Positions 1 to 64,000 of a DNA stretch of 64,000 nt are shown piece by piece; the first letter of the stretch is position 1, and the number at the start of each line of letters is the position of its first letter. Location of the stretch: the NCBI GenBank assembly GCA_022703645.1, contig JAKLDG010000001.1:733254-797253 (forward strand), written 5' to 3'. The notes under the pieces were generated by a model that saw only the letters and a list, made by a program, of their open reading frames with translations, had not been told where the DNA came from and made no database searches. The stretch comes from Patescibacteria group bacterium (lineage in GTDB: Bacteria > Patescibacteriota > JACPGU01). The position numbers were made by a program, and so were the translations under genes.

Positions 1-209
1 TTTGTTCTTTTTCTAATAAACGGCGATGTAAAATAATATGGCACATAATAAACATCGATCTCTCTCCTGTTTAGAATTTTTGGAAGTTGAAATAGGTTGT
101 CAAAACTTAAAATACCAAATGGTAATATCAAAACCTTTACAGTCTTTTTTATATATCTCAAATAGAATAAAACAAAATCTTTCATTTCTTTATCATCAAA
201 AATCAACAT
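1..209 (-). CDS. Partial ORF of unknown function. The minus-strand frame is open from about 299 to the window edge (candidate ATG at 209-207). Translation reads ...MLIFDDKEMKDFVLFYLRYIKKTVKVLILPFG... and continues past coordinate 1.
   Basis: Manual translation of the minus strand across 1-300 shows an open frame running off the edge. It is not in the ORF track because it is truncated. Confidence 0.3.
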   Translation of the reverse strand, partial: MLIFDDKEMKDFVLFYLRYIKKTVKVLILPFGILSFDNLFQLPKILNRREIDVYYVPYYFTSPFIRKRT

Positions 210-332
210 ATAATCATTTTTTCTATCTGCACTCAAGACTTCTTTCAGAAATTCCAATACTACCCGCGATATTCCCGCTGGATTTTTATCTCTAATTATC
301 CGACAATCAAAAGCTATTAGCATATAAATTAA

Positions 333-1436
333 TTACGAATTTAAAATATTAAATATTTTTTTTGCAGAACTCTCCCAAGAAAATTTTTCTAATTGTTTAT
401 ATCCTTTTTGTATTAAATCTTCCCTTATATCTGAATTAATAATAATTCTTTCAATGGCAACTTTTATGCTTTCTATATCCTCCGCTACACAGTATAGCGC
501 AGCATCTCCACCAACTTCCCGCAATGAAGAATTATCAGCAGTTACCACAGGCACACCACACTTAAATGCTTCCAAAATAGGCATACCAAAACCTTCATAG
601 AAAGACGGGAAAACAAATAGTGAAGCACCACTATATAAACAAGACTTATCAAGTTCACTAACATACCCAGTAAAAACTACTTTGTCATTAAGGTTTAGCT
701 TTTCGACCGTTGAAAATATTTTATCATAATACCAACCCTTGCCTCCAGAAATAACCAGTTTATATTTATTTTGTAAATCGTCCGGAAGAATATTATAAGC
801 TTTAATAATTCCTTCAATATTTTTCCTTGGTTCTAGTGTCCCAACAAAAAATAAATAGCTTCCAAGAATTCCATATTTAGTCTTTACCTTCTCTATTTGT
901 TCATTGTCCGTAATTTTTTTGATATCTTCCGGACATCCAAGATAAACCACTTCCACTTTTTCTTGCGATATACCATAATATTCAATAATTTCTTTTTTAG
1001 CATTTTCGGAAATAGTAAGCACTTTATTGCTTCTTTTTACCGCAGAACCGACATATCTTTTTAAAAATTGAAGGTTTTTCTTTTCAGAAAATTGAGGGTA
1101 TTTTATATAAGAAAGATCGGGAATCAAAAGAATCCTCTTTTTTGTATTTACTGGAAAGTCTACAAAATTTGAGAAAAAAAAGGAATTTGTTTTACCAATT
1201 AAGATCCTCGCGGATGGAAAAAAAACATATTTCCATAAAAAATTAAATCCTCTTTGAATTATTCTGGGCAGCCTTAAAACCATTACGTTTTTTTCTTTAA
1301 TTCCAAAACCTTCCCCAAGAAAAAAGAACTTGATGTTTTTATCAAAACGAACTATATAAGGTAATATATTGTTTAGAATATATCCGACACCTGTTTTATT
1401 TTTTGTGGGTATTCGCGTATCAATTCCTATTATCAT
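333..1436 (-). CDS. Glycosyltransferase family 1 (GT4)
   Basis: GT-B fold motifs: GTLEPRKNIEGIIKAY, FVFPSFYEGFGMPILEAFKCGVPVV and the E-x7-E region. Confidence 0.85.
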   Translation of the reverse strand: MIIGIDTRIPTKNKTGVGYILNNILPYIVRFDKNIKFFFLGEGFGIKEKNVMVLRLPRIIQRGFNFLWKYVFFPSARILIGKTNSFFFSNFVDFPVNTKKRILLIPDLSYIKYPQFSEKKNLQFLKRYVGSAVKRSNKVLTISENAKKEIIEYYGISQEKVEVVYLGCPEDIKKITDNEQIEKVKTKYGILGSYLFFVGTLEPRKNIEGIIKAYNILPDDLQNKYKLVISGGKGWYYDKIFSTVEKLNLNDKVVFTGYVSELDKSCLYSGASLFVFPSFYEGFGMPILEAFKCGVPVVTADNSSLREVGGDAALYCVAEDIESIKVAIERIIINSDIREDLIQKGYKQLEKFSWESSAKKIFNILNS

Positions 1437-2596
1437 TTATCAAAAATCCCTTCTAAGTTTTTCATCATAACATCTAAGCTAAATTTTTCTTTAACTCTTC
1501 GCAGAGCATTACCCTCAATTTTTTGTTTCAATTTTTTATCCGATAATATTTTGGATAAGTAATCGGTAAGCTCTTTTTCGCTACCTGGCGTAAAAAGAAA
1601 ACCATTCACACCTCTTTCAATAATTTCTGGGATACCACCAATCTCACTAGCAACAACAATTTTCCCTACGGCCATTGCCTCAATAATTGCGATGCCAAAT
1701 GATTCTCTGACCTTCGAAGGCAAGACAAATACATCCAACATATTCAAAAAAAGTGGTATCTCATCTTTATTTTTAAATCCTAAAAAAATCACCCTCTTCT
1801 CAATTCCTAATGAGCGAACTAATCCTTCTAATCTGTTTTTTTCCGGACCATCTCCCGCCAACATAAGATAAAGATACTCGAACCGCCGAGATAAATTATA
1901 AAAAGAATTAATTAATGTATCTAAACCTTTCTCATTATGTAACCTTCCATCAAAACCAATGATTCGAGATTCTTTATAAAAACCCATTTTCTTTTTTTCA
2001 TTCTCAATTATCTTGAGATCAAATTCCTTAAACCTATCTAAATCAACTCCATTATAAATGACCTCTATCTTTCCCGGATCAATTTTTAAATCCTCCATAA
2101 TTTCATCTTTTACTGACTTAGAAATAACAATGATTTTATTAGTGTATCTCGATTTTTTAATATATGCTTTTTTAAAATAACTTTTTACAAGCCAAGGACG
2201 AATTGAAAGATGTTCAATCCAAAAAACTTTATAACCCAAAAGTCTGGCAACTCTCGTTGCAAATATTTTTTCATTCAAGCTTTGAAAAACTACAATATTT
2301 TTTCTGTCTTTTTTTCTATTAATAACAAATATAAAGAAAAACTGAATTATATTAATAGGTAACATTAGAAAATATAATGGTAGATATCTTTTCGCGCCCA
2401 CTTCATTACCCCAATAAATTTTCGTGCATTTTATTCCTTCTTTTCGTAATTGTTTTAAAAGCGGAACGTAATTAGAATAAAATTTCAATCTATAACCGAG
2501 CTCTTTAAGCTTTTTTCCAATAACAAAGTTGAACCCTTCCCCCCCACCAAGAGCTAATGAGAATTTAAAAATTACCACATTTGGTTTTTTACCCAT
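1433..2596 (-). CDS. Glycosyltransferase family 1 (GT4)
   Basis: Motifs RLHNEKGLDTLINSF and FVLPSKVRESFGIAIIEAMAVGKIVVASEIGGIPEII. It overlaps the upstream GT by 4 nt, so the two are probably one operon. Confidence 0.85.
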   Translation of the reverse strand: MGKKPNVVIFKFSLALGGGEGFNFVIGKKLKELGYRLKFYSNYVPLLKQLRKEGIKCTKIYWGNEVGAKRYLPLYFLMLPINIIQFFFIFVINRKKDRKNIVVFQSLNEKIFATRVARLLGYKVFWIEHLSIRPWLVKSYFKKAYIKKSRYTNKIIVISKSVKDEIMEDLKIDPGKIEVIYNGVDLDRFKEFDLKIIENEKKKMGFYKESRIIGFDGRLHNEKGLDTLINSFYNLSRRFEYLYLMLAGDGPEKNRLEGLVRSLGIEKRVIFLGFKNKDEIPLFLNMLDVFVLPSKVRESFGIAIIEAMAVGKIVVASEIGGIPEIIERGVNGFLFTPGSEKELTDYLSKILSDKKLKQKIEGNALRRVKEKFSLDVMMKNLEGIFDK

Positions 2597-2602
2597 TAAT
2601 GT

Positions 2603-4021
2603 TTATCTCCCTAATAATTTAAAAACCATTTCTTTTTTTACTCCACCAATAGCATATAATACTATAAGATAAATAAAAGCACCGAAAACTATAACGATAA
2701 ATAAATTCAACGATTTGCATAGATATAATGCGCCACCCATTACCAAGGAAGCAAAGAAGGATTTTAGAAATACATTAAACCGAGGTACAAGTTTTAAGTT
2801 TTTATAAACAATAATATATGCCGAAATACAAACAAAAAGTTCTGTAAAAACAGTTAAGAATGAAGATCCTATATAGGAGTAATAAGGGATTAACAAAAGA
2901 TTACCACAAATATTAATCAAAACACTAGTTATATATACCCAAACAAGTTTTTTTTGCAAACTCGAAGCTAAAATAAAATAATTAAAAATATTACTAAAAA
3001 ATATTATAAATACAGCAAAAATTAAAATTTGCAAAACCGTAATTGATGCTGTAAACTCTACACCCAAAACTAATATAACAAGAGGACGGGCAATAAACAA
3101 TATACCAACCAATATAGGAAAAACCATTATCGACATAAAATCAAAAGAAGTATGAAAACTGTTTACAAAACGAGAGTCACCGTCTTTTAGATATTTTGCT
3201 GCCAGTGGAAATACTGATCCCATAAACATTGCTGGAATCGTAATTAGAATTTCTAAAATTTTGTAAGGTGCACCATAGATACCAACAGCATTACTGTCTT
3301 TCATTATAGAAAGCATAATTGTGTCAATTTTAAAATATATTAAACCTAAAACAATAATTATCCCTAAAGGAATCGCCTCTTTTAATATATGCGCACAATA
3401 TTTTTTATCAAATTTTAGTTTAAAAGAAAAAAATCTTTTAGACATTATATATGAAGCTAAAAACATAACTAAGTTTGCGATAACATTTGCTAAAATAAAA
3501 TATTCAAGTGAAAGCTTCATGTTTATAGAAACCATAACCATAATAAATAGAGTAATTCTTCCTATAACATCGCTGATAACCATTTTATCCATACGTAATT
3601 TAACTTGGAATATACTAACAAAAAGCTGATTGCATAAAACAAATAAACTGAAAAAAGATCCTATGAATATACTAAGTTTCACAGAAGCACTATAGGCAGG
3701 CACAAGATAACCAACCACAGATGCTACAACCAAAAAAATAATGGCAAAAAATATTCTCAACGTAAAAATGTTCCCCATTATTTTTTCCGAATCATCAGGA
3801 TTTTTTGCCATTTCCCTCACTGCAACAGTAAAAAAACCCATATCTGCAATAATGGAAAAAAATCCTAGAAAAGCAAAAACGGTCGTGTAATCACCATATC
3901 CATTCACACCAAGATAACGCGCAAGATACGCTAGCATAACAACTGAAATAACAGTCGTGATAGCTTTGCCAATTACTTGGATAATCGTATTTAAAGCAAC
4001 CCTCCGAGTATAATTTGCCAT
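2603..4021 (-). CDS. Polysaccharide biosynthesis flippase (Wzx-like, MOP superfamily)
   Basis: 472 aa with about 12-14 predicted TM helices. N-terminus MANYTRRVALNTIIQVIGKAITTVISVVMLAYLARYLGVNGYGDY is typical of Wzx/polysaccharide biosynthesis protein family C-type flippases. Confidence 0.7.
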   Translation of the reverse strand: MANYTRRVALNTIIQVIGKAITTVISVVMLAYLARYLGVNGYGDYTTVFAFLGFFSIIADMGFFTVAVREMAKNPDDSEKIMGNIFTLRIFFAIIFLVVASVVGYLVPAYSASVKLSIFIGSFFSLFVLCNQLFVSIFQVKLRMDKMVISDVIGRITLFIMVMVSINMKLSLEYFILANVIANLVMFLASYIMSKRFFSFKLKFDKKYCAHILKEAIPLGIIIVLGLIYFKIDTIMLSIMKDSNAVGIYGAPYKILEILITIPAMFMGSVFPLAAKYLKDGDSRFVNSFHTSFDFMSIMVFPILVGILFIARPLVILVLGVEFTASITVLQILIFAVFIIFFSNIFNYFILASSLQKKLVWVYITSVLINICGNLLLIPYYSYIGSSFLTVFTELFVCISAYIIVYKNLKLVPRFNVFLKSFFASLVMGGALYLCKSLNLFIVIVFGAFIYLIVLYAIGGVKKEMVFKLLGR

Positions 4022-4024
4022 AGA

Positions 4025-4684
4025 TTATTTACGAATTAAAATTTTTTTTATTAAACGAAGAAGATTTGATAAAATAGGAATACTCATAATAAATTTCCTT
4101 ACCTGTAATTTTAAAGGGTATTTCTTTTTTATTTTTGAAACATCCTCCTTTGAACCGATATAAACAATATTATTTGCATCATCATAACGAAAATAGTGAT
4201 CACCAAATTTTGACAATTCCTTTTTCGACCAATTTGCCCTGTGCGTTTCATATGTATTTTTGAAGGCATCTTCTTGTAACCCAATATCTTTCGGAATAGA
4301 AATAAGAACACCTCTATTATTTTTTAATATCTTTTTTATTAAATCTACACCTTGCTCTTTTTCGAAATGTTCCAAAACATCTATTAGCAAAACGAGGTCA
4401 TAGTTAAGTTCATTGCGATCAAGTATTTCCGCAGCATTACCTATATACATATTGTCATATACAAAATCGTGAACAGGGGTTAAGTATTCTGGAAAGGCTT
4501 CAATACCATCGACTCTTCTTAAAAACTTTTTATATTCTTCTCTGCCATCCCAAAGCTCAAGATATTCTCGACATAAAAAACCATATTTACCAAAACCCAC
4601 CCCTACATCTAAAACTGATTGAGGATTGAGATTTATTATGATATCCAATATTTTCGAAACCTGATTATGATGACTTGAAGGCAT
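4025..4684 (-). CDS. Class I SAM-dependent methyltransferase
   Basis: Motif I VLDVGVGFGKYG and post-I/II motif LVLLIDVLEHF. Confidence 0.7.
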   Translation of the reverse strand: MPSSHHNQVSKILDIIINLNPQSVLDVGVGFGKYGFLCREYLELWDGREEYKKFLRRVDGIEAFPEYLTPVHDFVYDNMYIGNAAEILDRNELNYDLVLLIDVLEHFEKEQGVDLIKKILKNNRGVLISIPKDIGLQEDAFKNTYETHRANWSKKELSKFGDHYFRYDDANNIVYIGSKEDVSKIKKKYPLKLQVRKFIMSIPILSNLLRLIKKILIRK

Positions 4685-4741
4685 GTTTAAAATTACTAGT
4701 AATATAAATATATTTTAGCATAGAAAAGCGATAATTTCAAT

Positions 4742-6076
4742 TTATCTTGCTTCCTTATCCACTATGTTACCATGTATATATACGAGAGCAAAAAATATCA
4801 TCGCAAGTATCTGAGATTGTCTTATATCCCAGAAACAGTGGTCAAAAAACATATAAATAACCACCACGAAAAAAATACATTTTAAGTATAAAGGAACTTT
4901 TTTAATGTTGCGTCCTAATAAATATATAAATGATAAAAAACTAAGTAAGCCGAACCAGCCTATTTCAGCTAGAACTAAAAAATAGGTATTATGAGCTGGC
5001 TCAGCCATCCATAAAGGATAACCGGTTAAAAGATATGCTTCTTCAATAACAAAATTACCAATCCCGATACCTAGAAAATGGCTCTTTATCATGATCCATG
5101 CTTTTCCAAATATTATCATTCTATCGTTAAATGATTGCCAAAAGGTCTGATCAAAAGGATTTATTCTCCATAAAATTGCGGGGAAAATATAAGCGGCGAT
5201 AATGGCAACTAAAACTACAATTAATGAAAAATAAGGTAAAAGTTTTTTAAACTTTTTGGTATTGAACCTAATTTGTTTAAAAAACATAATTCCCCAAGTT
5301 ATAAATGTAAGCAGCCAAAGAACCCTCGAAAAAGTAAGCAATAACGCTATCGAAATAAATACCAAAAAAATAAAAATAAATATTTTATAGATTCTATCTT
5401 TGTAATTAAATAATAAGTGTAAGGCTATAATACCAGCCACAACCAAAAACAACGCCAATATATTGGGGTGTGAAAATGTCCCATAAGGCCTTATATGTTT
5501 TGCCGCTCCGAACATTATTTTTGCAACACCATCGATTTTTGAGGATAAAATCTGCTCACCGATTTTTGATAAACCAATCGAGCCATTTTTTATAAATTGT
5601 ATAATCGCAATAATACTTTGTAAAAACATTGCGAGAACAAAAGTGTTAAAAAATATAAATAAATTATTCTTATTTTTTAATCTATTTATTATAAAAAGAA
5701 AAAGACCATAAAGAATAACTAATATAAATATATAGTATAAACTAATCAACTTATCAGTACTATAAAAAATAGATGTCAGAGAAAAAACGATTATTCCCAA
5801 ATAAGACAAAGTTATCTTCCAATTACAAATGATGGGTTCCTCTTTTTTAAAAATAATTTCTATGACCCAAATAATGAATATAAGCAATAAGAAAAAATCA
5901 AAAACATACACTGAATAGGTAAGATAATCTATATATCTTCCGTCAAGAAAAGAAAAATCTGAGTAAATATTTAATTTTTTAAAAAAAGGAAGGCAAAATG
6001 TAAACAACAATAAAAATAATATGGATATATCCACCTTTCCAATATAATTAAAAATTTTAACAAATATATTCTTCAT
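4742..6076 (-). CDS. O-antigen ligase / polymerase-like integral membrane protein (Wzy_C-like)
   Basis: 444 aa, polytopic. A central loop carries GTFSHPNILALFLVV, resembling the O-antigen ligase family. It sits next to GT/flippase genes. Confidence 0.5.
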   Translation of the reverse strand: MKNIFVKIFNYIGKVDISILFLLLFTFCLPFFKKLNIYSDFSFLDGRYIDYLTYSVYVFDFFLLLIFIIWVIEIIFKKEEPIICNWKITLSYLGIIVFSLTSIFYSTDKLISLYYIFILVILYGLFLFIINRLKNKNNLFIFFNTFVLAMFLQSIIAIIQFIKNGSIGLSKIGEQILSSKIDGVAKIMFGAAKHIRPYGTFSHPNILALFLVVAGIIALHLLFNYKDRIYKIFIFIFLVFISIALLLTFSRVLWLLTFITWGIMFFKQIRFNTKKFKKLLPYFSLIVVLVAIIAAYIFPAILWRINPFDQTFWQSFNDRMIIFGKAWIMIKSHFLGIGIGNFVIEEAYLLTGYPLWMAEPAHNTYFLVLAEIGWFGLLSFLSFIYLLGRNIKKVPLYLKCIFFVVVIYMFFDHCFWDIRQSQILAMIFFALVYIHGNIVDKEAR

Positions 6077-6115
6077 GAATTTAATATTACTCTTTTTTCA
6101 ACAAAAATAAAACAA

Positions 6116-6150
6116 AAATCCGCTTTCAATTCTGATAGCGGATTTTTGTT
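6116..6150. terminator. Intrinsic terminator hairpin (aaatccgct...agcggattt) flanked by A/T tracts on both sides
   Basis: 9-bp inverted repeat with T-run on the plus strand and A-run upstream, so it can act bidirectionally. Confidence 0.6.
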
Positions 6151-6167
6151 TCAGAAGAATAAAGAAC

Positions 6168-6253
6168 TACTTCTTCTTTTTCTTAGCTGCTTTCTTTTTT
6201 ACAACTTTCTTAACAGCTTTCTTAACAACCTTCTTTTTCTTTTTTGCTGGCAT
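6168..6253 (-). CDS. 28-aa lysine-rich micro-ORF (MPAKKKKKVVKKAVKKVVKKKAAKKKKK)
   Basis: ATG preceded by AGGA at the correct spacing; terminator hairpin directly downstream. Below the ORF-track length cut-off. Confidence 0.3.
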
Positions 6254-6362
6254 TGTAGTTTCCTTACTAATATTTATTTTTATTTTTGTCTTACGCGATT
6301 TCGTAAGATATTACTACAAATATATAACTTTTAAATTTTATTGCAAGTACTTTTTTATAAAA

Positions 6363-7046
6363 TTAATTTCCTAAATTAAAAATATTTTTGAAAATATTTT
6401 TTTCATTTAGTTCATCTAGATTAAATGCATTTTCCAGGGTGAAATTACCCACCATTGTTCTTTTGAGATCCATTAGCACAGCTCCGGTTTTTAGTTTTTT
6501 GCCAATATCATGCGTTAACGAACGAATATATGTACCACTGCCACAATTTATTTTTAATTTAATATGTGGAAATTTATATGAGATTAAATTAATTTTATAA
6601 ATATTAACCTTATTTTTTTTCATTTTAACATCAACGCCTTTACGTGCTAATTCATATGCTCTTCTGCCCTCGATCTTTTTTGCGCTAAATATTGGGGGTG
6701 TTTGAAAAATCTCTCCTGTAAAAAATTTTAATATATTTTTTAATTCAAATCGCGTTGGAATTTTTTTTATGTTCTTTTTTTTAATATCTCCCTCCATATC
6801 ATATGTATTACTGGTTTTGCCCAGCTCAATATCTGCAATATATTGTTTATCGCTGTTTATTAAAGTTGAAATTTTTTTAGTAGCACTCCTTCCAACTGCA
6901 CAAATCAAAACACCAGTAGCCAAAGGGTCAAGAGTCCCACAATGCCCTACTTTTTTTATTCCGGTAACTTTTCTCAATTTTGCAACAACGCCAAAAGAAG
7001 TAATTCCCTTTGGCTTGTTAATAACAATAAAGCCTTCTTTTTTCAT
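6363..7046 (-). CDS. truB: tRNA pseudouridine(55) synthase TruB
   Basis: GFIVINKPKGITSFGVVAKLRKVTGIKKVGHCGTLDPLATGVL contains the catalytic Asp motif of TruB. Confidence 0.85.
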   Translation of the reverse strand: MKKEGFIVINKPKGITSFGVVAKLRKVTGIKKVGHCGTLDPLATGVLICAVGRSATKKISTLINSDKQYIADIELGKTSNTYDMEGDIKKKNIKKIPTRFELKNILKFFTGEIFQTPPIFSAKKIEGRRAYELARKGVDVKMKKNKVNIYKINLISYKFPHIKLKINCGSGTYIRSLTHDIGKKLKTGAVLMDLKRTMVGNFTLENAFNLDELNEKNIFKNIFNLGN

Positions 7047-7696
7047 TTCAGAGATCTTTTCTTTATAAGAAATTTTATTATTTTAGCACGTATAAATACG
7101 CCAACTGATGGAAATAATGAAACAACGACTATTAGAATTATTATAGGTAGAATATATCGATCAATATCCGGGACTATATTACCAAGGAAAAAACCAGCTA
7201 ATGTTACTAAAGATGACCAGAGAAAAGCGCCAATCACATCGAAAAATAAAAATTTTTTGTAGTCCATTTTACCCGCACCCGCAGAAAGAGGAGCCAAGGT
7301 ACGCACAAAAGGAATGAAACGTGCAAATAACATTGTTTTAATTCCGTGCTTCTTATAAAATTCTTCTGCTTTATCTAAATTTTCCTTTTTTAAAAATTTA
7401 TTCTTCCGCTCTTCTGTAAAAACTTTCTTACCAAGTTTATGCCCTAGATAATAGCCAAAATTATCGCCGAGAATTGCTCCGAAGAATATCAATGGTACAA
7501 GTACAAAAATATTTAAAAAACCTTGTGATGCTAAAAAGCCTGCCGTAAAAAGGAGGCTATCACCAGGTAACATAAACCCAACCATAATACCTGATTCAGC
7601 AAAAACAATACCAAAAATACCAAGATACCCCACAGTTTTAATTAATATAATCAAATTGTCACCACTAAAAATATCCATGGCATCATTATACCCCAA
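7043..7696 (-). CDS. DedA/SNARE-associated (VTT domain) membrane protein
   Basis: LGIFGIVFAESGIMVGFMLPGDSLLFTAGFLAS is the DedA signature. Confidence 0.8.
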   Translation of the reverse strand: MGYNDAMDIFSGDNLIILIKTVGYLGIFGIVFAESGIMVGFMLPGDSLLFTAGFLASQGFLNIFVLVPLIFFGAILGDNFGYYLGHKLGKKVFTEERKNKFLKKENLDKAEEFYKKHGIKTMLFARFIPFVRTLAPLSAGAGKMDYKKFLFFDVIGAFLWSSLVTLAGFFLGNIVPDIDRYILPIIILIVVVSLFPSVGVFIRAKIIKFLIKKRSLK

Positions 7697-7706
7697 AAAA
7701 ATAAAT

Positions 7707-8627
7707 TTATAAAGAACGCTTTTGGGATATTTTTTTATTTAAAACGCTTATATTATATTTGTATTTACTCATTGTAGCCCACACATCACCGTTTTTTTTA
7801 ATTTTTTGAAAAATATTTTCTATATTAAATTCTTGAGAATTAAATTTTTTCTTTATTAAATCGTCCCAACTAATTGGCGCTGCAATCGGCGCACCTTCTT
7901 TAAGCCTTACCGAATATGGCGCAACAGCTGTCTGCCCGTATGAATTACGAAGATAGTCAATAAATACTCTTCCTTTTCTTTTCTTTTTAGAAATCAGTGA
8001 GGTGAGCTGATCAGGAAAATCATTACTCAACATCTCAGCTACCTTTTTTGCAAATTTTCTTACTTTCCCAAAATTTATTTTACCGTCCAAGGGGATAACC
8101 ACATGCACACCACGGGATCCTGTTGTCATGAGAAAAGTTCGAACATCTATTCTGTCAAAAAATTCTTTAATTATAAAAGCAGCATTTCTAACTTTGTCAA
8201 AATTATTTGTCCTTTCTGGTGGATCAAGATCGAAAACTAGACGATCAGGATTTTTTAAATTATTTATTTTGCTATTCCAAATATGAAAAGTTATAAAACC
8301 TTCTTCAGCCAAGTACGCAGGAACTGCAAGATTATTACAAACAACATGTTCAACACTACCTCTAAATTTTTTTACAATAAAAGAGCCGACCCATGAAGGA
8401 AAATATTTCGGCCTGTGCTGCATATAAAAAATTTCTCCAGTTAGCCCATTTGGCGCCCTCATCATATTTATGGGACGACCGCTTATATAAGGAACCATCA
8501 GTACTGCAACTTTAACATAATAATCAATGAGATCTTTTTTGGTAATTTTATCCTTTGGAAAAAAAATCTTATCGAGTTTTGTACCATTAAAATTTTTTTT
8601 ACCAATTATATATTTTTTGTTTTTCAT
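7707..8627 (-). CDS. LigD-type NHEJ polymerase/primase domain protein (stand-alone PrimPol domain)
   Basis: GRPINMMRAPNG, LVFDLDP and TTGSRGVHVVIPL match the LigD Pol-domain catalytic motifs. 306 aa, with no ligase domain attached. Confidence 0.6.
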   Translation of the reverse strand: MKNKKYIIGKKNFNGTKLDKIFFPKDKITKKDLIDYYVKVAVLMVPYISGRPINMMRAPNGLTGEIFYMQHRPKYFPSWVGSFIVKKFRGSVEHVVCNNLAVPAYLAEEGFITFHIWNSKINNLKNPDRLVFDLDPPERTNNFDKVRNAAFIIKEFFDRIDVRTFLMTTGSRGVHVVIPLDGKINFGKVRKFAKKVAEMLSNDFPDQLTSLISKKKRKGRVFIDYLRNSYGQTAVAPYSVRLKEGAPIAAPISWDDLIKKKFNSQEFNIENIFQKIKKNGDVWATMSKYKYNISVLNKKISQKRSL

Positions 8628-8630
8628 TTA

Positions 8631-10067
8631 TTAAAAATCTAAATTTTCTACTTCTTCCATAACTTTCGTTACCTCATCAAGTGGAAGACTATAGATTTTG
8701 GAAAAAATTATCGCTGCTTGGTATACAACCATCGGCAATCCATTCTGAGTTTTTAATCCTCTCTCCTTTGCCATATGAATTAATGGCGTATCCTCACCTT
8801 CTTTTCTAAGTATTACATCTGTGATAATACAATCTCTAGATAAAGCATTAAATACCTTTTCCGACTCAGAAATATTTTTTGTGATATCCCCTTCAGCTTT
8901 CGCTAAAGCACAATAGTTTTGCATTTCGCCAATTTCACCTTTTCTTGAAACGTTAACAATAATATCGGCTCGCGCAGCTTTGAAAGCTATTGTATCCTCA
9001 CCACCAAACGCTACTCTTTCCGATTCTTGCAGTGAATAAAAACTATTAATATCTTTCACTAGTTCTTCAGCATTTGCAATCGTACGGTTTGCGATAAAAA
9101 TATTTGCACCCTTATCAATTAAAGCAAAAGCGATAGCATTCGCAGTCCCGCCAGCGCCAATCATTAATACTCTTTTACCTCGAATTACGTCACCATTTTT
9201 TTCTAATAATTTTTCCAACCCCTTAACATATCCTTCTCCATCCGTATTATACCCAATCAATTTTCCTTCCGCATTTTTTTTTACGTAATTTAAAGATTTT
9301 ATCGCCGCAACCTTATTATCTAATTCGTCAACAAATCGAAATGCTTTTTCTTTAAAACCAACTCCACATCCTCCACCCTGATATTTATCATCAATTTTCA
9401 AAACTTTTAATATATATTCAACATCATCTGGATTCGCTATCATCATAACATTTTTTGTATCAATACCAAAGTGCTTATAGGCGCTATTCCATAAGCGCGC
9501 TGTTCGCGCAGGATAGTCTTTTGCTAATAATGGTAGCGTATATTTATCAGCATTAATATCCTGAGGATTTTCCATTGGCGATTTAGCAATATTGAAAATG
9601 CCTGTACGAAGCAAATCCTCTGCGTTCTTCAAATCTTCAATATATTCAAATTTCACAGCAGTAACTATTTCATCTGCTTTGAAATCACTATACTTTGAAC
9701 GAATATAATCAAAGCATTCTTCTCCAGACTCACATTCCATCAAAAGAGATCTTAATTCCTCTCTTGAAAATTCAGAAAACTTTTTTGTAATACTGCCTGT
9801 TATAACAACAATTCTTTCTAATGAATCATCAAAGGAACTATCTTCACGTTGAAATTTTATTTTCACAAAACGACCTGGGATGTAACCACCTTTTGGATCT
9901 TCTGTATCCACAGACCTATCACCACGGCGCAGCGTACCCCATAACCTTCCTTTTTTAACTAAAGTAACATTTTCTACATCATTTGCATCAAATCCGAGCC
10001 AAGTTGCTGGTCTTGGACTTTGCGCTTGTCTTTCATTTTTTTCTATTTTTACATTTTGATCATCCAT
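8631..10067 (-). CDS. Shikimate/quinate dehydrogenase-family (AroE-like) protein with a ~175-aa N-terminal extension of unknown function
   Basis: GYNTDGEGY and the Rossmann motif VLMIGAGGTANAIAFAL lie in the C-terminal 300 aa. The N-terminal region has no recognisable motif. Confidence 0.55.
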   Translation of the reverse strand: MDDQNVKIEKNERQAQSPRPATWLGFDANDVENVTLVKKGRLWGTLRRGDRSVDTEDPKGGYIPGRFVKIKFQREDSSFDDSLERIVVITGSITKKFSEFSREELRSLLMECESGEECFDYIRSKYSDFKADEIVTAVKFEYIEDLKNAEDLLRTGIFNIAKSPMENPQDINADKYTLPLLAKDYPARTARLWNSAYKHFGIDTKNVMMIANPDDVEYILKVLKIDDKYQGGGCGVGFKEKAFRFVDELDNKVAAIKSLNYVKKNAEGKLIGYNTDGEGYVKGLEKLLEKNGDVIRGKRVLMIGAGGTANAIAFALIDKGANIFIANRTIANAEELVKDINSFYSLQESERVAFGGEDTIAFKAARADIIVNVSRKGEIGEMQNYCALAKAEGDITKNISESEKVFNALSRDCIITDVILRKEGEDTPLIHMAKERGLKTQNGLPMVVYQAAIIFSKIYSLPLDEVTKVMEEVENLDF

Positions 10068-10088
10068 AAAATATTTGTTACTCTTAAA

Positions 10089-10850
10089 TTATTTTGAACA
10101 CCATGGAGGCATCATCCAAGGACCTGATGGGGGACAAATTTTAAAAACCCACATAATAATAACAATTAATAAAATTAATACAACAAAACCACCAATAAAA
10201 TATAAAATCATTCTTATAATTTGGATGGGGGCAGATTTTGGTTCATTGTCCTTTGAAATCACTCCAGTCGTTTTTGAAAAACTATTAGAGGCTCGCGCTT
10301 TCAACTTTCTTTCATTTTTTATCTTCTCAACTTCGGAATGTTCTCGTAAAACTTTATAAACTTTAATATCATCTGGAATACCCTTCAAATGACGTACGCC
10401 AATTTCAACTGCAGGAATTTCATTTTTATTCATTGAAAGATAAACTGATTCGGAAAAATAAACTTCGTTTGCTTCCGAGATCGACTCTATTCGAGATGCA
10501 ATATTAACTGCTTCGCCAAAATAATCCTCGCCTTTTATATTGACTTCACCGCTATTAATACCAATTCTAATCTCCATTTTATTTTCATCATCCGTCTTCA
10601 CATTATATTTTATTAACTCTTCTTGAATTTTTACTCCGCATAAAACCGCATCGGTAGGACTATCAAAAACAACCATAAAAGCATCCCCAATTGTTTTAAC
10701 AACATTCCCATGAAATTTCTCAAAAATCGGCCGTACTAATTCTTCTTGCTTATCTAATAATTCCTCAAGCTGTTCTCGAGTATGAATGGATGTACGGCTT
10801 GTAAACCCTTTCATATCCGTAAACATAATTGTTAGATGTTTTGTTTGCAT
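10089..10850 (-). CDS. Class III adenylate/guanylate cyclase with C-terminal TM anchor
   Basis: FTDMKGFTS, VVKTIGDAFMVVF and RIGINSGEV are nucleotidyl cyclase catalytic motifs. C-terminal hydrophobic helix. Confidence 0.8.
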   Translation of the reverse strand: MQTKHLTIMFTDMKGFTSRTSIHTREQLEELLDKQEELVRPIFEKFHGNVVKTIGDAFMVVFDSPTDAVLCGVKIQEELIKYNVKTDDENKMEIRIGINSGEVNIKGEDYFGEAVNIASRIESISEANEVYFSESVYLSMNKNEIPAVEIGVRHLKGIPDDIKVYKVLREHSEVEKIKNERKLKARASNSFSKTTGVISKDNEPKSAPIQIIRMILYFIGGFVVLILLIVIIMWVFKICPPSGPWMMPPWCSK

Positions 10851-10877
10851 ATTGAGATATTCTACTATTAGATTTGG

Positions 10878-10918
10878 ATATTACTACCTATTATACCAGT
10901 AATTTTATAAAAATAAAA
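10878..10918 (-). promoter_or_regulatory. Sigma70-type extended -10 promoter (TGgTATAAT on the minus strand at 10890-10898) upstream of the cyclase gene
   Basis: TGnTATAAT lies about 40 nt upstream of the ATG at 10850. The -35 is weak (TTTTAT). Confidence 0.4.
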
Positions 10919-10924
10919 TAATGT

Positions 10925-11075
10925 ACCAAACTCCGCATACGGGTCTGCAACCCCTTTAACAGGCAATGTTAGGGCTTTTCCTGTGGGTCATTCTGACGGG
11001 GGTGGGTCGGGGTCTTTAACCTGAAAATGAGACAAATGAGACACTATAAAAAGGGGTTGTCTCATTTTGCTTGAC
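10925..11075 (+). ncRNA. Candidate small RNA: ~50% GC island ending in a hairpin (aatgagaca...tgtctcatt) plus U-tract
   Basis: GC content is about 20 points above the surrounding intergenic DNA. There is no ORF. A terminator-like hairpin sits at 11028-11068 with TTTT on the plus strand. Confidence 0.25.
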
Positions 11076-11167
11076 TTACTATATATATTGTAGCATACCT
11101 TGTGGTTTGTCTACTTTTGGTTTCTTAGCCTTTTTGCCCTTCCCTTTAGCCTTATATAAATTCTGTC

Positions 11168-12049
11168 TTAATAAAAGATTATTGAATCTACGGTTGTTCT
11201 AAAGAATGCTCCTGGCTCAAGTTTGTTATCGCAAATACCGAGCATGCTCAAACTTATTTTTTCAGATACAACAACGCAAAAATTTGGAGTATTATCCCCG
11301 CTCGTCGATGTCGTAGTGTAATAAAGGTCAATCCCATTTTGGCTCTTAAGGTACTGATAGCTATTATAATCACCATGATCTTTTGCGGTATCCGACCTTA
11401 TCAGGTCAAACTGATAGGGGGCTGTTAGAAGGTTTAAGTCTATTATTCCCAGTTCTTTGTCGTTGATTCTGTATTGCGTGTTGTCTAAAGTAAGTTCCGC
11501 AGTAACCGGCATTATTAAACTCAGTTTATTCTCAATATTTTTTCTAACCCAACCCTCTTGTGTATTACTTAATTTATCATTGGTATTGGTTTGATTATTA
11601 TCAGTCGAAACTGGATTAGAACCTTTAACAATTATATTTACCGAGAAATTTCCTTTACTAAAGGTGGTTGTACCATTCTTTTGGGCTTCAAGAGCGTGAT
11701 TGATATTAGATGTCCCCGAAAGATCTGCGGAAACCATCTGCAATATGCCTTTGTCATAAATCGGCGTAGCACCATCATTAGGCGAAATTATCTCAATAGT
11801 ATCACCGACATTTATAGTTGTTGTGGAATTATTTTCATCAATAAAGATTAGATTATGGTCGCCTTGGGGAAAAATCTTCTGCTTTTCTGGTGCAGTATTA
11901 GTTTTTTCAATAGAGTTGGCTTGTGGGTTTGTTTTATTAAGCAGAACTCGTTGTTTATAATAATATATTCCACCAATAATAGCTCCAGCCAAAACAATAA
12001 TCGCAAGAACGATGATTAAAATTTTTTTAAAAAGTTTTTTGTTCTTCAT
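11168..12049 (-). CDS. Hypothetical membrane-anchored secreted protein (N-terminal TM, Thr/Asn-rich)
   Basis: N-terminal signal anchor LFKKILIIVLAIIVLAGAIIGGIYYY; no recognisable domain. Confidence 0.5.
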   Translation of the reverse strand: MKNKKLFKKILIIVLAIIVLAGAIIGGIYYYKQRVLLNKTNPQANSIEKTNTAPEKQKIFPQGDHNLIFIDENNSTTTINVGDTIEIISPNDGATPIYDKGILQMVSADLSGTSNINHALEAQKNGTTTFSKGNFSVNIIVKGSNPVSTDNNQTNTNDKLSNTQEGWVRKNIENKLSLIMPVTAELTLDNTQYRINDKELGIIDLNLLTAPYQFDLIRSDTAKDHGDYNSYQYLKSQNGIDLYYTTTSTSGDNTPNFCVVVSEKISLSMLGICDNKLEPGAFFRTTVDSIIFY

Positions 12050-12395
12050 TGTTTTTTCTCCTATTCTTAATTTTTCTTATAACTAAACCAAATAAAATTC
12101 CAATCAACCCCCAAAAAATAATAGTAATTACTGACGCTTTAATGCCGAGCATATAAGTATGTGTTTCTACTAAAAAAGAAATAAAGGCGATAGTCCAACC
12201 AAATATTCCCTCAAAAAGTATTCTCCCAATAAGAGTTCCTTCGGCCGACAAACCTTCCAATTTAGGAAACAAAAAGAAGACAATAAGGGGAATGATAATT
12301 TGAAATAAAAACCCAAATAGATTACCCCATAAGAAATCTTTATGCCAGTTTTTTAGTTTTGGAATATATTTTTCCATTTTTCTTTCTCCATTCAC
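12027..12395 (-). CDS. Small integral membrane protein
   Basis: 122 aa with three hydrophobic segments. Confidence 0.4.
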   Translation of the reverse strand: MNGERKMEKYIPKLKNWHKDFLWGNLFGFLFQIIIPLIVFFLFPKLEGLSAEGTLIGRILFEGIFGWTIAFISFLVETHTYMLGIKASVITIIFWGLIGILFGLVIRKIKNRRKNNEEQKTF

Positions 12396-12906
12396 TTTCT
12401 AATATACTCATTGGAATTATATTGCGATATTTACCATCATAAAAAAATCTTTCTCTAAGCAATCCTTCTTTTACAAATCCGATTTTCTCATAAGCTCTGA
12501 TAGCACGAGGATTGTAATCAAAGACCCCGTTACCAGCTAATCGCACATGATGAAACTTCAATTTTTCAAAACTGTATTTTAGAATGGTGTTTATTGCGTC
12601 ACTCCCATACCCTCTCCCCCAATAATTTTTATCTCCTATTGAAATCCCAAAACTTGCTCCAAGATCTTTTTCTATCGGGAAAAATAATAAACTGCCAATG
12701 TGTGTGCCATCCTTTGTATCAATGGCAAAGCTCATCTCCTCTTTATTTTTCTTTGCTTTTCGTATCCATTCTTTTTCCTCTGCAAGTGTTACACCATGCC
12801 GATTGGCAAATTTATTTACTTCCGGATCCGCCAACCATTTAACAAAGCGAGGGGCATCGCTCATTCGTAGTGGTCTTAAAATTGTTTTTTTGCCTTTTAA
12901 TATCAT
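12340..12906 (-). CDS. GNAT family N-acetyltransferase (RimL/RimJ-like)
   Basis: LRPLRMSDAPRFVKWLADPEV at the N-terminus; acetyl-CoA motif region HHVRLAGNGVFDYNPRAIRAYEKIGF. Confidence 0.75.
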   Translation of the reverse strand: MILKGKKTILRPLRMSDAPRFVKWLADPEVNKFANRHGVTLAEEKEWIRKAKKNKEEMSFAIDTKDGTHIGSLLFFPIEKDLGASFGISIGDKNYWGRGYGSDAINTILKYSFEKLKFHHVRLAGNGVFDYNPRAIRAYEKIGFVKEGLLRERFFYDGKYRNIIPMSILESEWRKKNGKIYSKTKKLA

Positions 12907-13439
12907 AGATTTTCTAATTTATATTCCCACCCCGGTTGCCATTGCCAAGGATCGGTTACGGCCTTTTTGAGGGGGACTTTGTTTATTAAGTATTCCAATC
13001 CATATTGAGTAGCTCTGTGGCCAATAATCATAACTTTTTTGCCATCATAGTTTTTTAATAGGTCTTGTAGAAAACTTTTCATCCTCTCGGCTGTTTGTTC
13101 ATAGCTTTCACCATTAGGAAAAGGAATTGATATTCTGTTACCTCTTTCTACTTCTACCTCTTTACTTGAGTGTTGGGTAAGGTCTCCATAATCACATTCG
13201 TTTAATCTTTTATCTTTAATAATCGGAAATTTATTACCAAAAGCTATTTCTGCTGTTTTATATGATCTTTGTAAATCAGAACAAAAAATAGCATCAAAAC
13301 TTTCGTTCTCATATCGTTTGCCTAACCCTTTTGCTTGTTCAACCCCAAGTTCTGATAATTCAACGTCATACAATCCAGAAGATAGATGTTTTTCATTGTC
13401 GATTGTTGTTCCGTGGGATTCAAAAGTTATAGTTACCAT
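12903..13439 (-). CDS. Histidine phosphatase family protein (phosphoglycerate mutase-like)
   Basis: RHG-like N-terminus (FESHGTT), LSELGVEQAKGLG and IFCSDLQRSYKTAEIA. Confidence 0.75.
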   Translation of the reverse strand: MVTITFESHGTTIDNEKHLSSGLYDVELSELGVEQAKGLGKRYENESFDAIFCSDLQRSYKTAEIAFGNKFPIIKDKRLNECDYGDLTQHSSKEVEVERGNRISIPFPNGESYEQTAERMKSFLQDLLKNYDGKKVMIIGHRATQYGLEYLINKVPLKKAVTDPWQWQPGWEYKLENL

Positions 13440-13455
13440 AATTAATTTGTTAGTT

Positions 13456-14382
13456 TTAAATACTTTCTAATACCTCTTTTACAAGAGGTATTATCTGTTT
13501 GCGCATGAGAATACCTTCTTGCTTAGCAACTCCATTATCAAATCTAACATTTAATGCAATTTCTAAAACTTTTTGCATATCCTCATCAACAGCAAAAAAC
13601 TCATTATATGCGTCAACTAAATCTATAAAAGTTATAAAAACCAAATCTAATGATTCTGATTTTTTTATTTCCTCAAGAGCCTTCTTCAACAACTCCATAT
13701 TTTTTTGAACAAAATCATCAACTCCTACTATTTCTAACTGGGCGATACCAATTGTTTTTCCGTTGAAAGTAAACTTGGCCAAATCATCGATCATGATATC
13801 CTCTAGTGGTCGATCAAATGATGATTTGGCGATAAACATATCGCGAATGAAATTATCTGAAAGTTCAAATTTAGTTTTGAGCCAATCAGCCATTTTGCAA
13901 TCTCTGTCAGTGGTTACTTTAGACTGGAAATTTACGGTGCTAGAAACAATTGCCAAAAAAAGAAGGGTAGCTGACTCTTTAGAAGTATTTAGTCCACTAT
14001 TGTAAAATCTTTCCGCCACTAGAGTTGCGGCTGAACCAACTAATTCAATTTGTATTTTTGCATTGGCAAACTCTGATGCATCGTTTATCTTGCGATGATC
14101 AATAATTTCAATCACTTTTTCAGGATTTATTTTGTTTGATAGTTCATTTAAGTTGCTAGTATCAACAAGGATTATATTGTCTGATTGCTCAATTATGTTT
14201 TCAACGTCATCAAGGGCTGGAATATTAAAAGCATTCGTTACAAATTGAGCTTCTATTTGAGGTATACCAAAAATAGTCGCGGTAGCATCTTTGTTTTCGG
14301 ATCGCAATAATTCAGAATAAGCAAATGCACAAGCAACACCATCCAGGTCGGGGTTTTTGTAAGAAGTTATTATAGTTCTCAT
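13456..14382 (-). CDS. DHH-family phosphoesterase, family II inorganic pyrophosphatase (PpaC)-like
   Basis: Collinear with PpaC: YKNPDLDGVACAFAYSELL, IILVDTSN, IEIIDHRKI and a C-terminal DHHA2-like region. His9 to Tyr and DHH to DHR substitutions. Confidence 0.6.
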   Translation of the reverse strand: MRTIITSYKNPDLDGVACAFAYSELLRSENKDATATIFGIPQIEAQFVTNAFNIPALDDVENIIEQSDNIILVDTSNLNELSNKINPEKVIEIIDHRKINDASEFANAKIQIELVGSAATLVAERFYNSGLNTSKESATLLFLAIVSSTVNFQSKVTTDRDCKMADWLKTKFELSDNFIRDMFIAKSSFDRPLEDIMIDDLAKFTFNGKTIGIAQLEIVGVDDFVQKNMELLKKALEEIKKSESLDLVFITFIDLVDAYNEFFAVDEDMQKVLEIALNVRFDNGVAKQEGILMRKQIIPLVKEVLESI

Positions 14383-14392
14383 TCTTTAAAAA

Positions 14393-15340
14393 TTAAATCT
14401 TTATTTCTCTATTATATATCTTTCCAGAAATTTTATCTAATTTTTTTATTAGAGATATAGCAAAGCTCGGCAAAAAGCTTTTAAAAATCATCAATGAAAA
14501 AATTACATATATTATAGTCAGAAAGTTGTTTGAAAAAATAACCTTTAATAAATGAGGTCTATAATTTAAGAAATAAAAAACAACAAAAACAATGAGGTGG
14601 ATGAAACTATATGAGAATATTGGGACTGGCTCGGTCTTTAATCCAAAGAATTCTACCTCGCTATCTGCAATCTTCATTTGGCTTAATGACTCTTCTGTTT
14701 GACCAAACTTATTTGCAGGATTTTTCTTAAAGGCTTCCTCAAGATATCTTGAAATACGACCATATGGAATTTTCCTGCCAGAAATCAATAAAAGTATCAA
14801 AACTAATAAATTCGCAATCTGCTCAATTAAATATGAGATGAGATTTTTCCATGCTACTTTTGCTCTCAGATACATTCCTCTCCATGTTTTAGTTGGTTTA
14901 ATATGGAGAGAATATATCTCATTTATTATATCGCTACCAGATGCAATCTTGCCTTTTTTATAGAATATATTAGTTTTTAAATCATAAAAATAATCATCTC
15001 TTGATATTAAGTCTATCGGTTTAAATTTCTTCCTCTTTATATATCTGTCATCAATAATATATGTACTATTGTCTTCTCCTACTAGATCAAAGGAAGCTCT
15101 GACCCTTAATGGTACTTTATCACTCTCTAGCCCTACCTTATCATCAGGAAGAATAATATGAATAAGCGTTGTATATTTCTTGCCCTCTAAAATCTTGATT
15201 TTTCTCAGTATCTTTTCATCACAATCTTTTCTAGCACTAAAGCCTATCTTTGTATCATTAAGAAAAACTGGATTGATAAATCCATTGCTTTCTAGCTCAA
15301 AAGAATCTCTAAATTTTTTCCTGATTGCTTCAATGTCCAT
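14393..15340 (-). CDS. Hypothetical protein with C-terminal TM helices
   Basis: 315 aa with no recognisable motifs; hydrophobic C-terminal third. Confidence 0.45.
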   Translation of the reverse strand: MDIEAIRKKFRDSFELESNGFINPVFLNDTKIGFSARKDCDEKILRKIKILEGKKYTTLIHIILPDDKVGLESDKVPLRVRASFDLVGEDNSTYIIDDRYIKRKKFKPIDLISRDDYFYDLKTNIFYKKGKIASGSDIINEIYSLHIKPTKTWRGMYLRAKVAWKNLISYLIEQIANLLVLILLLISGRKIPYGRISRYLEEAFKKNPANKFGQTEESLSQMKIADSEVEFFGLKTEPVPIFSYSFIHLIVFVVFYFLNYRPHLLKVIFSNNFLTIIYVIFSLMIFKSFLPSFAISLIKKLDKISGKIYNREIKI

Positions 15341-15350
15341 AATTATAATT

Positions 15351-16409
15351 TCATTTTATCTGCTTATTAACTAATTTAATAAGATCTTCTTCTCTCTCAT
15401 ATCCCTTAAGTCTCCCTGATAAAATACCAAGCCTATAATTCACACCTTCACTCATTAACTGCCAGTTGGTATTTAAAAGAGTTTTCTTGATCAATTTTTC
15501 TAAGTCCTTTCTACTATTATACTCCTCTCGACCGCTTTTTTCATCCTGAATGGTAAATGAGACTATAACCGTATCGATAATTTCTGTATTTATAAATTTC
15601 AGCTTGTTGTAATTTTCTTTTTTTAATTTCTTGTTTAAAAGGTTTTCGAGGTCGGAAACTTTGAGTTTTTGAAGTTTTGCAACTGCATCGTAGATATGTT
15701 TATTCTTTTCTTTTTCTTTCATCTCTTCTATATCCTTACTAACCGTTGCCATATCCTGTTTGAACTTTATATACTTCCATCCTTCCTCATCGCTAAGACA
15801 ATATTTTTCTTTGTCTTGTAAGTAATCTGAATCCTTCTTATCCGTGTCTTTGTTTTTAATATGAACTGATTCTTTTCTATCACCACAATCAGGACAGCTA
15901 TAAATTGTTTTCATCTTTATTTTGGAATCTTTAAATTCTACATTTAATATTCCTCCGCATTTTTTACAATAATCACTTTTTGCTTCAAATTCTTTGCCAT
16001 CTTCCCAAAAAGCTCTTCGTTTATCACACTTAGGACATTGATAGAAAAATAATACTAAATCGATATCAGCTTTTTCTCGGCTAGACAAATATTTCCTGCC
16101 ATCTTGATCCATTTCGTTTTGGCAAAATAAACAAGGAATTGGGGATGGGGCTTCAGTATCTCTCAATTTATCATCTTTTGCTTTATCCGATTCCATCCAT
16201 TCTGCAATCACAGATTCTTTTCTTACATATCGTTCACCAGTTGTGAAATAGATCCATAGTTTCCAAACATACTTGTGAGCTGAGGCTTTTTCACCAGTAT
16301 ATTCTTTTACCTCTTTTGCAAAATTCTTTTCAATTCTTCTGCATTGCTCAACAGTATGCTCATCATAGAGATCGCTATAGTATATTTTTGGTTTGAGGTA
16401 GGTGATCAT
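15351..16409 (-). CDS. Hypothetical zinc-ribbon protein with coiled-coil C-terminus
   Basis: Multiple CxxC pairs (CLFCQN, CPKCDK, CKKCGG, CPDCGD); Lys/Glu-rich C-terminus. Confidence 0.5.
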   Translation of the reverse strand: MITYLKPKIYYSDLYDEHTVEQCRRIEKNFAKEVKEYTGEKASAHKYVWKLWIYFTTGERYVRKESVIAEWMESDKAKDDKLRDTEAPSPIPCLFCQNEMDQDGRKYLSSREKADIDLVLFFYQCPKCDKRRAFWEDGKEFEAKSDYCKKCGGILNVEFKDSKIKMKTIYSCPDCGDRKESVHIKNKDTDKKDSDYLQDKEKYCLSDEEGWKYIKFKQDMATVSKDIEEMKEKEKNKHIYDAVAKLQKLKVSDLENLLNKKLKKENYNKLKFINTEIIDTVIVSFTIQDEKSGREEYNSRKDLEKLIKKTLLNTNWQLMSEGVNYRLGILSGRLKGYEREEDLIKLVNKQIK

Positions 16410-16420
16410 TTATAAAGAAT

Positions 16421-17083
16421 TTATTTTTTCAATTGTTTTTTATTTTTAAAATAAAGGATTGCTATTGATAGCCACTGTGTTGGCTTTAGACTCCACTTGA
16501 GAAAACTCAAAATAAAAGATAGCGCTAAAACAATCAAGATTGTCCAATTGTTATCAAGGTAATTTAAATGTAATTTACCTATTAAAAATAATACTATTGT
16601 AAAAAATAATGAATTATAAAAAAGAAACAAAACCACTTCACCAACATAGCTAAGTTCTAAATCAGGTTTTTTCTTTTGAACTTGTTCTCTGGCATAATTA
16701 AAATATATTGAAGCATCATTTTTTTCTAATGCCTCTACAGCTTTATCTATACCATTTTTAGACTCTCCTTCGAATGTTTTTTCTGCTCTTATTAGTCGTG
16801 CTTCAGCATCATCAATATATTCTTTTATATATGAAGAAATAAAAATTATAGAAAAAATAGAAAAGGAGAAAGATAGAATAGAAAATTTATTTATACCAAC
16901 GATGTCTAACAGATACGCTATGCTTAAAAAAGCAATTATTATTCCAGCTAAACTTTTAAGAAAATCTAAATGTGACAATGTCGTTTGGTTAACATAATTC
17001 GCCACAAATAAAGAGAAATCATCCTTTGCCTTAAGTAAATCATTTATAGAATTTTCAATTACCTTTCTTTCTTCGTTATTCAT
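16421..17083 (-). CDS. Hypothetical 4-TM membrane protein
   Basis: 220 aa; four hydrophobic helices arranged in two pairs. Confidence 0.45.
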   Translation of the reverse strand: MNNEERKVIENSINDLLKAKDDFSLFVANYVNQTTLSHLDFLKSLAGIIIAFLSIAYLLDIVGINKFSILSFSFSIFSIIFISSYIKEYIDDAEARLIRAEKTFEGESKNGIDKAVEALEKNDASIYFNYAREQVQKKKPDLELSYVGEVVLFLFYNSLFFTIVLFLIGKLHLNYLDNNWTILIVLALSFILSFLKWSLKPTQWLSIAILYFKNKKQLKK

Positions 17084-17109
17084 AATCAGCTTTACTAAGT
17101 TTAATATTA

Positions 17110-17652
17110 TTAACCATTATTGAATCCTATTTTCCCTCTTTCGTCATTAAACTCTATAATCCAAATGACTGCTCGCCCCTTTTTCATCTCAATATAAAAA
17201 GAGTCTATTTTACTTGTTGGTTTAACAATAGGTTGATAAGTAAGTATTTGGCACAATTGATGAAAAAAAGCATACCAGTTATTCTGATCAGAAACTAGTC
17301 TCACCGATACACCATGATCCTTGAAAAGCCCTACCATTTCCCTACCTAGCTCATCTAGCCCAATGAAATTAAGATGTTCGTTTTTATCGATAGCAAGTTC
17401 GGTCTCATTTTTTACTACACTACTATCAATTCGCTCCATAATATCCCGAATATTTTTTGGCTGTTTATTATTCTGCGGATGCAAAACCCAATTACAATAA
17501 AACCACAGGGTATTATATATTTGTTGCTTGCTTTCTGATTCTATTAACTTCCTAATTTCTGCCATCAAATATACTACCTCACACTCTTCCTTAAATGGCA
17601 GGTGTGTATCTATAAAACTTACTAATTTTTCAATAATCTCATTTGTTGCCAT
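17110..17652 (-). CDS. Hypothetical cytosolic protein, 8 nt downstream of the STAND NTPase
   Basis: 180 aa; no recognisable motifs. Confidence 0.45.
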   Translation of the reverse strand: MATNEIIEKLVSFIDTHLPFKEECEVVYLMAEIRKLIESESKQQIYNTLWFYCNWVLHPQNNKQPKNIRDIMERIDSSVVKNETELAIDKNEHLNFIGLDELGREMVGLFKDHGVSVRLVSDQNNWYAFFHQLCQILTYQPIVKPTSKIDSFYIEMKKGRAVIWIIEFNDERGKIGFNNG

Positions 17653-17660
17653 ATTCTTTT

Positions 17661-20600
17661 TTATAAAACATTCTCCCTTAACATATAACCAATAACTGAA
17701 CCCTTGTTAATTAGGAAATCTAAAAGTACCAAAACATTTTGCTTTAAATCCATTGTTTTCTTTATTTTCTCACGATTTTTATAAACGTATTTTTTGACAA
17801 GATTTTCTAAGTAATAAATTGTATTTACTTCAAATTTTGCCTTTGATAGATTATCGTTATTTTTTAGCATACCAGAAAGCCAAGATATTCCATCGTCTAG
17901 GTAGGGGCTTCCAATATCATTTAGCAATTTTGATATTGCATATAGAGCAGACGAACAGTGACCAAGTTTTTCCGTAATTTCCTTGAAGAAGGCTTTGTTC
18001 TCATCTTTAAGTGTGTGCCACTCAACAACCGACTCTTTCCAAGGATTTTGAGCAAAAAGATAACTTTTTACAACTTTACTAACATACCGATGTCCATCAC
18101 CTTTTTTGCACATATCGATTATTTTTTCTTTAAAAATACCCCAAACTTCCCAAAAATTTTCATAAGAGTTTAAACAATCCTCGGCAGATATAAATTCTTC
18201 GAACAAATCAGCAATTGCTTCTGAACTGTTAAATTTATCAACAAATGGCTTTAGGTATTCCGAAATTTCTTTTTTAGGTGAACTTAAAATAAAATAAGCT
18301 AATTTCTTCAAAAAATCGTGTTTAACTTTATAATCAACTCTATCTTCTCTGTTATTTGAAATAATTTTTTCAGCAAAAGCAGAGATAATCTTTTTAACTA
18401 TTGTTTTATGTTCCTCGCGTTCTGTCTTAAGTGGAATTAGCTGAAAGGCAGTTTTTAATGTATATAGATCTATACTCTCAACGTCTTTTATGTCGCTTAT
18501 CAATAATTGATCGTCTAAAATCTTGTCTAAATCAGCATTACTATCTCTCAAAAATTTCTTCATTATGCCACTGTCTCGTATGTTATATTTGTGCTTTCTG
18601 TAATTTTCTTGGCGGGTTTTTTCTTGTAGTGCGTCAAATTTAGGTTTTAATAATAAATAACCAATTAGAATTGATTGTGCATCCTCAAAAGAAATATCCC
18701 ATAGTTTTTGAATGGCAATAATTGCAAAAGTGTTAAAACCAGTGCCAGCGATATCAATTGGATAGTAATTAAATAGATTAAATATCAACATCTCCTTAAT
18801 ATCTCTTTTTTTATCCGGATGTTTTTCTAGTAAAATTGGCAGTACTGAAATTGCTGATTGTACCCCGTCAGTTGCTCGATATTGATAATTTGGGTCAGAA
18901 GATACAGAGGCCACTTCTATAACCATGCTCGCGCAAAGATCTATTTCTTTTTCTGTGAACTTATCCCAAAAGTCCTTTATCAGTACGGAACAAACCTCTA
19001 CTGGAATAGAATGATTAAGAAGATAAAAACCTTCTTCTTCTGAGTGTTGGGGTTTAAAAGACTCTAGTTTTTTAGATGTTTTTAATTTTGCAATGATTTC
19101 TTTAGCTTCTTTAAGTGCGAGCTTCGGATTATCTTCGTATTGTTTATACTGCTTATAATTTTCATCATTCCTAATTCTGTAATTTACCCATAATTTCAGC
19201 TGAGCGTACTTCATTGGCTCAGAACTTTTTTCTAGTGATTTCTCACTGTATTCTTTTAGCTTCGGATCAATTTTAGGATTAAAACTAATTAAGTACCCAT
19301 CCTCGTTTTTTTCTGAAGCAATATTCATCTTTCTTCTATCCATTCTTGCAAGAAAAAGCCTCCATGTTTTATCAGACTCTGTTTCCACTGATGAATCTGG
19401 TAGTTTTTTATAGTAGTCATCCAATATTTTCCATAATACCTTTTGTCTATTTTTTAAATCTTCTTCATCTATACCTTCACTTCTAAATAATTGGTAATTC
19501 AAGAACAAATTTTCTAAAGACAATTTTCTGTGTTTATCGTCGCAGGCTTGTATTCTTTCTGCTTCATGAAATTCGTTTTTTGAGTTACCGCCACCAAATG
19601 CTTTCAACGATTGAAGCATACCTTTGTGTCCTTGATCTAAAACCAATCTACCTGTATCGCAAAAGAAGAAATCTTTTGTTTTGAAAAGAATTTTAGCGAT
19701 ATTAAAAGTTTTTTCAGGATATGCCAACACGACGCTTGTTACAACTGCCGAGATAGAGGTAGACCTTGAATTTTTAATAAGATGAAACAGCCAGATCTCT
19801 AATGTTTTTGAATCAGCAGCCTTTCCATTTTCAAGGAAAAATTTTTCTAATGCCATATGCATAGATTGCAAAACATATGGCGCTGGTGCCGATGATCCTC
19901 TATACATATTCCAAAGTCTTCCATTTCTGCTGTCGTATTGTTTTATTGTTTTATCTTTTTCAATAAATACCTCAACTTCTTCAACTTCATATTTAGCGAA
20001 TTCAGTTTTAGCAAAGTAATCTACCGATTTATTCGTGAATTTTAAAATAAAGTCTACTGTTTCTTGAAGCGAAGATTGTAGAAGCCAATAAATGGGAGTT
20101 TGATATGAGCTAGCAGGAAAATAATCTAAATGCTCATCTTCCATGTCAAAATGTTCTTCCATACCTATTCCAGGGCGGCTATAGTAACGATCTTCTTTCG
20201 GAGTAAATGACCAAAACAAATCAGCCAGTTGCAATACATACTTGGGAAGAGTTTTGGCAACGGCTACACCTTCAAGCTTCGTTAAAATCATTTCAGACAA
20301 ATCATAGTATGGATCTCTGTGGTTCTTCCACTTATTCTTTACAATTTCTTTAAAAATTTCTTCTAGCTCATTTTTAATTTCAAGGGCGCTATAAAGAGTT
20401 GTCTGCAATAAGTTGTTTTTTGTACCATCGTCAGAAATAAAAATATTTTCTTTTATAGTCCATTGATAGTACTTTAATGCAATTAAACCAGAATATTTTG
20501 TAGTTTCTCCCTCCTTAAATTTACTAGTCCAATCATGAATTATTGGCAAAATGAAATGGATGTTTTGATTACCTAACTTATCAAAATTCTCAAAAACAAA

Positions 20601-22481
20601 TTTTATAAGACATTCCCACCCTTGTCCTTTTGGCTTCGTTAAAACGTACTTTAAAGAAAAAATATTTAAGTTTTTAACTCCCAACTGTTTAAAAAAGTCG
20701 TTGTCCACTTCCTTGCAAGCAATTCTTAGTAGAAAAAATATTCTATGCAATAAACTCTCCTCGTATTTATAGTCAACGGTTACAGACTGAACAACCTTAG
20801 AAGAATTGTTATATTTAACGACTTTTTCAGGCACACCCAATAATTCATTTTTGAAAAAATCAAAAAACACACAAGAGAAATCCGAAAGTAAAACAGAGAC
20901 TAGTATCTCATCCTTCCAGAATGATTCTATATTTTTGTTTTTTATAGCTTGTTTGATTAACTCCTTTATCTCCTTACTTTGTAATAATAATTTTTCAGAT
21001 ACCCACTTTCTGAATGCTCGACGTAAAGGCAGTGAGCTACCTATACTCTGAAAGAAAGTCTTAATATCAGTTTTTTTAACAAATTCTACTTCAATATTTT
21101 TTTCTAATGCCCATTCTTCATAAATATCGTGCGTAATAAAATATCCATGCGGTGATTCATATCCTAAAATCCCATCCTTTTTTAATTCATCCAAGATACC
21201 TGATTCACAAGCGGGAATAATAAAAAATTGTCCATCAGTTGCTCTTTGGAATGCCATTTTCAAAAAACATTGTTCTCTTGTAGGTTTAGATTTAATAATT
21301 ACTTTGCTCCATAATTTATCTTTAAATTCTGTATAGTTGGTTTGTTCTCCTTCTTTATAAAACTTTAAATATTCATTTAGGTAAAATGGATTTCTGATAA
21401 GGTCTACTAATCTTTCATCATTGGGAAGTACAAAACTATATGTACCGGAAAGAGAGCTTAATTCCGTTAAGTCTAAATTCTGAATGTTTATATTTAGGGG
21501 TGCAATTTTATATATCTCGAAAAATTGATAGTTTAAATCTTCTAAGTAATTATCTCTGGTTGTAAAAATAACTTTCCAGTTTTCCTTTACTAAAATAGAT
21601 AAAAACTCCTTAAAAGGATCCGTGTTTTTTAAATCTAGCAACTTCTCCGCAGAATCAATCACAATAATTTTATCTGCTTCCTCTTTTTGCCCATCCAAAA
21701 AATCTTGGAAACTATAACCTCTAAAAAATTCACTTATATTTCTTAATTCAAACTCAGTTGCCTTAAAAAGATAGAAAGGTGTCTTATCTTTTGTTTTCTC
21801 ATAAAAATCTTTGATGAGTGCTGTTTTCCCGACTCCACCAACACCACTTAGAATCAATACTTTTTCTTGGCTGATTTTTATTTTTTCTAAATCATCGCTC
21901 CTGTCTATCTTGATGTTTTGATTGTTGAAAGTAATAGCGGTTTGTATCTCATTCAAAATATTTTCGGAATGAGCCTGTTGGTTTTTTATCAGGTCAAAGA
22001 TACTTTTATCTAAACTGAAAAAATGTTTAGTTATAATTTCATTGTCTGTAGAAACAAACGGGGATTCAAAATAGCTAGCCATATTCCATACCAATTTAAT
22101 CCCAAGTTCATTCGCTTTTTTCTTAACATCTGTTTTTCCTTGTGGCTCTTTACCTTTATTTTGACCCCATTCTTGATTGGTATAAAAAACAAACTTTGTA
22201 ATATCAGGATAATCTCTTTTAGTCTTTTCGAGAGCATTAATAATATCAGTCTTACATGTAGTCTTTGATAAAGAATCACCATAAAATTTAGCTTGCCATC
22301 CGATTATTTCTTCTCCCTCTTTAATTGGATCATTTTCTATACCAGATTGATTTTTATAACGAAATATACCGGTATCTTTTTTATATTCTCTACAAAATAA
22401 TAAATAGCAAAACCACTCAAAATTACTTTGAGGATTTTCACTAAATTTTGCTTCGAATACAGGCCAGTTAGGTTTAATCAT
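17661..22481 (-). CDS. Giant STAND (NB-ARC-like) NTPase with N-terminal Mrr-like PD-(D/E)xK nuclease motif and ~1,300-aa helical C-terminal region; Avs4-like antiviral ATPase architecture
   Basis: Walker A GVGGVGKT, Walker B KIIVIDSAE and hhhhTTR motif KVIFTTRD. N-terminal ...NDPIKEGEEIIGWQAKFY resembles the Mrr_cat D...QxK motif. 1606 aa. Confidence 0.55.
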   Translation of the reverse strand: MIKPNWPVFEAKFSENPQSNFEWFCYLLFCREYKKDTGIFRYKNQSGIENDPIKEGEEIIGWQAKFYGDSLSKTTCKTDIINALEKTKRDYPDITKFVFYTNQEWGQNKGKEPQGKTDVKKKANELGIKLVWNMASYFESPFVSTDNEIITKHFFSLDKSIFDLIKNQQAHSENILNEIQTAITFNNQNIKIDRSDDLEKIKISQEKVLILSGVGGVGKTALIKDFYEKTKDKTPFYLFKATEFELRNISEFFRGYSFQDFLDGQKEEADKIIVIDSAEKLLDLKNTDPFKEFLSILVKENWKVIFTTRDNYLEDLNYQFFEIYKIAPLNINIQNLDLTELSSLSGTYSFVLPNDERLVDLIRNPFYLNEYLKFYKEGEQTNYTEFKDKLWSKVIIKSKPTREQCFLKMAFQRATDGQFFIIPACESGILDELKKDGILGYESPHGYFITHDIYEEWALEKNIEVEFVKKTDIKTFFQSIGSSLPLRRAFRKWVSEKLLLQSKEIKELIKQAIKNKNIESFWKDEILVSVLLSDFSCVFFDFFKNELLGVPEKVVKYNNSSKVVQSVTVDYKYEESLLHRIFFLLRIACKEVDNDFFKQLGVKNLNIFSLKYVLTKPKGQGWECLIKFVFENFDKLGNQNIHFILPIIHDWTSKFKEGETTKYSGLIALKYYQWTIKENIFISDDGTKNNLLQTTLYSALEIKNELEEIFKEIVKNKWKNHRDPYYDLSEMILTKLEGVAVAKTLPKYVLQLADLFWSFTPKEDRYYSRPGIGMEEHFDMEDEHLDYFPASSYQTPIYWLLQSSLQETVDFILKFTNKSVDYFAKTEFAKYEVEEVEVFIEKDKTIKQYDSRNGRLWNMYRGSSAPAPYVLQSMHMALEKFFLENGKAADSKTLEIWLFHLIKNSRSTSISAVVTSVVLAYPEKTFNIAKILFKTKDFFFCDTGRLVLDQGHKGMLQSLKAFGGGNSKNEFHEAERIQACDDKHRKLSLENLFLNYQLFRSEGIDEEDLKNRQKVLWKILDDYYKKLPDSSVETESDKTWRLFLARMDRRKMNIASEKNEDGYLISFNPKIDPKLKEYSEKSLEKSSEPMKYAQLKLWVNYRIRNDENYKQYKQYEDNPKLALKEAKEIIAKLKTSKKLESFKPQHSEEEGFYLLNHSIPVEVCSVLIKDFWDKFTEKEIDLCASMVIEVASVSSDPNYQYRATDGVQSAISVLPILLEKHPDKKRDIKEMLIFNLFNYYPIDIAGTGFNTFAIIAIQKLWDISFEDAQSILIGYLLLKPKFDALQEKTRQENYRKHKYNIRDSGIMKKFLRDSNADLDKILDDQLLISDIKDVESIDLYTLKTAFQLIPLKTEREEHKTIVKKIISAFAEKIISNNREDRVDYKVKHDFLKKLAYFILSSPKKEISEYLKPFVDKFNSSEAIADLFEEFISAEDCLNSYENFWEVWGIFKEKIIDMCKKGDGHRYVSKVVKSYLFAQNPWKESVVEWHTLKDENKAFFKEITEKLGHCSSALYAISKLLNDIGSPYLDDGISWLSGMLKNNDNLSKAKFEVNTIYYLENLVKKYVYKNREKIKKTMDLKQNVLVLLDFLINKGSVIGYMLRENVL

Positions 22482-22564
22482 ATTCGTATTAATCCTAAAT
22501 GAGTGTTCATGAAATAATATTATGTTCTGCAGACTATTATACTGATTTTATCATAAAAAATGCC

Positions 22565-22600
22565 CAAAAACAATTAAAAGAGAGGCTATCAAAGCCTCTT
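22565..22600 (-). terminator. Terminator hairpin (agaggct...agcctct) after the beta-class MTase gene
   Basis: 7-bp inverted repeat followed by a T-run on the minus strand. Confidence 0.45.
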
Positions 22601-22621
22601 TCGTTAATCCAACAAACAATA

Positions 22622-23392
22622 TTAAATATGCAATCTTAATTTAGAAAGTTTTGCGAAGGTCTCATTCTTCTCAATCCCAATCCAGTCTCTTCCTAACTTC
22701 TTTGCTACAAAAGCAGTTGTTCCACTCCCCAAGAATGGGTCGAGTACCATGTCTCCCTTGTTTGATGAAGCTATAATAACTCTTCGTAGAAGTTCTTCGG
22801 GTTTTTGAGTTGGGTGTGCAGCTCTGCCATTTGCGCCTCTCAATCTTTCTTTGCCTTGCACCAAGGGTAGTTGCCAAACATCTCTCATTTGTTTTATTGA
22901 GCCATCTTTTTGTTTATCAGGATTTATTTTTTTCAAATCTTCATAATTAAATTTCCAATTTTTACCTTTCACCGCCCAAACAATAAATTCTATTGAATGA
23001 GTAAAAACTCTCTTTGTCATATTAGGCATGGCATTTGTTTTTTGCCAGATTATAACATTGTTGATTTTGAAACCTAGTTTTTTTAGAACCATCATAATTT
23101 CAGCTAAGTTATGATGTGTGCAGGATACATAGATTGATCCATTATCTTTAAGGGCTTGATGACAACCAGCAATCCAATCATTTGTAAATTGCAGATATTC
23201 CTTATCGGTCATTTTATCCCAATCTTCATTTACCATATACCAATCACCACCAGTCTTATTTCCTTTCCACTTCAAAGCATTGCCAGATAAATTATATGGT
23301 GGGTCTGCAAAAACTAAATCGATTGACTTCGCGTCAATCTTTTTATTTAGAATTTCTATGCAATCACCTTGATATATAATATTCTTTTTCAT
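22622..23392 (-). CDS. Beta-class N6-adenine/N4-cytosine DNA methyltransferase (DpnA/M.PvuII-like)
   Basis: Motif [13 protein letters not shown] precedes motif [14 protein letters not shown]. 256 aa. Confidence 0.8.
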
Positions 23393-23394
23393 TT

Positions 23395-25227
23395 TTATGC
23401 TTTAGATAAAATAGATTTTTGCCAACTATTTATAACTTGTGGAATCTCTTCTAGCCATTCCTCGGAGTTACTAACCCTTCCTGTTATTTCGACTACATCA
23501 TTATACAATTCAAGTAATTCAGAATGTTTGAATAATTTTCCGCTCTCTTTTACTTTCAATAAAGTGTCTAACATTTTTACAAGTTGATTTATGGATAAAG
23601 GAATGATTCTTTGTTCTGTTCCTTTATATCCATATTTGATGGCCATCCAAAAAGTTTCAACCGTATCTTGATGCAATTTAGGAGCAATAAACAAACAGTA
23701 AGTATTTTTATTAGAATGACTATTTTCAAAATCTCTTAGGTGTCTCATTACTGGTTGTCCTTCGTTATACCACTGATCACGACTCACCAACATAGTAACT
23801 TCACAAACAGAATTAAACTTTTCATAAAAACATTCTATATCGGGCTTATTTGCTGGAGCAGTAAATGTCGGCTCATTGTCATCACCAACCGGATAATTGG
23901 GTTTTATGTCTATAGCATCGTTTAAAGCATTCAATGCTAAGGTAGCCAATCTCTCCAACTCAATACTCTTTTTAGATTCAGATTGATAGATGTTTTTTAA
24001 TAGATCTATATACTCCCTAACTTTATCCAAGTCTTGGGACTCATCATGAATTTCTATGTTTTGTAATTCTCTTCGATATAATCTTAGATCTTCAATATAC
24101 TTTTTGAGCTGATCGATATTTAATACACCGATGTCTTTGAAACTAAAGATAGGTACTTTCGCTCCCTCGCTCACTAAAGCATCAAGATATTCTTTATTGT
24201 CTCTTTCCAATTTAGTTGCAATCTTTATCAAGTTATCTTCTGTTTCCCACGGCAATGTTGGTTCATTAATGTCAGAAATATAAGAAAGATATTTCTCAAC
24301 ATTCTCAAATACAATTGGTGAGGCATTATCTGATTTTAGTAATGCCTTTATTTCAATTTCTCTCCTCGGCTCTAGATCAATATGAAATCCTCCGCCTCTT
24401 ATATGAATATATCTTGTCAAACGAAAATACCTAATCGCATTATCGCCATAATCTTTGAGATTATTTAGCAATAGCTCAACCTCTCTTACACTTTTTGTTT
24501 TGAGAAACTTTTTGGCAAAATTCTTTTTATATTTTTCTCGATATTTTCTTTTTTCCTTCTCGTCTTTTATTTTTCTTAGTCCATCTCTAAAATCGACTAC
24601 CGCATCCGCTTGCTTTCCGATGTTTTTATGATCTATCAATGTTGGCACAAAAAGAGAAAACTCTTCCTTGGTAATCCCAACTGGTTTATTGCCAAGAGAT
24701 TCCCATCTTTTATTTACCTCATTGATAAGATGTAGTGTTCCCACAAAGGGCTTTATATTAAATCCATCATCTTCAGAAAATGTTTTACTATCAGGATTTG
24801 GTAATTGCCATTTCAAAAAGTGAATAAAAAATACATTTCCCAGATCATAGTCTTCAGATAATAATAATTTCCCCAAAGATGTTATCTTAATTTGCTCGGC
24901 AGAATTTTTAGCAATGCAAAACCCCATCTTATTTAATGGAGCCACAGAATTTCTTCCCCTCATTGCAGGATCTTCATAATGTTGGTTATGAAAAATTCTT
25001 TCGGCTACTGCAAAAGGCATTTCTTTTTCTATATCGTCAAAATAACTCTCTTGCTCTTTGGTTAGGTCGGTTGGTTTATATAACTTATTTTTTATTAATA
25101 GAATCTGATATTTAATTTGATTTTCTGATCCAAAAGATTCCCCTTCTGATTCTTTGAGTACTTTAAGAAAACCCCGTAAACGCTCGGGGTTTCTAACTGT
25201 TGTTGATATTGACCACGGTTTTTTCAT
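23395..25227 (-). CDS. Putative type IIS restriction endonuclease, AlwI/BstNBI/PleI family
   Basis: 610 aa between two MTase genes. N-terminal [13 protein letters not shown]...LKVL and [12 protein letters not shown], and C-terminal YCLFIAP...RIIPLS, resemble N.BstNBI-family enzymes as recalled from memory. Confidence 0.5.
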
Positions 25228-25229
25228 AG

Positions 25230-26393
25230 TTAATTATTAACCTTACAATAAAATACTCTCTCGGTATGCCCGTCAGTTTCACTTCTGCCAGTAGAAAATG
25301 CCCTGTAGTCTCTTTCGAATACTTCAACCTCGCCCTTCTTTTTTAATATGTTCACAATTTCACTATCCTTAATTCTTGAATTAGATCTCCCGTCTTTTTT
25401 CTCACCAGTGTTATTGTAGGAAACTAAAATGTGTTTACAGTTTGCATTCTCTATTAAATCTTCAAATGCTTTTTTAGCACTCTTTAAACAATACTGGCTT
25501 TTCAAGTGTGTCCGATCCATTTTCTTCGCCTTGCCAAACACTTCTGGCTTTCCCCATTCAACAAGGTTTTCTAATAAATGATAAGAGTCGCAATATTGAC
25601 GTGAATTATATGGTGGATCCATATATAATACATCGCATTTTATTTTTCTTATAAGTGTATTTGCATCTTCTCTATAAACCTCGTTATTGGTATTATTTTC
25701 CAAATTGATAGTTGGCGCCAAAAGCTCTAACGGATTAATACTATCAAGATTTTTTCTATATGCATCATAATGGCCTACAGTGTTGGCAACTTTATCTGCT
25801 GCATATATCAACGATGTTATTAAGGCAAACTTCTCCTCATCGCTTTCAGCTATTGACTCTATTTTCTCTCTTATAGCACCAATCTTTTTTGCATTTTCTA
25901 TAGTGAAATAAGTGCCACCATAATATTTTGAGAAATAGTTATCATCATTGGACTTAATGCTATTTAAAAGATTGATCTTTTTCTTTAAACCATCAATATT
26001 CACATTTTTTGCGTCAAGGAATGTCTTTAGCGGAAGGTAATTGCTAAGCAGAATGTCATTACTAATAACCTTTATATTCTTATCATTAAATCCCTCTCCA
26101 ACGACTCCTGTTCCTGCAAAGATATCACAAAATGATGTGATTTCCCCGCACTTCTCGTTTACAATATCTTTTATAAAGTTTATCAGTTTAAATTTGTTAC
26201 CTAGATACCTTCTATTCTGAATTTGAAATTTGCCCTCAATGTTTTGTGTCTTGGGATAAAAATATACCTTTTCAATTTTGCTCACCTCTAAGGTAGCTTC
26301 ATTTGCCCTTTCTTTACCAAAAAAGTCAAAGCCAAAAAGAGGGGCTTGAATGGCAGTAGATAAATTTGTATGTTTGTTTTGAAGTTGAGACAT
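25230..26393 (-). CDS. Alpha-class (Dam-like, D12) N6-adenine DNA methyltransferase
   Basis: Motif I DIFAGTGVVG precedes motif IV LYMDPPYNS. Confidence 0.8.
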   Translation of the reverse strand: MSQLQNKHTNLSTAIQAPLFGFDFFGKERANEATLEVSKIEKVYFYPKTQNIEGKFQIQNRRYLGNKFKLINFIKDIVNEKCGEITSFCDIFAGTGVVGEGFNDKNIKVISNDILLSNYLPLKTFLDAKNVNIDGLKKKINLLNSIKSNDDNYFSKYYGGTYFTIENAKKIGAIREKIESIAESDEEKFALITSLIYAADKVANTVGHYDAYRKNLDSINPLELLAPTINLENNTNNEVYREDANTLIRKIKCDVLYMDPPYNSRQYCDSYHLLENLVEWGKPEVFGKAKKMDRTHLKSQYCLKSAKKAFEDLIENANCKHILVSYNNTGEKKDGRSNSRIKDSEIVNILKKKGEVEVFERDYRAFSTGRSETDGHTERVFYCKVNN

Positions 26394-26665
26394 AATATAA
26401 GGTTAAGTAATGCCTTAACTACATTCTACAATAAATTTACAGATTATAGAATCTATAATTTACCTTGTTTGTTTTCTTGGCTTTTTAAACGCATTTTAGC
26501 AACCACTTCAGAAAAGATAATGTTAAAAATGTTTTTCATCCGCTCCTCAACATCAGGAGTTCCTACAAAAACATACTTGAATTTGATTGATTTCTTTATT
26601 CTTTTTACCTTTCGCCCTAGTTTCTTTGACATAACTAAGTACTCCTGTCTCTTCTTATATTTTAT

Positions 26666-27184
26666 TTAATTATAGCTATCAATTATCTTGTCACCATCTC
26701 TATCATAGAAACAAGAGGGACTATAACTACGCCAACACCATTGCAATTGAGTCCCGCTACCATAATTTGATGGATTAATAGAGTCGGGTTGGCTACCATA
26801 CGATTCAACAAGCATATCATAACTCATGCCAACCCATATCTTCCCATTTGCAACACCTTCGCATTCTTCAACGGTCCATAAAGGGTGCTGTTTCCAGATT
26901 TGGCCAGCTCTTGAATTTTGCCATTCTGGATCAGCTAATTTTTGAGCCGTAGCTTCGGCCCTCTCCTCTTTAGCCTTCTCAACTTGTTCGCTCTGCTCCT
27001 TAACAGCTTCATTCCAGCTATTATTAGCCATTATCATTGGGATCGTGATTATAGCTATCACCACCACCAGTGCAATCCAACATCCTTTCTTTTTTGACTT
27101 CGCACCTTTTAAAGATGATTTACAGTGTTTGCAAAACTGGGCATCATCTTGTATCTCCTCTGCACATTTTGGACACTTCTTCAT
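26666..27184 (-). CDS. Zinc-ribbon membrane protein (N-terminal CPKC...CKHC, single TM, extracytoplasmic Trp/Cys-rich domain)
   Basis: MKKCPKCAEEIQDDAQFCKHCK followed by TM segment IALVVVIAIITIPMIM. Confidence 0.5.
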   Translation of the reverse strand: MKKCPKCAEEIQDDAQFCKHCKSSLKGAKSKKKGCWIALVVVIAIITIPMIMANNSWNEAVKEQSEQVEKAKEERAEATAQKLADPEWQNSRAGQIWKQHPLWTVEECEGVANGKIWVGMSYDMLVESYGSQPDSINPSNYGSGTQLQWCWRSYSPSCFYDRDGDKIIDSYN

Positions 27185-27370
27185 AAATTCTCCTTTCTAA
27201 TAAAAAACACCGCAAAAATATGCGGTATTTAATACTAAGATTATTATTGCTAAATTTTATATTACATTTTTGTAACATGATCCTTGGTCGGTTTTTATAT
27301 TTTTTAGTGGAAAACACAAAGCTCCCCACCAGCGATGGCTTGCGCCACCCACACCCCTTTCGAGGCATGA

Positions 27371-27420
27371 CCGACCAAGGTGCTCTGATGGAGAGCTTTC
27401 TACCTTGGTCGGATTTTTTG
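27371..27420 (+). terminator. Strong intrinsic terminator: 11-bp stem ccgaccaaggt/accttggtcgg with nested 5-bp hairpin, followed by TTTTTT
   Basis: Perfect inverted repeat plus T-run on the plus strand. The preceding ~80 nt are GC-rich. Confidence 0.65.
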
Positions 27421-27561
27421 CCATATCCTACAGATGTAATGCAGGGGTTAGGCAACTAAATTGTTAGCATCATTTTAGCATGCAAAACCGTTAAAGTAAA
27501 GCTATTAATCCCCGTATCGACTCACATTTATATACATCACAAATCAGGGATTAACAACAAT

Positions 27562-27590
27562 TTGACTATTACAATTATTTTGCCTATAAT
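27562..27590 (+). promoter_or_regulatory. Consensus sigma70 promoter TTGACT-17-TATAAT
   Basis: -35 TTGACT at 27562-27567, exact 17-nt spacer, -10 TATAAT at 27585-27590. Confidence 0.7.
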
Positions 27591-27686
27591 ACACTTAGAT
27601 TAAAAATTTACGGAGAGCAACTCTAATGTTTTAAGTGGTCAATACATCCCGTACTTGAATTAGGGTCTGCTAACAAAAAAATCCCA

Positions 27687-27728
27687 AACCAATAGAAAGG
27701 ATCTCTTTTTTCTGTTGGTTTTTTTTAT
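27687..27728 (+). terminator. Intrinsic terminator/attenuator (aaccaatagaaa...tttctgttggtt + T8) located 37 nt upstream of the ParB-MTase start
   Basis: 12-bp stem with one G-U pair, then eight T. It sits between the promoter and the RBS (AAGGAGG at 27754). Confidence 0.6.
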
Positions 27729-27764
27729 TTTAAAAATATTAATAATTTTAACAAGGAGGTAATC

Positions 27765-29123
27765 ATGTTAAAAGAAAATCAGTTAAAAGTAATTCAAGTT
27801 CCCATCAAAGAACTTAAACCATCTGAATATAATCCAAGAAGATGGTCGGCTGATGCTATCAAACAGCTTAAGGATAGCATAACAAGATTTGGGCTAGTGG
27901 ATCCAATCATAGTAAACATTGCGCAAGGACGAGAACAAATCGTAATTGGGGGCCACTTTAGATTAAAGGTCGCCAAAGATTTAGGATTTCACGAAGTACC
28001 GGTTGTGTATCTCGATATCCCAGACGTTGAGAAAGAAAAAGAATTAAACATCAGATTAAACAAAAATCTGGGTGAATTCGATTTCGATCTTCTAAAAAGT
28101 TTCGGAGAAGATTTTCTATCAGACCTTGGATTTTCATCCGAAGATTTGGATAGAATATTTGAGGTTGAGGACACGCCGGAAATGTTTGATTTAGAAAAAG
28201 AATTAAAAAAGCTGGATATTAAGAACATTGAAATCCAAAAAGGAGATCTCTGGGATCTTGGCGGAAGCAGAATGTATTGTGGAGACTCTACAATAGAAGA
28301 AGATATGCTAGCGCTGATGGGGAAAGAAAAAGCAGATATGGTTTTGACGGATCCGCCATATATTCTTGATTATCTAAAGGGAAAGAAAAAACATGGCAAA
28401 GCAATTGAAGGGTTCGGATATAAAAGAGACAGAAAATATCTTGAAACAGACTTTTTGCCTGAAGACTTTACGGAAAAATGGATGACTAACGTTCACAAAG
28501 TTCAAAAAGATGATTTTCACATCATTGTTTATGAGAACTGGAAAAACATTCGAACCATATGGAATGAGATGGAAAAATACTGGAAGGTAAAGAATATGAT
28601 TGTTTGGCACCTGCCAAATCGTGTTCAAAATTTCTCATCAAAATATAAGCTCTTTAACAAGCATGACATAGCAATGGTTGGTACCAATAAGGACTTGGGA
28701 TTTAATTTTGAGCAAGAGAACAGGGAATTGCAAAATGAATATGAAACAGCTCTTTACGCGATAAGCGGAAAACCAGCTTGGGAATCATACGAAAAAGGAA
28801 AGAAATATTGCCCAACTGATTTTATCGAATTTAATGCTGCTGATGAGAAAAGTTCGGGCCAAGGAATTATATTTGGCACGAAACCAACAGAGATATTGAT
28901 TCCATATATAAAAATACTGACCAAAAGAAATGATTTAATTTTAGAACCGTTTGGTGGTAGCGGTAGCACTTTAATAGCGGCAACAAAAATGAAGCGTCGA
29001 TGCTATCTTATGGAAAAATCACCGATATATGCGGAAGTAATTAGAAAGCGCTGGGAAAATCTAACAGGCCAGAAAGCTAAACTGATCTCAAAAAAGGAGG
29101 TGAAGGATGATAAACAAAAGTAA
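27765..29123 (+). CDS. ParB-like nuclease domain fused to beta-class DNA methyltransferase
   Basis: N-terminal ParB-N motif (KPSEYNPRRWS...GGHFRL). MTase motif IV VLTDPPYIL and motif I EPFGGSGSTLIAA. RBS AAGGAGG. Confidence 0.8.
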   Translation: MLKENQLKVIQVPIKELKPSEYNPRRWSADAIKQLKDSITRFGLVDPIIVNIAQGREQIVIGGHFRLKVAKDLGFHEVPVVYLDIPDVEKEKELNIRLNKNLGEFDFDLLKSFGEDFLSDLGFSSEDLDRIFEVEDTPEMFDLEKELKKLDIKNIEIQKGDLWDLGGSRMYCGDSTIEEDMLALMGKEKADMVLTDPPYILDYLKGKKKHGKAIEGFGYKRDRKYLETDFLPEDFTEKWMTNVHKVQKDDFHIIVYENWKNIRTIWNEMEKYWKVKNMIVWHLPNRVQNFSSKYKLFNKHDIAMVGTNKDLGFNFEQENRELQNEYETALYAISGKPAWESYEKGKKYCPTDFIEFNAADEKSSGQGIIFGTKPTEILIPYIKILTKRNDLILEPFGGSGSTLIAATKMKRRCYLMEKSPIYAEVIRKRWENLTGQKAKLISKKEVKDDKQK

Positions 29124-29538
29124 GGTTCAGAAAACATTATTGGAACAACTTTCCAAAATGCCAATTATCCAAGTAGCCTGCGACAAAAGTGGCGTAAGCA
29201 GGGCTACATTCTACAGAATGTGCAAAGAGAGTAAGAAGTTCAAGGGAAATACAGATAAAGCCATTCAACAAGGAAGGCTCCTTATAAATGATATGGCTGA
29301 AACGCAGATCATATCAGCGATTAAAGATCGGAATATAACAGGGCTGATTTATTGGTTAAACCACAATCATCCATTGTATAAGACTAGGATAGAAATTGAG
29401 GCTAACCACAAAATCAATAATGGAAAAATCAGTAAGGAACAGGAGGCTTTAATAAAGAAAGCCATAGGATTAATGATCCCCAATAATAGCAAAAAGGGAT
29501 CAGCCCAAGACAATATTCCAATAAAAGACAATGAGTAA
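29107..29538 (+). CDS. HTH protein, putative terminase small subunit
   Basis: 143 aa with an HTH (VACDKSGVSRATFYRMCKES). Its stop overlaps the start of the large terminase gene. Confidence 0.45.
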   Translation: MINKSKVQKTLLEQLSKMPIIQVACDKSGVSRATFYRMCKESKKFKGNTDKAIQQGRLLINDMAETQIISAIKDRNITGLIYWLNHNHPLYKTRIEIEANHKINNGKISKEQEALIKKAIGLMIPNNSKKGSAQDNIPIKDNE

Positions 29539-31102
29539 AAGATTGAATTACAGAAACAACATTATAGACAATAAAACCATGAAACGCATTACTGAGGACC
29601 CAATTTTTAGAGCAGAATTGTGTCGCAAAAGTTTCAAATGGTTTTTTATTGTTTATTTTGCAGATTACATAGAATACCCAATAGCAGAATTTCATAACGA
29701 ATTATTCGAAATTGCGGAAAATGAAAAAATAAAAACCGCAGTGATTACCGCCTTCAGGTCATCGGCAAAAAGCACAATTCTTACTGTGGCTTATGCAATA
29801 TGGGCAATTCTTGGACAACAAAATAGAAAGTTTGTTGTACTTGTAAGCCAAACCCAAGAACAGGTTCGTGTTCACTTCAAAAATATCAAGAGAGCATTGG
29901 AATCTAACACTCTTTTGAAAGAAGATTTGGGACCATTTGAAGAAGATGAGTGGAATTCCGCTTCGATAGTAATAACCAAACTGAATGCAAGGATTACCGC
30001 TCTATCTTCTGAACAAAGCTTCCGAGGCGCGATCCATGGGCATACTCGCCCCCAATTAATCCTGTGCGATGATATAGAGGATACCACCTCAGTAAAAACT
30101 AGAGAGGGACGGGATAAAATATATAAATGGTTCAATAGCGAAATCATGCCTTTGGGGGATCAAAATACCAGGACAATAGTATTTGGTAATTTAACCCACG
30201 AAGATTGTCTATTGATGAGATTAAAGAAAGAAATAGAAAGTGGTGAAAGATCAGGAATTTACCGAGAATACCCCATGATCGATGAAAATGGTAAAATCCT
30301 TTGGCCGGGCAAATACCCAAGCGAAGAAGCAATTGAAGAAGAAAGAAAAAAAATGGATAAATTCTCTTTTGCTAGAGAATTCATGCTCCAAATAATCGAT
30401 GATCGAGAAGCCGTAATAAACAAAGAGGACATCCATTATTATGCTGGCAAAATCCCAGAGCCACTGAGAAATCAATCATGGAGTTATGTCACTGGGATAG
30501 ACTTAGCAATCTCGCAAAAGGATAGCGCTGATTGTACAGCGATGGTAACCATGAAAATAATCGGCGAAGACGAAAAGATGCGAATATATGTTTTACCGCA
30601 TCCTATCAATGATAGGTTAACTTTTTCACAAATATTAGAAACTGGAGTTACTCTTTCTCAAAGTTTGGGCGGGAGAGGTAATAATCTATATTGCGTGGAA
30701 GAAGTGATGCTGCAAGGCTATCTAACTCAACACTTCAAAGATAATAATCTTAACGCAGAGGGAGTTAAGATAAGTGGTATGGACAAAAGAACCCGACTTA
30801 TAATGACATCTGATTGGATAAGAAAAGGAATTATTCTGTTCCCAGAAAGAGGCGCAGAAGATTTGATAAAACAAATCTTGGGTTTTGGGGTTGAAAAGCA
30901 TGATGACTTGGTGGATTCTTTTACTATCGCTATCTTAAGAACGATTAATAATCCTCCGGAAGAAATTATTTCTTTAGCTTTTTGTCGTTCATCAGATGAA
31001 ACTGACGGTCATGGTTCCATACCTGAGGGGTATCATTATAGTAAACACACTGTGCTTAGAGGCGATGATTTTGTAACAGAATATCGCCTTACACCAAATT
31101 AA
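29531..31102 (+). CDS. Phage terminase large subunit
   Basis: Walker A AFRSSAKST, Walker B LILCDDIED and a C-terminal RNaseH-like nuclease region with conserved Asp residues. Confidence 0.8.
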   Translation: MSKRLNYRNNIIDNKTMKRITEDPIFRAELCRKSFKWFFIVYFADYIEYPIAEFHNELFEIAENEKIKTAVITAFRSSAKSTILTVAYAIWAILGQQNRKFVVLVSQTQEQVRVHFKNIKRALESNTLLKEDLGPFEEDEWNSASIVITKLNARITALSSEQSFRGAIHGHTRPQLILCDDIEDTTSVKTREGRDKIYKWFNSEIMPLGDQNTRTIVFGNLTHEDCLLMRLKKEIESGERSGIYREYPMIDENGKILWPGKYPSEEAIEEERKKMDKFSFAREFMLQIIDDREAVINKEDIHYYAGKIPEPLRNQSWSYVTGIDLAISQKDSADCTAMVTMKIIGEDEKMRIYVLPHPINDRLTFSQILETGVTLSQSLGGRGNNLYCVEEVMLQGYLTQHFKDNNLNAEGVKISGMDKRTRLIMTSDWIRKGIILFPERGAEDLIKQILGFGVEKHDDLVDSFTIAILRTINNPPEEIISLAFCRSSDETDGHGSIPEGYHYSKHTVLRGDDFVTEYRLTPN

Positions 31103-31211
31103 AAGGGAGTTTTTAGGGCTTTTTGAAAAAGAGTTGTCTACAGCTTTAAGTCTGGACTTACTTACCCCTTAGCGGTACTCTCCTTACTACTATACTAGTA
31201 ACAAGGAATAT

Positions 31212-32618
31212 ATGGGTAAAATAAGTGGCAATTTAGTGAGCCCAGTAAGAGAAACTGGGAGCCAAAACTGGGTCAGTTTTGAGCAGGATACTAAGGTGAG
31301 GTACTGCCTCTACGCTAGAAAATCAACAGAAGATGATGAGAGGCAGGCATTATCTATTGATTCCCAGATCAAAGAGATGCTGGAATCAGCCCAAAGAGAA
31401 GGGCTGGAGGTGGTGGATGTAAGGCGAGAGTCCCACTCCGCTAAGAGTTCGGGATGCAGGCCAGTATTCAACCAAATACTGATTGATATTAAGGCCGGAT
31501 TGTTTAATGGAATTTTAAGCTGGGCACCGGACAGGTTAAGCAGAAATGCCGGAGATTTGGGAACCGTCGTAGATCTTATGGATCAGGGACATCTGAAACA
31601 GATTAAAACTAACGGTCAATCCTTCACCAATTCTCCTAATGAGAAGTTCATGCTAATGATCCTCTGCTCTCAGGCAAAGCTAGAAAATGATAATAAAGGT
31701 GAGAATGTAAAAAGAGGATTGAGGGCTAAATGTGAGCTGGGTTATCGCCCAGGGATGACCCCCCTCGGATATCTTAATGAATATATCGGGATCAAGGGAA
31801 AAATGAAGATCTTCCTTGATCCCGTTCGGGCTCCCATTATTAGAGAGATGTTTGAAAAAGTAGCTTATGAGAACTGGAGCGGTAGAGATCTGTATAGATG
31901 GCTCGTAGATGAAAAAGATTTTAAGACCAGGACAGGTCATCGATTTACTATTAGTGGAATATTGAGAACGCTTGGGACACCGTTTTATTATGGAGAGTTT
32001 GAGTATCCTGAGGGATCAGGCAACTGGTACAAAGGAGCTCATGAACCATTGATAACCAAGGAATTATTCGAAAAGGTGAGAGCCAATATGGCAGTAGCAC
32101 CCAAGGCAAGACCTGGATTAAAGGAATTTGAATTTACAAAACTAATCAAATGCGGAACCTGCGGTAGAACTATCATTGCAGATGAGAGATTCAGAAAATT
32201 AAAAGATGGGGGTATGAATAGACATGTCTACTATCACTGCACTCAGAAGATCGAACGAGAATGTCATGAACCACCTATCGGCGAAGAAGAATTGATAGAA
32301 CAGATGGTAAAGCTGATTGATAAAATGAATTTTAGAAAAAGAAGTATCAGTGATAGAATCAAAAACGAAATACTGAAATACAATAGGTTTTCTGAAGTGC
32401 TCTTCGGAAATCAATACCTGGAAAAAGAAAAAGTTAAATCAGACCAGCAAAATATTAGGGCGTACGCCAAGTACGTCCTCCGAGAAGGAACAAAGGATGA
32501 GAAAAGGGAATTACTAACAGATCTAAAAACAAAATTGGTACTACATAATAAGCAGATATCATTAGAGGATGAGAAAATCATAAATAGCGTAAATAAGCCA
32601 GAAATTGACAAACAATAA
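31212..32618 (+). CDS. Large serine recombinase (phage-type serine integrase)
   Basis: Resolvase-like catalytic domain YARKSTEDDERQALSIDSQ. Recombinase domain and zinc ribbon CGTCGRT...YYHC. Confidence 0.85.
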   Translation: MGKISGNLVSPVRETGSQNWVSFEQDTKVRYCLYARKSTEDDERQALSIDSQIKEMLESAQREGLEVVDVRRESHSAKSSGCRPVFNQILIDIKAGLFNGILSWAPDRLSRNAGDLGTVVDLMDQGHLKQIKTNGQSFTNSPNEKFMLMILCSQAKLENDNKGENVKRGLRAKCELGYRPGMTPLGYLNEYIGIKGKMKIFLDPVRAPIIREMFEKVAYENWSGRDLYRWLVDEKDFKTRTGHRFTISGILRTLGTPFYYGEFEYPEGSGNWYKGAHEPLITKELFEKVRANMAVAPKARPGLKEFEFTKLIKCGTCGRTIIADERFRKLKDGGMNRHVYYHCTQKIERECHEPPIGEEELIEQMVKLIDKMNFRKRSISDRIKNEILKYNRFSEVLFGNQYLEKEKVKSDQQNIRAYAKYVLREGTKDEKRELLTDLKTKLVLHNKQISLEDEKIINSVNKPEIDKQ

Positions 32619-32660
32619 CATTCATGCTATCATATCTATAATTTTATTAAACTAAAAAAT

Positions 32661-33794
32661 ATGTTAAAAAAATCTTTGTTTTGCATTCTATTCTTTCTAT
32701 CAGGACTTGCCTTCTTAATCCCGACCAATTCTGTGAAAGCAGCGAACGTTAACCAAAAAGCTTATGATTATGAATTAGTTGACCAGCAACCATCTGTTCC
32801 CATTACAATGGATCCCGGTGAAACTAAAACTTTTTGGCTTGAATTGAAAAATACTGGTACAGAAACTTGGAATAATTATGATAAAGCACAAAACCCCGTA
32901 AGCCTTGGCACTGGTTCTATTTATGATCCAGAAAACAGAGGCCATGATTATGCAGATTATTTTATTAATGATATTATTTCTGAAAATAGCTCCGTGAATA
33001 GGGTTGGGTATTTCTCAGATGGAGTACAAAGCTTGGTAATTATTAAATCGGGCTGGAATGTTAGAATTCAATTCCAAGTGAAAGCCCCCTATACCCCAGG
33101 AATTTACAGAGAATATTTCACTCCTGTAGTAGATGGGATAACATGGATGAAAGATATTGGAATTTATTGGGAGATTACAGTTACAGATCAATGGCAAAAT
33201 AAAACTATAGATTTATATAACAATCAAATACTCTTAAAATCAAAAGTTGGAGATACTGTCCGGGTTCATTCCGATGACATACATAGCTTAACTTACGATG
33301 CAAGTATTCTGCAATATACCGCACCATCAAATTATTGTTATAATTCGGTAAATTGCCAAACGGTTTATGACTTTCAAATTATAGGTAGCGGTTTTACCGG
33401 TATAAGCGGTAACAATTTTTATAGTTCAATTATAGCTGATCGGAATTACTATTATTATGATGCCGGCTTGCAGCAGAAATTAAATGGTGCAAAAAATGGA
33501 GATATTGTTATTGTAAGAATACAAAATGTGGGCAACAGGGCTGACGGAATGTTTTTTGATAAAGGCTATCTTTATGATAATCCAATACTTTCCTCTCAAG
33601 GAATAAAAATGAAACAGGAGAAAAATCTCGTCCCTATTTCTCGGATGGTTGGCGATATTGGTTTAATGAATTGGGCAGAAGAACAATGGGTATTTGAAGT
33701 CTTAGATGTAAATGCAAATAATAATATAACAATTAAAACCGCACCAGATTTAAGTGGATTTACCGCTGAGGTGTTTACATTAAATATCAAATAG
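32661..33794 (+). CDS. Secreted protein, paralog A (signal peptide; Ig/CARDB-like N-terminal domain; C-terminal conserved domain)
   Basis: Signal peptide. Motifs shared with the next gene: AYDYELVDQQPS, KNTGTETW, TWMKDIGIYWEI, ADRNYYYYD, GDIVIVR, QWVFEVLD. Confidence 0.55.
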   Translation: MLKKSLFCILFFLSGLAFLIPTNSVKAANVNQKAYDYELVDQQPSVPITMDPGETKTFWLELKNTGTETWNNYDKAQNPVSLGTGSIYDPENRGHDYADYFINDIISENSSVNRVGYFSDGVQSLVIIKSGWNVRIQFQVKAPYTPGIYREYFTPVVDGITWMKDIGIYWEITVTDQWQNKTIDLYNNQILLKSKVGDTVRVHSDDIHSLTYDASILQYTAPSNYCYNSVNCQTVYDFQIIGSGFTGISGNNFYSSIIADRNYYYYDAGLQQKLNGAKNGDIVIVRIQNVGNRADGMFFDKGYLYDNPILSSQGIKMKQEKNLVPISRMVGDIGLMNWAEEQWVFEVLDVNANNNITIKTAPDLSGFTAEVFTLNIK

Positions 33795-33840
33795 ATTATT
33801 TAAAATAGTTTTTCTGCCATTTATTATTAATTTCACAAAA

Positions 33841-35073
33841 ATGAAAAAACAGTTCTTAAAACTAATGTTTATAGCCTTTTTTGCTAGCATCATATTTGTT
33901 CCAATTTATAGTGTCAATGCTACTACAAAGAAACCAGTGGTAAAGGCTTATGATTATGAATTGGTCGATCAGCAACCATCGGAAATCATTACAATGCAAC
34001 CAGGAGAAATCAGAACTGTTTGGATTGAAGTAAAAAATACGGGAACACAAACTTGGTATTCCGGCATTCCCAGAAGCATAGACGATCCGTCTACCGGCTT
34101 TGTTAATCTCGGGACTGGCTCTAAATATGACCCTCAATCTAGAGGCAAGGATTACCAAAGTGATTTTAATTATTATATCCCATCATCATGCGTAGGGTGT
34201 GGTTATTGGCTTTCTGTAAATAGACCCGCTAGCATATATACCGATGGGATAAAGCCGGGCTGGAACACTAGATTCACATTTAATCTCAGGGCTCCCCAAG
34301 CACCCGGTGTTTATAGAGAATATGTCACCCCAGTTGTAGAAGGTGTAACATGGATGAAAGATATTGGCATTTATTGGGAGATAAAAGTTCTCGATTCAAA
34401 CGATATTCCGTATTCAAATCAACTTTTGAATCGAGAAGAAATTAATGGGGTCAATGTGCTAACCCCTACAAATAACGATGCCGTAATAAGTAATAGAAGT
34501 ATTACCACATACAAGTTAAAAAAAGGCGATCGATTAGTACTTAATGTTCCTTATTACATTAGCAGTCTAAAATATGACAATTCTATATTAAAATATACAC
34601 GGAACACCGATGATGTTACATATACTTTTGATGTGATTAAAGATGGGTATAGCAAAATTGAATTTGAATCTCCTGACCCTTACGGAAATATTATTTGGTA
34701 TACATGTGTCAACATTGTTGCTGATCGGAATTATTATTTTTATGATAAAGGTTCTAATCCCCATTCAAGTTTGAATAATATTAAAGCTGGAGACATTGTA
34801 ATTGTAAGATTACCAAATCCTGGAGATGGCGGTTATGTATTTGGAGACCCTGAATTCTCATTATCAGATAGAGTAAGAATGTTGGACCACACTCATTTTG
34901 CCGCAACTACTGGTTTAGTCGGTGACTTTGGTGAAGATCAGTGGGCATTTGAGATTCTAGATAGCGAAAATGCTAACTGGATTCAAATAATATCTTACAG
35001 ACCATGGGAATATCAAAAATATAATCCAAGCACATACAACACAGTATTTACCTTAAGCTGGCATAATCTCTAA
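33841..35073 (+). CDS. Secreted protein, paralog B (tandem duplicate of 32661..33794)
   Basis: Same motif set (AYDYELVDQQPS, KNTGTQTW, TWMKDIGIYWEI, ADRNYYFYD, GDIVIVR, QWAFEILD) and a signal peptide. Confidence 0.55.
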   Translation: MKKQFLKLMFIAFFASIIFVPIYSVNATTKKPVVKAYDYELVDQQPSEIITMQPGEIRTVWIEVKNTGTQTWYSGIPRSIDDPSTGFVNLGTGSKYDPQSRGKDYQSDFNYYIPSSCVGCGYWLSVNRPASIYTDGIKPGWNTRFTFNLRAPQAPGVYREYVTPVVEGVTWMKDIGIYWEIKVLDSNDIPYSNQLLNREEINGVNVLTPTNNDAVISNRSITTYKLKKGDRLVLNVPYYISSLKYDNSILKYTRNTDDVTYTFDVIKDGYSKIEFESPDPYGNIIWYTCVNIVADRNYYFYDKGSNPHSSLNNIKAGDIVIVRLPNPGDGGYVFGDPEFSLSDRVRMLDHTHFAATTGLVGDFGEDQWAFEILDSENANWIQIISYRPWEYQKYNPSTYNTVFTLSWHNL

Positions 35074-35098
35074 TTCTATTAGATTTGTTTTGATTAAA

Positions 35099-35677
35099 TT
35101 AGTACAGAGCCGAGAATATTTCCCATCTCTGCCCCATCACTTCAGCACAACTCCATTGTTGAGCAGCCGCTCCTTCGTCAGGTGATGAATCACCAATCTC
35201 AAGGCATTTATTATTATAAGAAGGGTGTAATTCATACACGCCTTTATCTAATTTTTCAATATTCCAAAGTTGTTGTGGGGCACCAACACAATCCCATAGT
35301 TGAGCTATCGCTCCATCTGATCGGGAGGCCTCATCAATTTCCAAACAATAATTTGTATTAACTATTTTTATTTCCCAACCCTCGCCTTGTTGTTCTATTT
35401 GCCAGACTTGATTATGTATCTCATCCATTGAAAATTGACTGGTCGGGGTACCACTTGTAATGCTTTGATTTGCTGAAAGATACTTCCCGCTCCCCATATT
35501 GATAATTCTCACTGGTCCCATTTTGCCAAAATCAATTTCATTATTATCAACCCCCTGTGCCCATTTTTGTAACCCAATAAGAGCAAAAAGAATTCCAAGA
35601 ACAACGGCAATTGACAGTAAATCAAGCAGTGTTCGCTTAAGGTTTAATTTTTCAAATATTTCTTTTATCTTTTTCAT
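35099..35677 (-). CDS. Ricin-type beta-trefoil lectin domain protein with N-terminal TM anchor
   Basis: Three QxW repeats (QVWQIEQQ, QLWDC...QQLWNIEK, QQWSC...QRWEIF). Confidence 0.7.
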   Translation of the reverse strand: MKKIKEIFEKLNLKRTLLDLLSIAVVLGILFALIGLQKWAQGVDNNEIDFGKMGPVRIINMGSGKYLSANQSITSGTPTSQFSMDEIHNQVWQIEQQGEGWEIKIVNTNYCLEIDEASRSDGAIAQLWDCVGAPQQLWNIEKLDKGVYELHPSYNNKCLEIGDSSPDEGAAAQQWSCAEVMGQRWEIFSALY

Positions 35678-35678
35678 C

Positions 35679-36827
35679 TCAAATTTTTATATGGATTTTC
35701 TTTTGATACATATAAGCCAGAATAAACCACTTAACCCCAAAAGCAGCAATAGCAAGGATGAGTGGGAAAGCAGCAATATATATTGGTTGCAAGCCTCCAA
35801 CAAAAAATCTAGCGATTCCGTCAAAATCTATTATCGCAATTGTCACATACATAAAGAGCGGGTTGAAACCAACAACCGCAAGAGGATATGCCCAGAATCT
35901 GATTTTCCAAACATCTAAAATTAAATACAGAAATGAAAGTGCAAAAGTCATCCAACCAGCGCTAGCTAAAATATATGAACTAGTCCAAATTTTTTTAATA
36001 AAAGGTAAATATGGTGCCCAAATATAGGCTGCAGATAAAAGGATTATTCCAATTAAAAACAATATTCCCGCTTTAATATAGCCAGCAGTTTCAATCTTAA
36101 GTTTCATCTGCAATAACCTTCCAATTAAAACTCCCATGAGCCCCAAAGATATAGTTGAGATAGTTGATAATATTCCTTCCGGATCTCCCAACCCTTTATA
36201 AAGCAATTGGTTAGGTAATAGGAAAATACGATCAATATAATAGATAAAATTTCCTTCGGGTGTAAGAATTCCAGCTCCAAACCCTGGAGTATTGGCAAAA
36301 GTTAGAAACCACCAATAAAGAGCAAAAAATAGAACCGCTAAGATTGCTAGATAACGAGTTCTTAGAAATAAGACCAAAATTGAAACTACAAAATAGGTAA
36401 TACCAATCTTTTGCAAAACTCCTAAGATGCGGAAACTTTCCCAGCCTTCCAATCTCATAACACCATTAAGAAACCAACCAATTAAGATTAAAAGTAAAGT
36501 TCTTTTAAGAATTGAAAGGATAATTTGCCAAAACTTATCACCTTTATCTTTTCTTTTATCAATAACAACAGGAATTACAACTCCCATTACAAAAATAAAA
36601 CCTGGAAAAACCAAGTCATAAAGATGAAGCCCAACCCAATCAGCATGGGTTGATAAACTGTTATTGATATTTAACCAAAAAGAGCTTTGGGTAAGTTCCG
36701 CATATTTCGTGAAAATTAAAGATAGGCCAACTGTACCCCAAAGCATTAAAAAACCCCTTAAAACATCAACTGAATATATTCGTTGATTTGTAGGGGTTTT
36801 TTCTTTTGTATTAACTAATTTTTTCAT
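35679..36827 (-). CDS. Polytopic membrane protein, DUF1624/HGSNAT-like acyltransferase family
   Basis: N-terminal RIYSVDVLRGFLMLWGTVG matches the RxxSxDxxRGxxM signature. About 10 TM helices. Confidence 0.5.
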   Translation of the reverse strand: MKKLVNTKEKTPTNQRIYSVDVLRGFLMLWGTVGLSLIFTKYAELTQSSFWLNINNSLSTHADWVGLHLYDLVFPGFIFVMGVVIPVVIDKRKDKGDKFWQIILSILKRTLLLILIGWFLNGVMRLEGWESFRILGVLQKIGITYFVVSILVLFLRTRYLAILAVLFFALYWWFLTFANTPGFGAGILTPEGNFIYYIDRIFLLPNQLLYKGLGDPEGILSTISTISLGLMGVLIGRLLQMKLKIETAGYIKAGILFLIGIILLSAAYIWAPYLPFIKKIWTSSYILASAGWMTFALSFLYLILDVWKIRFWAYPLAVVGFNPLFMYVTIAIIDFDGIARFFVGGLQPIYIAAFPLILAIAAFGVKWFILAYMYQKKIHIKI

Positions 36828-36906
36828 TTTGAAAACGAGATCTGTTTCAGGTAACGGTTACATTGACCCATCCCCGGTAGTTAAAACTACAGAGTAAAGA
36901 GCTCGA

Positions 36907-37193
36907 CTCAGGGGGTGGGGGTCGAACCCACAACCTATCGGTTACACTTAATCCCTAGCTTTCGCTAAAGCGTGGACTATATCTTTGCCGTGTTCTAAAA
37001 ATAGAATTTAGGCATCTCGGTATCTAGTCTCTACGGCGCTCTCCGCCAAAGCGGAGTTCCCACGGTATTAGCATGCCCACCCAAGGCGGGTTTAGCCTTC
37101 ACCGTTATCCCGAGAAGTTCACCTCGCTGTTTCCAACGAGGGCTGCGTTTTATGTTTTCACAGCCGATTGCTCCACCATTGAGCTACCCCTGA
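36907..37193 (-). tRNA. tRNA-Asn(GUU) interrupted by a 215-nt group I intron in the anticodon loop (after U35)
   Basis: Exons reconstruct the cloverleaf: acceptor TCAGGGG/CCCCTGA, D-arm GCTC-AATGGTG-GAGC, anticodon arm ATCGG-CTGT^TAA-CCGAT, T-arm GTGGG-TTCGACC-CCCAC, discriminator G. Confidence 0.8.
36945..37159 (-). ncRNA. Group I self-splicing intron
   Basis: P1: exon GGCUGU pairs with the intron guide sequence GCAGCC, with a U-G pair at the 5' splice site. R element AGAGACUAGA and S element AAGAUAUAGUCC form P7. Terminal G precedes the 3' exon. Confidence 0.75.
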
Positions 37194-37285
37194 GTCGAAC
37201 TCTCTACAAATGCAATGTTAACTTACAACTAACTATATTTAAAGGCCCCTGACAGGGATGGGTCGGAAATCACCCCACCGTCCCT

Positions 37286-37357
37286 GTCAGAGGGTGGGGG
37301 TCGAACCCACAACCTACCGGTTAACAGCCGGTTGCTCCACCATTGAGCTACCTCTGA
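37286..37357 (-). tRNA. tRNA-Asn(GUU), intron-less copy
   Basis: TCAGAGG-TA-GCTC-AATGGTG-GAGC-A-ACCGG-CTGTTAA-CCGGT-AGGTT-GTGGG-TTCGACC-CCCAC-CCTCTGA-C. Confidence 0.85.
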
Positions 37358-37386
37358 GTTTGGTACATTATCTGTAATATTATACC

Positions 37387-38517
37387 TTATTTTAAATATT
37401 CTTTCAACTTCTTACTTTCGCGGTTTCTTCTAAGTTTGAGAAGCGCCTTTGCTTCAATCTGACGAATACGCTCACGGGTAACACCAAATTCACGCCCCAC
37501 TTCTTCCAAAGTATGGCTCTTACCATCTTCCAAACCAAACCTCATCTTTAGAATTTTTTGTTCTCTTGGGTAGAGTGATTTTATAACTCCGCGTAATTGT
37601 TCACGAAGCAATTGATGCGTTGCCGCTTCATCCGGTGCAATATTTTTATCATCTGGAACAAAATCTGAAAGGTGCGAATCTTCTTCTTCGCCGACAGTAG
37701 TTTCAAGTGAAATTGTACCTTGAGAAATTTTTAAAACATGTTGAACTTTTTCTATTTCCATATTCATTTCAGCTGCAATTTCCTCTGGTGTCGGATCACG
37801 CTGTAATTCCTGCGAAAGCTGCCTTTGGACTCGATTTAGTTTATTAATCGTTTCAACCATATGCACCGGAATACGAATTGTGCGAGCCTGATCCGCAATA
37901 GAGCGCGTAATCGCTTGGCGAATCCACCAAGTCGCGTAAGTTGAAAATTTATAACCACGCTTGTAATCAAATTTCTCTACTGCTTTCATTAAACCAAAAT
38001 TTCCTTCTTGAATTAGATCAAGAAGAGGAAGACCGCGACCGACAAATTTCTTTGCAATTGAAACAACCAAACGAAGGTTTGCTTCAATCAATCTTTCTTT
38101 TGCTCTTTCATCGCCCTTCTCTACTTTTTTTGCTAACTCAATTTCATCCTCCGTTGTTAAAAGTTGAATGCGGCCGATTTCACGCAAGTACATACGAACA
38201 GAGTCGGTAGAAATATCAGCGAGTGTCGCTTCCTGCTTTTTTATTTCTTCCAAGATATTTTCTTCACTAAGCCTTTCATCATCAAGGCTTTCTTCGTCCC
38301 CACTCTCCATTACTTCAATACCCTCTTCCAACATAATGGAATAAATTTCATCAAATTTTTCTACATCACCTTCAGCATCAGGGATAACACTCAAAATATC
38401 ATCTTGAGTTAAAAAACCTTGCCCTTTTCCTTTCTCTATCAAAGCCTCAATCTCGGGGTTTACTTTTTCTTTTTTCTTTTGCTGAGAGTTATCACTAACT
38501 ATTTTCTTTTTGACCAT
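37387..38517 (-). CDS. rpoD: RNA polymerase sigma factor RpoD (sigma-70)
   Basis: Regions 2-4 conserved: [54 protein letters not shown]. Confidence 0.9.
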
Positions 38518-38543
38518 GTAAAAATTTTAATAATATGATTATA

Positions 38544-40325
38544 TTAAATTAAACTTTGTAGTTCGCGTAAAAGTTTTTTTATTTTTTCTTTATCCTTTAC
38601 TTTATCTATTTGTGCAAGTTCCAATTCTATTTCTCTTTGTCTTTTCTCTTTCTTATTTTTTAACACATCTCTTATTAAAAGATCAATATCTAAAGTAATA
38701 TCTTTCTCATCTACTCCATCAAAAAAACTTAGAGCCAAAAAGAAAAGCAAATCAAAGTCAACCTGCTCTTCTCGGCTTAGTTTCATTTTGTTTTTTATGT
38801 ATTGAAAGTCAATTTCTTCACGTAATTTCGCACCCTTATTTTGCCACTCATTTAGAATATTGTAAAGCTTTTTACTATTTTCTTCCTCTAAATCTTCTGC
38901 TTTAACCTTATTAAAGAAATCGCTAATTTTTTTTGGATAAAGAGTTAAAAAAATTAACAATAATAATTCTTTTGATATTTTTAGTTTTACGGAACTATCC
39001 CCCTGTTTTGTCTCCACCTTCCTTTGTGTTTCACCTGCAACTTTTATTTTATCAAGAGCATCAATAATAAATTTTTCATTCACATTCATATCTGAACTAA
39101 TTTTTTTTATCCAATGTGCTTTTTCAACATCATTTGCAATACTTCTTATAATTGGGAGAAATTCTTTTGAAATGTTTTTCTTATCTTCTGTACTTTTAGC
39201 ACCATTATTTTGTTTCAGTAAACTATTATAATAAAAATCCAAAATAGGAACGGGTGATTTGCTAATTTTTATCCATTCGTTTTTATCTTTTTGAATTAAT
39301 TCATCCGGATCTTTTGCTCCTTCTATAACTATAGCTTTAATATTAATATCCTCAAATTTTGTTAGTTCAAAAGCTCTTTTTGTCGCCAAAAGCCCCGCTT
39401 CATCTGTATCAAAAGCAAAAGCAATATTTTTTGTATAACGTGATAATATTCTTACTTGTTCACTAGTTAATGCGGTACCAGAAGAAGCAACCACATTCTT
39501 GACGCCCGCTTGATGCGAAGAAATTACGTCCATATATCCCTCAACAATAATAACAAGATCACTTTCGCGGATTGTATCCTTTGCCTCATAAAGCCCGTAT
39601 ACGATTGAGCTTTTATCATAAAGATCGCTCTGCGGAGAATTGAGATACTTTGGAGGGGTAAAACGCTCATCTTTTGGAGCTTTAAAAATCCTGCCACCAA
39701 AACCAACCGTCTTTCCCTGAGTATTACGTATTGGAAAAATAATTCTTTCACGAAATTTATCAGTTACTTTGCCATATGAGTTTTTTGTGATCAGCCCCAT
39801 CTTCATCAACTCTTCCTGCTTATATCCTTTCTTTACTAAAAAATCATTAAGCAGTAGTGGACCAGTTGGTGCATAACCCAAGGAAAATTCCTTTAAAGTT
39901 ATTAGTGAAAGTTTTCTTTTTTCGGTTAAATACTGCTTTGCCTCTAATCCAGCATTGTGTTCATTTAAAATATAAGAGAAAAAATTTTGCGCCATTTCAA
40001 CCATCTGGAAATTCCGATCTTTAACGCCTTTGTTTTCAAATCTAGTTTTTTCTAACACTACTCCCGCTCTATCGGCAAGCAGATTTAATGCTGCAGGAAA
40101 ATCTAATCCTTCGATCTTTTCGATAAAGGAGATAACATCACCACCTTGATTGCACCCAAAACAATACCAAATCTGCTTTTCACCACTTACCATGAAAGAT
40201 GCTGTTTTTTCTTTGTGAAAAGGACAGCAAGCGCGGTAATTTCTGCCGGCTTTTTTCAAAGTTAAATATGACGAGATCAGATCCACCACATCAACTCTCT
40301 TTTTTACCTCATCAACTTGATCCAT
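38544..40325 (-). CDS. dnaG: DNA primase DnaG
   Basis: Zinc-binding CCPFHKEKTASF...CFGC and TOPRIM motifs (IIVEGYMD, DTDEAG). Confidence 0.9.
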   Translation of the reverse strand: MDQVDEVKKRVDVVDLISSYLTLKKAGRNYRACCPFHKEKTASFMVSGEKQIWYCFGCNQGGDVISFIEKIEGLDFPAALNLLADRAGVVLEKTRFENKGVKDRNFQMVEMAQNFFSYILNEHNAGLEAKQYLTEKRKLSLITLKEFSLGYAPTGPLLLNDFLVKKGYKQEELMKMGLITKNSYGKVTDKFRERIIFPIRNTQGKTVGFGGRIFKAPKDERFTPPKYLNSPQSDLYDKSSIVYGLYEAKDTIRESDLVIIVEGYMDVISSHQAGVKNVVASSGTALTSEQVRILSRYTKNIAFAFDTDEAGLLATKRAFELTKFEDINIKAIVIEGAKDPDELIQKDKNEWIKISKSPVPILDFYYNSLLKQNNGAKSTEDKKNISKEFLPIIRSIANDVEKAHWIKKISSDMNVNEKFIIDALDKIKVAGETQRKVETKQGDSSVKLKISKELLLLIFLTLYPKKISDFFNKVKAEDLEEENSKKLYNILNEWQNKGAKLREEIDFQYIKNKMKLSREEQVDFDLLFFLALSFFDGVDEKDITLDIDLLIRDVLKNKKEKRQREIELELAQIDKVKDKEKIKKLLRELQSLI

Positions 40326-40337
40326 TATAAAAAATTA

Positions 40338-40610
40338 TTACTCTTTCTTGCCCCAAAATTGGTCTGCTTCTTTTTCCATTTTTTCCAATCTTGTATAGTA
40401 ATCCGCAAATTCATTAAGATGGGCGAGAGCAATTTTCCCAGTCATGACCGAGTCATCACCAGTTACGTTTGTATGAGGTTCAATTGTACCGTGTTCAATT
40501 TCAACATCAAGCCCCATGCGAAATTGTTCAACGTCAAATTTGTCCCAAGTGATACCAAGTTGCTCACCAATAGACAATGCTTCTTCTGCAGTAAAAGATT
40601 TCTTTTCCAT
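40338..40610 (-). CDS. Hypothetical 90-aa protein upstream of dnaG
   Basis: No recognisable motif; separated from dnaG by 12 nt. Confidence 0.4.
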   Translation of the reverse strand: MEKKSFTAEEALSIGEQLGITWDKFDVEQFRMGLDVEIEHGTIEPHTNVTGDDSVMTGKIALAHLNEFADYYTRLEKMEKEADQFWGKKE

Positions 40611-40704
40611 ATTTAGTTATTAATTATATCAACCTTATTATAGCATTTTTTAAGTAAAAATAAAAGCGGTCTGGCATTTTGCCAGACCGCTTTCCTATTT
40701 TCAA

Positions 40705-40992
40705 TTATTTCTTCTTCATGCAGTAATTCCAGATCGATGCAAAAATATACCCGCCAATAAAACCAACAATGGCAGTAAACACGATTAACTCCAATGCTGT
40801 CCAAAATTCAAAACTGCCAATCGAATAACTTAGTGAGATGAAATGTAAAGACAAAATCCAATCATAGATTGCTTGCGCAACACCTAGAGCTACTAAAATC
40901 ACCCACAAAAGGTGAAACCCGCCCATAAATAGACCTAATGCTATACCCACCCCTGTAGCCTCTAGCATACAACAACTATCTTTTTTTGCCAT
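40705..40992 (-). CDS. Small membrane protein (3 TM)
   Basis: 95 aa, hydrophobic. Confidence 0.4.
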   Translation of the reverse strand: MAKKDSCCMLEATGVGIALGLFMGGFHLLWVILVALGVAQAIYDWILSLHFISLSYSIGSFEFWTALELIVFTAIVGFIGGYIFASIWNYCMKKK

Positions 40993-41060
40993 GATACCCT
41001 CCTTTTTTATTTTTATTTTTAGTACCTATAAAATACTACTAATTTAGCTATTTGTCAAAA

Positions 41061-41151
41061 CGGAGAAGGGGAGATTCGAACTCCCGATACGGGTTTTCAC
41101 CCGTATAACGGTTTAGCAAACCGTCGCCTTCAGCCACTCGGCCACCTCTCC
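41061..41151 (-). tRNA. tRNA-Ser(GCU)
   Basis: GGAGAGG acceptor; anticodon arm ACGGT-TTGCTAA-ACCGT; long variable arm; T-arm GGGAG-TTCGAAT-CTCCC. Confidence 0.85.
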
Positions 41152-41225
41152 AAAAATTGCGAAGCAATTTTTGCTAAGCAAAGTATACCATATTTTGACA
41201 GATTCGTTAAGGAGGGAAAAATAAA

Positions 41226-41312
41226 CGGAAGGTAAGGGATTCGAACCCTTGATGCTCTTTCGAACAAACCACCTTTCCAAGATGGCGCACTAGGCCGCTA
41301 TGCGAACCTTCC
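41226..41312 (-). tRNA. tRNA-Ser(GGA)
   Basis: GGAAGGT acceptor; anticodon arm CCATC-TTGGAAA-GGTGG; long variable arm; T-arm AAGGG-TTCGAAT-CCCTT. Confidence 0.85.
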
Positions 41313-41345
41313 AGTATAATCATTTTACTATAAAACGATTATAAT

Positions 41346-41383
41346 AAAAACGGCCGGACCCATTTGAGTCCGGCGTTTTGTTG
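41346..41383. terminator. Bidirectional intrinsic terminator (gccggac...gtccggc with A5/T4 flanks)
   Basis: 7-bp GC-rich stem with T-runs on both strands. Confidence 0.6.
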
Positions 41384-41404
41384 AATTCGGAGCAGTTTTA
41401 GTTT

Positions 41405-41719
41405 TCACTGCACTTTATGGCTGACTTCCGGGAAACTAACTGTTCCCATCCCAACAGCCTTTGAAAGAGTCCTGAACAATTCTCCTGACGGATCAAGCAC
41501 CTTGCATTCGCGCCGAAGATCTTTGCGCCAGTCTTTCTTGGCAGGCTTATCGCCGTAGAGACTGCTCACACCGGTCTTCAGTGCGGATACGATAGCACTA
41601 TTAACTTCGACCGCTTTTTCGACAAAATTTTCCATTTTCTCGTCTTCCGGCAGGCCTACTGTCATGACCATGGGATCTACTGGAGATGCTGAACTTTCTG
41701 CACTTTTCACATGCTTCAT
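41405..41719 (-). CDS. Hypothetical 104-aa protein encoded by anomalously GC-rich (~47%) DNA
   Basis: Clean ORF with a non-repetitive sequence and its own terminator. GC is about 15 points above the genome average. Confidence 0.4.
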   Translation of the reverse strand: MKHVKSAESSASPVDPMVMTVGLPEDEKMENFVEKAVEVNSAIVSALKTGVSSLYGDKPAKKDWRKDLRRECKVLDPSGELFRTLSKAVGMGTVSFPEVSHKVQ

Positions 41720-42114
41720 TGAGAGCCCTCGCTTTAAATTTTTTTCAAACGCAAAATCGTCATACTAAAGTCATTTTTTTCTATATAACCACCTCCTATT
41801 TTTATTTTTCTTCTTTTTACCCTCTTATAAACACAGCTTTTACTAGTAAAATAGTTATGGTATTCTCGCTGCATTTGTAAGAGGGGGGCTGAATGCTACA
41901 GAGTATAATCGTATTTATAAACGAAAATTCGTCAATTTCGCGAGGGCTCTCAAACCTCAGGAAATTCGCACGAATCCGGATGTATACGATTTAACCAATA
42001 GCAGTCCTAGCCACACCCCCTGCAAATTCTTAATGAACTAAATATCATTAAATAAAACAACTTATTCATTCTATCATAATCTCAATATTTAGTCAATATG
42101 GCTTTATAAGGCCA

Positions 42115-43128
42115 TTATTCTTTTTCGGCTTGCTGGCAAATTTTTTCCATTATTTTTATCGCTTCAACTGGATATTTGCCCATTGCCGTCTCTTCGGAAA
42201 GCATCACTCCACTTGCTTTCTCTAAAACTGCGGTATCAATATCGGAAACTTCCGCCCTTGTCGGATGAGGATTGTTTAGCATTGATTCCATCATTTGAGT
42301 TGCAATAATAACTATTTTACGTTTTTTGTGGACCATATGCACTATCTTCCTTTGCGCCGCAGGGACTTTTTCTAATCTTATCTCAATTCCTAGGTCTCCC
42401 CTGGCTACCATCACCCCATCTGAAACTTTTAGAATTCTACGTAAGTTTTTTAATGCTTGAGGTCTTTCAATCTTTGCGATTAATTTAATTTTTTTATTTT
42501 TTACCAATGATCGAAGATAGACAATATCTTCAGGACCTTTTACAAAGGATAATGCAATGTAGTCAACTTTATTTTTTAAGCCCCATTTTATATCCTCTTT
42601 ATCTTTTTCTGTAATTGGCGAAATTTTTAGATGAGCGTTTGGTATATTAACACCTTTTCTGGCGTAAACAACCCCACCAACTAAGACTTTAACCAAAGCT
42701 TTATTTTTTTCTTTTTCTATAACTTCCAATTCAATCACTCCATCGGAGAGAAAAATAAAAGTCCCAATATCAATATCATTTACTAGATTTTTATAATCAA
42801 TAGGTAGAAATCCTTTTTTGTATTTACCAAACCCTATATTAATCTTTGAACCCTTTTTTAGAGCTATTCCTCTTTTTGGCACATCAGCACCAGTACGAAT
42901 TCTAGGCCCCTGTAAGTCTTGTAATATTTCTACTTTTCTTTTTTTCTTCTTTGCTAAAGCACGAATATCTTCCAGCCACTTTTTTGTAATATCATATTGC
43001 GCGTGTGAGAAATTAAAGCGTGCGATATCAAGTCCAGCATCTATCATTTGCGATAATACTTTTCTACTGCCCGATGCAGGTCCGATGGTAGCAACTATTT
43101 TGGTGCGACTAAAATACTTTTTTTTCAT
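42115..43128 (-). CDS. pyk: Pyruvate kinase (short form, 337 aa, lacks C-terminal regulatory domain)
   Basis: TKIVATIGPAS, ARFNFSHAQ, MVARGDLGIEI and ATQMMESM motifs. Confidence 0.85.
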   Translation of the reverse strand: MKKKYFSRTKIVATIGPASGSRKVLSQMIDAGLDIARFNFSHAQYDITKKWLEDIRALAKKKKRKVEILQDLQGPRIRTGADVPKRGIALKKGSKINIGFGKYKKGFLPIDYKNLVNDIDIGTFIFLSDGVIELEVIEKEKNKALVKVLVGGVVYARKGVNIPNAHLKISPITEKDKEDIKWGLKNKVDYIALSFVKGPEDIVYLRSLVKNKKIKLIAKIERPQALKNLRRILKVSDGVMVARGDLGIEIRLEKVPAAQRKIVHMVHKKRKIVIIATQMMESMLNNPHPTRAEVSDIDTAVLEKASGVMLSEETAMGKYPVEAIKIMEKICQQAEKE

Positions 43129-43222
43129 AATTATGTTTTATTTTTATTTAAATATTTATTATGGTATTAGAATTTTGCTATCTTGCTAGTTTATTATCTT
43201 GTTTTATTCTTTTCTTAACAAG

Positions 43223-43837
43223 TTAACAAGATAATAAGCTAATAATCATCTCATATTTAAATCCTCTTGCAAGCATGTATTTGACGATTTTATCACGCTT
43301 AATATTTTCCTCAGATCCTGAATATTTTTTCTCAGCTTTTTCCAAAACTTTTTTGGCAAGCTCAATTTCATTTTCGCCGCCCAGCATATCACCTAAGACT
43401 TCGTCTATCGTATTTCGATCGATTCCCTTTTGCATTAGTTCCATTTTTAAAACCTTTTTCCCTTTTGGTTTTAACTTCATTCTATCGCGAACAAACATTT
43501 CCGCAAATCTTTTATCATTTACAATATCAAGTCGTTCTAATTTTTCCAAAACTTTTTCTATGACATTTTCTAAATATTCCTTTGTTTTTAATTTATCACG
43601 AATTTCTTTTTTGCTTCTCTCACGAATTTTCAAAAAATTCGCTGCTGCATTAAATGCTTTTGCATTCACTTCTTCATTTTCAATTTTCTCAATCTCCTCT
43701 TGCGTAATCTCGATTCCTTTTCTAAGATCAAGTTTTATGAATGTTCCTTCATCCAACCCAAATCGAAATTCATCATCAATAAAAATATTGTAACGATCTT
43801 TTCTTTTTTTCTGAACTTCAATTTTTGTGATAAGCAT
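43223..43837 (-). CDS. recX: Recombination regulator RecX
   Basis: Immediately downstream of recA. Lys/Glu-rich three-helix-repeat protein of RecX size with typical sequence. Confidence 0.7.
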   Translation of the reverse strand: MLITKIEVQKKRKDRYNIFIDDEFRFGLDEGTFIKLDLRKGIEITQEEIEKIENEEVNAKAFNAAANFLKIRERSKKEIRDKLKTKEYLENVIEKVLEKLERLDIVNDKRFAEMFVRDRMKLKPKGKKVLKMELMQKGIDRNTIDEVLGDMLGGENEIELAKKVLEKAEKKYSGSEENIKRDKIVKYMLARGFKYEMIISLLSC

Positions 43838-44884
43838 TTATATTTTTTCTGCTGCTAAAATTTTCTTTTCAATTTCTTTTGCTAACTTTTTATCTTCTTT
43901 CAAAAGTTGCTTTACGCTTTCTTTCCCCTGTCCAAGTTTTGTCTCTCCATAATCAAACCAAGCTCCGGCCTTACCAATAATCCCCATCTTTACTCCTAAT
44001 TCCACCAGATCTCCTTCTTTGCTGATTCCTTCATTGTACATAATATCGAATTCTGCGGTGCGAAATGGTGGGGCAACCTTGTTTTTAACAACTTTTACTG
44101 CTACATGATTACCAATAATATTCTCTCCATCTTTGATTTGTTCTTTTCTGCGAATATCCATACGGACAGATGCATAAAATTTCAAAGCATTTCCACCGGT
44201 TGTTGTTTCTGGATTTCCAAACATTACACCGATCTTCATACGAATTTGGTTGATAAAAATCACGATCGTATTGCTGCGCGCAACTGCCCCTGTAATTTTT
44301 CGTAAAGCTTGCGACATTAATCTTGCTTGAAGACCCATATGGCTATCTCCCATCTCTCCTTCTATTTCAGCACGAGGGGTGAGAGCGGCTACAGAATCTA
44401 CGACTATAATATCTACGGCATTGGAACGAACTAGAGTTTCGGTAATCTCTAAGGCTTGCTCACCTGTATCCGGTTGAGAAACAAGAAGATCATCAATATT
44501 TACTCCTATTCTTTTTGCATATTCTGGATCGAGCGCATGCTCGGCATCAACGAAAGCTGCGATCCCACCTTTTTTCTGCGCTTCAGCCACTATATGCAAA
44601 GACAATGTAGTTTTGCCAGAAGATTCCGGCCCGAATATTTCTATAATTCTTCCTCTTGGAATTCCACCAACACCAAGTGCTAAATCAAGGGATAGCGAAC
44701 CAGTAGGAATAACATCAAGATCTACCTTATTTACTTCACCTAATTTCATTATAGACCCAGTACCAAATTGTTTTTCAATCTGATCAAGAGCGAGGCGAAC
44801 TGCTTTTTGCTTTGCCCCCATTTCTTTATCGTTTCTAGATTCAACGGATTCGTTTTCTTTTTTTTCGTCTTTTTTGCCTGACAT
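43838..44884 (-). CDS. recA: Recombinase RecA
   Basis: [10 protein letters not shown] Walker [15 protein letters not shown] and [20 protein letters not shown]. Confidence 0.95.
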
Positions 44885-44992
44885 AAAAACCTCCTATTGC
44901 CCCCCTAATTTTTTATTATATTTCTAATTTACCAGATTAAAGCAAAAAAAAGAAGCCTCATTTTTGAGACCTCTTTTTATGTGTTATATATT

Positions 44993-45241
44993 CTATTTAT
45001 TCTCAAGGTTACCAGCTGTAACTTTATTTATTACAATTTCAGCTTTTGTTTTTAAAAAGACCGGGTAATACATAGATAGAGATACAAGTATAACAGCAAC
45101 GATAGAAATAACAACAAAAGCTCTCTTGGCTTTCAATATTTGCAGAACATTTTCAATGCCAATGATTTTTTGTTTCTCTTTCTTCTTTTTCGGTATGAAA
45201 CTTTTTATAAATTTTAATTTTGGAGAGGTCTTTTTTTTCAT
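44993..45241 (-). CDS. Small single-TM protein
   Basis: 82 aa; Lys-rich N-terminus then a TM helix. Confidence 0.35.
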   Translation of the reverse strand: MKKKTSPKLKFIKSFIPKKKKEKQKIIGIENVLQILKAKRAFVVISIVAVILVSLSMYYPVFLKTKAEIVINKVTAGNLENK

Positions 45242-45403
45242 TTGTTAGTATTATTAATTATAAATATATCATCTTGCTTTATATCCTTGATAATAAATGA
45301 ATTAAAATGCATTTTCAAGTTAAATATATTAATAAAAAAACGACCGCCAATAAAGCGACCGTTTTTATATCGAAAGTATGGTTCTGGTATTTTTGAAAGC
45401 TAA

Positions 45404-45736
45404 TCAATTTTTTTCAACATCCCCTGTATCAGCATAATATAGATTATTTGTTTTCCACCTAATAATACGACACATGCCCCAAGGCATATAGATACCCAAG
45501 GTTATAAAAGACAGGAAAAATATCAGCAACCATGTACCGAATATCCCACCGCCTGTACCTTTGAATACTAGCTGTTTACCATCAATGTAGGTATTCTTCG
45601 CTTTCCATTTTTCAATTTCACAATATGCCCAAGGCGAATATATACCAATAGTAATAAAACACAAAAAACCTGTCCATATACATAGCCACAGAAAAGATAT
45701 CCCATCACCTTTAAATTCAAATTTACCATGTGCCAT
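45404..45736 (-). CDS. Small membrane protein with internal duplication (YSPWAYCEIEKWKAKN / YMPWGMCRIIRWKTNN)
   Basis: 110 aa; two repeats of a TM-plus-conserved-motif unit. Confidence 0.4.
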   Translation of the reverse strand: MAHGKFEFKGDGISFLWLCIWTGFLCFITIGIYSPWAYCEIEKWKAKNTYIDGKQLVFKGTGGGIFGTWLLIFFLSFITLGIYMPWGMCRIIRWKTNNLYYADTGDVEKN

Positions 45737-45769
45737 TTTTTACCCCCAATTACTAACTTAAAATTAATA

Positions 45770-46264
45770 TTATTTTAATTTTAGTTCATTACTATAAGCA
45801 AAATACAATAACAGAAGAATTGAAAGTGGTGGTACAACGGCAAAAAGCCCAAGATAATCCGGTTTTTTACAAGCAACCGCAAATCTCATCCAAACATAAA
45901 CCATCATTAAAACCCCAGCTATCCACCCCAGAATAGGAACGAACATTGGAATAAGTACTAAGAACAAATACCAACCAGAGAGACCGGCAATATTTAACAT
46001 CAAAATAGAATTTAGAATTGGTACCCAGGCAAACCAGGGTGTCCCGATATTAGTTTTTTTAGATATCTTATATAGCGATAGAGCTGATAAAACATACAAT
46101 GCGATAATCGTCAGAATCACTAAAACCATATAGGCACCCGCCATTATTCCAAACACACCTGCCACAGCCGTTAACCCGCTACTATCTTGGAAATTGTTGT
46201 ATGCTCCAACGTCGTTCAGTTTATTCAAATTACTTTGAAAATCACTTTGTAAAAAAGGGTTCAT
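45770..46264 (-). CDS. Hypothetical membrane protein (4-5 TM)
   Basis: 164 aa, hydrophobic. Confidence 0.4.
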   Translation of the reverse strand: MNPFLQSDFQSNLNKLNDVGAYNNFQDSSGLTAVAGVFGIMAGAYMVLVILTIIALYVLSALSLYKISKKTNIGTPWFAWVPILNSILMLNIAGLSGWYLFLVLIPMFVPILGWIAGVLMMVYVWMRFAVACKKPDYLGLFAVVPPLSILLLLYFAYSNELKLK

Positions 46265-46343
46265 TTTTAATCCTTTCTCTCATTCTTTTTTTAATCAAAG
46301 AATGAACTTAGTTTTGTTTTTGTTTATAACTTAAGAAATATTT

Positions 46344-46835
46344 TTATTTATAATTCGTAAATTGAAGTGGGACACCAAAATCTTTAGCTTTTAATCCTGC
46401 TAATACCTCCTGTAAAGTATCGCGCGAAGTGGAACTAACGCGGATTTCTTCGCCTTGGATAGAAGCCTTAACTTTTTTAAAACCTGTATTAATGTATTTG
46501 GAAATCTCCTTGGCTTTTTCCTGATTGAGCCCCGCAACCAATTTGATTTTTTTTCTAACTGTATTTCCACCCGCTCTTTCATTTTCTCCTGACATATCTA
46601 AAACCCTTGTATCAAGTTTTCTGGCGATTAGTTTTGCGAGTATCAAATCTGTGATTGCTTTCATCTTATAATCATCTTCTGCCTGAATAACCAGCTCTTC
46701 TTTTTCAAGGTTCATTTCATACGGCGAATTATTAAAATCATAACGATAACCAAGTTCTCGCTTGGTTTGATCGAGTGCATTTACCAATTCCTGACGGTCG
46801 AATTGAGAGACAATATCAAAAGATGAATCTGCCAT
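46344..46835 (-). CDS. yajQ: YajQ family (UPF0234) nucleotide-binding protein
   Basis: MADSSFDIVSQFDRQELVNALDQTKRELGYRYDF is the conserved YajQ N-terminus. Confidence 0.8.
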   Translation of the reverse strand: MADSSFDIVSQFDRQELVNALDQTKRELGYRYDFNNSPYEMNLEKEELVIQAEDDYKMKAITDLILAKLIARKLDTRVLDMSGENERAGGNTVRKKIKLVAGLNQEKAKEISKYINTGFKKVKASIQGEEIRVSSTSRDTLQEVLAGLKAKDFGVPLQFTNYK

Positions 46836-46916
46836 AAATATATTTTACCACAAGTTGTTGATATTGTTCAAACATCTGCTATAATTTTAAATATTGAATA
46901 TAAATAAACATAAAAA

Positions 46917-48251
46917 ATGATTTTTTCATTACCTATAAAACTTTTACTCGCGGTAGTCTTTGGTGGATTAATAGGACTCGAGAGAGAGTCAAGCCAAAGC
47001 AAGGACAATATTAAGCATGTCGGCAGTGTTGGAGGCATAAGAACATATTCATTAATCGCTCTTCTTGGTGCTCTGTCGGGTCTAATCCTTGACCAGAACC
47101 TACCGAATATATTTTTACTCATAGCGGGAACTATGTGCGCATTAGTTGTAGTTTATTATTTTGTAGGAACTTCGATAACTGGAAGAACGGGCTTAACGAC
47201 CGAGATATCTGCTGTTTTTACATTCTTAATTGGCTTTTTCCTTGTAACAAATATTCTTTCAACGCAACTCACAATTGCTATTTTTGTAATGATTCTTTTG
47301 ATTCTTTCTATAAAAATTAAAACGCAAAAATTTGCACTTGGAATATCGCACAAAGAAGTTGAATCTTTTATCAGTTATGCGATTATCGCCTTAGTAATCT
47401 TGCCTTTCTTACCAAATAAAGCATTTTTTATCACTGATATACCAGGAATAAACGCTTTATTGGATTCAGCAAACTTGAGCTTGGGTATATTTGCAAAAAT
47501 GGAAATATTAAATCCTTACAGACTATGGTTTATTGTAGCTTTAATCACAGGAATAGATGTAATAGGATACATTCTTGGACGTCTTATGAGTAAAAAACAA
47601 AGTCTAGTTATTGCTAGTACCGCAGCTGGCGTAGTTTCTTCCACCTCAGCAATCCAATCCTTAGCAGTAAAGAGCCATGCTAATTCAAAATTAGATCGAT
47701 TAGTTGGAGCAGCACTATTTGCCAACGCAGCAAGTATGACGCAGGTTTTTCTTCTTGTTACACCACTCAACGCAAAACTTACTTTTTATTTATTTCCGAC
47801 GATAATTATTATCGGCTTGGCTTCCTTGCTTACTGGTGTATATTTTCTTACGAGAAAAAGTACGAATAAAGGAGATAGTAAACATGAAGCAAAAAAGGAA
47901 GAAAAGATATTTTCTCTTATGCCAGCTCTAAAATTCGCGGTTCTATTAATAGTAGTACGTGTTGTAACGAAAACCGCGTTAGCATTCTTTGGACAATCAG
48001 GATTTTTAATCAGCTCAATGATTGGTGCTTTTGCCGGACTTGATGCAATCCTCATCAACCTTGCGGAATTAGCTGGAAAAGCTATTACGTTTAAGTCAGC
48101 ACTATTAACTTTCGCCGCCGTAAACGCAACTAATATGCTAGCAAAAACTATTTACTCCTTCATGCAAGGAAAAAAGGAATTTGGATATAAGATCTTAATG
48201 GGTTTGGGTGTTGTAGCAATTTCAGGTTTTATTGGATATTTTCTGAAATAA
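46917..48251 (+). CDS. MgtC/SapB-family N-terminal domain plus DUF4010 membrane protein
   Basis: LLLAVVFGGLIGLERE signature; 444 aa, polytopic. Confidence 0.5.
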   Translation: MIFSLPIKLLLAVVFGGLIGLERESSQSKDNIKHVGSVGGIRTYSLIALLGALSGLILDQNLPNIFLLIAGTMCALVVVYYFVGTSITGRTGLTTEISAVFTFLIGFFLVTNILSTQLTIAIFVMILLILSIKIKTQKFALGISHKEVESFISYAIIALVILPFLPNKAFFITDIPGINALLDSANLSLGIFAKMEILNPYRLWFIVALITGIDVIGYILGRLMSKKQSLVIASTAAGVVSSTSAIQSLAVKSHANSKLDRLVGAALFANAASMTQVFLLVTPLNAKLTFYLFPTIIIIGLASLLTGVYFLTRKSTNKGDSKHEAKKEEKIFSLMPALKFAVLLIVVRVVTKTALAFFGQSGFLISSMIGAFAGLDAILINLAELAGKAITFKSALLTFAAVNATNMLAKTIYSFMQGKKEFGYKILMGLGVVAISGFIGYFLK

Positions 48252-48261
48252 TTGATTTTAA

Positions 48262-48290
48262 AAAAATAGGGGCTAGCCCCTATTTTTTTA
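48262..48290. terminator. Bidirectional terminator (aataggggctagcccctatt) between convergent genes
   Basis: Palindromic GC-rich hairpin flanked by A/T runs. Confidence 0.65.
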
Positions 48291-48291
48291 T

Positions 48292-50574
48292 TTAAATTTC
48301 TTCTTTGTCTTCTCCCCAATCATCCTCATAGATCCCAGCAGTTCCACCATCATCGCGACTAACTAATATTTCACGAGGTCTTGCGCCATCAGCTGGTCCG
48401 ATTACTCCTTGATCTTCAAGTAAATCAAGCAATCGTGCTGCGCGCGCATAACCAACTCTCAAGCGGCGTTGTAGTAATGAAGCAGATGCTTTGCCGCTCT
48501 TCACTACTTCATCATATGCTTCTTGATACATATCATCATCAATATCACCACCAGCTCCACCGGGAACTCCTCCACTGCCAGTGCCCGGAGCTTTATGTGG
48601 TTTGATTACATCTTCATTATATTCCGGCTCATGCTGGCTTCTTATATCATCAAGTATTGTTTGAATTTCGCGGTCTTCAAGAAATACTCCTTGGATACGT
48701 TTTGGCTTTTGCCCATCTCCTGCCATCAGCAGCATATCTCCTTTTCCAATAAGACGTTCTGCTCCAGCCATATCAAGAATCGTACGACTATCTATCTGGC
48801 TAGCGACACGAAAGGCAACACGAGTAGGAATATTGGCTTTAATTAAACCAGTAACAACATTTACAGAAGGTCTTTGTGTTGCAAGAATTAGATGCAATCC
48901 AACTGCTCTTGCCATTTGCGCGATTCTCACAATCAATCCTTCCATTTCCTGTCCTGCAGTTAACATCACATCCGCTAATTCATCTACAACCAAAACAATG
49001 TAAGGCATCTTCTCTTCGTCTTTTCCTAATTTTTTATTATACCCAGCAATATCTCTCGCTCCGCTTTCGGATAACACTTTGTAGCGATTTTCCATTTCAG
49101 AAACTGCCCAGCGAAAAGCATTGATAGTTTTATCCGGATCGGTAATTACAGGAGTCAAAAGATGCGCGATGCCGTTATATCCTGTCATTTCCACTCTTTT
49201 TGGATCTACCATTATTAGTTTCAATTCCTTTGGCGAATAATGATAAAGAAAGCTCGCCAGAATCGCATTTACACAAACTGATTTACCAGAACCGGTGGCT
49301 CCCGCTATTAACATATGCGGTGCTTTTGAAAGGTCACTAACAGCAGGTTTGCCTGATACATCTTTGCCAAGCGCAAAAACCAGATTACCACGATCCACAC
49401 CGCTGCGGTATTCTCCTGATTCCAAAATTTCTTTGAGACGAACTATCGCCACTTTTTTATTTGGAATTTCTACACCGACAAGAGATTTCCCTGGTATTGG
49501 AGCTTCGATACGAATTGGATGAGTCGCTAGCGCTAAAGCTAGATCGTCTTGGAGTGTTGTAATTTTTGATAATTTTGTTCCTTCATGTGGCTTAAGAGTA
49601 TATTGCGTGAATGTTGGACCGACATTTACATCTTGCATTGTTACCATTATCCCAAATTGGGAAAGAGTCTTCGCAATAATTTCTGCGTTACCAGTAACAT
49701 TTCCTGAATCAACTGAGTATTTTGATTCCTCAAGAAGATCGAGTGATGGAAATTTCCAATCAAAATCTTGCACTTGTTTATGTTCGGTTGTTTCTTCTTT
49801 TTTATTTTCCTCTTGATTTGTTGTTTTCTTATTTTCTTGATTTTTTGATGACATTCCCATAGGCAGGTTTATTTTCAATTTACCACTGACTTTGTCTTTC
49901 ATTCCTGAATCTGGCATATTAATTTTAATATTTCCAATTTTTCTAGAATTAATAGAACCATCTCCAATTGCCCTATATGCCGCATCAGTTTCAATTTTAT
50001 CCTGAAGGCGACGAAAACTTGTATTGAAAAGTACTAATATTGAAATAATAAGAAATGCTAAAAGAATTATAAAAGCGCCGGTAAATGATACGGAATTTTT
50101 GAGGATGGTACCAATAAAATAGCCGATCATTCCTCCACCGGCTCCGTCAAGCGCTGTTTCATATGCTTTATCGGCATCAATAAAAATGTGAATAATTGAT
50201 GGTAGGAAAACATTGAACATTACAAACCCAAGATAGGTAGCCGGACCAATTTTAAATTTATCAGGATAAAATCTTAAAAATCCTAAAACCATAAAAGACA
50301 GTGCAGTAACCGGCACCATCCAACCAAAGATTTGATGCAAAATCGTATTAACTGCAGTTCCGGCAATACCGAAAACACCGAATATACTTAAGAAACAAAG
50401 TATTCCCACTAGAAGTAACCCGATAGCTGTAATCTCCATAGCAGTTTCAGGACTAATGGAAAATTCAAAAGCGTCCAGATTATCTTTCTTTCTGCTTCGA
50501 GAATTTTTACCATTTTCCTTATTTTTTGTTTTTCTTCCGTTCGATTTGCGGGAAGCTGTGCGTCTTTTTGCCAT
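48292..50574 (-). CDS. ftsK: DNA translocase FtsK/SpoIIIE
   Basis: N-terminal TM helices, motor domain LIAGATGSGKSVCVNAIL and C-terminal gamma winged-helix. Confidence 0.9.
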   Translation of the reverse strand: MAKRRTASRKSNGRKTKNKENGKNSRSRKKDNLDAFEFSISPETAMEITAIGLLLVGILCFLSIFGVFGIAGTAVNTILHQIFGWMVPVTALSFMVLGFLRFYPDKFKIGPATYLGFVMFNVFLPSIIHIFIDADKAYETALDGAGGGMIGYFIGTILKNSVSFTGAFIILLAFLIISILVLFNTSFRRLQDKIETDAAYRAIGDGSINSRKIGNIKINMPDSGMKDKVSGKLKINLPMGMSSKNQENKKTTNQEENKKEETTEHKQVQDFDWKFPSLDLLEESKYSVDSGNVTGNAEIIAKTLSQFGIMVTMQDVNVGPTFTQYTLKPHEGTKLSKITTLQDDLALALATHPIRIEAPIPGKSLVGVEIPNKKVAIVRLKEILESGEYRSGVDRGNLVFALGKDVSGKPAVSDLSKAPHMLIAGATGSGKSVCVNAILASFLYHYSPKELKLIMVDPKRVEMTGYNGIAHLLTPVITDPDKTINAFRWAVSEMENRYKVLSESGARDIAGYNKKLGKDEEKMPYIVLVVDELADVMLTAGQEMEGLIVRIAQMARAVGLHLILATQRPSVNVVTGLIKANIPTRVAFRVASQIDSRTILDMAGAERLIGKGDMLLMAGDGQKPKRIQGVFLEDREIQTILDDIRSQHEPEYNEDVIKPHKAPGTGSGGVPGGAGGDIDDDMYQEAYDEVVKSGKASASLLQRRLRVGYARAARLLDLLEDQGVIGPADGARPREILVSRDDGGTAGIYEDDWGEDKEEI

Positions 50575-50681
50575 TTTTGGTAAGATGTAAATAGTAAGTT
50601 TGTAAGCAAGTAAGTTAAATACAAAAAATCATACGAATCACTCGCTGTAAATATCATAACACATGTAAATTAAATATCAAC

Positions 50682-50716
50682 AAAAAAGGAACCCCTCGAT
50701 TGGGGGTTCCTTTTTA
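50682..50716. terminator. Intrinsic terminator (ggaacccc-tcgatt-ggggttcc + T5) downstream of hppA
   Basis: 8-bp GC stem with a T-run. Confidence 0.65.
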
Positions 50717-50725
50717 ATATTTTCC

Positions 50726-52729
50726 TTAAAGTATCAATGCAATTACCAATGAAACCACACCAAGCAATTTAATTAAGATACTAACAGAAGGTCCGGATGT
50801 ATCTTTGAATGGGTCGCCAACCGTATCACCCACTACTGCTGCTTTGTGAGTATCAGATCCTTTACCGCCTAGATTTCCTTTTTCAATATATTTTTTCGCG
50901 TTATCCCAAGCGCCGCCTGCATTTGCCATAAAGAATGACATTAAAGCTCCGACAACAATCGCGCCGCCAAGTAAACCTCCGAGAGCTTGCGCTCCAAGAA
51001 GTTTTCCAACTAGAATCGGAGACAAAACTGCGACTAATCCTGGAATAATCATTTCTTTGAGAGCTGCGCCAGTAGAAATACTAACGCATTTTGCGCTATC
51101 AGGTTTTGCAGTTCCTTCCATCAGCCCTGGAATTTCTTTGAATTGTCTTCGGACTTCTTTTATCATTGTGTTAGCTGCTCTTCCAACTGCTTTCATAGTA
51201 GCGGCAGAAAGGAAGAAAGGTAAAATACCACCAATCAACATTCCGATAATAACTCTTGGCTGGCTAATATCAATAACATCAAGTTTTGTCGCCGCGCCAA
51301 ATGCCGCGAACAAAGCCACCACAGTCAAAACCGCGGATCCGATACCAAATCCCTTACCAATAGCTGCGGTAGTATTTCCGATTGAATCAAGCGAATCAGT
51401 TACTGCACGAGTTTCTTCACCTAATCCCGCCATCTCCGTAATTCCTCCTGCATTGTCAGCAATTGGACCATAAGCATCTACCGTCATAGTGACGCCAACG
51501 GTTGCCAACATTCCTACAGCTGCCAGTCCGATGCCATATAATCCAGCAACGCCTGAAGCTACTGCGATAGCAAGAGCAATAATTAGAATTGGTAAAATTG
51601 TTGATTCCATCCCAACTGCTAAGCCCATAATAACATTTGTTCCAGGACCCGTCTGTGAAGCTTCAGCAATCTTTTTCACAGGCTTACTCGAAGTATAGTA
51701 TTCCGTAACAAGACCAATGAGAATTCCAGCAACCAAACCGGAGGTAACTGCAATAAATAGATTTAATGGATTGCCAATAGCAGAATAGTAAACACTGATT
51801 ATATAATAAGAAACTGGCAAAAATACTGCGGCTGCAAAGTATGTTGTATAACGAAGCGCTGCTTGAGAACTAATAGATTTTAAAACTAACATTGAAGCAA
51901 TACCAATAAAAGATGAAAATAACCCAACTGCAGATAAAATAATTGGTAATGTTATAGCTTCAGTTCTCATGTCTACGAATATCGCGCTAGTTGCACCGAT
52001 AACGAGCGTTGCAATCATCGCATCGACATAAGATTCAAAAATGTCCGCTCCCATTCCTGCTACATCTCCTACATTGTCCCCGACATTATCAGCGATAACT
52101 GCAGGATTGCGTGGATCGTCTTCTGGGATTCCAGCTTCAACTTTACCGACAAGATCAGCCCCAACATCGGCAGCCTTCGTATATATACCACCACCAACAC
52201 GGGCAAATAATGCAATAGAGGTTGCGCCGAATGCAAAGCCGGTGATAGTTTCTGCATCAGCAAAATTTCCACCACGAGCAATATATAAATAGTAAAACAA
52301 AGAGATCCCAAGTAAACCTAAAGATGCTACAGCTAAACCCATAATCGCGCCACCAGCATAAGCTGTAAGTAATGCTTTACCTTGCCCAAACTTATGAGCA
52401 GCCTGCGCTGTTCGAACATTTGCTCGAGTAGCCGCTTTCATTCCGATAAATCCAGCTGTTATTGAAAAAATCGCTCCAACTAAAAACGCGTATGCTGTTT
52501 TATGCGCTACAAAAAAGAAAAGTAATACAGCAACCGCAATAATAAACACACTTAGATAGCTATATTCTTTTTTTAGGAATGCCATTGCTCCAGAATGAAT
52601 CGCGCCTGCAATTTCTTTCATTTTTTCGTTTCCTGCATCTTGCTTTGCAAGCACAAAATAGAGAATGAGTCCTGCAATAATCCCCAATAATGCGATCCCT
52701 GCTGCACCATAGATAAAATTTTGTAACAT
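50726..52729 (-). CDS. hppA: Membrane-bound H+/Na+-translocating pyrophosphatase
   Basis: [17 protein letters not shown] and [21 protein letters not shown] are M-PPase signatures. 667 aa, about 16 TM helices. Confidence 0.9.
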
Positions 52730-52842
52730 CTTTACTCCTTTTTTAGTTATTAACTATTATTTATATTATTTTAAAAATCCATTGCATTATAGCTAAATTT
52801 TGCACTTTAATCAATTGTTTTATTGCTTTTTTGCTTAATTGT

Positions 52843-54813
52843 TTAGACCTCTATCACGACTGGTATAACCATCGGCCTTCTTTTGGTATTTTTGTAAAGG
52901 TAAGTGCCAATTTCTTCTTTCAGAACATCTTTTATCGCCTTCCAATTGAATGGATCCTTGCCATGATGGTGTGAAAAAATCCTTTTTATTTCGGACCGGG
53001 CGCCATGAATTAATTTTTCAGATTCTCGCATATAGACGAATCCACGCGAAATAATATCAGGTGAAGAAACCATTTCACCTTTTTGTCGATCCACTGTAAC
53101 TATTAATACGAATATTCCGTCTTGCGCCATAGCCTGACGATCTCGCAATACAATATTGCCAATATCACCAACACCCAAACCATCAACCATTACTAATCCC
53201 GTTTGAACTCTGCGGTTTGCAACCCTAGCGCCATTTTCATCAATTTCAATAATCATTCCGTCTTCGATAACGAATGCGTTATCGTCTCTAACGCCATTTG
53301 CTATTGCAAGATTTTTATGCGCTACCATGTGATGATATTCACCATGTTCCGGCAGAAAATAACGCGGTCGACATACTTGAATCATTTTAGATAATTCTTC
53401 ACGGCAACCATGGCCTGAAACATGCACACGCATATTTTTATCATAAATAACATTTGCTCCAAGACGAAGCAGATCGTCAATCGTGTTTGTGACCGATCTT
53501 TCATTTCCTGGTATTGGTTTTGATGAGATGAGAACCGTATCACCTTTTTTCAATTCAATTTGCTGATGTTCACCAGCAGCCATACGCGCAAGAGCAGAGG
53601 ATGGTTCACCTTGGGAACCCGTACTAATAATAACTATCCTATCATCAGGATATTTTTTCATGTCTTTAATCTCAATCAAAAGCCCATCTGGGATTCTAAG
53701 ATAACCGAGCTTCATAGCTACTTCAATATTGTTTTGCATGCTGCGTCCAGAGATTGCAACTTTGCGTCCAAATTTTTCTGCCGCCCATATCATTTGTTGA
53801 ACCCTGGCAATCAAAGATGAGAAAGTAGCAATAATAATTCTTCCGCGAGCAACATTGAAAGCTTTTTCAAAAGATTCGCCAATGATTTTTTCAGAGAGCG
53901 TATAACCTGGCTCCTCCGCATTGGTACTATCTGAAATCAACATTAATATTCCACCGTTGGTTTGCGCGGTTCTTTCCAGTTTTGGTAGGTCAGTGACCTT
54001 ACCATCAATTGGAGTCGGATCAATTTTGAAATCACCCGTATGAACGATTGCTCCATATGGAGTATGAATTATAAACCCGACAGCATCTGGTATTGAGTGT
54101 GTAACCCGAAAAGGTTCTATGCGGAATACGCCCAATCTTAATGTTTCATCTGGATCTATGACACCAACTTTTTTGTTACGAAGTAGGGGATGCTCAGAAA
54201 GTTTTCTTTCAATCATCCCCGCTGTTAATTTCGTAGCAAATATTGGCATATCAATTCTTGGCAGAAGATAGGGAATACCACCAACGTGATCTTCATGTCC
54301 GTGAGTAATTACCAATCCTCTTATTTTATGTCTTTTGTCTTCAAGATAAGTAATGTCTGGTATAACATAATCAATACCATACATATCATCTTCCGGAAAT
54401 GCAAATCCCATATCAACTATAAAAATGTCACCCCCGTCAGGCAAGAGTGGGTCATCGTATTCGAAAACCATCATGTTTTTACCAATTTCATCAAATCCCC
54501 CAAGAGGAATGATTTTCAGCTTGGCACGTTTTGGCATATAAGAGCTTTTGCGTACCATACCTTGTCCTTGCGGACGCGTGGTGATTCCATGAACCGAACG
54601 AACGCTTTTTTGGCTCGCTGAACCAGAACCATCATATTTATTTTTATTATATCTTTGGGGTCTTTTTTGACCACCTTGACCTTGCGGTCTTGAACCATTT
54701 TGAGGTGCACTGCCACCACCTGCGTGGTAAGCTCTCAATGGCTGCGCTTTAGAACTTGTTTGCGGAGAATTTTGTTGTTGTCCGCTCGTTCTGTTTTGAT
54801 TTTTTCTTTCCAT
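52843..54813 (-). CDS. rnj: Ribonuclease J (metallo-beta-lactamase/beta-CASP) with ~90-aa low-complexity N-terminal extension
   Basis: HGHEDHVGG motif, beta-CASP region and RNase J C-terminal domain. N-terminus is rich in Gln/Gly/Ser/Pro. Confidence 0.85.
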   Translation of the reverse strand: MERKNQNRTSGQQQNSPQTSSKAQPLRAYHAGGGSAPQNGSRPQGQGGQKRPQRYNKNKYDGSGSASQKSVRSVHGITTRPQGQGMVRKSSYMPKRAKLKIIPLGGFDEIGKNMMVFEYDDPLLPDGGDIFIVDMGFAFPEDDMYGIDYVIPDITYLEDKRHKIRGLVITHGHEDHVGGIPYLLPRIDMPIFATKLTAGMIERKLSEHPLLRNKKVGVIDPDETLRLGVFRIEPFRVTHSIPDAVGFIIHTPYGAIVHTGDFKIDPTPIDGKVTDLPKLERTAQTNGGILMLISDSTNAEEPGYTLSEKIIGESFEKAFNVARGRIIIATFSSLIARVQQMIWAAEKFGRKVAISGRSMQNNIEVAMKLGYLRIPDGLLIEIKDMKKYPDDRIVIISTGSQGEPSSALARMAAGEHQQIELKKGDTVLISSKPIPGNERSVTNTIDDLLRLGANVIYDKNMRVHVSGHGCREELSKMIQVCRPRYFLPEHGEYHHMVAHKNLAIANGVRDDNAFVIEDGMIIEIDENGARVANRRVQTGLVMVDGLGVGDIGNIVLRDRQAMAQDGIFVLIVTVDRQKGEMVSSPDIISRGFVYMRESEKLIHGARSEIKRIFSHHHGKDPFNWKAIKDVLKEEIGTYLYKNTKRRPMVIPVVIEV

Positions 54814-54956
54814 AAATTTTTTAGTACAATTTTTAATTTTATAATTTTTAAATAATGTTTTAAATTCTAATTTTTAATTTCTAAGTCAAACTTAATTTTT
54901 TAATTATTTAATTTAGTGTTGTTTTTTTGCTTTCTTGTTTTATTGATTAATTGTTT

Positions 54957-55385
54957 TTACGCATCAAAATATACTCTTCCTGTTTTATAACTTTCTATCG
55001 CTATTGGCGCTGTACCGAATAATGGTGATGGCAGATCATCAATATCATACCAAATCCAACCTTCGCATTTTTCAGGCTCCAATAATTGCGGATCTCCGCT
55101 TTCCCAATCAGCAAGAAAGCCTATATGCACATAATGTTTTGGCATATAGTTTTTAAAATTTGAAACCATTTGAAATCTGAGATTTTTAATTTTGATTCCA
55201 CATTCCTCCGCTACCTCTCTCAAAATACTATTTTCAAAAGACTCTCCATATTCGAAATGTCCTCCTGGAAAAGCATATTCTCCATCTCCATGAGATCCTT
55301 TTCTTTTTCCAAGTAGAACTTTGCCATCCTTGACAATCATAACCCCAATCCCAACTTTTATAATTTGTTTATTACCATTTTCCAT
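54957..55385 (-). CDS. NUDIX hydrolase
   Basis: Nudix box GGHFEYGESFENSILREVAEECGI. Confidence 0.8.
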   Translation of the reverse strand: MENGNKQIIKVGIGVMIVKDGKVLLGKRKGSHGDGEYAFPGGHFEYGESFENSILREVAEECGIKIKNLRFQMVSNFKNYMPKHYVHIGFLADWESGDPQLLEPEKCEGWIWYDIDDLPSPLFGTAPIAIESYKTGRVYFDA

Positions 55386-55422
55386 AGAACTATTCTAAGA
55401 ATATTTATATTCTAGATTCAAT

Positions 55423-57540
55423 TCATTTTCCTACACGTTTCATTGATAAATTAAGTCTTCCCATGCTATCAATCTCTTTTAGAACAACGGTAACTTCTTG
55501 TCCTTCTTTCAAAACATCAGTAACTTTGTCTACACGTGAATCTGATATTTCAGAAATATGTACCAAGCCTTCTTTACCCGGCATGATTTCTACAAAAGCA
55601 CCAAAATCCATAATCTTAATTACTTTCCCTTTGTAAATTTTTCCAACTTCTGGATCTGCAGTTAGGCCTTCGATAATTGCTTTGGCTTTTTCGATAGCTT
55701 CTTTATTTACAGCGCAGATATTGACCCTACCATCCTGTTCGATATCAATCTCAACACCAGTATCATCAATAATTTTGTTAATAACTTTGCCCCCAGGTCC
55801 GATAACATCACGAATCTTATCTGGATTTATCATAATAGTTTCAATGCGTGGCGCAAATGGAGACAGATCCGCTCTTGGTTTATCAATAGCTTTCAACATT
55901 TGCTCAAGAATAAACATCCTTCCCTGAAAACCTTGTGTGAAAGTATCTTTAATCATTGGGATTGTAAGCCCAAGATTTTTTACATCAAGTTGAATTGCCG
56001 TAATACCGTTCACAGAGCCTGCAATTTTGAAATCCATATCGCCATTGTGATCTTCCGTACCAGCGATATCAGTCAAAACTTTATAATTATCATTTTCATC
56101 GGTAATAATCCCCATCGCAATACCAGAAACTGGCGCAATAATTGGTACACCAGCGTCCATTAAAGATAAAGTAGATGCACAAGTTGAACCCATTGATGTA
56201 GAACCGTCGGAAGACATACATTCGGAAACCAATCTCATTGTATATGGAAAACTTTCTTCAGTTGGAAGTACATTGAATAATGCTTTTTCTGCTAGTGCAC
56301 CATGACCAATTTCACGTCTTCCAGGTGAACGAGATGGACGAGCCTCACCAGTAGAGTAAGGTGGGAAATTGTAGTGATGCATATATCTTTTTTTGGTGTC
56401 ATCTTCTTCCATAGTGTCTAGAATTTGTTTCATTCCGGTTGAACCAAGAGTAACAACATTTAAAATCTGAGTGTAACCACGATTAAATATCGCGGAGCCG
56501 TGAACACGAGGCAAAACCGCAACTTCACCAGAAATAGAACGAACTTCATTGAGAGCTCTCCCATCAACTCTTTCGCCCTTTTCCATGATATTTTTTCTCA
56601 TTATCTCACGAAAAGCCAAGTCGAAATATTCTGCAGCTTTTTTCGCTTTTACATTTTCATTCATTGCAGCAGCATAGGAAGACTCTTGCTTATTTACATA
56701 ATCCTCTTTAATTTTTTTAACTGTTGCATTGAACAGAGATTCTCTTTCTAGTTTTTCTTTCAAAGTAAATAGGGTAGCAAGATCTGCTGCATATTTGGTT
56801 TTAACTTCTTCATAAAGCGCAGCATCATATTCGTCATCGAATTCTCTTTTTGCTAAACCGATTTTGCTAATAATATCTTTTTGAAAAGCAATAATTGGTT
56901 GAATACTGTTATGAGCGAGCTCAATTGCTTCAACAACTTTTTCTTGCGGAACTTGTTTGCCACCAGCCTCAATCATAACAACCTTTTTGTCCGATGAAAC
57001 AACTACTAAATCAAGATCAGAATTTGCAAGCTGCGGTTCACTAGGATTTAAAACTAATTCACCATTTATTAACCCGATTTGAGCTAAACCAAGGGGTCCA
57101 TTCCATGGAATATCAGAAATACTTAATGCTATTGAAGCAGCTAGTAATGCTGGAAATTTTGTACCATTTTCCTGATCGTACGAAAGCACGGTCACAACAA
57201 CCTGAACATCGAACATATATCCTTTTGGAAATAGTGGGCGAAGTGGACGATCAATCATACGAGATGTTAGAATCGCTTCTTCTGATGGTCTGCCTTCTCT
57301 TTTTATAAATCTAGAACCTGAAATCTTTCCAGCCGCATAAAATCTTTCTTCATAATCAACTGTTAATGGGAAATAATCCATCCCTTCTCTTTTTTGCTTT
57401 GGAGAGACTACGGTTGCAAGAACCTCAGTATCACCATAGCGAACAGTAACAGCGGCATTGGTTTGATGCGCCAAGCGTCCTGTTTCAACTTCGATTTTGC
57501 GTCCAGCAAAATCAATAGCGAATTTCTCTATCTTTTTCAT
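55423..57540 (-). CDS. pnp: Polynucleotide phosphorylase
   Basis: Two RNase PH domains, KH and S1 domains. Adjacent to rpsO. Confidence 0.95.
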   Translation of the reverse strand: MKKIEKFAIDFAGRKIEVETGRLAHQTNAAVTVRYGDTEVLATVVSPKQKREGMDYFPLTVDYEERFYAAGKISGSRFIKREGRPSEEAILTSRMIDRPLRPLFPKGYMFDVQVVVTVLSYDQENGTKFPALLAASIALSISDIPWNGPLGLAQIGLINGELVLNPSEPQLANSDLDLVVVSSDKKVVMIEAGGKQVPQEKVVEAIELAHNSIQPIIAFQKDIISKIGLAKREFDDEYDAALYEEVKTKYAADLATLFTLKEKLERESLFNATVKKIKEDYVNKQESSYAAAMNENVKAKKAAEYFDLAFREIMRKNIMEKGERVDGRALNEVRSISGEVAVLPRVHGSAIFNRGYTQILNVVTLGSTGMKQILDTMEEDDTKKRYMHHYNFPPYSTGEARPSRSPGRREIGHGALAEKALFNVLPTEESFPYTMRLVSECMSSDGSTSMGSTCASTLSLMDAGVPIIAPVSGIAMGIITDENDNYKVLTDIAGTEDHNGDMDFKIAGSVNGITAIQLDVKNLGLTIPMIKDTFTQGFQGRMFILEQMLKAIDKPRADLSPFAPRIETIMINPDKIRDVIGPGGKVINKIIDDTGVEIDIEQDGRVNICAVNKEAIEKAKAIIEGLTADPEVGKIYKGKVIKIMDFGAFVEIMPGKEGLVHISEISDSRVDKVTDVLKEGQEVTVVLKEIDSMGRLNLSMKRVGK

Positions 57541-57747
57541 AAATTTCTCCTGTTTTTTAATATTAAAACAAGAGCTCCTTTTTTCTTCGAGAGTACATTT
57601 TTACCCGCCGATAGGCAGGTGACAGATATAGGGATTGAGATCAAATCTATTGGTTCCAATCTCTATTTCCGTCATTCAACGTACACTAAAGATTATTAAT
57701 ATATATTTATTTAAAAATTACAAAATTAAAAATTCAAAAATTGTAAT

Positions 57748-58014
57748 TTATTTACGTAGCCCTAGTTTTGCTAGAACTTCTTCGTATTTCTTCGGGTCAG
57801 AGTTCTTTAAGTATTTCAATAATTTTCTTCTTTGTCCGACATTTTTCAGCAATCCTCTTTTTGAAGAGAAATCATGGATGTTTTTCTTTAGATGATCGTT
57901 TAATTTCAAAATCTTCTCTGTTAATAGAGAGATTTGGACATTAGCAGAGCCAGTGTTCTTTTCATCGCTAACAACCTTTTTTATCGCTTTTTTCTTTTCT
58001 TCTGTAGTCAACAT
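57748..58014 (-). CDS. rpsO: 30S ribosomal protein S15
   Basis: 88 aa; conserved S15 sequence (GSANVQISLLTEKI...HLKKNIHDFSSKRGLL). Confidence 0.9.
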   Translation of the reverse strand: MLTTEEKKKAIKKVVSDEKNTGSANVQISLLTEKILKLNDHLKKNIHDFSSKRGLLKNVGQRRKLLKYLKNSDPKKYEEVLAKLGLRK

Positions 58015-58109
58015 AAAAGCTTATTTATTTATTATAAAATTCTTGAGACCTTTTTAATATTGTATCCATTATAGCACAGATTTACGTTTTAGTCAAACTT
58101 AATAAAAAA

Positions 58110-59669
58110 TTATTCGTAATCTTCATCATAATCATCCATCACAGGATCTGGAACAGCAGTTCCGTTTTTTTGTTTCAGATCCGCTTCCATTTTTGCAAAA
58201 TCAAGCGAATCATCTTTTTTCTTCCCTTTTTCTGAAACTATTTTTGAAAGAATAGATGTTTTGTCGTCAACTATTTTTGGTGTATCAATCTGAAAATCAG
58301 CTAACGCAGGTGCATACAGGTCATCATCACTAACTATATTTCTTTTCTTCAAATCTTCACGAATTTCTCTTGCGATCTCCGGCTCGATTTTTGGATTGTT
58401 CTCAACTACTGGCTTTGGTTTTGGATCGTCATGCCTGCGGTCAAAAACAAAAGATCCGTTCGTTTTATTGTTATCAACTAGTACGGTTTTTTTCTGTACA
58501 TTATTTGAACGATCTTTCGGACCAAGTAAGTATTCTTTTATTCTTGAAATTACTACCCTTTCAGCATTCTCTACAGTGCTATTTTCAATTTTGAATCCCG
58601 CAGCTTGTCTATGTCCGCCACCGCCAAATGATAATGCAATTTTATCGAGTAGTACTTTATCAGAATTTGTTCTCATCGAAACCGCGATAAATCCCGGGCT
58701 TCTTTCAGCAATCAAAAGTATAACATTTGCATCTGGCGCAGTTGAGAGTAATTCGTTTAAAACCCCACTAGTCTCGCCCTCATTTGATCCGGCTTCTTCT
58801 ATTTCCCTATACGAAACAGTAGACCAAACAATTTTTGCTTGCCTATCTTCTTTTACATTCGATAAGATTTTACCCCAAAGTTTCAATGTGGAAACTGGAT
58901 GCGTTTTGAAAACATTAGTAATAATTTCGGTACGTCTTGCCCCAGTTGCAATTAATTGCGCCGCAACTGTTAATGATTTTGGAGTTGTATTTCCATTCTG
59001 AAATCTATCAGTATCACTGATTATCCCTGCAAGTAATAATGTGGCAACCTCTGATTCTATAAAGCTCTTATCAAGAGATTCAATAAATGAAAAAATTAGT
59101 TCACAAGTTGAAGTTGCAGAGACATCTACTACATTTATATCGCCAAAATTACTATTAGTAACATGGTGATCAATATTTATAACTGGAATATTTTGTAAAG
59201 CACTCCTGTTTTCCGCATAAACACTTCCGATCCTATCAAAATCCGTAGAATCAAGAGCCACCAAAACATCGTAATTAAATTTACCAAAATTAAGCGATAT
59301 ATCATCTTGTCTGATTTCTCCCTCGAGTGGACTGACGACAAGGTCTACAACCTTATCATTTCTCTTATTATATGTAATTTTACCAACTGTACCGTGAGTG
59401 TTTTTGATGCTAATCACAAGATCGCGATTGACACTAATATCATCTTCAATGGTATTTATGCCTGGCAAAAAATTGAAGTCTTCGCTTATTGGGTCGCTAA
59501 CTACTAAATCAACGCGTTTGCCCATTTTTTCCAATACTGCTTTGAAAGCTAAGGAAGAGGAGAGAGCATCCCCATCAGGTCTAACATGCGTAAGAATTAA
59601 GAAGTTATTTGACGCTTTGATTAATTCGATCGCTTGTTGTTTTGGACTTAACTCTTTTTTTATCATCAT
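58110..59669 (-). CDS. DHH-DHHA1 phosphoesterase (NrnA-like oligoribonuclease/pAp phosphatase) with Lys/Asp-rich C-terminal extension
   Basis: LILTHVRPDGDALSSSLAF, DHH region and GGGH DHHA1 motif. About 170 extra C-terminal residues. Confidence 0.75.
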   Translation of the reverse strand: MMIKKELSPKQQAIELIKASNNFLILTHVRPDGDALSSSLAFKAVLEKMGKRVDLVVSDPISEDFNFLPGINTIEDDISVNRDLVISIKNTHGTVGKITYNKRNDKVVDLVVSPLEGEIRQDDISLNFGKFNYDVLVALDSTDFDRIGSVYAENRSALQNIPVINIDHHVTNSNFGDINVVDVSATSTCELIFSFIESLDKSFIESEVATLLLAGIISDTDRFQNGNTTPKSLTVAAQLIATGARRTEIITNVFKTHPVSTLKLWGKILSNVKEDRQAKIVWSTVSYREIEEAGSNEGETSGVLNELLSTAPDANVILLIAERSPGFIAVSMRTNSDKVLLDKIALSFGGGGHRQAAGFKIENSTVENAERVVISRIKEYLLGPKDRSNNVQKKTVLVDNNKTNGSFVFDRRHDDPKPKPVVENNPKIEPEIAREIREDLKKRNIVSDDDLYAPALADFQIDTPKIVDDKTSILSKIVSEKGKKKDDSLDFAKMEADLKQKNGTAVPDPVMDDYDEDYE

Positions 59670-59809
59670 ACAATTAACTTAGCAACTTAACTGCTTATTA
59701 CTTATTTGCTTATCTTACGTTATTATAGCCAAAATTTGATAAAATATCAAATATATATTTCTAATCATATTATTATACATCAAAAATAATGATTTGTCAA
59801 TAAAGTTGC

Positions 59810-59838
59810 TTGACAAAGCCATTTTTTTGTGATATTAT
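59810..59838 (+). promoter_or_regulatory. Sigma70 promoter TTGACA-17-TGaTATTAT, with inverted repeat ttgtcaa/ttgacaa overlapping the -35
   Basis: -35 at 59810-59815; extended -10 at 59830-59838. A perfect 16-bp palindrome ccttccagctggaagg lies in the 5' UTR at 59888-59903. Confidence 0.6.
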
Positions 59839-59929
59839 TAATAATACTAAAGGTTTTTTGTACTTTGAAATTTTTTTTGCAACCAACCTTCCAGCTGGAA
59901 GGGAAAAAACTTGATAGGAGATTATAGAA

Positions 59930-60379
59930 ATGAACGAGAAAACAAAAATACGAATTGGCACTTTGATTTTGATACTAGGGTCATTTTTTCTCCTAGTAAT
60001 ACTGCATAATTACATTCCTGTTCTATTAGAAATGAAAGATCACGCACAAGAAAGTTCGATATCACCATCAGAAAAAGACGAAAACGTCACGCTGAAACAA
60101 CCCGACTTTTCTTCACCGTTTTTTACTGATTTTGTTGAAGACCATTCTGTCGTTAATGGAAAAGTACGCATCATAGCTATGGGCAATAAACCGAGCAGTT
60201 GCTTAAAGCTTTTCGCGCAAGACAACGACAAGAAGAAAAAGCGGCTCGTTGAATCCTTCAATGACCCGACAAAACCAACGTGGAAAGACACATTCATTAT
60301 TAAGGAAAAAAATAATATGTCGTATTGGTGTGAAGATGCTAATGGCCACAAAAGTACTGTTGTGTGGCTCGATAGATAA
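59930..60379 (+). CDS. Hypothetical membrane-anchored exported protein
   Basis: N-terminal TM anchor; 149 aa; terminator follows. Confidence 0.5.
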   Translation: MNEKTKIRIGTLILILGSFFLLVILHNYIPVLLEMKDHAQESSISPSEKDENVTLKQPDFSSPFFTDFVEDHSVVNGKVRIIAMGNKPSSCLKLFAQDNDKKKKRLVESFNDPTKPTWKDTFIIKEKNNMSYWCEDANGHKSTVVWLDR

Positions 60380-60400
60380 TTACATTAATTACGAAATTTG

Positions 60401-60437
60401 CGTTCCGAATTTTTACAATTCGGAACGTTTTTATTTT
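60401..60437 (+). terminator. Intrinsic terminator (cgttccgaat...attcggaacg + T5)
   Basis: 10-bp perfect stem with a T-run. Confidence 0.7.
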
Positions 60438-60485
60438 TGCAAAAAAGCTCTTGCAAGTAAAAAGGTTAGAATGATATTATAATAA

Positions 60486-60608
60486 CAATGAAATTTTCAA
60501 TTTTACAATTTACAATTTTCAATCAATATTTCAATAATCCAATATCCCAAATATAATCGCGAAGCGATACCCACAATGAAAATTGAGAACTGAAAATTGA
60601 AAATTTAT
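60486..60608. repeat. AT-rich repeat region: direct repeats of (a)caatttt/ttcaat units in imperfect inverted orientation, flanking a small hairpin atcgcGAAgcgat
   Basis: aaattttcaattttacaatttacaattttcaat at 60490-60522 and its approximate reverse complement at 60575-60606. Confidence 0.5.
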
Positions 60609-60648
60609 TATCGTTTAAATAAGAAAAAATAATACTAAACCAATAGCT

Positions 60649-60882
60649 ATGTCAAACAAAATAATTAAAGTTGGTTCTTCTGCCGCAGTTACAATCCCAA
60701 AAAAAGTTTTAAAATCTATGTCGATCGACATTGGTGATAATGTTTTCGTCAGCGTTGATGCAAAAAATCGCAGGTTTATTATTGAGCCAGTAGTGAATTT
60801 CAAGCTCGAAGAAGAAAGGGCATTAAGAATCGATGAATTTATCCGAAGATATAAAAAAGACCTGGAAAAGGTCTCTGAATAA
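60649..60882 (+). CDS. AbrB/MazE (SpoVT-AbrB fold) family antitoxin
   Basis: IIKVGSSAAVTIPKKVLKSMSIDIGD is a swapped-hairpin beta-barrel signature. 77 aa. Confidence 0.7.
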   Translation: MSNKIIKVGSSAAVTIPKKVLKSMSIDIGDNVFVSVDAKNRRFIIEPVVNFKLEEERALRIDEFIRRYKKDLEKVSE

Positions 60883-60907
60883 GATCCAAAATTAATAATC
60901 ATTATTT

Positions 60908-61279
60908 ATGAATTACCTATCTCCACAGGAAGTATTATATATTCACAATCAAATTATTGATGAACTTCACGGAACACACGGCGTATCAAATTCATTGGTT
61001 TTAAAGAAACTCATGAATTATATACGCAATAATGATATTTTTCGCGACAAAAATGCTAAAGCGGCCGCGCTTTTCTTTGGTATTTCAAAAAGAAGGCCTT
61101 TTATAGAAAAAAATATCGAAACCGCCATCACTGCAACAAATATTTTTCTCGGTATTAATGGTTCAGGTTTTGAGATAGACACACCTACTTTCCGCAACTT
61201 TATTAAATACGAATTACCACATGCAAAAGTTGAGGATATTCAGAAGTTTATTACGCAAAATTCATTTTTAACTCCATAA
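60908..61279 (+). CDS. Doc (death-on-curing)/Fic-fold family toxin-like protein with degenerate catalytic motif
   Basis: N-terminal LSPQEVLYIHNQII...G aligns with Doc ISPEELIALHD...G. The HxFx(D/N)GNKR position reads RPFIEKNIETA. Confidence 0.5.
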   Translation: MNYLSPQEVLYIHNQIIDELHGTHGVSNSLVLKKLMNYIRNNDIFRDKNAKAAALFFGISKRRPFIEKNIETAITATNIFLGINGSGFEIDTPTFRNFIKYELPHAKVEDIQKFITQNSFLTP

Positions 61280-61366
61280 TTGATTTTTCCATCACTTTTT
61301 GTTAATATATTTAATAGCATTGCTAAATGCCTTTTTAAGTATTGTATTTTGCGAATCGCGACGTGC

Positions 61367-61439
61367 GCGCGTGTAGCTCAGTGGTTAGAGCACCACCCTT
61401 ATAAGGTGGGGGTCGATGGTTCAAGTCCATCCACGCGCA
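61367..61439 (+). tRNA. tRNA-Ile(UAU)
   Basis: GCGCGTG-TA-GCTC-AGTGGTTA-GAGC-A-CCACC-CTTATAA-GGTGG-GGGTC-GATGG-TTCAAGT-CCATC-CACGCGC-A; anticodon TAT. Confidence 0.8.
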
Positions 61440-61458
61440 TTTAAACAAAAAAGTATTA

Positions 61459-61916
61459 TGCAAGAAATTTTAAGATTTCTAAAAAAACAAAATAGGTTAA
61501 CAAAAGTCATATTTGGGACAGTAATTATGATTGGGTTGGTATTGTATTCATTGCTTGGGATTATTTATAAAAATTATAATATTAACAAACAGAGCCAAGA
61601 TAATATTAATGAAATAAATAGGCTATCGCAAGATAACCTTGATCAACAGAGCAAAATATTGTATTATAGTACAAACGCTTATGCAGAGAAGGTTTTGAGG
61701 GAAAAACTAGGATACCAGAAAGAAGGCGAAAGAGTATATGCCCTTCCTCGAACTGACCCTGAAAGGGAAAAACTAATCGCTGAACAAAAAAAGTTCCAAG
61801 AAACACAGGACAAAAAACCAAATCCCTTAAAATGGTTTGAATTTTTCTTCACAGATAAAAATGATATTACGGCAACAATCCAAAATCTTTCAAATCCAAC
61901 GCAAGTAGGAAATTAA
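61459..61916 (+). CDS. Hypothetical single-TM protein. The 61416 start in the ORF track overlaps the tRNA; the ATG at 61459 is preferred.
   Basis: MQEILRFLKK...; TM helix VIFGTVIMIGLVLYSLLGIIY; Gln/Asn-rich. Confidence 0.45.
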
Positions 61917-62052
61917 TAAATATTAGCACGAAAGAATCTACACCTTTAAAATATTTAGCAGGATTCTTTCGTAAAAGGAGCAATTGTGAAGTGGCTGTAA
62001 GAAAAATTTTAATAAATTTTTATGAAAGCTAACGAAACAAATTGCAACGCAA

Positions 62053-62126
<74 letters not shown>

Positions 62127-62129
62127 TTT

Positions 62130-62203
62130 GGCTGGGTAGCTCAGTTGGTTAGAGCGCAGGACTCATAAGCCTGAGGTCGTGAGTTCGATTCTCACCCCAG
62201 CTA
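62130..62203 (+). tRNA. tRNA-Met(CAU), elongator type (an Ile2/lysidine CAU tRNA is not formally excluded)
   Basis: GGCTGGG-TA-GCTC-AGTTGGTTA-GAGC, CTCATAA loop and T-arm GTGAG-TTCGATT-CTCAC. Resembles the E. coli elongator Met D-arm. Confidence 0.75.
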
Positions 62204-62213
62204 CTTAGTAAAA

Positions 62214-62247
62214 GAAAAAATTCCGATTTTTATCGGAATTTTTTCTT
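62214..62247. terminator. Bidirectional terminator (aaaaaattccgat...atcggaatttttt) between the tRNA cluster and valS
   Basis: 8-bp stem with A/T runs on both sides. Confidence 0.65.
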
Positions 62248-62252
62248 TTAAA

Positions 62253-64000
62253 TTATTTAATCCAGTCCTCTATCATCAAAAATTCTTTTTTATTCTCAAT
62301 CGGTAGTATCTGATAAATCTCTTCAGTAATAAATGGAATAATCGGATGAAGCATAATTAGAGATTCTTTTAGAATATACAATAGATTATCTCGCGCTTCT
62401 TTTATCAATTTTTCATCTGGATTTTCTGGCAATGGATAGGGAATTTGATTTTTTGCTTTTTCAATGTAAATATCACAGAATTCATGCCAAAAGAAATGAT
62501 AGATTGATTCGGCTGCTTGGCCAAAGCGATATTTTTCTAAATCTTCATTATAGGTCTTTTTTATTTCTTCAAGCTTTGATTTAATCTCTTTATCTGCATC
62601 AGTATTTTCAGTAAAATTTAATTCCCCCTTTTGTTCATAATCCCCGAGTTTCATTTGAACAAAACGCGTTGCATTCCAAATTTTATTCATAAATGTTTTT
62701 GCCATCTTTAATGTATCTTCGGCAACGCGAAGATCTTGTGTCCCAGTAACCTGATAAATCAAAGAGAACCTCATTGCATCTGCCCCATATTGTTCGATTA
62801 AATCCATTGGGTTCACAACATTCCCTTTTGATTTACTCATCTTCTTTCCAGCCGTATCGCGTACCATTCCATGCAGGTATACTGTTTCAAAAGGAATTTT
62901 ACCGGTCATATAAACCCCTAACATTATCATTCTAGCAACCCAAAAGAAAAGAATATCATATCCAGTTTCCATTACTGATGTCGGATAAAAATATTTGAAA
63001 TCTTCATTTTCCGGATAACCAAGGGTAACAAAAGGCCATTGCCCCGAAGAAAACCAGGTATCAAAGCTATCTTGATCCTGTTCAAGATTAGTTGAACCGC
63101 ATTTACATTTTTCGGGTGTTTCACCTTCGGTAATCAACCACTGCCCGCAATTTTTGCATTGCCACGCAGGAATTCGTATTCCCCATACTATTTGTCGGGA
63201 AATATTCCAATCATAAATGTTATCCAACCAGTTATAATAAACCTTTTCATAGTTTTCAGGAATAATTTTCACTTCTCCATTTTTAACAACCTTTATAGCT
63301 TTTTCTGCGAGACCTTTCATCTTGATATACCACTGCGAAAGCGGAAGTGGTTCGATCACAGTCCCACATTTATAACATTTTCCGATAACATTTTTGTATT
63401 TTTCTGTTTTTTCTACCAATCCTCGCTGTTCTAGTATCTCCATTATCTTTTCCCTAGCTTGTTTAACATTTAATCCTTCAAGTCCCCCCGCTTCTTTTGT
63501 CATTTTTCCATTAAACCCGATTACTTGAATGAGAGGCATTCCATGACGTTTACCAGCTTCAAAATCATTCTCATCATGCGCAGGAGTAAGCTTTACCGCA
63601 CCTGTACCAAACGCTAAATCAACAAAATCATCAGCTACAATAGGCATTTCTCTTTCATTAAATGGGTTTAGAACAGTTTTACCGACCAGATCTTTGTATC
63701 TTTCATCTTTGGGGTTTACAGCGATGCCAGTGTCCCCTGGAATGGTTTCCGGACGTGTTGTAGCCACCGTAATATACTTATCTGAGTCTTTCACTTTACA
63801 CTTAATATAATAAAGGCCGCATTCTTGTTCTTCGTGCTGTACTTCTAGATCGGAAAACCCCGTACCATGCGTAGTACAATAATTAACAAGCCTGCTGTCG
63901 CGATAAAGCAACCCATCATCATTTAATTTCTTAAATGTTTTATAAACCCTAGAGATAATATCTGGATCAAGAGTAAATTTCTCACGAGTCCAATCAAGCG
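62253..64000 (-). CDS. valS: Valyl-tRNA synthetase, C-terminal ~580 aa; gene continues beyond window end
   Basis: KMSKSKGNVVNP motif and C-terminal coiled coil. The frame stays open to coordinate 64000 (…VYKTFKKLNDDGLLYRDSRLVN). Confidence 0.9.
   Translation of the reverse strand, partial: LDWTREKFTLDPDIISRVYKTFKKLNDDGLLYRDSRLVNYCTTHGTGFSDLEVQHEEQECGLYYIKCKVKDSDKYITVATTRPETIPGDTGIAVNPKDERYKDLVGKTVLNPFNEREMPIVADDFVDLAFGTGAVKLTPAHDENDFEAGKRHGMPLIQVIGFNGKMTKEAGGLEGLNVKQAREKIMEILEQRGLVEKTEKYKNVIGKCYKCGTVIEPLPLSQWYIKMKGLAEKAIKVVKNGEVKIIPENYEKVYYNWLDNIYDWNISRQIVWGIRIPAWQCKNCGQWLITEGETPEKCKCGSTNLEQDQDSFDTWFSSGQWPFVTLGYPENEDFKYFYPTSVMETGYDILFFWVARMIMLGVYMTGKIPFETVYLHGMVRDTAGKKMSKSKGNVVNPMDLIEQYGADAMRFSLIYQVTGTQDLRVAEDTLKMAKTFMNKIWNATRFVQMKLGDYEQKGELNFTENTDADKEIKSKLEEIKKTYNEDLEKYRFGQAAESIYHFFWHEFCDIYIEKAKNQIPYPLPENPDEKLIKEARDNLLYILKESLIMLHPIIPFITEEIYQILPIENKKEFLMIEDWIK

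Follow-up and report, generated by a model that had tools for sequence, protein, structure and literature searches.

A four-gene block in the arm of a Patescibacteria mobile element, probably a composite around a swappable, mostly anti-phage slot

Avs4 (AVAST type 4) is a STAND defence consisting of one protein, which senses the portal of phages. Sensing of terminase and portal by Avs1-4 occurs through direct binding (PMC13581612). In P2-like prophages and P4-like satellites, hotspots have been described in which a high-turnover locus between conserved genes of the element is occupied mostly by defence systems (Rousset et al., 2022; PMC9122126). The locus analysed here resembles those hotspots in that it lies inside an integrated element, in that a short locus of high turnover is situated between two conserved genes of that element, and in that this locus is enriched in, and mainly filled with, anti-phage systems. 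It differs in its host phylum, Patescibacteria; in its backbone, which is composed of genes for a serine recombinase, TerS, TerL and a ParB-methylase with no recognised structural genes; in its anchor (gene C below), whose fold has no match; in the size of the slot, which reaches 9-10 kb; in the presence of a structured RNA (LOOT) in the backbone; and in being known from sequence alone.

The genomes of Patescibacteria are tiny and few members have been cultured, and little is consequently known of their mobile elements and immunity. The window analysed here is a stretch of 64,000 nucleotides from a Patescibacteria group bacterium. Four of its genes, at 14393-17652, had been proposed in a sequence-only reading as a candidate accessory or defence module, co-transcribed with the STAND gene directly upstream. 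They are as follows, with coordinates from the ORF list:

17110-17652, minus strand: gene A, 180 aa
16421-17083, minus strand: gene B, 220 aa
15351-16409, minus strand: gene C, 352 aa
14393-15340, minus strand: gene D, 315 aa

The ORF list confirms both the positions and the tight packing of these four ORFs, with gaps of 8 nt between Avs4 and A, 26 nt between A and B, 11 nt between B and C, and 10 nt between C and D. Because each family has roughly full-length homologs, A, B, C and D are real genes and not chance ORFs. The absence of a recognisable motif was likewise noted correctly, as nothing in Pfam, NCBIfam, PADLOC or PHROGs exceeded threshold in family scans of all four proteins. When their family profiles were compared with PDB sequences, every match was insignificant or to a generic Zn-ribbon. 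Our analysis indicates that 14393-17652 is probably a composite, located in the arm of a mobile element with a swappable, mostly anti-phage slot, and not one module.

The mobile element and its arm

The block lies within an integrated mobile element of Patescibacteria that spans about 20 kb here. Its backbone is composed of genes for a ParB-methylase, a TerS-like protein, TerL and a large serine recombinase, usually together with LOOT RNA. Listed from the recombinase towards the block, the features of the backbone and arm in the window are:

31212-32618, plus strand: large serine recombinase (Pfam Resolvase 7e-20, Recombinase 3.7e-14, Zn_ribbon_recom 1.5e-6)
29531-31102, plus strand: large terminase subunit, TerL (phrog_38, 6.3e-76)
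29107-29538, plus strand: small terminase-like protein (TerS-like), a weak assignment (phrog_309, 4.9e-6)
27765-29123, plus strand: N6/N4 DNA methylase with a fused ParB-like N-terminal domain, divergent from the arm (PF02195 1.5e-11, PF01555 3e-22)
27334-27454, minus strand: LOOT RNA (Rfam RF03000), head of the arm
26666-27184, minus strand: zinc-ribbon protein, 172 aa, first arm ORF after LOOT (weak Pfam zinc-ribbon matches that miss the cut-off; PHROGs matches to families of unknown function)
22622-26393, minus strand: AlwI-type R-M system, slot cargo (Pfam), comprising the next three entries
25230-26393, minus strand: D12 N6-adenine MTase (PF02086 3.9e-31)
23395-25227, minus strand: AlwI REase (PF09491 1.4e-87)
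22622-23392, minus strand: N6_N4 MTase (PF01555 4.8e-63)
17661-22481, minus strand: Avs4 (AVAST type 4 STAND NTPase), 1606 aa, full length (PADLOC and NCBIfam)

The backbone set recurs in dozens of genomes. The ParB-methylase cluster comprises 44 loci and the TerS-like cluster 31, and close relatives of TerL are invariably found inside the same four-gene module. Our literature search found no description of an element built from ParB-methylase, TerS, TerL and recombinase. The host genes dnaG and rpoD and a host tRNA-Asn are situated near the recombinase end in this genome and in two related loci (L022 and L047). No convincing att-type direct repeats bounding the element were found, and the tRNA-related repeats that are present represent a split second copy of tRNA-Asn.

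Structural genes were recognised neither in nor adjoining the module, whether by cluster matching or by gene size in related loci, and large downstream genes occur only at distant TerLs (31-36% identity). A complete prophage was considered and rejected, as not one example contains a recognised structural gene. The combination of an integrase with packaging genes and without recognised structural genes recalls PICI-type and other minimalist satellites, as do the small size of the integrated island, the small-terminase-like gene, the lack of recognised capsid or tail genes, and a LexA/S24-type repressor that is encoded in 11 loci here. Unlike PICI-type satellites, the element contains a large serine recombinase and a TerL of its own. 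No replication module (primase/helicase or Rep) was recognised among its recurrent genes; many of the element's genes lack annotation. We point to a resemblance and do not claim membership.

The gene immediately upstream of A, previously described as Avs-like, is identified as full-length Avs4 by both curated models: PADLOC PDLC02169 matches residues 1-1606 with 2259.9 bits, and NCBIfam NF041815 scores 2106.1 bits against a cut-off of 1500. A terminator-like hairpin (22599-22581) lies between the AlwI-type R-M system and Avs4. The defence-type character that had been attributed to this neighbourhood is thus substantiated by the R-M system and Avs4 in the arm, and by relatives of A and B that are repeatedly located beside defence genes.

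The variable slot and gene C

In 38 loci the serine recombinase, TerL, TerS and ParB-methylase genes are arranged in this order on one strand, followed by 0-11 genes and then by C on the other. C directly abuts the ParB-methylase in seven of the 38, and the distance from ParB-methylase to C varies between 256 and 9648 nt. The slot of the present genome is occupied by the AlwI-type R-M system, Avs4, A and B. The content of the slot across loci (118 proteins tallied) is enriched in defence genes and includes type I, II and III R-M, SduA, mad2, ThsB-TIR, SAVED, Schlafen/AlbA_2 and LexA/S24; KAP NTPases, type IIG R-M and Avs4 are found in slots as well. Upstream sequence of 9 kb or more is available for 57 C loci, and in 34 of these it contains backbone genes; about 40% of C loci have no backbone gene within 10 kb. 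Among TerL-seeded viral contigs, many of them trimmed right at the ParB-methylase, only one has C within reach; since TerL-seeded loci mostly lack C in this sense, the notion that C is core to every copy of the element has to be tempered.

Cargo differs between elements whose ParB-methylases are 86-89% identical and whose C genes are 78-79% identical, and nucleotide comparison of related elements places the breaks in homology at the start codon of C and at 0-180 nt past its stop codon. Between loci L027 and L034, for example, homology stops past the ParB-methylase side and restarts 9-12 nt inside C, and one of the two carries a 203-aa gene as intervening cargo, its counterpart a KAP NTPase of 1087 aa. 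Homology between L020 and L025 is restricted to the C ORF, and that between L034 and L057 ends 183 nt past C. C is therefore the conserved flank, or anchor, that closes the variable slot, and not cargo. Cargo may be swapped by recombination between related elements, with C and the ParB-methylase side serving as homologous flanks, as has been proposed for the P2/P4 hotspots.

The C family has at least 173 homologs, and 310 genomic places are known for it; it is patchy across the CPR, and some genomes contain two copies. A hydropathy scan detected no TM-like segments in C. The four CxxC pairs that had been read from its sequence are present and start at residues 93, 125, 148 and 172, with seven of the eight cysteines invariant in the family alignment. 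The AF2 model consists of an N-terminal helical hairpin, two zinc ribbons formed by these pairs, long helices (residues 196-263) and a ferredoxin-like C-terminal domain, which contains the motif TNWRLMSxG...YRLG...GRL. The predicted fold has no match among solved structures, all fold matches being insignificant, and a PDB profile search returned generic Zn-ribbon matches only (E 0.007 or worse). HypA was the best of the known Zn-ribbon families and was rejected because its 21.5 bits fall short of the cut-off, 28.9; TFIIB/TFIIS-type and FmdB Zn-ribbons scored still lower, under their curated cut-offs.

We tentatively regard C as a nucleic-acid-binding protein that may serve the element, for example in regulation or in the control of excision or packaging, rather than as an immune effector. 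Alternatively, C could be an immune or counter-immune protein, such as a restriction-alleviation-like or regulatory Zn-ribbon protein acting on the neighbouring defence systems. In many loci C follows defence genes at a distance of 3-30 nt, which would suit such a role, as would its patchy and sometimes duplicated occurrence in the CPR and its absence from most copies of the element located by way of TerL. The two zinc ribbons and the RRM/ferredoxin-like domain of the model would fit nucleic acid binding, and one weak fold match (E = 0.08) is to a 'restriction alleviation' Zn-ribbon protein from a phage. We nevertheless consider an immune role unlikely. C retains its position and 35-90% identity while the genes upstream change among R-M systems of all types, Shedu, KAP, Avs4 and nothing at all, and a constant C beside fully changing systems argues against a specific partnership; moreover, no effector domain was recognised in it, and none of its fold matches is significant.

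Independent spread of the four families

The nearest relatives of C (62-65% identity) have neighbours other than A, B and D, and searches of 81 C loci with sequences and profiles detected no relative of any of the three. The gene-neighbourhood comparison across related genomes that the sequence-only reading had proposed as a check thus finds the four-gene set not to be conserved, and the idea of the four as one co-inherited module is contradicted both by this result and by the absence of D relatives from 80 A-family loci.

Gene A encodes a soluble, helical protein with a small C-terminal beta-sheet (AF2 pLDDT 83.5), without TM-like segments in a hydropathy scan and without a PDB match to its predicted fold. 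Its family comprises 22 homologs and is found in 251 metagenome places. A tally of family neighbours shows enrichment in AAA_21/AAA_15 proteins (OLD, GajA, PtuA and AriA-like), R-M, mad2/mad3 and trypsin-like peptidases, and in the 80 A loci, searched with sequences and profiles, Avs4 is absent as D is. Gene A is cargo of the variable slot, separate from B. Its association with these neighbours suggests a small defence or defence-associated gene, and the product likely acts as a stand-alone or loosely partnered factor.

Gene B was described as a 4-TM protein, and the hydropathy scan indeed gives four TM-like segments. Alignment of the family, which has 78 cluster representatives, identifies conserved positions at R87, E88 and D91 (R-E-x-x-D) and at G148 and E149 (G-E). 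B relatives occur in three independent contexts, namely Mod-B-Res (L098-L100), Mod-B-x-x-Res (L183) and MTase-MutH-like REase-B (L181/L182). R-M genes adjoin B in all three, Avs4 is present in none of them, and where B lies between mod and res the gaps are 0-12 nt. This position is reminiscent of accessory genes of type III R-M systems, and a ClpP-like gene occupies the same mod-res position in L001; we know of no role described for a B-like membrane protein in type III R-M operons. In the present genome, by contrast, B is not adjacent to R-M genes, the AlwI system lying 5.5 kb upstream, beyond A and Avs4. B is cargo of the variable slot in its own right, separate from A. Its neighbours in the three contexts point to a small defence or defence-associated gene, and to a membrane protein that likely works with R-M systems.

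Since A and B are only 26 nt apart inside a defence slot and both families are defence-associated elsewhere, they might instead constitute a rare new two-gene defence pair, with a soluble sensor and a 4-TM effector, to which C and D are unrelated. One locus (L126) hints at such a pair, in that a partial 94-aa ORF beside A weakly matches the B profile (E = 8e-4). That ORF is on the opposite strand, however, and is the sole candidate for a B relative in the 80 A loci; an A relative is absent from each of the three independent B contexts; and in L109 the gene order is A, an unrelated 162-aa gene in the place of B, and C. We judge this pairing improbable and retain the reading of A and B as separate cargo.

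Gene D has a soluble N-terminal half with an HIKPTK motif and a C-terminal half with 3-4 hydrophobic segments and an NNFLT motif. Its proposed C-terminal membrane attachment is consistent with these segments, but their number in the hydropathy scan indicates a multi-pass protein rather than one with a single anchor. The family yields nine matches, eight besides D itself, roughly full length. The contexts of the relatives are L010 and L011, neither of which contains Avs4, and one relative adjoins hisS and a shikimate dehydrogenase gene. Genes that follow C in other loci are mixed. D lies past C and outside the slot; it is a membrane protein of a rare family, and either second-zone cargo or the first host gene. 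Scans of viral contigs located A at one locus and found neither B nor D.

A further possibility is that A-D are simply part of the chromosome in this Patescibacteria lineage, with no connection to a mobile element or to defence. In its favour, packing is uniform across the region, the genes past D are host-like, starting with an annotated DHH phosphoesterase 10 nt away, and a D relative has the hisS neighbourhood noted above. A chromosomal origin is possible for D alone, but for the four genes together it is very improbable: A, B and C are patchy, with relatives in R-M, Abi and recombinase neighbourhoods, homology breaks flank C in related elements, and the island that holds the block also contains, at a distance of 10 kb, the recombinase/terminase module.

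Least probable of all is that A-D work with the upstream Avs4 as a single accessory or effector module encoded in an operon, pairing a sensor NTPase with a membrane or Zn-ribbon effector as in abortive-infection systems; same-strand gaps of 8-26 nt without a terminator-like site from Avs4 to D, the predicted membrane proteins B and D, and a second genome in which a C homolog directly follows Avs4 would favour it, but that genome (L035, where Avs4 is 7 nt upstream of C) lacks A and B and is the only one of 81 C loci with Avs4, B relatives accompany R-M systems and not STANDs, C stands alone beside the ParB-methylase in seven loci, and the genes following D are packed equally tightly. The full-length match of Avs4 to the NCBIfam family 'AVAST type 4 anti-phage nuclease' further implies that it should have an effector of its own, and we found no accessory genes for Avs4 described in the literature. 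The suggestion that the four genes are STAND accessories or effectors is accordingly not upheld, and without a conserved association with Avs4 they fall outside the Avs4 system.

The packing of the block can be accommodated without a module. From Avs4 to D a terminator scan detected no terminator-like site, and a promoter scan of the block found promoter-like matches at or below chance (57 against 67 expected), which makes co-transcription of the stretch from Avs4 to D plausible. The genome being compact, A-D are probably read through from promoters upstream, possibly including one close to LOOT, and would then share a transcript without being functionally coupled. The earlier caution that linkage alone is weak evidence agrees with these results, as the tightly packed A-D are independently distributed in other loci and the packing continues into the following genes. 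Operon-like tight packing in such genomes is no sign of a functional module.

A possible element family and LOOT RNA

A more far-reaching interpretation, which we put forward as a conjecture and consider possible rather than probable, is that ParB-methylase, TerS, TerL, serine recombinase, LOOT and C together characterise a family of Patescibacteria elements, so far undescribed, that are minimalist and satellite-like and trade anti-phage cargo. A, B and other unannotated slot genes would then be new defence genes, C would be the regulator or a recombination/packaging factor of the element, and LOOT would be a leader RNA controlling variable sets of genes. If this is true, the pair of ParB-methylase and C could serve as an anchor for mining phylum-specific defence genes from short metagenome contigs, with A and B as the first candidates.

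LOOT, to our knowledge an orphan motif seen only in metagenomes, would in the same case gain a genomic home. The copy at the head of the arm matches model positions 1-121, the full length, and its 98.5 bits exceed the gathering score, 46.4. LOOT was found in 39 of 95 related sources, and five more full-length matches of 70-85 bits occur in related loci. In the window it is followed by a terminator-like hairpin (27230-27205) and overlaps a 103-aa ORF with a TTG start, which is probably spurious.

The four ORFs and their immediate setting

The four co-oriented ORFs downstream of the Avs4 gene, here A to D, are present exactly as the sequence-only reading had described them, in a Patescibacteria MAG (867 kb contig) that annotates all four as 'hypothetical'.

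17110-17652, minus strand: gene A, ORF of 180 aa
16421-17083, minus strand: gene B, ORF of 220 aa
15351-16409, minus strand: gene C, ORF of 352 aa
14393-15340, minus strand: gene D, ORF of 315 aa

The 1606-aa gene upstream of A encodes a full-length Avs4, scoring 2259.9 bits in PADLOC and 2106 bits (cut-off 1500) with the NCBIfam model 'AVAST type 4 anti-phage nuclease Avs4'. Gaps measure 8 nt from Avs4 to A, 26 nt from A to B, 11 nt from B to C and 10 nt from C to D, with a further 10 nt between D and the following gene. No terminator-like site was found from Avs4 to D, promoter-like matches within the block occur at chance level in a promoter scan, and co-transcription is plausible from the sequence. 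None of the four proteins has an above-threshold family in Pfam, NCBIfam, PADLOC or PHROGs; full-length homologs for all four indicate that they are real genes. A is soluble, and the four CxxC pairs of C and four transmembrane-like segments of B are as first described. D had been assigned a single C-terminal anchor and is instead multi-pass, with three to four such segments in its C-terminal half.

In our preferred reading, which we regard as probable, the block is a composite lying in the variable arm of an integrated element: A and B are cargo, C is a flank and D lies beyond it.

C flanks a defence hotspot in a recombinase/terminase element

The C family comprises at least 173 proteins with full-length identities of 35-65%. 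Among ∼186,000 species genomes it occupies 310 places, almost all of them labelled CPR/Patescibacteria. Gene calling covered 81 non-redundant C loci with flanks of up to 10 kb, and clustering of the neighbours revealed a recurrent set, usually upstream of C on the opposite strand: a ParB-N/DNA-methylase fusion (44 loci), a TerS-like gene of ∼140 aa (31), a large serine recombinase (SR; 29) and TerL (23). The window carries this set too, at 27765-32618.

within 27765-32618, plus strand: ParB-methylase (Pfam ParB_N and N6_N4_Mtase)
within 27765-32618, plus strand: TerS-like gene (weak small-terminase match)
within 27765-32618, plus strand: TerL (PHROGs terminase large subunit, 6e-76)
within 27765-32618, plus strand: serine recombinase (Resolvase/Recombinase/Zn_ribbon_recom)

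The usual layout is SR< TerL< TerS< ParB-MTase< (variable genes) C>, with backbone genes upstream of C in 34 of the 57 loci whose upstream sequence reaches 9 kb or more. Cluster matching and gene size revealed no structural gene in any example. On viral contigs, close relatives of TerL (43-49% identity) are in every case part of this compact module, ParB-MTase>TerS>TerL>SR, and large downstream genes, possibly portal or structural, follow only distant TerLs (31-36% identity). C was rejected as a universal component of the element because it is within reach of TerL on one TerL-seeded viral contig only and ∼40% of C loci have no backbone gene within 10 kb; it is the sole recurrent gene of its arm.

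Several variants of these loci were also seen. Among the elements at L062, L071, L078, L091 and L031/L088, several keep TerS and the ParB-methylase without TerL. In L031 and L088 the cargo-C arm is found at the opposite end of the module (C> LOOT> x> TerL< TerS< ParB-MTase<), the order expected from circular permutation of the usual layout. Three genomes hold two C-family loci each (L023/L077 in JBAZYY01, L062/L071 in CAZXCI01 and L046/L064 in JBAQNP01), showing that a small CPR genome can harbour the element or arm in more than one copy. The MAGs behind some other C loci (L021, L041, L013, L037, L043 and others) bear the labels Methanoregula, Woesearchaeota, Gammaproteobacteria, Bdellovibrionales or Bacteroidetes, which may reflect wrong binning or labelling of CPR contigs or else a range of the element beyond Patescibacteria.

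The interval between the ParB-methylase and C holds 0-11 genes over 256-9648 nt, with direct abutment in seven loci. The 118 interval proteins tallied include R-M systems of types I, II and III, Shedu SduA, MADS mad2, ThsB-TIR, SAVED and Schlafen/AlbA_2, along with a LexA/S24 repressor in seven loci. Among the large proteins encoded immediately 5′ of C are KAP NTPases, a type IIG R-M enzyme and, in L035, an Avs4 that is 44% identical to that of the window. The window interval is made up of an AlwI-type R-M system, comprising two methylases and the AlwI endonuclease, followed by Avs4, A and B. At another C locus (L001:1642-7153), a type III-like R-M system has a 202-aa ClpP-family protease encoded between its Mod-like methylase and its ResIII/RE_endonuc gene; a 941-aa KAP NTPase comes next, and then C.

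Nucleotide comparison of close relatives provides the decisive evidence for C as a flank. Between L027 and L034 (86% identity in the ParB-methylase, 78% in C), homology extends over LOOT, TerL and the ParB-methylase, breaks at the cargo (a gene of 203 aa versus a KAP NTPase of 1087 aa) and returns 9-12 nt inside C. Homology between L020 and L025 is limited on the C side to the C ORF, and that between L034 and L057 stops 183 nt beyond the C stop codon. These breakpoints define C as a conserved island between two variable zones, of which the 3′ one is mixed (DUF4238, AbiV, AbiJ, DUF5677 and recombinases, giving way to genes that are clearly chromosomal). The nearest C relatives (62-65% identity) have different neighbours. 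The interval from the ParB-methylase to C is a defence hotspot, and its features agree with the definition of phage and satellite hotspots as small, high-turnover loci between two conserved genes (PMC9122126). The nearest known kind is the anti-phage hotspots of P2-like prophages and P4-like satellites, which share the position within an integrated element, conserved bounding genes, turnover between close relatives and enrichment in defence genes. The element resembles satellites that bear packaging genes; no replication module was recognised in it, and it is not classed as one. Related elements may trade cargo by recombining at the conserved flanks. The locus brings to light a slot for defence cargo in CPR elements that had not been described.

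The AF2 model of C is confident (pLDDT 89). It starts with a helical hairpin, continues with a double zinc ribbon rich in beta structure and with long helices, and has at the C terminus a ferredoxin-like domain in which the most conserved motif lies. Searches of the PDB and BFVD yielded nothing with E below 1e-3, the top matches being S24e/S6-like and confined to the C-terminal domain, and a profile search returned generic Zn ribbons only. An immune or counter-immune role for C itself is in our view unlikely. We favour, with low confidence, a protein that binds nucleic acid and would serve the element.

A, B and D in other genomes

Relatives of A, B and D are absent from all 81 C loci in both single-sequence and family-profile searches. 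The A family was located at 251 places in metagenomes, and the 80 loci analysed contain neither Avs4 nor a D relative. The predicted A structure is mostly helical (pLDDT 83.5, pTM 0.81) without a PDB match, and two motifs, EECEVVYLMxEIRK and RFYCNWVLH, show little or no variation in the family. OLD/GajA/PtuA/AriA-type ABC ATPases (7 of 150 neighbour proteins) are enriched around A, as are several R-M types, mad2/mad3, trypsin-like proteases, HNH and T5orf172, and none of those tallied is a constant partner. An A-family gene adjoins a methylase and an AAA_21 ATPase in L006. Another, in L008:3021-6787, has an HTH/M78-peptidase pair together with a multi-ubiquitin / prokaryotic E2 / ThiF (E1) set on one side and RhuM and LtrA fragments on the other.

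B, a four-TM protein with conserved R87, E88 and D91 (R-E-x-x-D) and G148 and E149 (G-E), stands beside R-M genes in all three independent contexts.

L098:6201-11408, and L100: Mod-B-Res, type III, gaps of 0 and 12 nt
L183:56-6587: Mod-B-x-x-Res, type III
L181:4426-7212: MTase-MutH-like REase-B

These arrangements suggest that B relatives are an undescribed membrane accessory of R-M systems. Eight relatives of D were found, with conserved motifs HIKPTK and NNFLT, no structural or family match and two uninformative contexts. The other three families are absent from the three B and two D contexts.

A and B adjoin in the window, and that they form a pair is improbable: the 80 A loci hold one weak, partial B-profile match (L126, E = 8e-4), and the 162-aa gene between A and C in L109 is not related to B. 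An accessory module of Avs4, as the sequence-only reading suggested, is very improbable and was refuted as a four-gene unit, since A to D show no conserved co-occurrence with Avs4 (the sole testable criterion for membership of an Avs4 system), are not co-inherited and are not kept as a set across the related C and A loci. In the composite reading, Avs4 would work alone, A and B would be two distinct small proteins, each acting in defence or associated with it, B would probably partner R-M systems at the membrane, and the tight spacing would stem from a compact genome and read-through transcription, not functional coupling. The locus yields two candidate defence families, A and B, and an anchor protein, C, without a fold match.

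LOOT RNA and the recombinase end

LOOT was, to our knowledge, known only from metagenomes. A whole-window Rfam scan identified one full-length copy, which heads the arm with A to D.

27334-27454, minus strand: LOOT RNA (RF03000; 98.5 bits, gathering score 46.4)

It overlaps a dubious, probably spurious 103-aa TTG ORF (27147-27455) and is followed by a terminator-like hairpin (27230-27205). Rfam detects LOOT in five of seven minimal loci, and with a model built from those matches it is detected in 39 of 95 related sources.

L017:5079-5203: LOOT RNA
L066:5787-5917: LOOT RNA
L048:11203-11325: LOOT RNA
35 other sources: LOOT RNA

It usually lies beside the serine recombinase, heads a C-ending arm in six loci including the window, and is immediately 3′ of C in three. 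In 24 of 34 cases a same-strand ORF follows within 150 nt of its end, typically at 48-90 nt, and a clear terminator-like hairpin comes after it in 11 of 34. LOOT is a recurrent part of the recombinase/terminase element, which gives this RNA a genomic home; the main text of the 2017 paper does not discuss it.

The recombinase end of the window is near the host genes dnaG and rpoD (Pfam) and tRNA-Asn, and dnaG-rpoD relatives occupy this end in two other genomes. Directly after the recombinase are two paralogous genes of 377 and 410 aa (32661-35073, plus strand) with nucleotide stretches 74-88% identical to each other, the second having a chagasin-type peptidase-inhibitor domain that scores right at the threshold. 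Beyond them is a ricin-type lectin gene (35099-35677, minus strand). These genes may be either cargo or host genes. Adjoining the intact tRNA-Asn (37286-37357) is a second copy, uncalled by ARAGORN and split at the anticodon loop (36908-37195, minus strand), with a 5′ half (37157-37195) and a 3′ half (36908-36944) that are 92-95% identical to the intact gene. The ∼212-nt insert fits the full-length group I intron model RF00028 with 35.7 bits (E = 2e-7), short of the gathering score of 50.

Follow-up and report, generated by a model that had tools for sequence, protein, structure and literature searches.

A complete Avs4 gene, recorded only as an 'ATP-binding protein', beside an AlwI-type restriction-modification system in a Patescibacteria genome

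The window, a stretch of 64,000 nucleotides from contig JAKLDG010000001.1, contains on its minus strand an unbroken open reading frame of 1606 aa with an ATG start (17661..22481), as a sequence-only reading had proposed without naming the strand. The gene is recorded at NCBI as HRY59901.1, where its only name is 'ATP-binding protein'. Exact-sequence look-up found this protein and nine of its neighbours (RpoD, DnaG, FtsK, pyruvate kinase and pyrophosphatase among them) recorded as 'Patescibacteria group bacterium' proteins on an 867,473-bp MAG contig, of which the gene makes up 0.55%; the guess of a CPR-like genome, made from the letters, was thus right. A chance origin of the reading frame is ruled out, because 4.8 kb remain open in DNA of 31% GC and because homology extends from residue 1 to residue 1606. 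The gene, which we identify below as Avs4, and the features around it are as follows.

15351..17652, minus strand: three unannotated genes (180, 220 and 352 aa) immediately downstream of Avs4, the first beginning 8 bp past the Avs4 stop
17664..21071, minus strand: C-terminal sensor region of Avs4, residues 471-1606, with homology along its whole length to the part of E. coli Avs4 (EcAvs4) that binds the portal
20769..20837, minus strand: 23-aa insertion VPEKVVKYNNSSKVVQSVTVDYK, residues 549-571, near the NTPase/sensor junction
21072..21884, minus strand: STAND NTPase module, residues about 200-470, with Walker A G213-T220 (K219), Walker B D276/E279 and TTR T307/R309
21987..22481, minus strand: predicted Mrr-like PD-(D/E)xK nuclease effector, residues 1 to about 165, with E22, E49, Q63 and K65, by homology to EcAvs4
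22536-22541, minus strand: TATAAT box, 55 nt ahead of the Avs4 ATG
22581-22599, minus strand: terminator-like hairpin, after the methylase gene and upstream of Avs4
22622-23392, minus strand: N6_N4 methyltransferase (N6_N4_Mtase, E 4.8e-63)
23395-25227, minus strand: AlwI restriction endonuclease (RE_AlwI, E 1.4e-87; 'AlwI family type II restriction endonuclease' at NCBI)
25230-26393, minus strand: D12/Dam-class methyltransferase (MethyltransfD12, E 3.9e-31)
27334..27454, minus strand: LOOT RNA (RF03000, 98.5 bits), with the defence cargo on one side and the phage-derived module on the other
Between the restriction-modification system and the ParB-methylase module, along with the LOOT RNA: zinc-ribbon gene
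27765-29123, plus strand: ParB-DNA methylase, in the phage-derived module
29107-29538, plus strand: TerS-like gene (weak TerS match)
29531-31102, plus strand: terminase large subunit, TerL (phrog_38, E 6.3e-76)
31212-32618, plus strand: large serine integrase (phrog_95, E 1.3e-60)

By profile searches, the protein is Avs4 and belongs to no other family. The PADLOC model for Avs4, a check suggested together with the sequence-only reading, matched at 2259.9 bits over residues 1-1606, and the NCBIfam equivalog NF041815.1 ('AVAST type 4 anti-phage nuclease Avs4') matched at 2106.1 bits (curated cutoff, 1500 bits) over residues 5-1606 and profile positions 1-1579. Similarly, the sole match among PDB sequences was 8DGF chain A, which is EcAvs4, at 1829 bits from the first residue to the last; the literature describes 8DGF as 'EcAvs4-Mrr-portal'. 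These results support the proposal that the gene is of Avs type, and specifically of type 4. Comparison by BLASTP with EcAvs4, whose sequence was reconstructed from the 8DGF alignments, gave 52% identity over 1633 columns, with 63% in the nuclease domain, 60% in the NTPase and 51–52% in the sensor (471-1606). Membership in Avs2 was rejected, as the PADLOC Avs2 model reached 13.7 bits on the P-loop/Walker A stretch only, and so was membership in Avs3, SeAvs3 (8DGC) not being among the PDB matches. Megablast against all complete E. coli genomes returned no DNA-level match, which rules out a recent enterobacterial transfer. Family, architecture and mechanism have all been described before, and the protein is picked up at once by standard defence-annotation models; what the window adds is a new, unannotated member of Avs4 in an under-studied phylum.

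We examined the catalytic residues in an alignment of 30 full-length homologues, consisting of the window protein, 28 sequences from genome contigs and EcAvs4. The motifs quoted from the sequence are all in place: GVGGVGKT at residues 213-220, IIVIDSAE at 272-279, VIFTTRD at 304-310 and, in the N-terminal domain, NDPIKEGEEIIGWQAKFY at 50-67. In the NTPase, G213, G216, G218, K219, T220, D276, E279, T307 and R309 are invariant. In the nuclease domain, E22 and K65 are kept in 30/30 homologues and E49 in 29/30; at position 63, 25 homologues have Q and four have E. Q63 and K65 of the window protein align with Q63 and K65 of EcAvs4. EcAvs4 is reportedly inactivated by Q63A/K65A, the substitution of these active-site residues. 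The D...QxK signature of Mrr-type nucleases that had been read from the N-terminus therefore stands in its QxK half and fails in its acid: the position of D51 is N in 17 of the 30 homologues, EcAvs4 included, so that the acidic partner of QxK is E49, within the 'SGIE' motif, and not D51.

The fold of the N-terminal domain was approached through a profile of 24 such domains, which matched 8DGF residues 1-190 at E 1e-71 among PDB sequences; the only other matches were a caspase and a kinase at E > 0.07, which are noise. Single-sequence AlphaFold2 of the domain yielded a pLDDT of 50, too poor for fold comparison. Pfam searches, also suggested earlier, found neither Mrr_cat nor any other nuclease family at E ≤ 1 in residues 1-200 and, across the 1,300 C-terminal residues, neither TPR nor SLR repeats. 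Because Pfam detects neither, the 'Mrr-like' nuclease assignment and any assignment of C-terminal repeats rest on homology to EcAvs4. This homology is continuous through the sensor, where residues 867-1606 align with EcAvs4 858-1587 at 809.7 bits. The description of the core as 'NB-ARC-type' is loose and finds no support in Pfam: Pfam NB-ARC (PF00931) reached 15.8 bits, short of its cutoff of 23.5, and covered only residues 205-232, the P-loop, and the best Pfam matches around the P-loop were AAA_14 (24.4 bits) and nSTAND3 (22.5 bits), both sub-threshold and just under their cutoffs. The protein is thus a STAND NTPase of the Avs type and no NB-ARC family member in the Pfam sense.

Set against EcAvs4 (8DGF), the window protein shares the three-part architecture over its full length, with an Mrr-like nuclease, a STAND NTPase and a long sensor, and has identical residues at the positions aligned with Q63/K65, the Walker A lysine and the Walker B aspartate. 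It differs in lacking a 19-aa insertion in the nuclease domain (EcAvs4 residues ~115-133), in having the extra 23 aa at 549-571 and 11 aa near residue 1135, and in its host, which is a member of Patescibacteria with a contig of ~0.87 Mb and not an enterobacterium. According to the literature, Avs2 and SeAvs3 have in common with it the STAND logic, an N-terminal nuclease effector, ligand-induced tetramerisation and defence by a single gene, but they sense terminase, and the nuclease of SeAvs3 is of Cap4 type.

The AlwI-family type IIS restriction-modification (R-M) system directly upstream of Avs4 is complete (22622-26393) and lies on the same strand. The hairpin and the TATAAT box between the two suggest, from sequence features, that Avs4 is a transcription unit separate from the R-M genes. 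Downstream, searches of the unannotated genes gave no Pfam, PADLOC or PHROG matches, the PADLOC run covering four downstream genes; homologues of the 352-aa protein occur on L049 and on viral contig L060, there on the side of the cargo. The three genes are probably further cargo of the element that carries Avs4. Inclusion of the downstream genes in the Avs4 system itself was rejected, since PADLOC gave no match and none is conserved beside Avs4 at other loci.

The phage-derived module (27765..32618) is on the plus strand, divergent from the defence cargo. Within the window it has no portal or capsid gene, and TerL is followed directly by the serine integrase. No boundaries or att sites were found for the putative element; recombination by large serine integrases does not produce long direct repeats. 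The R-M neighbour and the large serine recombinase at 31212-32618 support the defence-island setting, next to a putative integrative element, that had been proposed for the gene. As in the defence islands of prophages and mobile elements, Avs4 and an R-M system share a variable slot next to genes for an integrase and a terminase; the differences are that the carrier in the window is CPR-associated, that TerL and then the large serine integrase follow one another, and that a LOOT RNA is present. This RNA was also found in three related elements, L003, L025 and L054.

We searched for the same module elsewhere by scanning IMG/VR with the window TerL, which recovered 26 viral contigs, and then matching the other module genes to these contigs by tblastn. 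Most of the contigs were matched by these genes as well: the ParB-methylase gave 24 matches (best 63–69% identity), the TerS-like gene 20 (best 41–46%) and the serine integrase 19 (best about 50%), and on several of the contigs the integrase comes directly after TerL, as it does in the window. The overall arrangement of the window is repeated on viral contig L052, where one strand bears an Avs4 (48.6% identity, partial because it runs off the end of the stored sequence) together with an MmeI-type R-M gene, a DEAD/ResIII helicase and a T5orf172 protein, all divergent from ParB-methylase, TerS, TerL and a serine recombinase. Parts of the module also adjoin Avs4 in CPR MAGs. Avs4 is divergent from ParB-methylase in L003 (Magasanikbacteria) and L025 (Saccharibacteria), both without an identified R-M system, and lies between two serine recombinases in L019 (Staskawiczbacteria). 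In L028 and L017, a methylase-containing gene pair lies immediately upstream of Avs4. This recurrence on viral contigs and in CPR MAGs indicates that Avs4 occupies a variable defence slot of a putative phage-derived integrative element common in CPR. When viral contigs were scanned with Avs4 itself, the window protein as single query found no match, and the Avs4 alignment found L070 only, in which a full-length Avs4 has capsid and protease genes as neighbours.

One scan of species-representative genomes yielded 42 related loci, seven of them in CPR-labelled MAGs. Seven loci form a close set with 69–90% identity to the window copy: five carry a CPR label, a sixth is labelled Gammaproteobacteria, and the last comes from a bin without classification. 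The CPR members are Saccharibacteria L025 (90%, partial sequence), Magasanikbacteria L003 (87%), Staskawiczbacteria L019 (78%), Saccharibacteria L001 (77%) and Vogelbacteria L028 (76%); the remaining two are L002, labelled 'Gammaproteobacteria' (77%), and the unclassified L004 (69%). The genes flanking Avs4 in L002 match the window and a Saccharibacteria contig, which makes its label doubtful. In a neighbour-joining tree, from which the fragmented L019 was excluded, the other six and the window copy form one tight cluster. The Avs4 copies of Gracilibacteria L010 and Saccharibacteria L017 fall elsewhere in the tree, which indicates that Avs4 was acquired more than once in CPR. The 23-aa insertion is present in the window and in L001, L002, L003, L004, L019, L025 and L028; it is lacking in EcAvs4 and in all 22 of the other full-length homologues in the alignment. 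Furthermore, the GC content of Avs4, compared for the window and for the close loci other than L025, is 0.31–0.33 (about 32%) against flanks of 0.345–0.468, and this uniformity regardless of flank GC points to recent horizontal spread among CPR lineages.

The sequence-only reading had held that such proteins are rarely reported in CPR-like genomes. For the literature this is correct: published papers put the number of defence systems identified from Patescibacteria as very low, and a literature search found no paper joining Avs or AVAST with Patescibacteria or CPR. The sequence data, with CPR labels on seven of the 42 related loci, say otherwise, and judged by them Avs4 is not rare in CPR.

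Taken with the family assignment, these observations make it very probable that the gene is a functional single-protein Avs4 (AVAST type 4) of a Patescibacteria bacterium, acting like EcAvs4 and carried as element cargo beside the AlwI-type R-M system. According to published work, phage portal proteins activate Avs4, and the tetramers formed activate the N-terminal Mrr nuclease. By homology with E. coli Avs4, the C-terminal sensor would bind the portal of the tailed phage that infects the cell, whereupon the ATP-bound STAND modules would tetramerise and bring together the N-terminal Mrr-like PD-(D/E)xK nuclease domains; these would then degrade dsDNA indiscriminately, and the infection would be aborted. 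Family membership, the intact frame, the retention of the catalytic residues and the genomic context are shown here directly. Portal sensing, tetramerisation and DNA cleavage in the Patescibacteria host are predicted through the homology.

The main rival to this reading keeps the protein in the Avs4 family and its effector activation otherwise unchanged, and supposes that the sensor has been retargeted, either to some phage protein that is not the portal or solely to the portals of CPR phages, bound in a different way. The ligand specificity could indeed differ from that of EcAvs4, given a sensor about 51% identical and the insertion near the NTPase/sensor junction. The sensor is the least conserved part of the protein (71–72% identity inside the CPR clade), the insertion is unique to that clade, and other Avs families are known from the literature to have widely diversified targets. 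We nevertheless regard retargeting as unlikely, since homology to EcAvs4 continues over the entire sensor with many invariant residues, no domain replacement was seen, and the insertion, near residue 550, falls at the start of the sensor and outside its bulk.

Explanations by pseudogene or misassembly are also unlikely, and each is less probable than retargeting. One could argue that the gene is what remains, in decay or without function, of an element once transferred, and that it gives this cell no immunity: structural genes are lacking next to TerL in the phage-derived element, and related CPR copies are broken (two pieces in L003, four in L019). The window copy, however, is intact: its frame is complete, starting at the homologue of EcAvs4 M1 and ending at the homologous C-terminus, its catalytic and nucleotide-binding residues are all kept, and a 4.8-kb frame in AT-rich DNA would close without selection, all of which makes decay quite improbable. 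The least probable alternative, and one to which we give very little weight, is an artefact of assembly or binning that placed a gene from a non-CPR organism here. The contig does come from a MAG, and the close homologue L002 is labelled Gammaproteobacteria. Against this, the gene lies inside an 867-kb contig whose neighbouring genes all have exact sequences recorded as Patescibacteria, its GC of 0.31 is in keeping with the 0.345 of the window, and its closest homologues are in MAGs of Magasanikbacteria, Saccharibacteria, Staskawiczbacteria and Vogelbacteria; in the case of L002, whose flanks agree with the window and with Saccharibacteria, it is the label that is in doubt.

If the gene acts like EcAvs4, NLR-type pattern-recognition immunity would operate, or would at least be maintained, in ultra-small CPR episymbionts, as a complete Avs4 with its catalytic residues kept and with close relatives in several CPR classes suggests. 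It would also imply that tailed phages whose portals can be recognised exert selection on these hosts. The window Avs4 adds no new mechanism. The practical gain, considering that the current name is only 'ATP-binding protein', is better annotation and a candidate for heterologous testing. Mild interest attaches to the CPR-specific subclade with its insertion, to the spread within CPR and to the carrier element with its LOOT RNA.

A further reading, which we offer tentatively and consider possible rather than probable, is that the copies with the 23-aa insertion and ~32% GC constitute a distinct, CPR-restricted Avs4 lineage, passed between distant Patescibacteria classes as cargo of a phage-derived element (with ParB-methylase, TerS, TerL, a serine integrase and a LOOT RNA, and no portal gene seen), the portal sensor serving to exclude competing CPR phages. 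If true, it would provide a tractable entry into the almost unknown phage-host biology of CPR.

A compact phage-derived module lies on the plus strand of the window, with the LOOT RNA between it and the defence cargo on the minus strand (the Avs4 gene and the adjacent AlwI-type R-M system), and further genes adjoin both sides:

14393-17652, minus strand: four genes (180, 220, 352 and 315 aa) immediately downstream of Avs4
27334-27454, minus strand: LOOT RNA (Rfam RF03000, 98.5 bits)
27765-32618, plus strand: compact module of a ParB-DNA methylase, a TerS-like gene, TerL and a large serine integrase
32661-35677: a pair of secreted paralogues (377 and 410 aa) and a ricin-type lectin, just past the integrase

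The ParB-methylase/TerS-like/TerL/integrase module was found again among the IMG/VR viral contigs that a scan with TerL retrieved (L043-L068). Both in the window and on several of these contigs, the integrase directly follows TerL with no portal or capsid genes intervening; the module could be a prophage remnant or, alternatively, a satellite-like element of CPR bacteria. We also detected the LOOT RNA in loci with related elements, namely two CPR MAGs (L003, 6047-6168; L025, 1509-1641) and one IMG/VR contig (L054, 5676-5810). Its recurrence across these two MAG loci and the viral contig suggests that the motif is part of the mobile-element family carrying this module. The predicted window ORF overlapping the RNA (27144-27455) is probably spurious.

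Avs4 itself is present on two viral contigs. On L052 (IMGVR_UViG_3300009873_002614, 1-14847), Avs4 is accompanied by an MmeI-type R-M gene, a DEAD/ResIII helicase and a T5orf172 protein, all four divergent from the same terminase/integrase module as in the window; on L070 (291-8476), a full-length Avs4 (41% identity) adjoins genes for an HK97-type capsid and a prohead protease.

The four genes downstream of the window Avs4 may represent uncharacterised cargo or defence genes. Searches of Pfam and PADLOC returned no significant match for any of them, and the 180- and 220-aa proteins were likewise without a match in PHROG; the 352-aa protein gave one sub-threshold Pfam match (HypA) and has homologues on the related viral contigs L060 and L049. 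Two of the four are predicted to contain 3-4 TM segments. Past the integrase, the two secreted paralogues resemble each other in their N-terminal regions, the second (410 aa) carrying a chagasin-type peptidase inhibitor domain; both paralogues and the lectin probably act at the CPR cell surface or in interaction with a host.

Under translation table 11, the Avs4 homologues of several CPR are broken into 2-4 ORFs each (L003, 10001-14822; L019, 9974-14823; L010, 10001-14761). The split in L010 (Gracilibacteria) is expected because of genetic code 25, and those in L003 (Magasanikbacteria) and L019 (Staskawiczbacteria) point to frameshifts, that is, pseudogenes or assembly errors. The locus L002 (CAZEKG010000003.1) is labelled 'uncultured Gammaproteobacteria', a taxonomic assignment that is probably wrong: its Avs4 has the 23-aa CPR-clade insertion, its recombinase shares 88% identity with one on a Saccharibacteria contig, and the flanking genes have 49-58% matches in the Patescibacteria window.

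Three further features lie elsewhere in the window:

10089-10850, minus strand: stand-alone nucleotide cyclase (Pfam Guanylate_cyc, 1.5e-26)
61367-61439, plus strand: tRNA-Ile, anticodon UAU (77 bits in Rfam)
62053-62204: two tRNA-Met(CAU) genes, beside the tRNA-Ile(UAU)

The cyclase matched the Pycsar PycC models weakly (best E 2.3e-10), with no recognised Pycsar effector found adjacent to it; its upstream neighbour (11168-12049) matches no family and has a single TM segment, at the N-terminus. The tRNA-Ile(UAU) is of a type uncommon among bacteria, in which AUA is normally decoded by a lysidine-modified CAU tRNA.

Follow-up and report, generated by a model that had tools for sequence, protein, structure and literature searches.

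A conserved terminase and serine integrase operon marks a family of tRNA-adjacent, capsid-less islands in Patescibacteria that may be phage satellites

The stretch of DNA analysed here, hereafter the window, comprises 64,000 nucleotides of a Patescibacteria genome. Within it a block of plus-strand genes opens with a sigma-70-type promoter and an untranslated leader, which are followed by four core genes, all with uninterrupted reading frames: a ParB_N::DNA methyltransferase (MTase) fusion, a small terminase-like protein (TerS), a large terminase (TerL) and a large serine recombinase (LSR; Table 1). The initial annotation had recognised this promoter and these genes and had drawn the block from 27562 to 32640; the block is real, but its end is not, as the plus-strand run actually extends to 35073.

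Table 1. Core operon, neighbouring genes and candidate island ends in the window
Feature	Coordinates	Strand	Remarks
Candidate left repeat copy, CTGACGGGGGTGGGTCGG	10993..11010	+	16/18 identical to right copy; GC-rich intergenic region
Zn-finger-rich protein, family 'f10'	15351..16409	-	E = 3.4e-82
Avs4 STAND NTPase	17661-22481	-	PADLOC v2 match, 2260 bits, full length
AlwI-type restriction-modification: N6_N4 MTase	22622-23392	-	Defence gene, possible cargo
AlwI-type restriction-modification: AlwI endonuclease	23395-25227	-	Defence gene, possible cargo
AlwI-type restriction-modification: D12 MTase	25230-26393	-	Defence gene, possible cargo
Zn-ribbon, membrane-anchored protein, DUF4352-like ectodomain	26666..27184	-	Accessory gene led by LOOT
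LOOT RNA (Rfam RF03000)	27334..27454	-	Divergent from core operon; terminator at 27230-27205
Sigma-70-type promoter TTGACT-17-TATAAT	27562..27590	+	11/12 consensus positions matched; best site of the region
Untranslated leader	27597..27735	+	Intrinsic terminator at 3' end; upstream of RBS and MTase ATG
ParB_N::N6/N4 DNA methyltransferase fusion, 452 aa	27765..29123	+	First gene of core operon; Pfam and PHROG matches
Small terminase-like HTH protein (TerS), 143 aa	29107..29538	+	Overlaps genes on both sides
Large terminase (TerL), 523 aa	29531..31102	+	phrog_38 at 6e-76; ATPase and nuclease motifs intact
Large serine recombinase (LSR, integrase), 468 aa	31212..32618	+	Pfam Resolvase, Recombinase, Zn_ribbon_recom
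Two paralogous secreted (signal-peptide) proteins	32661-33794; 33841-35073	+	Probable cargo between integrase and tRNA
Ricin-type lectin	35099-35677	-	Probable cargo between integrase and tRNA
Membrane protein	35679-36827	-	Probable cargo between integrase and tRNA
Second tRNA-Asn(GUU)	36908..37195	-	Anticodon loop interrupted by group-I-like intron 36953-37169
Candidate right repeat copy, CTGACAGGGATGGGTCGG	37247..37264	+	22-39 nt outside tRNA 3' end
tRNA-Asn(GUU)	37286..37357	-	3' end faces island; probable right boundary (attR side)

The leader is predicted to fold with a minimum free energy of -31.2 kcal/mol (z = -2.99), and it carries an intrinsic-terminator hairpin (stem 27686-27721) with a T-run, downstream of which an AAGGAGG ribosome-binding site (27753-27759) precedes the MTase start codon at 27765. 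This terminator is a probable attenuator of the packaging operon. Terminator-like hairpins within 160 nt upstream of the MTase occur at 31 of 151 related loci vs. 32 of 910 random windows and are thus enriched family-wide. The pR'-tR' late control of phage lambda likewise sets a strong promoter with a short leader and intrinsic terminator just before an operon that contains terminase genes; however, a Q-like antiterminator was not identified in the island, and the likeness is one of layout only.

The domain assignments of the four proteins differ in strength. The MTase fusion matches Pfam ParB_N (1.5e-11) and N6_N4_Mtase (3e-22) as well as phrog_498 (5e-81), and its translation contains a DPPY motif. 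TerS by itself has no Pfam match and a weak match to a small-terminase PHROG (phrog_309, 5e-6), and its family profile recovered no TerS among solved structures. When 31 of its orthologues were compared with Pfam, 29 matched HTH_Tnp_1_2, 17 matched Sf6_terminase and 8 matched GP3_package, the latter two only at E = 1e-2 to 1e-4; the gene lies directly upstream of TerL and overlaps it, and the call of an HTH small terminase is probably right. A Pfam search with the window's TerL alone returned no match; its ATPase domain profile aligns with T7 gp19 and PhiV-1 TerL, a phrog_5573 match spans residues 248-475, and Terminase_6C (PF17289) is precomputed for many homologues. Since its Walker A (R76, S78, K80, S81, T82) and Walker B (D180, D181) residues and its nuclease acidic residues (D324, D459, D462) are all invariant among 36 homologues, TerL appears to have retained its function. 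Judged from its sequence, it combines an N-terminal ASCE ATPase with a C-terminal RNase-H-like nuclease with conserved acidic residues. The LSR has the catalytic, Recombinase and zinc-ribbon domains expected of a phage-type large serine recombinase; its Ser38, in the motif YARKST, aligns with the catalytic-serine motif of the TP901-1 integrase, and SPbeta SprA was matched as well.

Downstream of the core operon in the window, Pfam and PHROG reveal no gene for a portal, capsid, tail or lysis protein, as the initial annotation had claimed; what comes next is two genes for paralogous signal-peptide proteins. An orphan ORF at 11168-12049 has a weak match to a head-tail-joining PHROG (E = 4e-4), and a homologue search with it found none. 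The same arrangement recurs widely: of ~185 related loci in Patescibacteria genomes and metagenomes, ~180 have the MTase-TerS-TerL(-LSR) cassette on one strand, namely 80 from genomes, 80 from metagenomes and the 18 IMG/VR contigs that are closest (L086-L102 and L105). At 78 of the 81 genome loci a MTase homologue, as a fusion or as two separate MTases, precedes TerS, and a TerS homologue is present at 75; the LSR follows TerL at 108 of 182 loci, within 250 bp at 58. The genome under study even carries a second, diverged cassette, its TerL 50% identical, with the same layout, a LOOT RNA upstream and a tRNA downstream. Regulators of the lysogeny type accompany the cassette in relatives (LexA/S24 repressor, HTH_17 excisionase-like protein, Xre-type protein), the LexA/S24-type repressor being divergent from the operon at 18 of 81 loci; neither a LexA-like repressor nor an excisionase homologue was found in this window. 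In full-text literature searches neither the island family nor the genomic setting of LOOT was found described, an absence that is no proof of novelty, and the family is apparently undescribed so far.

Across these loci no portal, capsid or tail gene recurs, and no other protein family exceeds 18 of 81 loci. When 121 large ORFs from the neighbourhoods were scanned against PHROG, the families matched at least twice included none for a portal, capsid or tail. A phmmer search with a phage portal found no match in the cassette loci that lack one and did match two phage contigs, L103 and L104, in which a MTase or ParB-MTase, a gene in the TerS position and TerL are followed by a portal (GC 0.38; TerL 43% and 39% identical, respectively). 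Because the portal was found in these contigs, its detection evidently works when a portal is present; in a further locus, L107, a portal likewise follows TerL. One island, L029, measures 9.6 kb by its flanking repeats, which leaves no room for a virion module. In a neighbour-joining tree, built without support values, the 189 island TerLs form one clade, apart from the portal-linked phage TerLs, with L103 and L104 as its sister; the TerL phylogeny that had been proposed as a check thus sets the islands off from phages. The core would accordingly seem, by sequence comparison, to derive from a tailed-phage packaging module (ParB-MTase, TerS, TerL), with the large serine integrase in the position of the portal.

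Several features of the relatives speak to mobility. At all 46 loci scored, the first tRNA gene beyond the LSR lies on the other strand, its 3' end toward the LSR, and in 15 of these it is 95-265 bp away. Direct repeats of 20-47 nt flank seven loci (L029, L046, L084, L173, L177, L189 and L209) and delimit islands of 9.6-17.3 kb that reach to a tRNA 3' end. Horizontal mobility is apparent in L063 and L079: a 7.5 kb block common to both, with 91% identity over 6.4 kb of its length, stops precisely at a tRNA-Ser gene that differs between the two loci, and the flanks are unrelated. L020 and L079 have host flanks that are 87% identical and cassettes that are just 65-75% identical. For the family, these data point to integration at specific sites by an integrase that the island encodes, and to defined island ends. 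Excised or circular forms were sought as terminal overlaps in the contigs of 20 IMG/VR and 80 metagenome loci, and none were seen.

Because the flanking repeats of relatives delimit 9.6-17.3 kb, the element in the window is probably larger than the ~5 kb first proposed; the block would be the core of a larger island, the ends of which are tentative here. The search for att-like direct repeats around 27.5 and 32.7 kb, suggested on the assumption of the smaller element, gave nothing significant in the window. By analogy with the relatives, the right end is probably the tRNA-Asn at 37286, beside which the candidate right repeat occupies the same position relative to the tRNA as the repeats of L029, L046, L084, L177 and L189. 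The intron in the neighbouring tRNA-Asn matches Intron_gpI at 35.7 bits (E = 1.8e-7), which is under the gathering score. On the left, we tentatively place the boundary near 10993, beyond which housekeeping-like genes lie, for an island of ~26.3 kb; the pair 10993/37247 is the sole GC-rich candidate and is marginal, its 16/18 identity being reached in 11 of 300 shuffles. Exact-protein look-ups of flanking genes for an empty site gave occupied context only. Contigs from three other samples stop after rpoD.

Many loci have a GGGTC-type motif 12-30 nt away from the end of the tRNA. It takes the form GGGTC-N5-GAAC in tRNA-Ser-linked loci, and in this window it is found at 10941-11010 and, within the leader, at 27663. 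It was not adopted as a shared att signature: it is upstream of the MTase in just 20 of 151 loci, and the strict pattern is absent from the window. The motif, noted here as an observation, may be made up either of recombinase half-sites or of remnants of tRNA T-loops.

The LOOT RNA on the other side of the promoter matches its Rfam model over the full length (positions 1-121) at 98.5 bits, vs. a gathering score of 46.4. It is present in 52 of the ~180 island loci, and in 49 of these a co-oriented ORF starts within ~150 nt downstream; LOOT thus proves to be the 5' leader of variable cargo genes in these islands. Homologues of the Zn-ribbon protein that it leads here stand directly after LOOT or TerL in L177, L183 and L207. 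LOOT as an integration target was ruled out, both by its position, together with its downstream gene, inside the 91% identical block of L063 and L079 that ends at a tRNA, and by the several positions that it occupies within islands. As for other cargo, relatives carry 0.1-8 kb between integrase and tRNA, and by this analogy the genes at 32661..36827 are probably island cargo. The 'f10' family is seen again in 11 related island loci, each time in the left arm. The Avs4 and restriction-modification genes (17661..26393) are possible cargo, Avs4 lying 5 kb upstream of the core operon; Avs4 homologues adjoin islands in L097 and L212.

We consider it somewhat more probable than the contrary that 27562-32640 is the conserved core operon of a Patescibacteria-specific, integrative, tRNA-adjacent and capsid-less island family, and that this family consists of phage satellites that encode their own terminase. 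The earlier idea of a satellite-like element that carries its own packaging ATPase gains from the recurrence of the cassette, the conserved catalytic residues and the separate TerL clade; the borrowing of a helper's capsid is what we infer. In such a cycle, the serine recombinase would have placed the island at a tRNA 3' end (in this window that of the tRNA-Asn at 37286), and the MTase-TerS-TerL-integrase operon would be kept silent by the promoter-proximal terminator here and by the divergent LexA/S24-type repressor in many relatives. The SOS response or infection by a helper phage might then switch the operon on, whereupon the island would be excised by the integrase, plus the small excisionase-like HTH protein where present. 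TerS would recognise a pac site of the island, and TerL would cut the island DNA and pump it into procapsids of a co-infecting phage whose portal matches the TerL lineage. Methylation of island DNA by the MTase could protect that DNA in the next host; alternatively, it could license cleavage at pac. Variable cargo would be carried along, namely LOOT-led surface proteins, nucleases, the restriction-modification system and Avs4. The islands, on this comparative evidence, probably spread inside the capsids of another phage, and the only helper-like candidates found are the phage contigs L103 and L104.

Several points count against the satellite reading. Among the contigs checked no excised or circular form was seen, no helper phage was found for this genome, and no replication module was recognised among the recurrent genes. 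This copy, moreover, has no homologue of the LexA-like repressor or of the excisionase, its ends are tentative, and the TerL tree was built by neighbour joining without support values. To our knowledge, known capsid-less satellites carry no TerL, since TerL must dock on a specific portal. In addition, Avs4 has been described in a published paper as a sensor of portal proteins, and as cargo it would be expected to abort infection by a portal-bearing phage unless the helper were spared.

An alternative that we regard as unlikely, yet deserving some weight, is an integrase-moved island in which TerS, TerL and the MTase act in the cell as an anti-phage system, with no transfer in capsids. Such a module might cut or mis-package phage DNA or poison procapsids, with methylation as the mark of self, and its pairing of MTase and nuclease resembles self/non-self logic; it would also agree with the defence genes that accompany the cassette (Avs4 and restriction-modification here, PD-(D/E)xK-like and MTase cargo elsewhere) and with the lack of circular forms among the contigs checked. 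On the other hand, TerS, TerL and the LSR match none of the PADLOC v2 defence models and the MTase only generic MTase models, TerS plus a TerL with an intact translocating ATPase is a packaging signature, and the strict linkage to integrase and tRNA sites implies a mobile lifestyle. Known satellites, moreover, both interfere with phages and transfer themselves, so the two roles are not exclusive.

Less probable again, and in our view distinctly doubtful, is that the island makes particles of its own, with structural genes hidden unrecognised in hypothetical cargo or split off elsewhere in the genome in the manner of gene transfer agents. Many neighbouring ORFs do lack annotation, among them the orphan with the weak head-tail-joining match, and proteins of CPR phages are poorly represented in databases. 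However, no unannotated family is conserved across the islands as capsid or portal genes would be, repeat-delimited islands of 9.6-12 kb are too small for structural genes, the portals of the sister phages were readily detected, and the orphan is without any homologue.

A slighter chance still attaches to a capsid-independent role, in which TerS and TerL would serve the replication or transfer of the island, for instance by resolving concatemers or by making linear DNA for release and for uptake by competence or type IV pili, which are common in CPR. There is no known helper, and because no replication module (primase/helicase or Rep) was recognised among recurrent neighbours in PHROG and Pfam scans, the sensitivity of which is limited for divergent CPR proteins, some DNA-processing role would be unfilled. 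Against this, we know of no TerL that has been found to work in the absence of a portal, and the island TerLs keep the full two-domain architecture and form a clade sister to portal-linked phage TerLs.

The decayed prophage end that the initial annotation had offered as its other option, with four genes left after loss of the portal, head, tail and lysis genes, is very improbable: although the ParB-MTase, TerS, TerL order is that of real phages (L104, L103) and signs of decay are plain in a few relatives (L111 and L112, with truncated TerL and split recombinase), independent decay is not expected to yield ~180 identical truncation points, to spare invariant catalytic residues and frames that are all intact here, to leave island TerLs monophyletic with portal-linked ones excluded, to let two diverged copies persist in one small genome, or to place the largely 91% identical block of L063 and L079 at different tRNAs.

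Among known systems, the islands are closest to PICIs and SaPIs, which likewise integrate as islands of ~10-17 kb, have the integrase at one end, lack genes for virion or lysis, and bring their own small terminase and accessory or defence cargo; the repressor divergent from the main operon, seen in many relatives and not in this window, may be a further likeness, and the LexA-type control recalls the LexA-controlled packaging operon of SaPIs. They differ in that the integrase is a large serine recombinase rather than a tyrosine integrase, in the full TerL besides TerS, in the obligatory DNA methyltransferase, in the Patescibacteria hosts and in the lack of a recognised primase/Rep replication module. 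Capsid-forming PICIs (cf-PICIs) also have their own TerS and TerL, so that packaging specificity is independent of the helper's terminase, but they encode major capsid protein, portal, protease and head-tail connectors, none of which is in the island, and borrow only tails. The sister phages share gene order, TerL similarity (39-43% identity) and a similarly low GC content, and have a portal after TerL where the islands have the serine integrase or cargo. SCCmec-type elements are likewise chromosomal islands that a large serine recombinase (Ccr) inserts next to a conserved housekeeping gene, at its 3' end; short direct repeats flank them, and tandem or composite arrays are frequent. In contrast, they target rlmH rather than tRNA genes and have no terminase. 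From Caudoviricetes prophages, intact or defective, the islands are set apart by the absence, here and in ~180 relatives, of portal and head genes beside the terminase.

A bolder proposal, which we advance tentatively as a possibility with the odds somewhat against it, is that the islands make up a phylum-wide, unrecognised satellite class that has kept a complete terminase and a dedicated MTase, has lost its virion genes, uses an LSR directed to tRNA 3' ends, and employs LOOT as a cis-acting leader (e.g. in antitermination or helper sensing) for a swappable slot of surface and defence cargo. If true, this would be the first type of satellite that has to dock its own TerL on a portal of foreign origin, and the LOOT RNA would for the first time have a functional context.

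A large part of bacterial diversity belongs to CPR/Patescibacteria, and the mobile elements of these tiny episymbionts, and the movement of genes between them, are barely known. A very common island with TerS and TerL and without a capsid would widen the known strategies of satellites, and it raises the question of how a helper's portal is recognised by a satellite-encoded motor. TerL is widely taken as a hallmark of viruses, and its use leads to host islands being classed as viral, as with the 18 closest IMG/VR contigs, which are such islands. The family also supplies a candidate set of tRNA-targeting large serine integrases and places an orphan Rfam family, the LOOT RNA, in a defined genetic context. 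Finally, the island may carry defence genes, such as Avs4 and restriction-modification systems, among CPR genomes.

On the plus strand of the window, which comes from an 867 kb contig of a CPR metagenome-assembled genome, four uninterrupted open reading frames lie closely packed or overlapping at 27765-32618. They encode a methyltransferase (MTase), a putative small terminase subunit (TerS), the large terminase subunit (TerL, NCBI locus tag P5096_00840) and a large serine recombinase (LSR). The Walker A, Walker B and nuclease residues of TerL show no variation in 36 homologues, T7 gp19 aligns with its ATPase domain, and TP901-1 integrase aligns with the catalytic-serine motif of the recombinase. 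The promoter and four-gene block described in the initial annotation are present at 27562-32618 with intact frames, and its remark that no virion genes follow is borne out as well, in that Pfam and PHROG scans of the window downstream of the core frames returned no portal-, capsid-, tail- or lysis-like gene.

Features of the core operon and its surroundings in the window
Feature	Position	Strand	Remarks
Avs4 STAND NTPase	17661-22481	-	full-length; PADLOC 2260 bits
AlwI-family restriction endonuclease with N6_N4 and D12 MTases	22622-26393	-	directly upstream of LOOT unit
LOOT RNA (Rfam RF03000)	27334-27454	-	full-length; 98.5 bits; divergent from core operon
Promoter TTGACT-17-TATAAT	27562-27590		upstream of MTase
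Terminator hairpin, 16 bp, with T-run	27686-27721		between promoter and ribosome-binding site
MTase		+	ParB_N::N6_N4 methyltransferase fusion; first of four core ORFs
TerS-position gene		+	143-aa HTH protein
TerL		+	523 aa; phrog_38 match at 6e-76
LSR		+	468 aa; Resolvase, Recombinase and zinc-ribbon domains
tRNA-Asn(GUU) with intron	36908-37195	-	first opposite-strand tRNA after recombinase
tRNA-Asn(GUU), intact	37286-37357	-	tandem with intron-containing tRNA-Asn

Homologues of this TerL form more than 1,490 clusters at 90% identity in a word-indexed search and 402 clusters at 50% identity in an exhaustive search (E <= 1e-30), and those with an organism name mostly carry CPR lineage labels. 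We took 80 loci of more than 570 matching ones from a species-representative genome set, 79 from IMG/VR and 80 from metagenomes; L-numbers below denote these related loci. MTase, TerS and TerL keep their order and shared strand in all loci with a TerL identity to the query of ~44% or more, the MTase being either a ParB fusion or split into two N6_N4 MTases. Of 182 loci, 108 have the LSR downstream of TerL; the gap is no more than 250 bp in 58 of them, and in the remaining LSR-bearing loci 0.25-9 kb of variable genes separate the two. The window's own genome carries a second, diverged cassette, the TerL of which (P5096_00135) is 50% identical and the nucleotide sequence of which matches the window cassette at 79% over MTase-TerS, 67% over TerL and 69% over the LSR. 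Full-text literature searches, incomplete in coverage, returned no description of the island family or of the context of LOOT. Two tandem TerL paralogues stand behind one TerS in nine islands (L018, L042, L045, L049, L058, L085, L086, L105, L215), mostly with Peribacteria or Peregrinibacteria labels; elsewhere (L060, L174, L191, L208, L211; P0121-P0123) TerL reaches ~700 aa with an uncharacterised ~200-aa C-terminal extension. Two IMG/VR loci (L111, L112) are decayed cassettes with a truncated TerL and a recombinase in two opposite-strand fragments.

A tRNA downstream of the recombinase is on the opposite strand in 46 of the 46 loci having one, so that its 3' end faces that of the recombinase gene; tRNA-Ser (20 loci) and tRNA-Gln (13 loci) are commonest, and in 15 of the 46 only 95-265 bp intervene. 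This relation is unchanged in the flipped variants L190 and L227; in these and in L020 the recombinase precedes the MTase and is encoded on the other strand, yet still faces the tRNA 3' end, and comparison of L020 with L079 suggests that the MTase-TerL segment is inverted relative to the recombinase in L020. Significant direct repeats were found in seven loci (L029, L046, L084, L173, L177, L189, L209), one copy abutting the tRNA 3' end and the other 3.5-6.6 kb upstream of the MTase, with 9.6-17.3 kb of island between them. The ~5 kb initially taken for the element is therefore its core only, and the flanking att repeats suggested there as a check are absent around 27.5 and 32.7 kb. A 7.5 kb block common to L063 and L079, with 91% identity across 6.4 kb of it, ends precisely at a different tRNA-Ser gene in each, the flanks being unrelated, and in L020 and L079 host flanks are 87% identical and the cassettes only 65-75%; both comparisons indicate horizontal movement of the islands.

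Beyond the tRNA 3' end, at a distance of 12-30 nt, a GGGTC(T/G) motif is seen in L011, L029, L066, L196, L245 and others; in tRNA-Ser-linked islands it reads GGGTC-N5-GAAC, resembling the tRNA T-loop sequence GGNTCGAAC plus 5 additional bases, which recalls how half-site spacing differs between attP and attB of serine integrases. The window has GGGTC-like motifs at three places (10941-11015, 27663 and 37260). Beside four islands (L010, L221, L048, L082), duplicated tRNA 3' fragments, whole duplicated tRNAs and second recombinase genes suggest tandem or composite arrays at one tRNA site.

In the window, the sole GC-rich candidate repeat pair (37247-37264 and 10993-11010) matches at 16 of 18 positions, a level reached in 11 of 300 shuffles, and the distance of its right copy from the tRNA equals that seen for the repeats of other loci. 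Extension of the left arm to ~10993 is further argued by an ORF at 15351-16409, whose family is also represented in the left arms of 11 further island loci, by Avs4 homologues that flank two other islands, and by host-like genes, such as TruB and shikimate dehydrogenase, left of 10.9 kb. The case for a window island of ~26 kb with candidate ends at 10993 and 37286 is about evenly balanced. At this tentative left end, 11168-12049 (minus strand) encodes an orphan 293-aa protein with a weak PHROG 'head-tail joining' match (E = 4e-4) and no homologue among 5.8 billion proteins. At the right, the first tRNA-Asn, which ARAGORN missed, has a ~215 nt insert in its anticodon loop that scores as a group I intron at 35.7 bits (E = 1.8e-7), below the Rfam threshold. 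The rpoD/dnaG genes beyond it (37387-40325, minus strand) have homologues adjoining islands at three further loci, of which L057 (labelled Kuenenbacteria) has both, L233 has rpoD and L211 has dnaG. This suggests a conserved insertion hotspot; contigs from three other samples end right after rpoD. The tandem paralogous signal-peptide proteins at 32661-33794 and 33841-35073 (plus strand), the second with a marginal chagasin-type peptidase-inhibitor (I42) domain, have no homologue beside other islands. A tRNA-Ile with anticodon UAU lies at 61367-61439 (plus strand; ARAGORN and Rfam).

Rfam files LOOT as an sRNA of unknown role. Using a covariance model rebuilt from hits, we found it in 52 of ~180 island loci and in none of the portal-linked phage loci scanned, nearly always in the orientation opposed to that of the core genes. 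Downstream of TerL lie 35 of the 52 copies, 18 of them divergent from the recombinase start at 93-250 nt, and 12 lie upstream of the MTase, 10 of these on the minus strand like the window copy. Of the 52 copies, 49 are followed within ~150 nt by the start of an ORF in the same orientation, which encodes variously a tRNA_anti-like membrane protein, DUF4352, a PD-(D/E)xK-like protein or a Zn-ribbon protein; behind the window copy come a terminator (27230-27205) and a Zn-ribbon/DUF4352-like gene (26666-27184). In L063 and L079, LOOT and its downstream gene are within the mobile block. From this pattern and location, LOOT has the look of a 5' leader that the island carries for an accessory-gene slot with exchangeable content; it bears little resemblance to a free-standing sRNA, and the position inside the mobile block disfavours an integration target. 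The genome's second island also has LOOT upstream, with 86% identity over LOOT and promoter, and short-read contigs break within this shared region.

With moderate confidence, we propose that the island is a phage satellite with a terminase holoenzyme of its own and borrowed procapsids; the satellite-like element of the initial annotation is thus the best-supported reading, its extent excepted. First, island TerS and TerL would package island DNA into borrowed procapsids, for which phages such as L103 and L104 are a plausible origin of matching portals. Second, the MTase may protect the packaged DNA or license pac cleavage, as adenine methylation does at phage P1 pac. Against this reading, no excised island forms were found, no helper phage is known, and no replication module was recognised among island genes, whereas PICIs, functionally the nearest known system, have one. 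PICIs also use a tyrosine rather than a serine integrase, and cf-PICIs are defined by capsid genes of their own, which the islands lack; we know of no precedent for a capsid-less satellite with TerL.

The presence of Avs4 nearby counts against the satellite reading too. Avs4 senses phage portal proteins, and Avs1-3 sense TerL; a portal sensor thus adjoins an element having TerL without a portal, which is hard to reconcile with reliance on a helper portal unless the sensor spares the helper. Avs4 and the AlwI system form a small defence island that may be island cargo. That the cassette is itself an intracellular defence module we consider unlikely.

Less probable still is that structural genes exist but are hidden or unlinked. 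In ORF clustering around 80 genome loci, only the four core genes form families that exceed 60 loci; the commonest non-core family occurs in 18. Minor recurrent families comprise regulators (LexA/S24 repressor, Xre-type HTH protein, HTH_17 excisionase-like protein) and accessory genes (DUF4352 and tRNA_anti-like membrane-anchored proteins, NucS-like PD-(D/E)xK protein). When 121 large non-core ORFs in and around islands were compared with PHROG, the families matched at least twice included no portal, capsid or tail, and a phage portal used as phmmer query matched nothing in any portal-less cassette locus. As positive controls, TerL is followed by portal and head genes in L107, where its identity is 31%, and in L103 and L104 (GC 0.38; TerL identities of 43% and 39%) the order runs MTase or ParB-MTase, TerS-position gene, TerL, portal. 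Capsid-independent DNA processing by the cassette appears more doubtful again.

A decayed prophage end, as initially entertained, is the sole rival essentially excluded, since a neighbour-joining tree of 197 TerLs places the 189 from islands in a single clade without a portal-linked member, with those of L103 and L104 as its sister, which contradicts repeated decay. The simplest history of such a tree would be that one phage packaging module was captured once and then persisted for long without virion genes.

In the window, a leader with an intrinsic terminator separates a strong promoter from the MTase, and of 151 loci, 31 have a terminator-like hairpin in the 160 nt preceding the MTase, as against 3.5% of random windows; part of these hairpins may be terminators of upstream genes. 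A LexA/S24 repressor gene, at times paired with an Xre-type gene, diverges from the operon in 18 of 81 loci, and other loci have small HTH_17 excisionase-like genes at the left end. This layout is similar to that of a phage late operon, or of a satellite packaging operon that is silent until SOS or a helper phage releases it; by analogy, the core operon may likewise stay off until SOS or helper infection.

The 18 'viral' IMG/VR contigs with TerL closest to the query (L086-L102, L105) are host islands, not viruses. Use of TerL as a viral hallmark gene thus leads to islands of this family being mislabelled as viruses.

Follow-up and report, generated by a model that had tools for sequence, protein, structure and literature searches.

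The window, by which we mean the whole 64,000-nucleotide stretch that was analysed, carries two tRNA-Asn(GUU) genes in tandem on its minus strand, just 3' of the end of rpoD. The RpoD protein is 100% identical to one named 'Patescibacteria group bacterium', and its next relatives are labelled Patescibacteria or Microgenomates. The features of the locus are as follows, in the order of transcription.

38544..40325, minus strand: dnaG, which precedes rpoD
37387..38517, minus strand: rpoD
37379..37407, minus strand: promoter-like site (TTGAAA, 17-nt spacer, TATAAT; 11 of 12 consensus matches), overlapping the end of rpoD and upstream of both tRNA genes
37357..37286, minus strand: tRNA-Asn(GUU) copy 1, intron-less, found by ARAGORN and by Rfam tRNA (68.3 bits), with a perfect cloverleaf and discriminator C73
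37246..37293, minus strand: 13-bp hairpin of copy 1, in which CCUCUGACAGGGA pairs with UCCCUGUCAGGGG, its 5' arm made up of that gene's 3' acceptor strand and C73
37194..37207, minus strand: leader arm GUAGAGAGUUCGAC, which can form a 14-bp helix with the trailer
37193..36907, minus strand: tRNA-Asn(GUU) copy 2, the split gene, starting 92 nt after copy 1
37193..37160, minus strand: 5' exon of copy 2, TCAGGGGTAGCTCAATGGTGGAGCAATCGGCTGT, tRNA positions 1-35, ending in GGCUGU
37159..36945, minus strand: 215-nt insert of copy 2, after U35
36944..36907, minus strand: 3' exon of copy 2, tRNA positions 36-73, TAACCGAT...CCCCTGAG (UAACCGAU...CCCCUGAG), with G73 and no encoded CCA
36894..36907, minus strand: trailer arm GUCGAGCUCUUUAC, starting at G73

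Joined together, the exons of copy 2 make a 72-nt tRNA that ARAGORN identifies as tRNA-Asn(gtt) and that is identical to copy 1 at 67 positions. The five differences are two compensatory pairs, 5-68 in the acceptor stem and 27-43 in the anticodon stem, and the discriminator, which is C in copy 1 and G in copy 2. An earlier note on this DNA had described two near-identical minus-strand tRNA-Asn genes lying 92 nt apart, and its coordinates are exact. The break after U35 and the 215-nt insert at 36945..37159 that it reported are likewise correct, but the split copy, which it called the upstream one, is the downstream copy along the direction of transcription. The site overlapping the end of rpoD probably serves both genes as a promoter, judging by its match to the consensus; a -10-like box following the rpoD stop is also seen in relatives, and no terminator-like site was found between copy 1 and copy 2.

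The insert is a group I intron, and the signal for this lies far beyond chance. In a local search of 601 nt it matched the Rfam model RF00028 (Intron_gpI) over its full length, model positions 1-253, with 35.7 bits and an E-value of 1.8e-7. As this score is below the gathering score of 50, an Rfam scan of the whole window at the gathering threshold does not report the intron, and the homologous intron of a close relative (locus L001) went unreported in a 19-kb scan even at an E-value of 0.01. Williams (2020; bioRxiv 10.1101/2020.01.27.920355) worked with cut-offs of 18-20 bits and pointed out that no bacterial introns are in the seed of the model. A fold built by hand (P1, P2, P3, P4, P5/5a, P6/6a, P7, P8/8a and P9) accommodates the P3/P7 pseudoknot, and all 64 of its pairs in the window intron are standard, so that two of the checks proposed in the earlier note, the covariance-model search and the manual folding, came out in favor of its reading. 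The elements of the intron are given here by their position in the window.

37159..36945, minus strand: group I intron, 215 nt, no ORF; G1 at 37159 and omega-G215 at 36945
37141..37146, minus strand: internal guide sequence GCAGCC (intron positions 14-19), pairing with exon GGCUGU (37165..37160) to form P1
37123..37140, minus strand: P2 hairpin CUCGUUG GAAA CAGCGAG, with a GAAA tetraloop; 7 of 7 pairs show both-side changes
37110..37115, minus strand: P3 5' strand UCUCGG, pairing with 37020..37015; 6 pairs, 100% paired in 11 sequences, 4 compensatory
37035..37105, minus strand: P4-P5-P5a-P6-P6a domain (intron positions 55-125); P4 is 96% paired, and P5a and P6a vary with compensation
37025..37031, minus strand: P7 5' strand GAGACUA, with bulged A130, pairing with 36979..36974 (UAGUCC); invariant in 11 of 11
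37015..37020, minus strand: P3 3' strand CCGAGA, directly after J7/3
36986..37014, minus strand: P8/P8a hairpin with a UAAA/CAC internal loop; its helices are 100% and 97% paired, and 8 of 9 pairs are compensatory
36974..36985, minus strand: J8/7 and P7 3' strand (the 'S' element), AAGAUA UAGUCC, placed by the Rfam alignment and by covariation
36953..36970, minus strand: P9 hairpin CUUUAGC GAAA GCUAGGG, with a GAAA tetraloop; 5 of 7 pairs compensatory

When 11 homologous introns are aligned, 91.8% of the pair cells of this model are paired, as against 33-43% when the partners are slid by 1-3 columns, and in 37 of the 66 pairs both partners have changed; none of 500 shuffles reached the observed covariation by any measure. 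The minimum free energy (MFE) fold recovers the same helices as the hand-built model; its z-score is -5.0 when the gene is folded by itself and -7.5 when the flanks are included. U35 forms a wobble pair with G14 at the 5' splice site, and neither this U.G pair nor the next three pairs below vary in any of the 11 homologues; the pairing of GGCUGU with GCAGCC and the U.G at the junction are thus present as the earlier note had them. The same is true of the R-like AGAGACUAGA and S-like AAGAUAUAGUCC elements that form P7 and of the terminal G: the P7 arrangement is that of the Rfam consensus AGACUA/UAGUC, and the omega-G, G215, is the last base of the intron and is kept in all homologues. By analogy, G131-C185 is the predicted guanosine-binding pair of P7. 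As the 3' strand of P3 directly follows J7/3, the window intron lacks P7.1/P7.2 hairpins, which sets it apart from the majority class of tRNA-Asn introns; extra hairpins of this sort are also a feature of typical IA introns. On direct inspection the 3' exon and the P1 loop offered no convincing P10, a single pair at most.

To the earlier note tRNA-Asn(GUU) looked like a new insertion site, and here it was mistaken: the claim fails because both the site and the type of intron were published in 2020 and again in 2026. According to Williams (2020), the four classical settings of bacterial tRNA introns (Leu, fMet, Arg and Ile2) had been expanded to 21, and the Asn 35/36 setting was given the name 'Asn.4Ug' there, as cited by Nakagawa et al. 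(mSystems 2026; PMC13011429). The latter authors found 15 tRNA-Asn(GUU) introns at 35/36 in 95 complete Patescibacteria genomes, showed precise self-splicing at 35/36 in vitro, with a sequenced junction, for one of them (GCA_016700035.1), and reported HNH genes in four. The tRNA-Asn(GUU) 35/36 site is the commonest setting for tRNA introns in Patescibacteria, and the window intron is a genuine and well-preserved further example of this published kind. With insertion site, host tRNA, phylum and splicing chemistry all published, it carries little weight as a discovery. Taking fold, host and family together, we hold it to be highly probable that a functional Patescibacteria tRNA-Asn(GUU) gene is interrupted between U35 and U36 by a group I intron that probably splices itself out, and that this intron is a member of the family already published for tRNA-Asn 35/36.

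The published introns share with that of the window the host gene, the anticodon, the insertion point CUGU|UAA and the phylum, as well as the U-1/omega-G boundaries and the core elements GUAGAGACUAGA and GAUAUAGUCC. One of the genomes in Table S3 of Nakagawa et al., GCA_030583765.1, has a homologue of the window intron's own compact class, 205 nt long, colinear with it at 65% global identity and identical in its R and S elements. Most published tRNA-Asn introns, including the one from GCA_016700035.1 that was spliced in vitro, belong to another structural class with extra P7.1/P7.2-like hairpins after P7; the window intron, which has none, is one of a compact minority. A further difference lies in its surroundings, for the window has an intron-less tRNA-Asn(GUU) adjoining the split gene, whereas Nakagawa et al. 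found that split and intron-less genes with the same anticodon rarely coexist within one genome.

How widespread such genes are was seen from a scan of GTDB species representatives with the pattern GATATAGTC, N15-45, GTAA, N13, GGTTCRA, NN, C. It matched at least 120 loci, almost all of them, among the matches listed, in metagenome-assembled genomes (MAGs) of Patescibacteria, and a script reconstructed at least 91 further tRNA-Asn(GUU) genes split after U35 among the matches listed. These 91, again among the matches listed, all have U-1, omega-G and G73, and their introns, which fall into two size groups, measure 194 to 723 nt. The majority class among the matches listed has hairpins right after P7 (GGTTCAGAGACTA TCCCGAAAGGGA ...), and the compact class, with P3' straight after P7, accounts for about 14 of 92 reconstructed split genes, the window gene and L001 included. 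An intron-less tRNA-Asn(GUU) adjoining the split gene was found at none of the 120 loci among the matches listed. A few split tRNA-Asn loci among the matches listed come from MAGs labelled Omnitrophota, Gammaproteobacteria, Elusimicrobia, Planctomycetales and Oligoflexia.

The compact form also resembles the IC3 introns of cyanobacterial tRNA-Arg(CCU) and tRNA-Leu(UAA) and of Azoarcus tRNA-Ile. Both kinds sit in the tRNA anticodon loop and are of similar size (about 200-250 nt), and, from inspection against the IC3 sequences of Table S5 in PMC13011429, they share the order P1, P2 with a GAAA loop, P3, P4-P6 without P5abc, P7, P3', P8, P9 and omega-G, with a CCUAAA-type internal loop in P8, a GAAA loop on P9 and no P7.1/P7.2. 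The IC3 introns differ from that of the window in host tRNA and in insertion position. The covariance-model classification of Nakagawa et al. puts nearly all of their introns in IA and no Patescibacteria tRNA intron in IC. With nhmmer, the window intron scores 20.7 bits over its full length against an IA-type Asn profile and 3 bits against an IC3 profile, the two profiles being of unequal depth (36 and 7 sequences). The result leans away from IC3, the subgroup whose models the earlier note had named, and an IC3 affiliation of the window intron is not established.

For a comparison at the same locus we took relatives with a tRNA-Asn downstream of rpoD and an RpoD identity of 77-86%, together with four loci found with a pattern for the rpoD 3' end. 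A homologous intron interrupts the rpoD-linked tRNA-Asn in L001, L133, L134 and L137, whereas the gene is intron-less in L002, L003/L007/L008/L135, L009, L010, L132, L138 and L139. Such patchy presence at one locus among close relatives implies past gain or loss of the intron. Its identity to the window intron is 81% in L001, 78% in L133 and 76% in L134. In L134 the split gene is the only rpoD-linked tRNA-Asn; its exons match those of the window at 100% identity, and the substitutions between the two introns cluster in helices and are compensated. From identical exons and introns that have diverged while keeping their fold, it follows that the exons are under selection and that the intron evolves within the constraints of its fold and is polymorphic in its presence. 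The locus therefore offers a clean natural series for the study of intron gain and loss, close relatives having the tRNA-Asn in split and in intron-less form, and it includes the window tandem, which pairs an intron-less with a split form, the L139 tandem (GCA_964424445.1, 3340-3571), an independent MAG in which both copies are intron-less, and relatives with an endonuclease inside or beside the intron.

The exons would be joined by established group I chemistry, which, together with the published in vitro splicing of a homologue, is our reason for proposing the following route. Transcription of both tRNA-Asn genes would start from the promoter-like sequence that overlaps rpoD, and the intron would fold into the P1-P9 structure with the P3/P7 pseudoknot, the part of the route that covariation supports. 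The GCAGCC guide, paired with exon GGCUGU, would mark the 5' splice site by the U35.G14 wobble, and free guanosine bound at P7 G131-C185 would attack there. G215 would then take the place of the guanosine and the 3'-OH of U35 would attack the 3' splice site, giving the anticodon loop CUGUUAA; RNase P, 3' trimming and CCA addition would presumably complete the tRNA. Splicing of the window intron is thus probable by analogy with its homologue, and, with an intron-less tRNA-Asn(GUU) next door, it is not demonstrably essential at this locus.

That neighbor is also the first thing to be said for the strongest of the other readings, in which the split gene is a dead pseudo-tRNA whose intron no longer splices and the intron-less copy, a perfect cloverleaf only 92 nt upstream, supplies all the tRNA-Asn. 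The intron has no endonuclease gene, its Rfam score is under the gathering threshold, and no P10 pairing can be drawn, all of which also speaks for it. Against it, all helices and invariant core positions are intact when set against the 10 homologues, the exons match without a single difference those of the sole rpoD-linked tRNA-Asn of L134, and the differences from copy 1 are compensatory. It is rather copy 1 that looks like the decaying partner. The split copy has G73, as do all 92 reconstructed split genes among the matches listed and the single intron-less relatives that were read, while copy 1 has the odd C73 and its 3' end lies in a hairpin; in L139, moreover, copy 1 again has C73 and only 4 of 7 acceptor pairs, which makes it look the weaker gene. 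A dead split gene therefore appears very unlikely to us, and we retain the reading of a functional tRNA-Asn gene with an intron that probably splices.

The pairing of an intron-less with a split gene might also be a chimera, the haplotypes of two strains having been joined during assembly. Other metagenome assemblies contain three contigs (L004, L005 and L006) that match the window at 100% identity and share one end point, 37385, 2 nt past rpoD, which suggests strain variation or a branch in the assembly graph just upstream of the tRNA genes; when metagenomes were scanned with the rpoD 3' end, four loci came up, none of them the window's own haplotype. Against a chimera, the 92-nt spacer is unique sequence without significant similarity to tRNA, and the independent MAG of L139 has the same tandem at 80% identity, with the C73 hairpin of copy 1 and a kindred leader/trailer helix. 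From these shared features we conclude that the tandem is real and older than the intron polymorphism. A chimera, which we judge very unlikely, would in any case bear on the tandem only and not on the intron.

The exact place of the intron in the gene deserves comment because standard tools mislead here. ARAGORN in default mode and Rfam tRNA both miss the split gene, and in its intron mode (-i) ARAGORN calls it a tRNA-Thr(TGT) with an intron at 33/34, as it also does in L137. We place the intron at 35/36 because the U.G pair falls at U35, because the intron-less gene of L132, which is nearly identical to the joined exons of the window, reads GTT, and because copy 2 of L139 is uninterrupted and presents the empty site exactly as CTGT|TAAC, L139 being colinear with the window minus 36945..37159 at 198 of 246 positions (80%). 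A tRNA-Thr(UGU) carrying the same 215-nt insert shifted by two bases has the ARAGORN -i call behind it and would likewise place a U just ahead of the intron and make G the last intron base, but it is improbable in the extreme, since its splice-site U would fall in a U-A pair of P1 where the conserved wobble is at U35 in 11 of 11, since the tRNA body is so close to the adjacent tRNA-Asn and the intron-less counterparts in L132 and L139 both read GTT, and since the Thr(UGU) 33/34 call is a documented miscall shared by the published Patescibacteria introns, for which the 35/36 junction was confirmed by sequencing the spliced product of a homologue (PMC13011429). For the tRNA-Asn gene split at 35/36, as for others of its kind, the practical consequence is that tRNA complements and completeness estimates of Patescibacteria can be wrong where standard tools miss or miscall split genes, as Nakagawa et al. 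warn.

Endonuclease genes accompany the intron in other lineages. Among the matches listed, roughly 30 long Asn introns (437-723 nt) contain an HNH gene. In L001 a free-standing ORF of 101 amino acids (L001:4211-4516) lies between rpoD and the tRNA gene and matches Pfam PF01844 with 25.5 bits, above the cut-off; in L041, L077, L039 and L105, as in L001, an HNH gene stands just outside the split tRNA-Asn and is of the same family as those inside introns. In phage systems, intron insertion sites are known targets of free-standing homing endonucleases, an arrangement termed collaborative homing. The relatives resemble these in having an HNH gene just outside an intron-containing tRNA-Asn, where it may play a homing role; the window differs from them, with no HNH gene of the Asn-intron family found anywhere in its 64 kb.

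Two further structures belong to the tandem. The hairpin of copy 1 folds with -36.8 kcal/mol (z -2.8), and there is a homologous one in L139 and a shorter one in L003. The leader and trailer of copy 2, found by a repeat search and in the MFE fold, form a 14-bp helix (12 Watson-Crick and 2 G.U pairs) that extends the acceptor stem to 21 bp. Helices of this kind but of unrelated sequence occur in L043 (15 bp), L060 (13), L039 (10), L057 (12 of 14) and copy 2 of L139 (14 of 15), and 4 of 91 other split genes among the matches listed have one. As the sequences elsewhere are unrelated, we favor a role at the RNA level over mobile-cassette repeats. The arms were also considered as inverted repeats at the ends of a mobile cassette carrying the split gene, for which no target-site duplication was seen. 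A 14-nt resemblance to the T arm raised the further possibility that a remnant tRNA half, the scar of an integration, lies in the 92-nt spacer or the downstream flank, but local alignment against both tRNAs is at chance level, about 200 of 500 shuffles scoring as high. Both ideas were set aside.

With the tandem unit shared by two lineages, those of the window and of L139, it is tempting to regard it as a conserved unit of two parts, in which the C73 copy would act as a processing or regulatory element or as a poorly charged decoy beside a helix-clamped working tRNA-Asn, the intron having entered copy 2 by HNH-driven homing. We offer this as speculation that is more likely wrong than right by a wide measure; if it were true, the 21-bp helix could keep the two exons in contact while splicing takes place, or steer endonucleolytic release.

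Elsewhere in the window, a LOOT RNA motif (RF03000), a structured RNA of unknown function, lies at 27334-27454 on the minus strand; its 98.5 bits are well above the gathering score of 46.4. A tRNA-Ile with the anticodon TAT, which is uncommon in bacteria, is found at 61367-61439 on the plus strand (77 bits), and two tRNA-Met(CAT) genes come after it in tandem, one at 62053-62126 and the other at 62130-62204.
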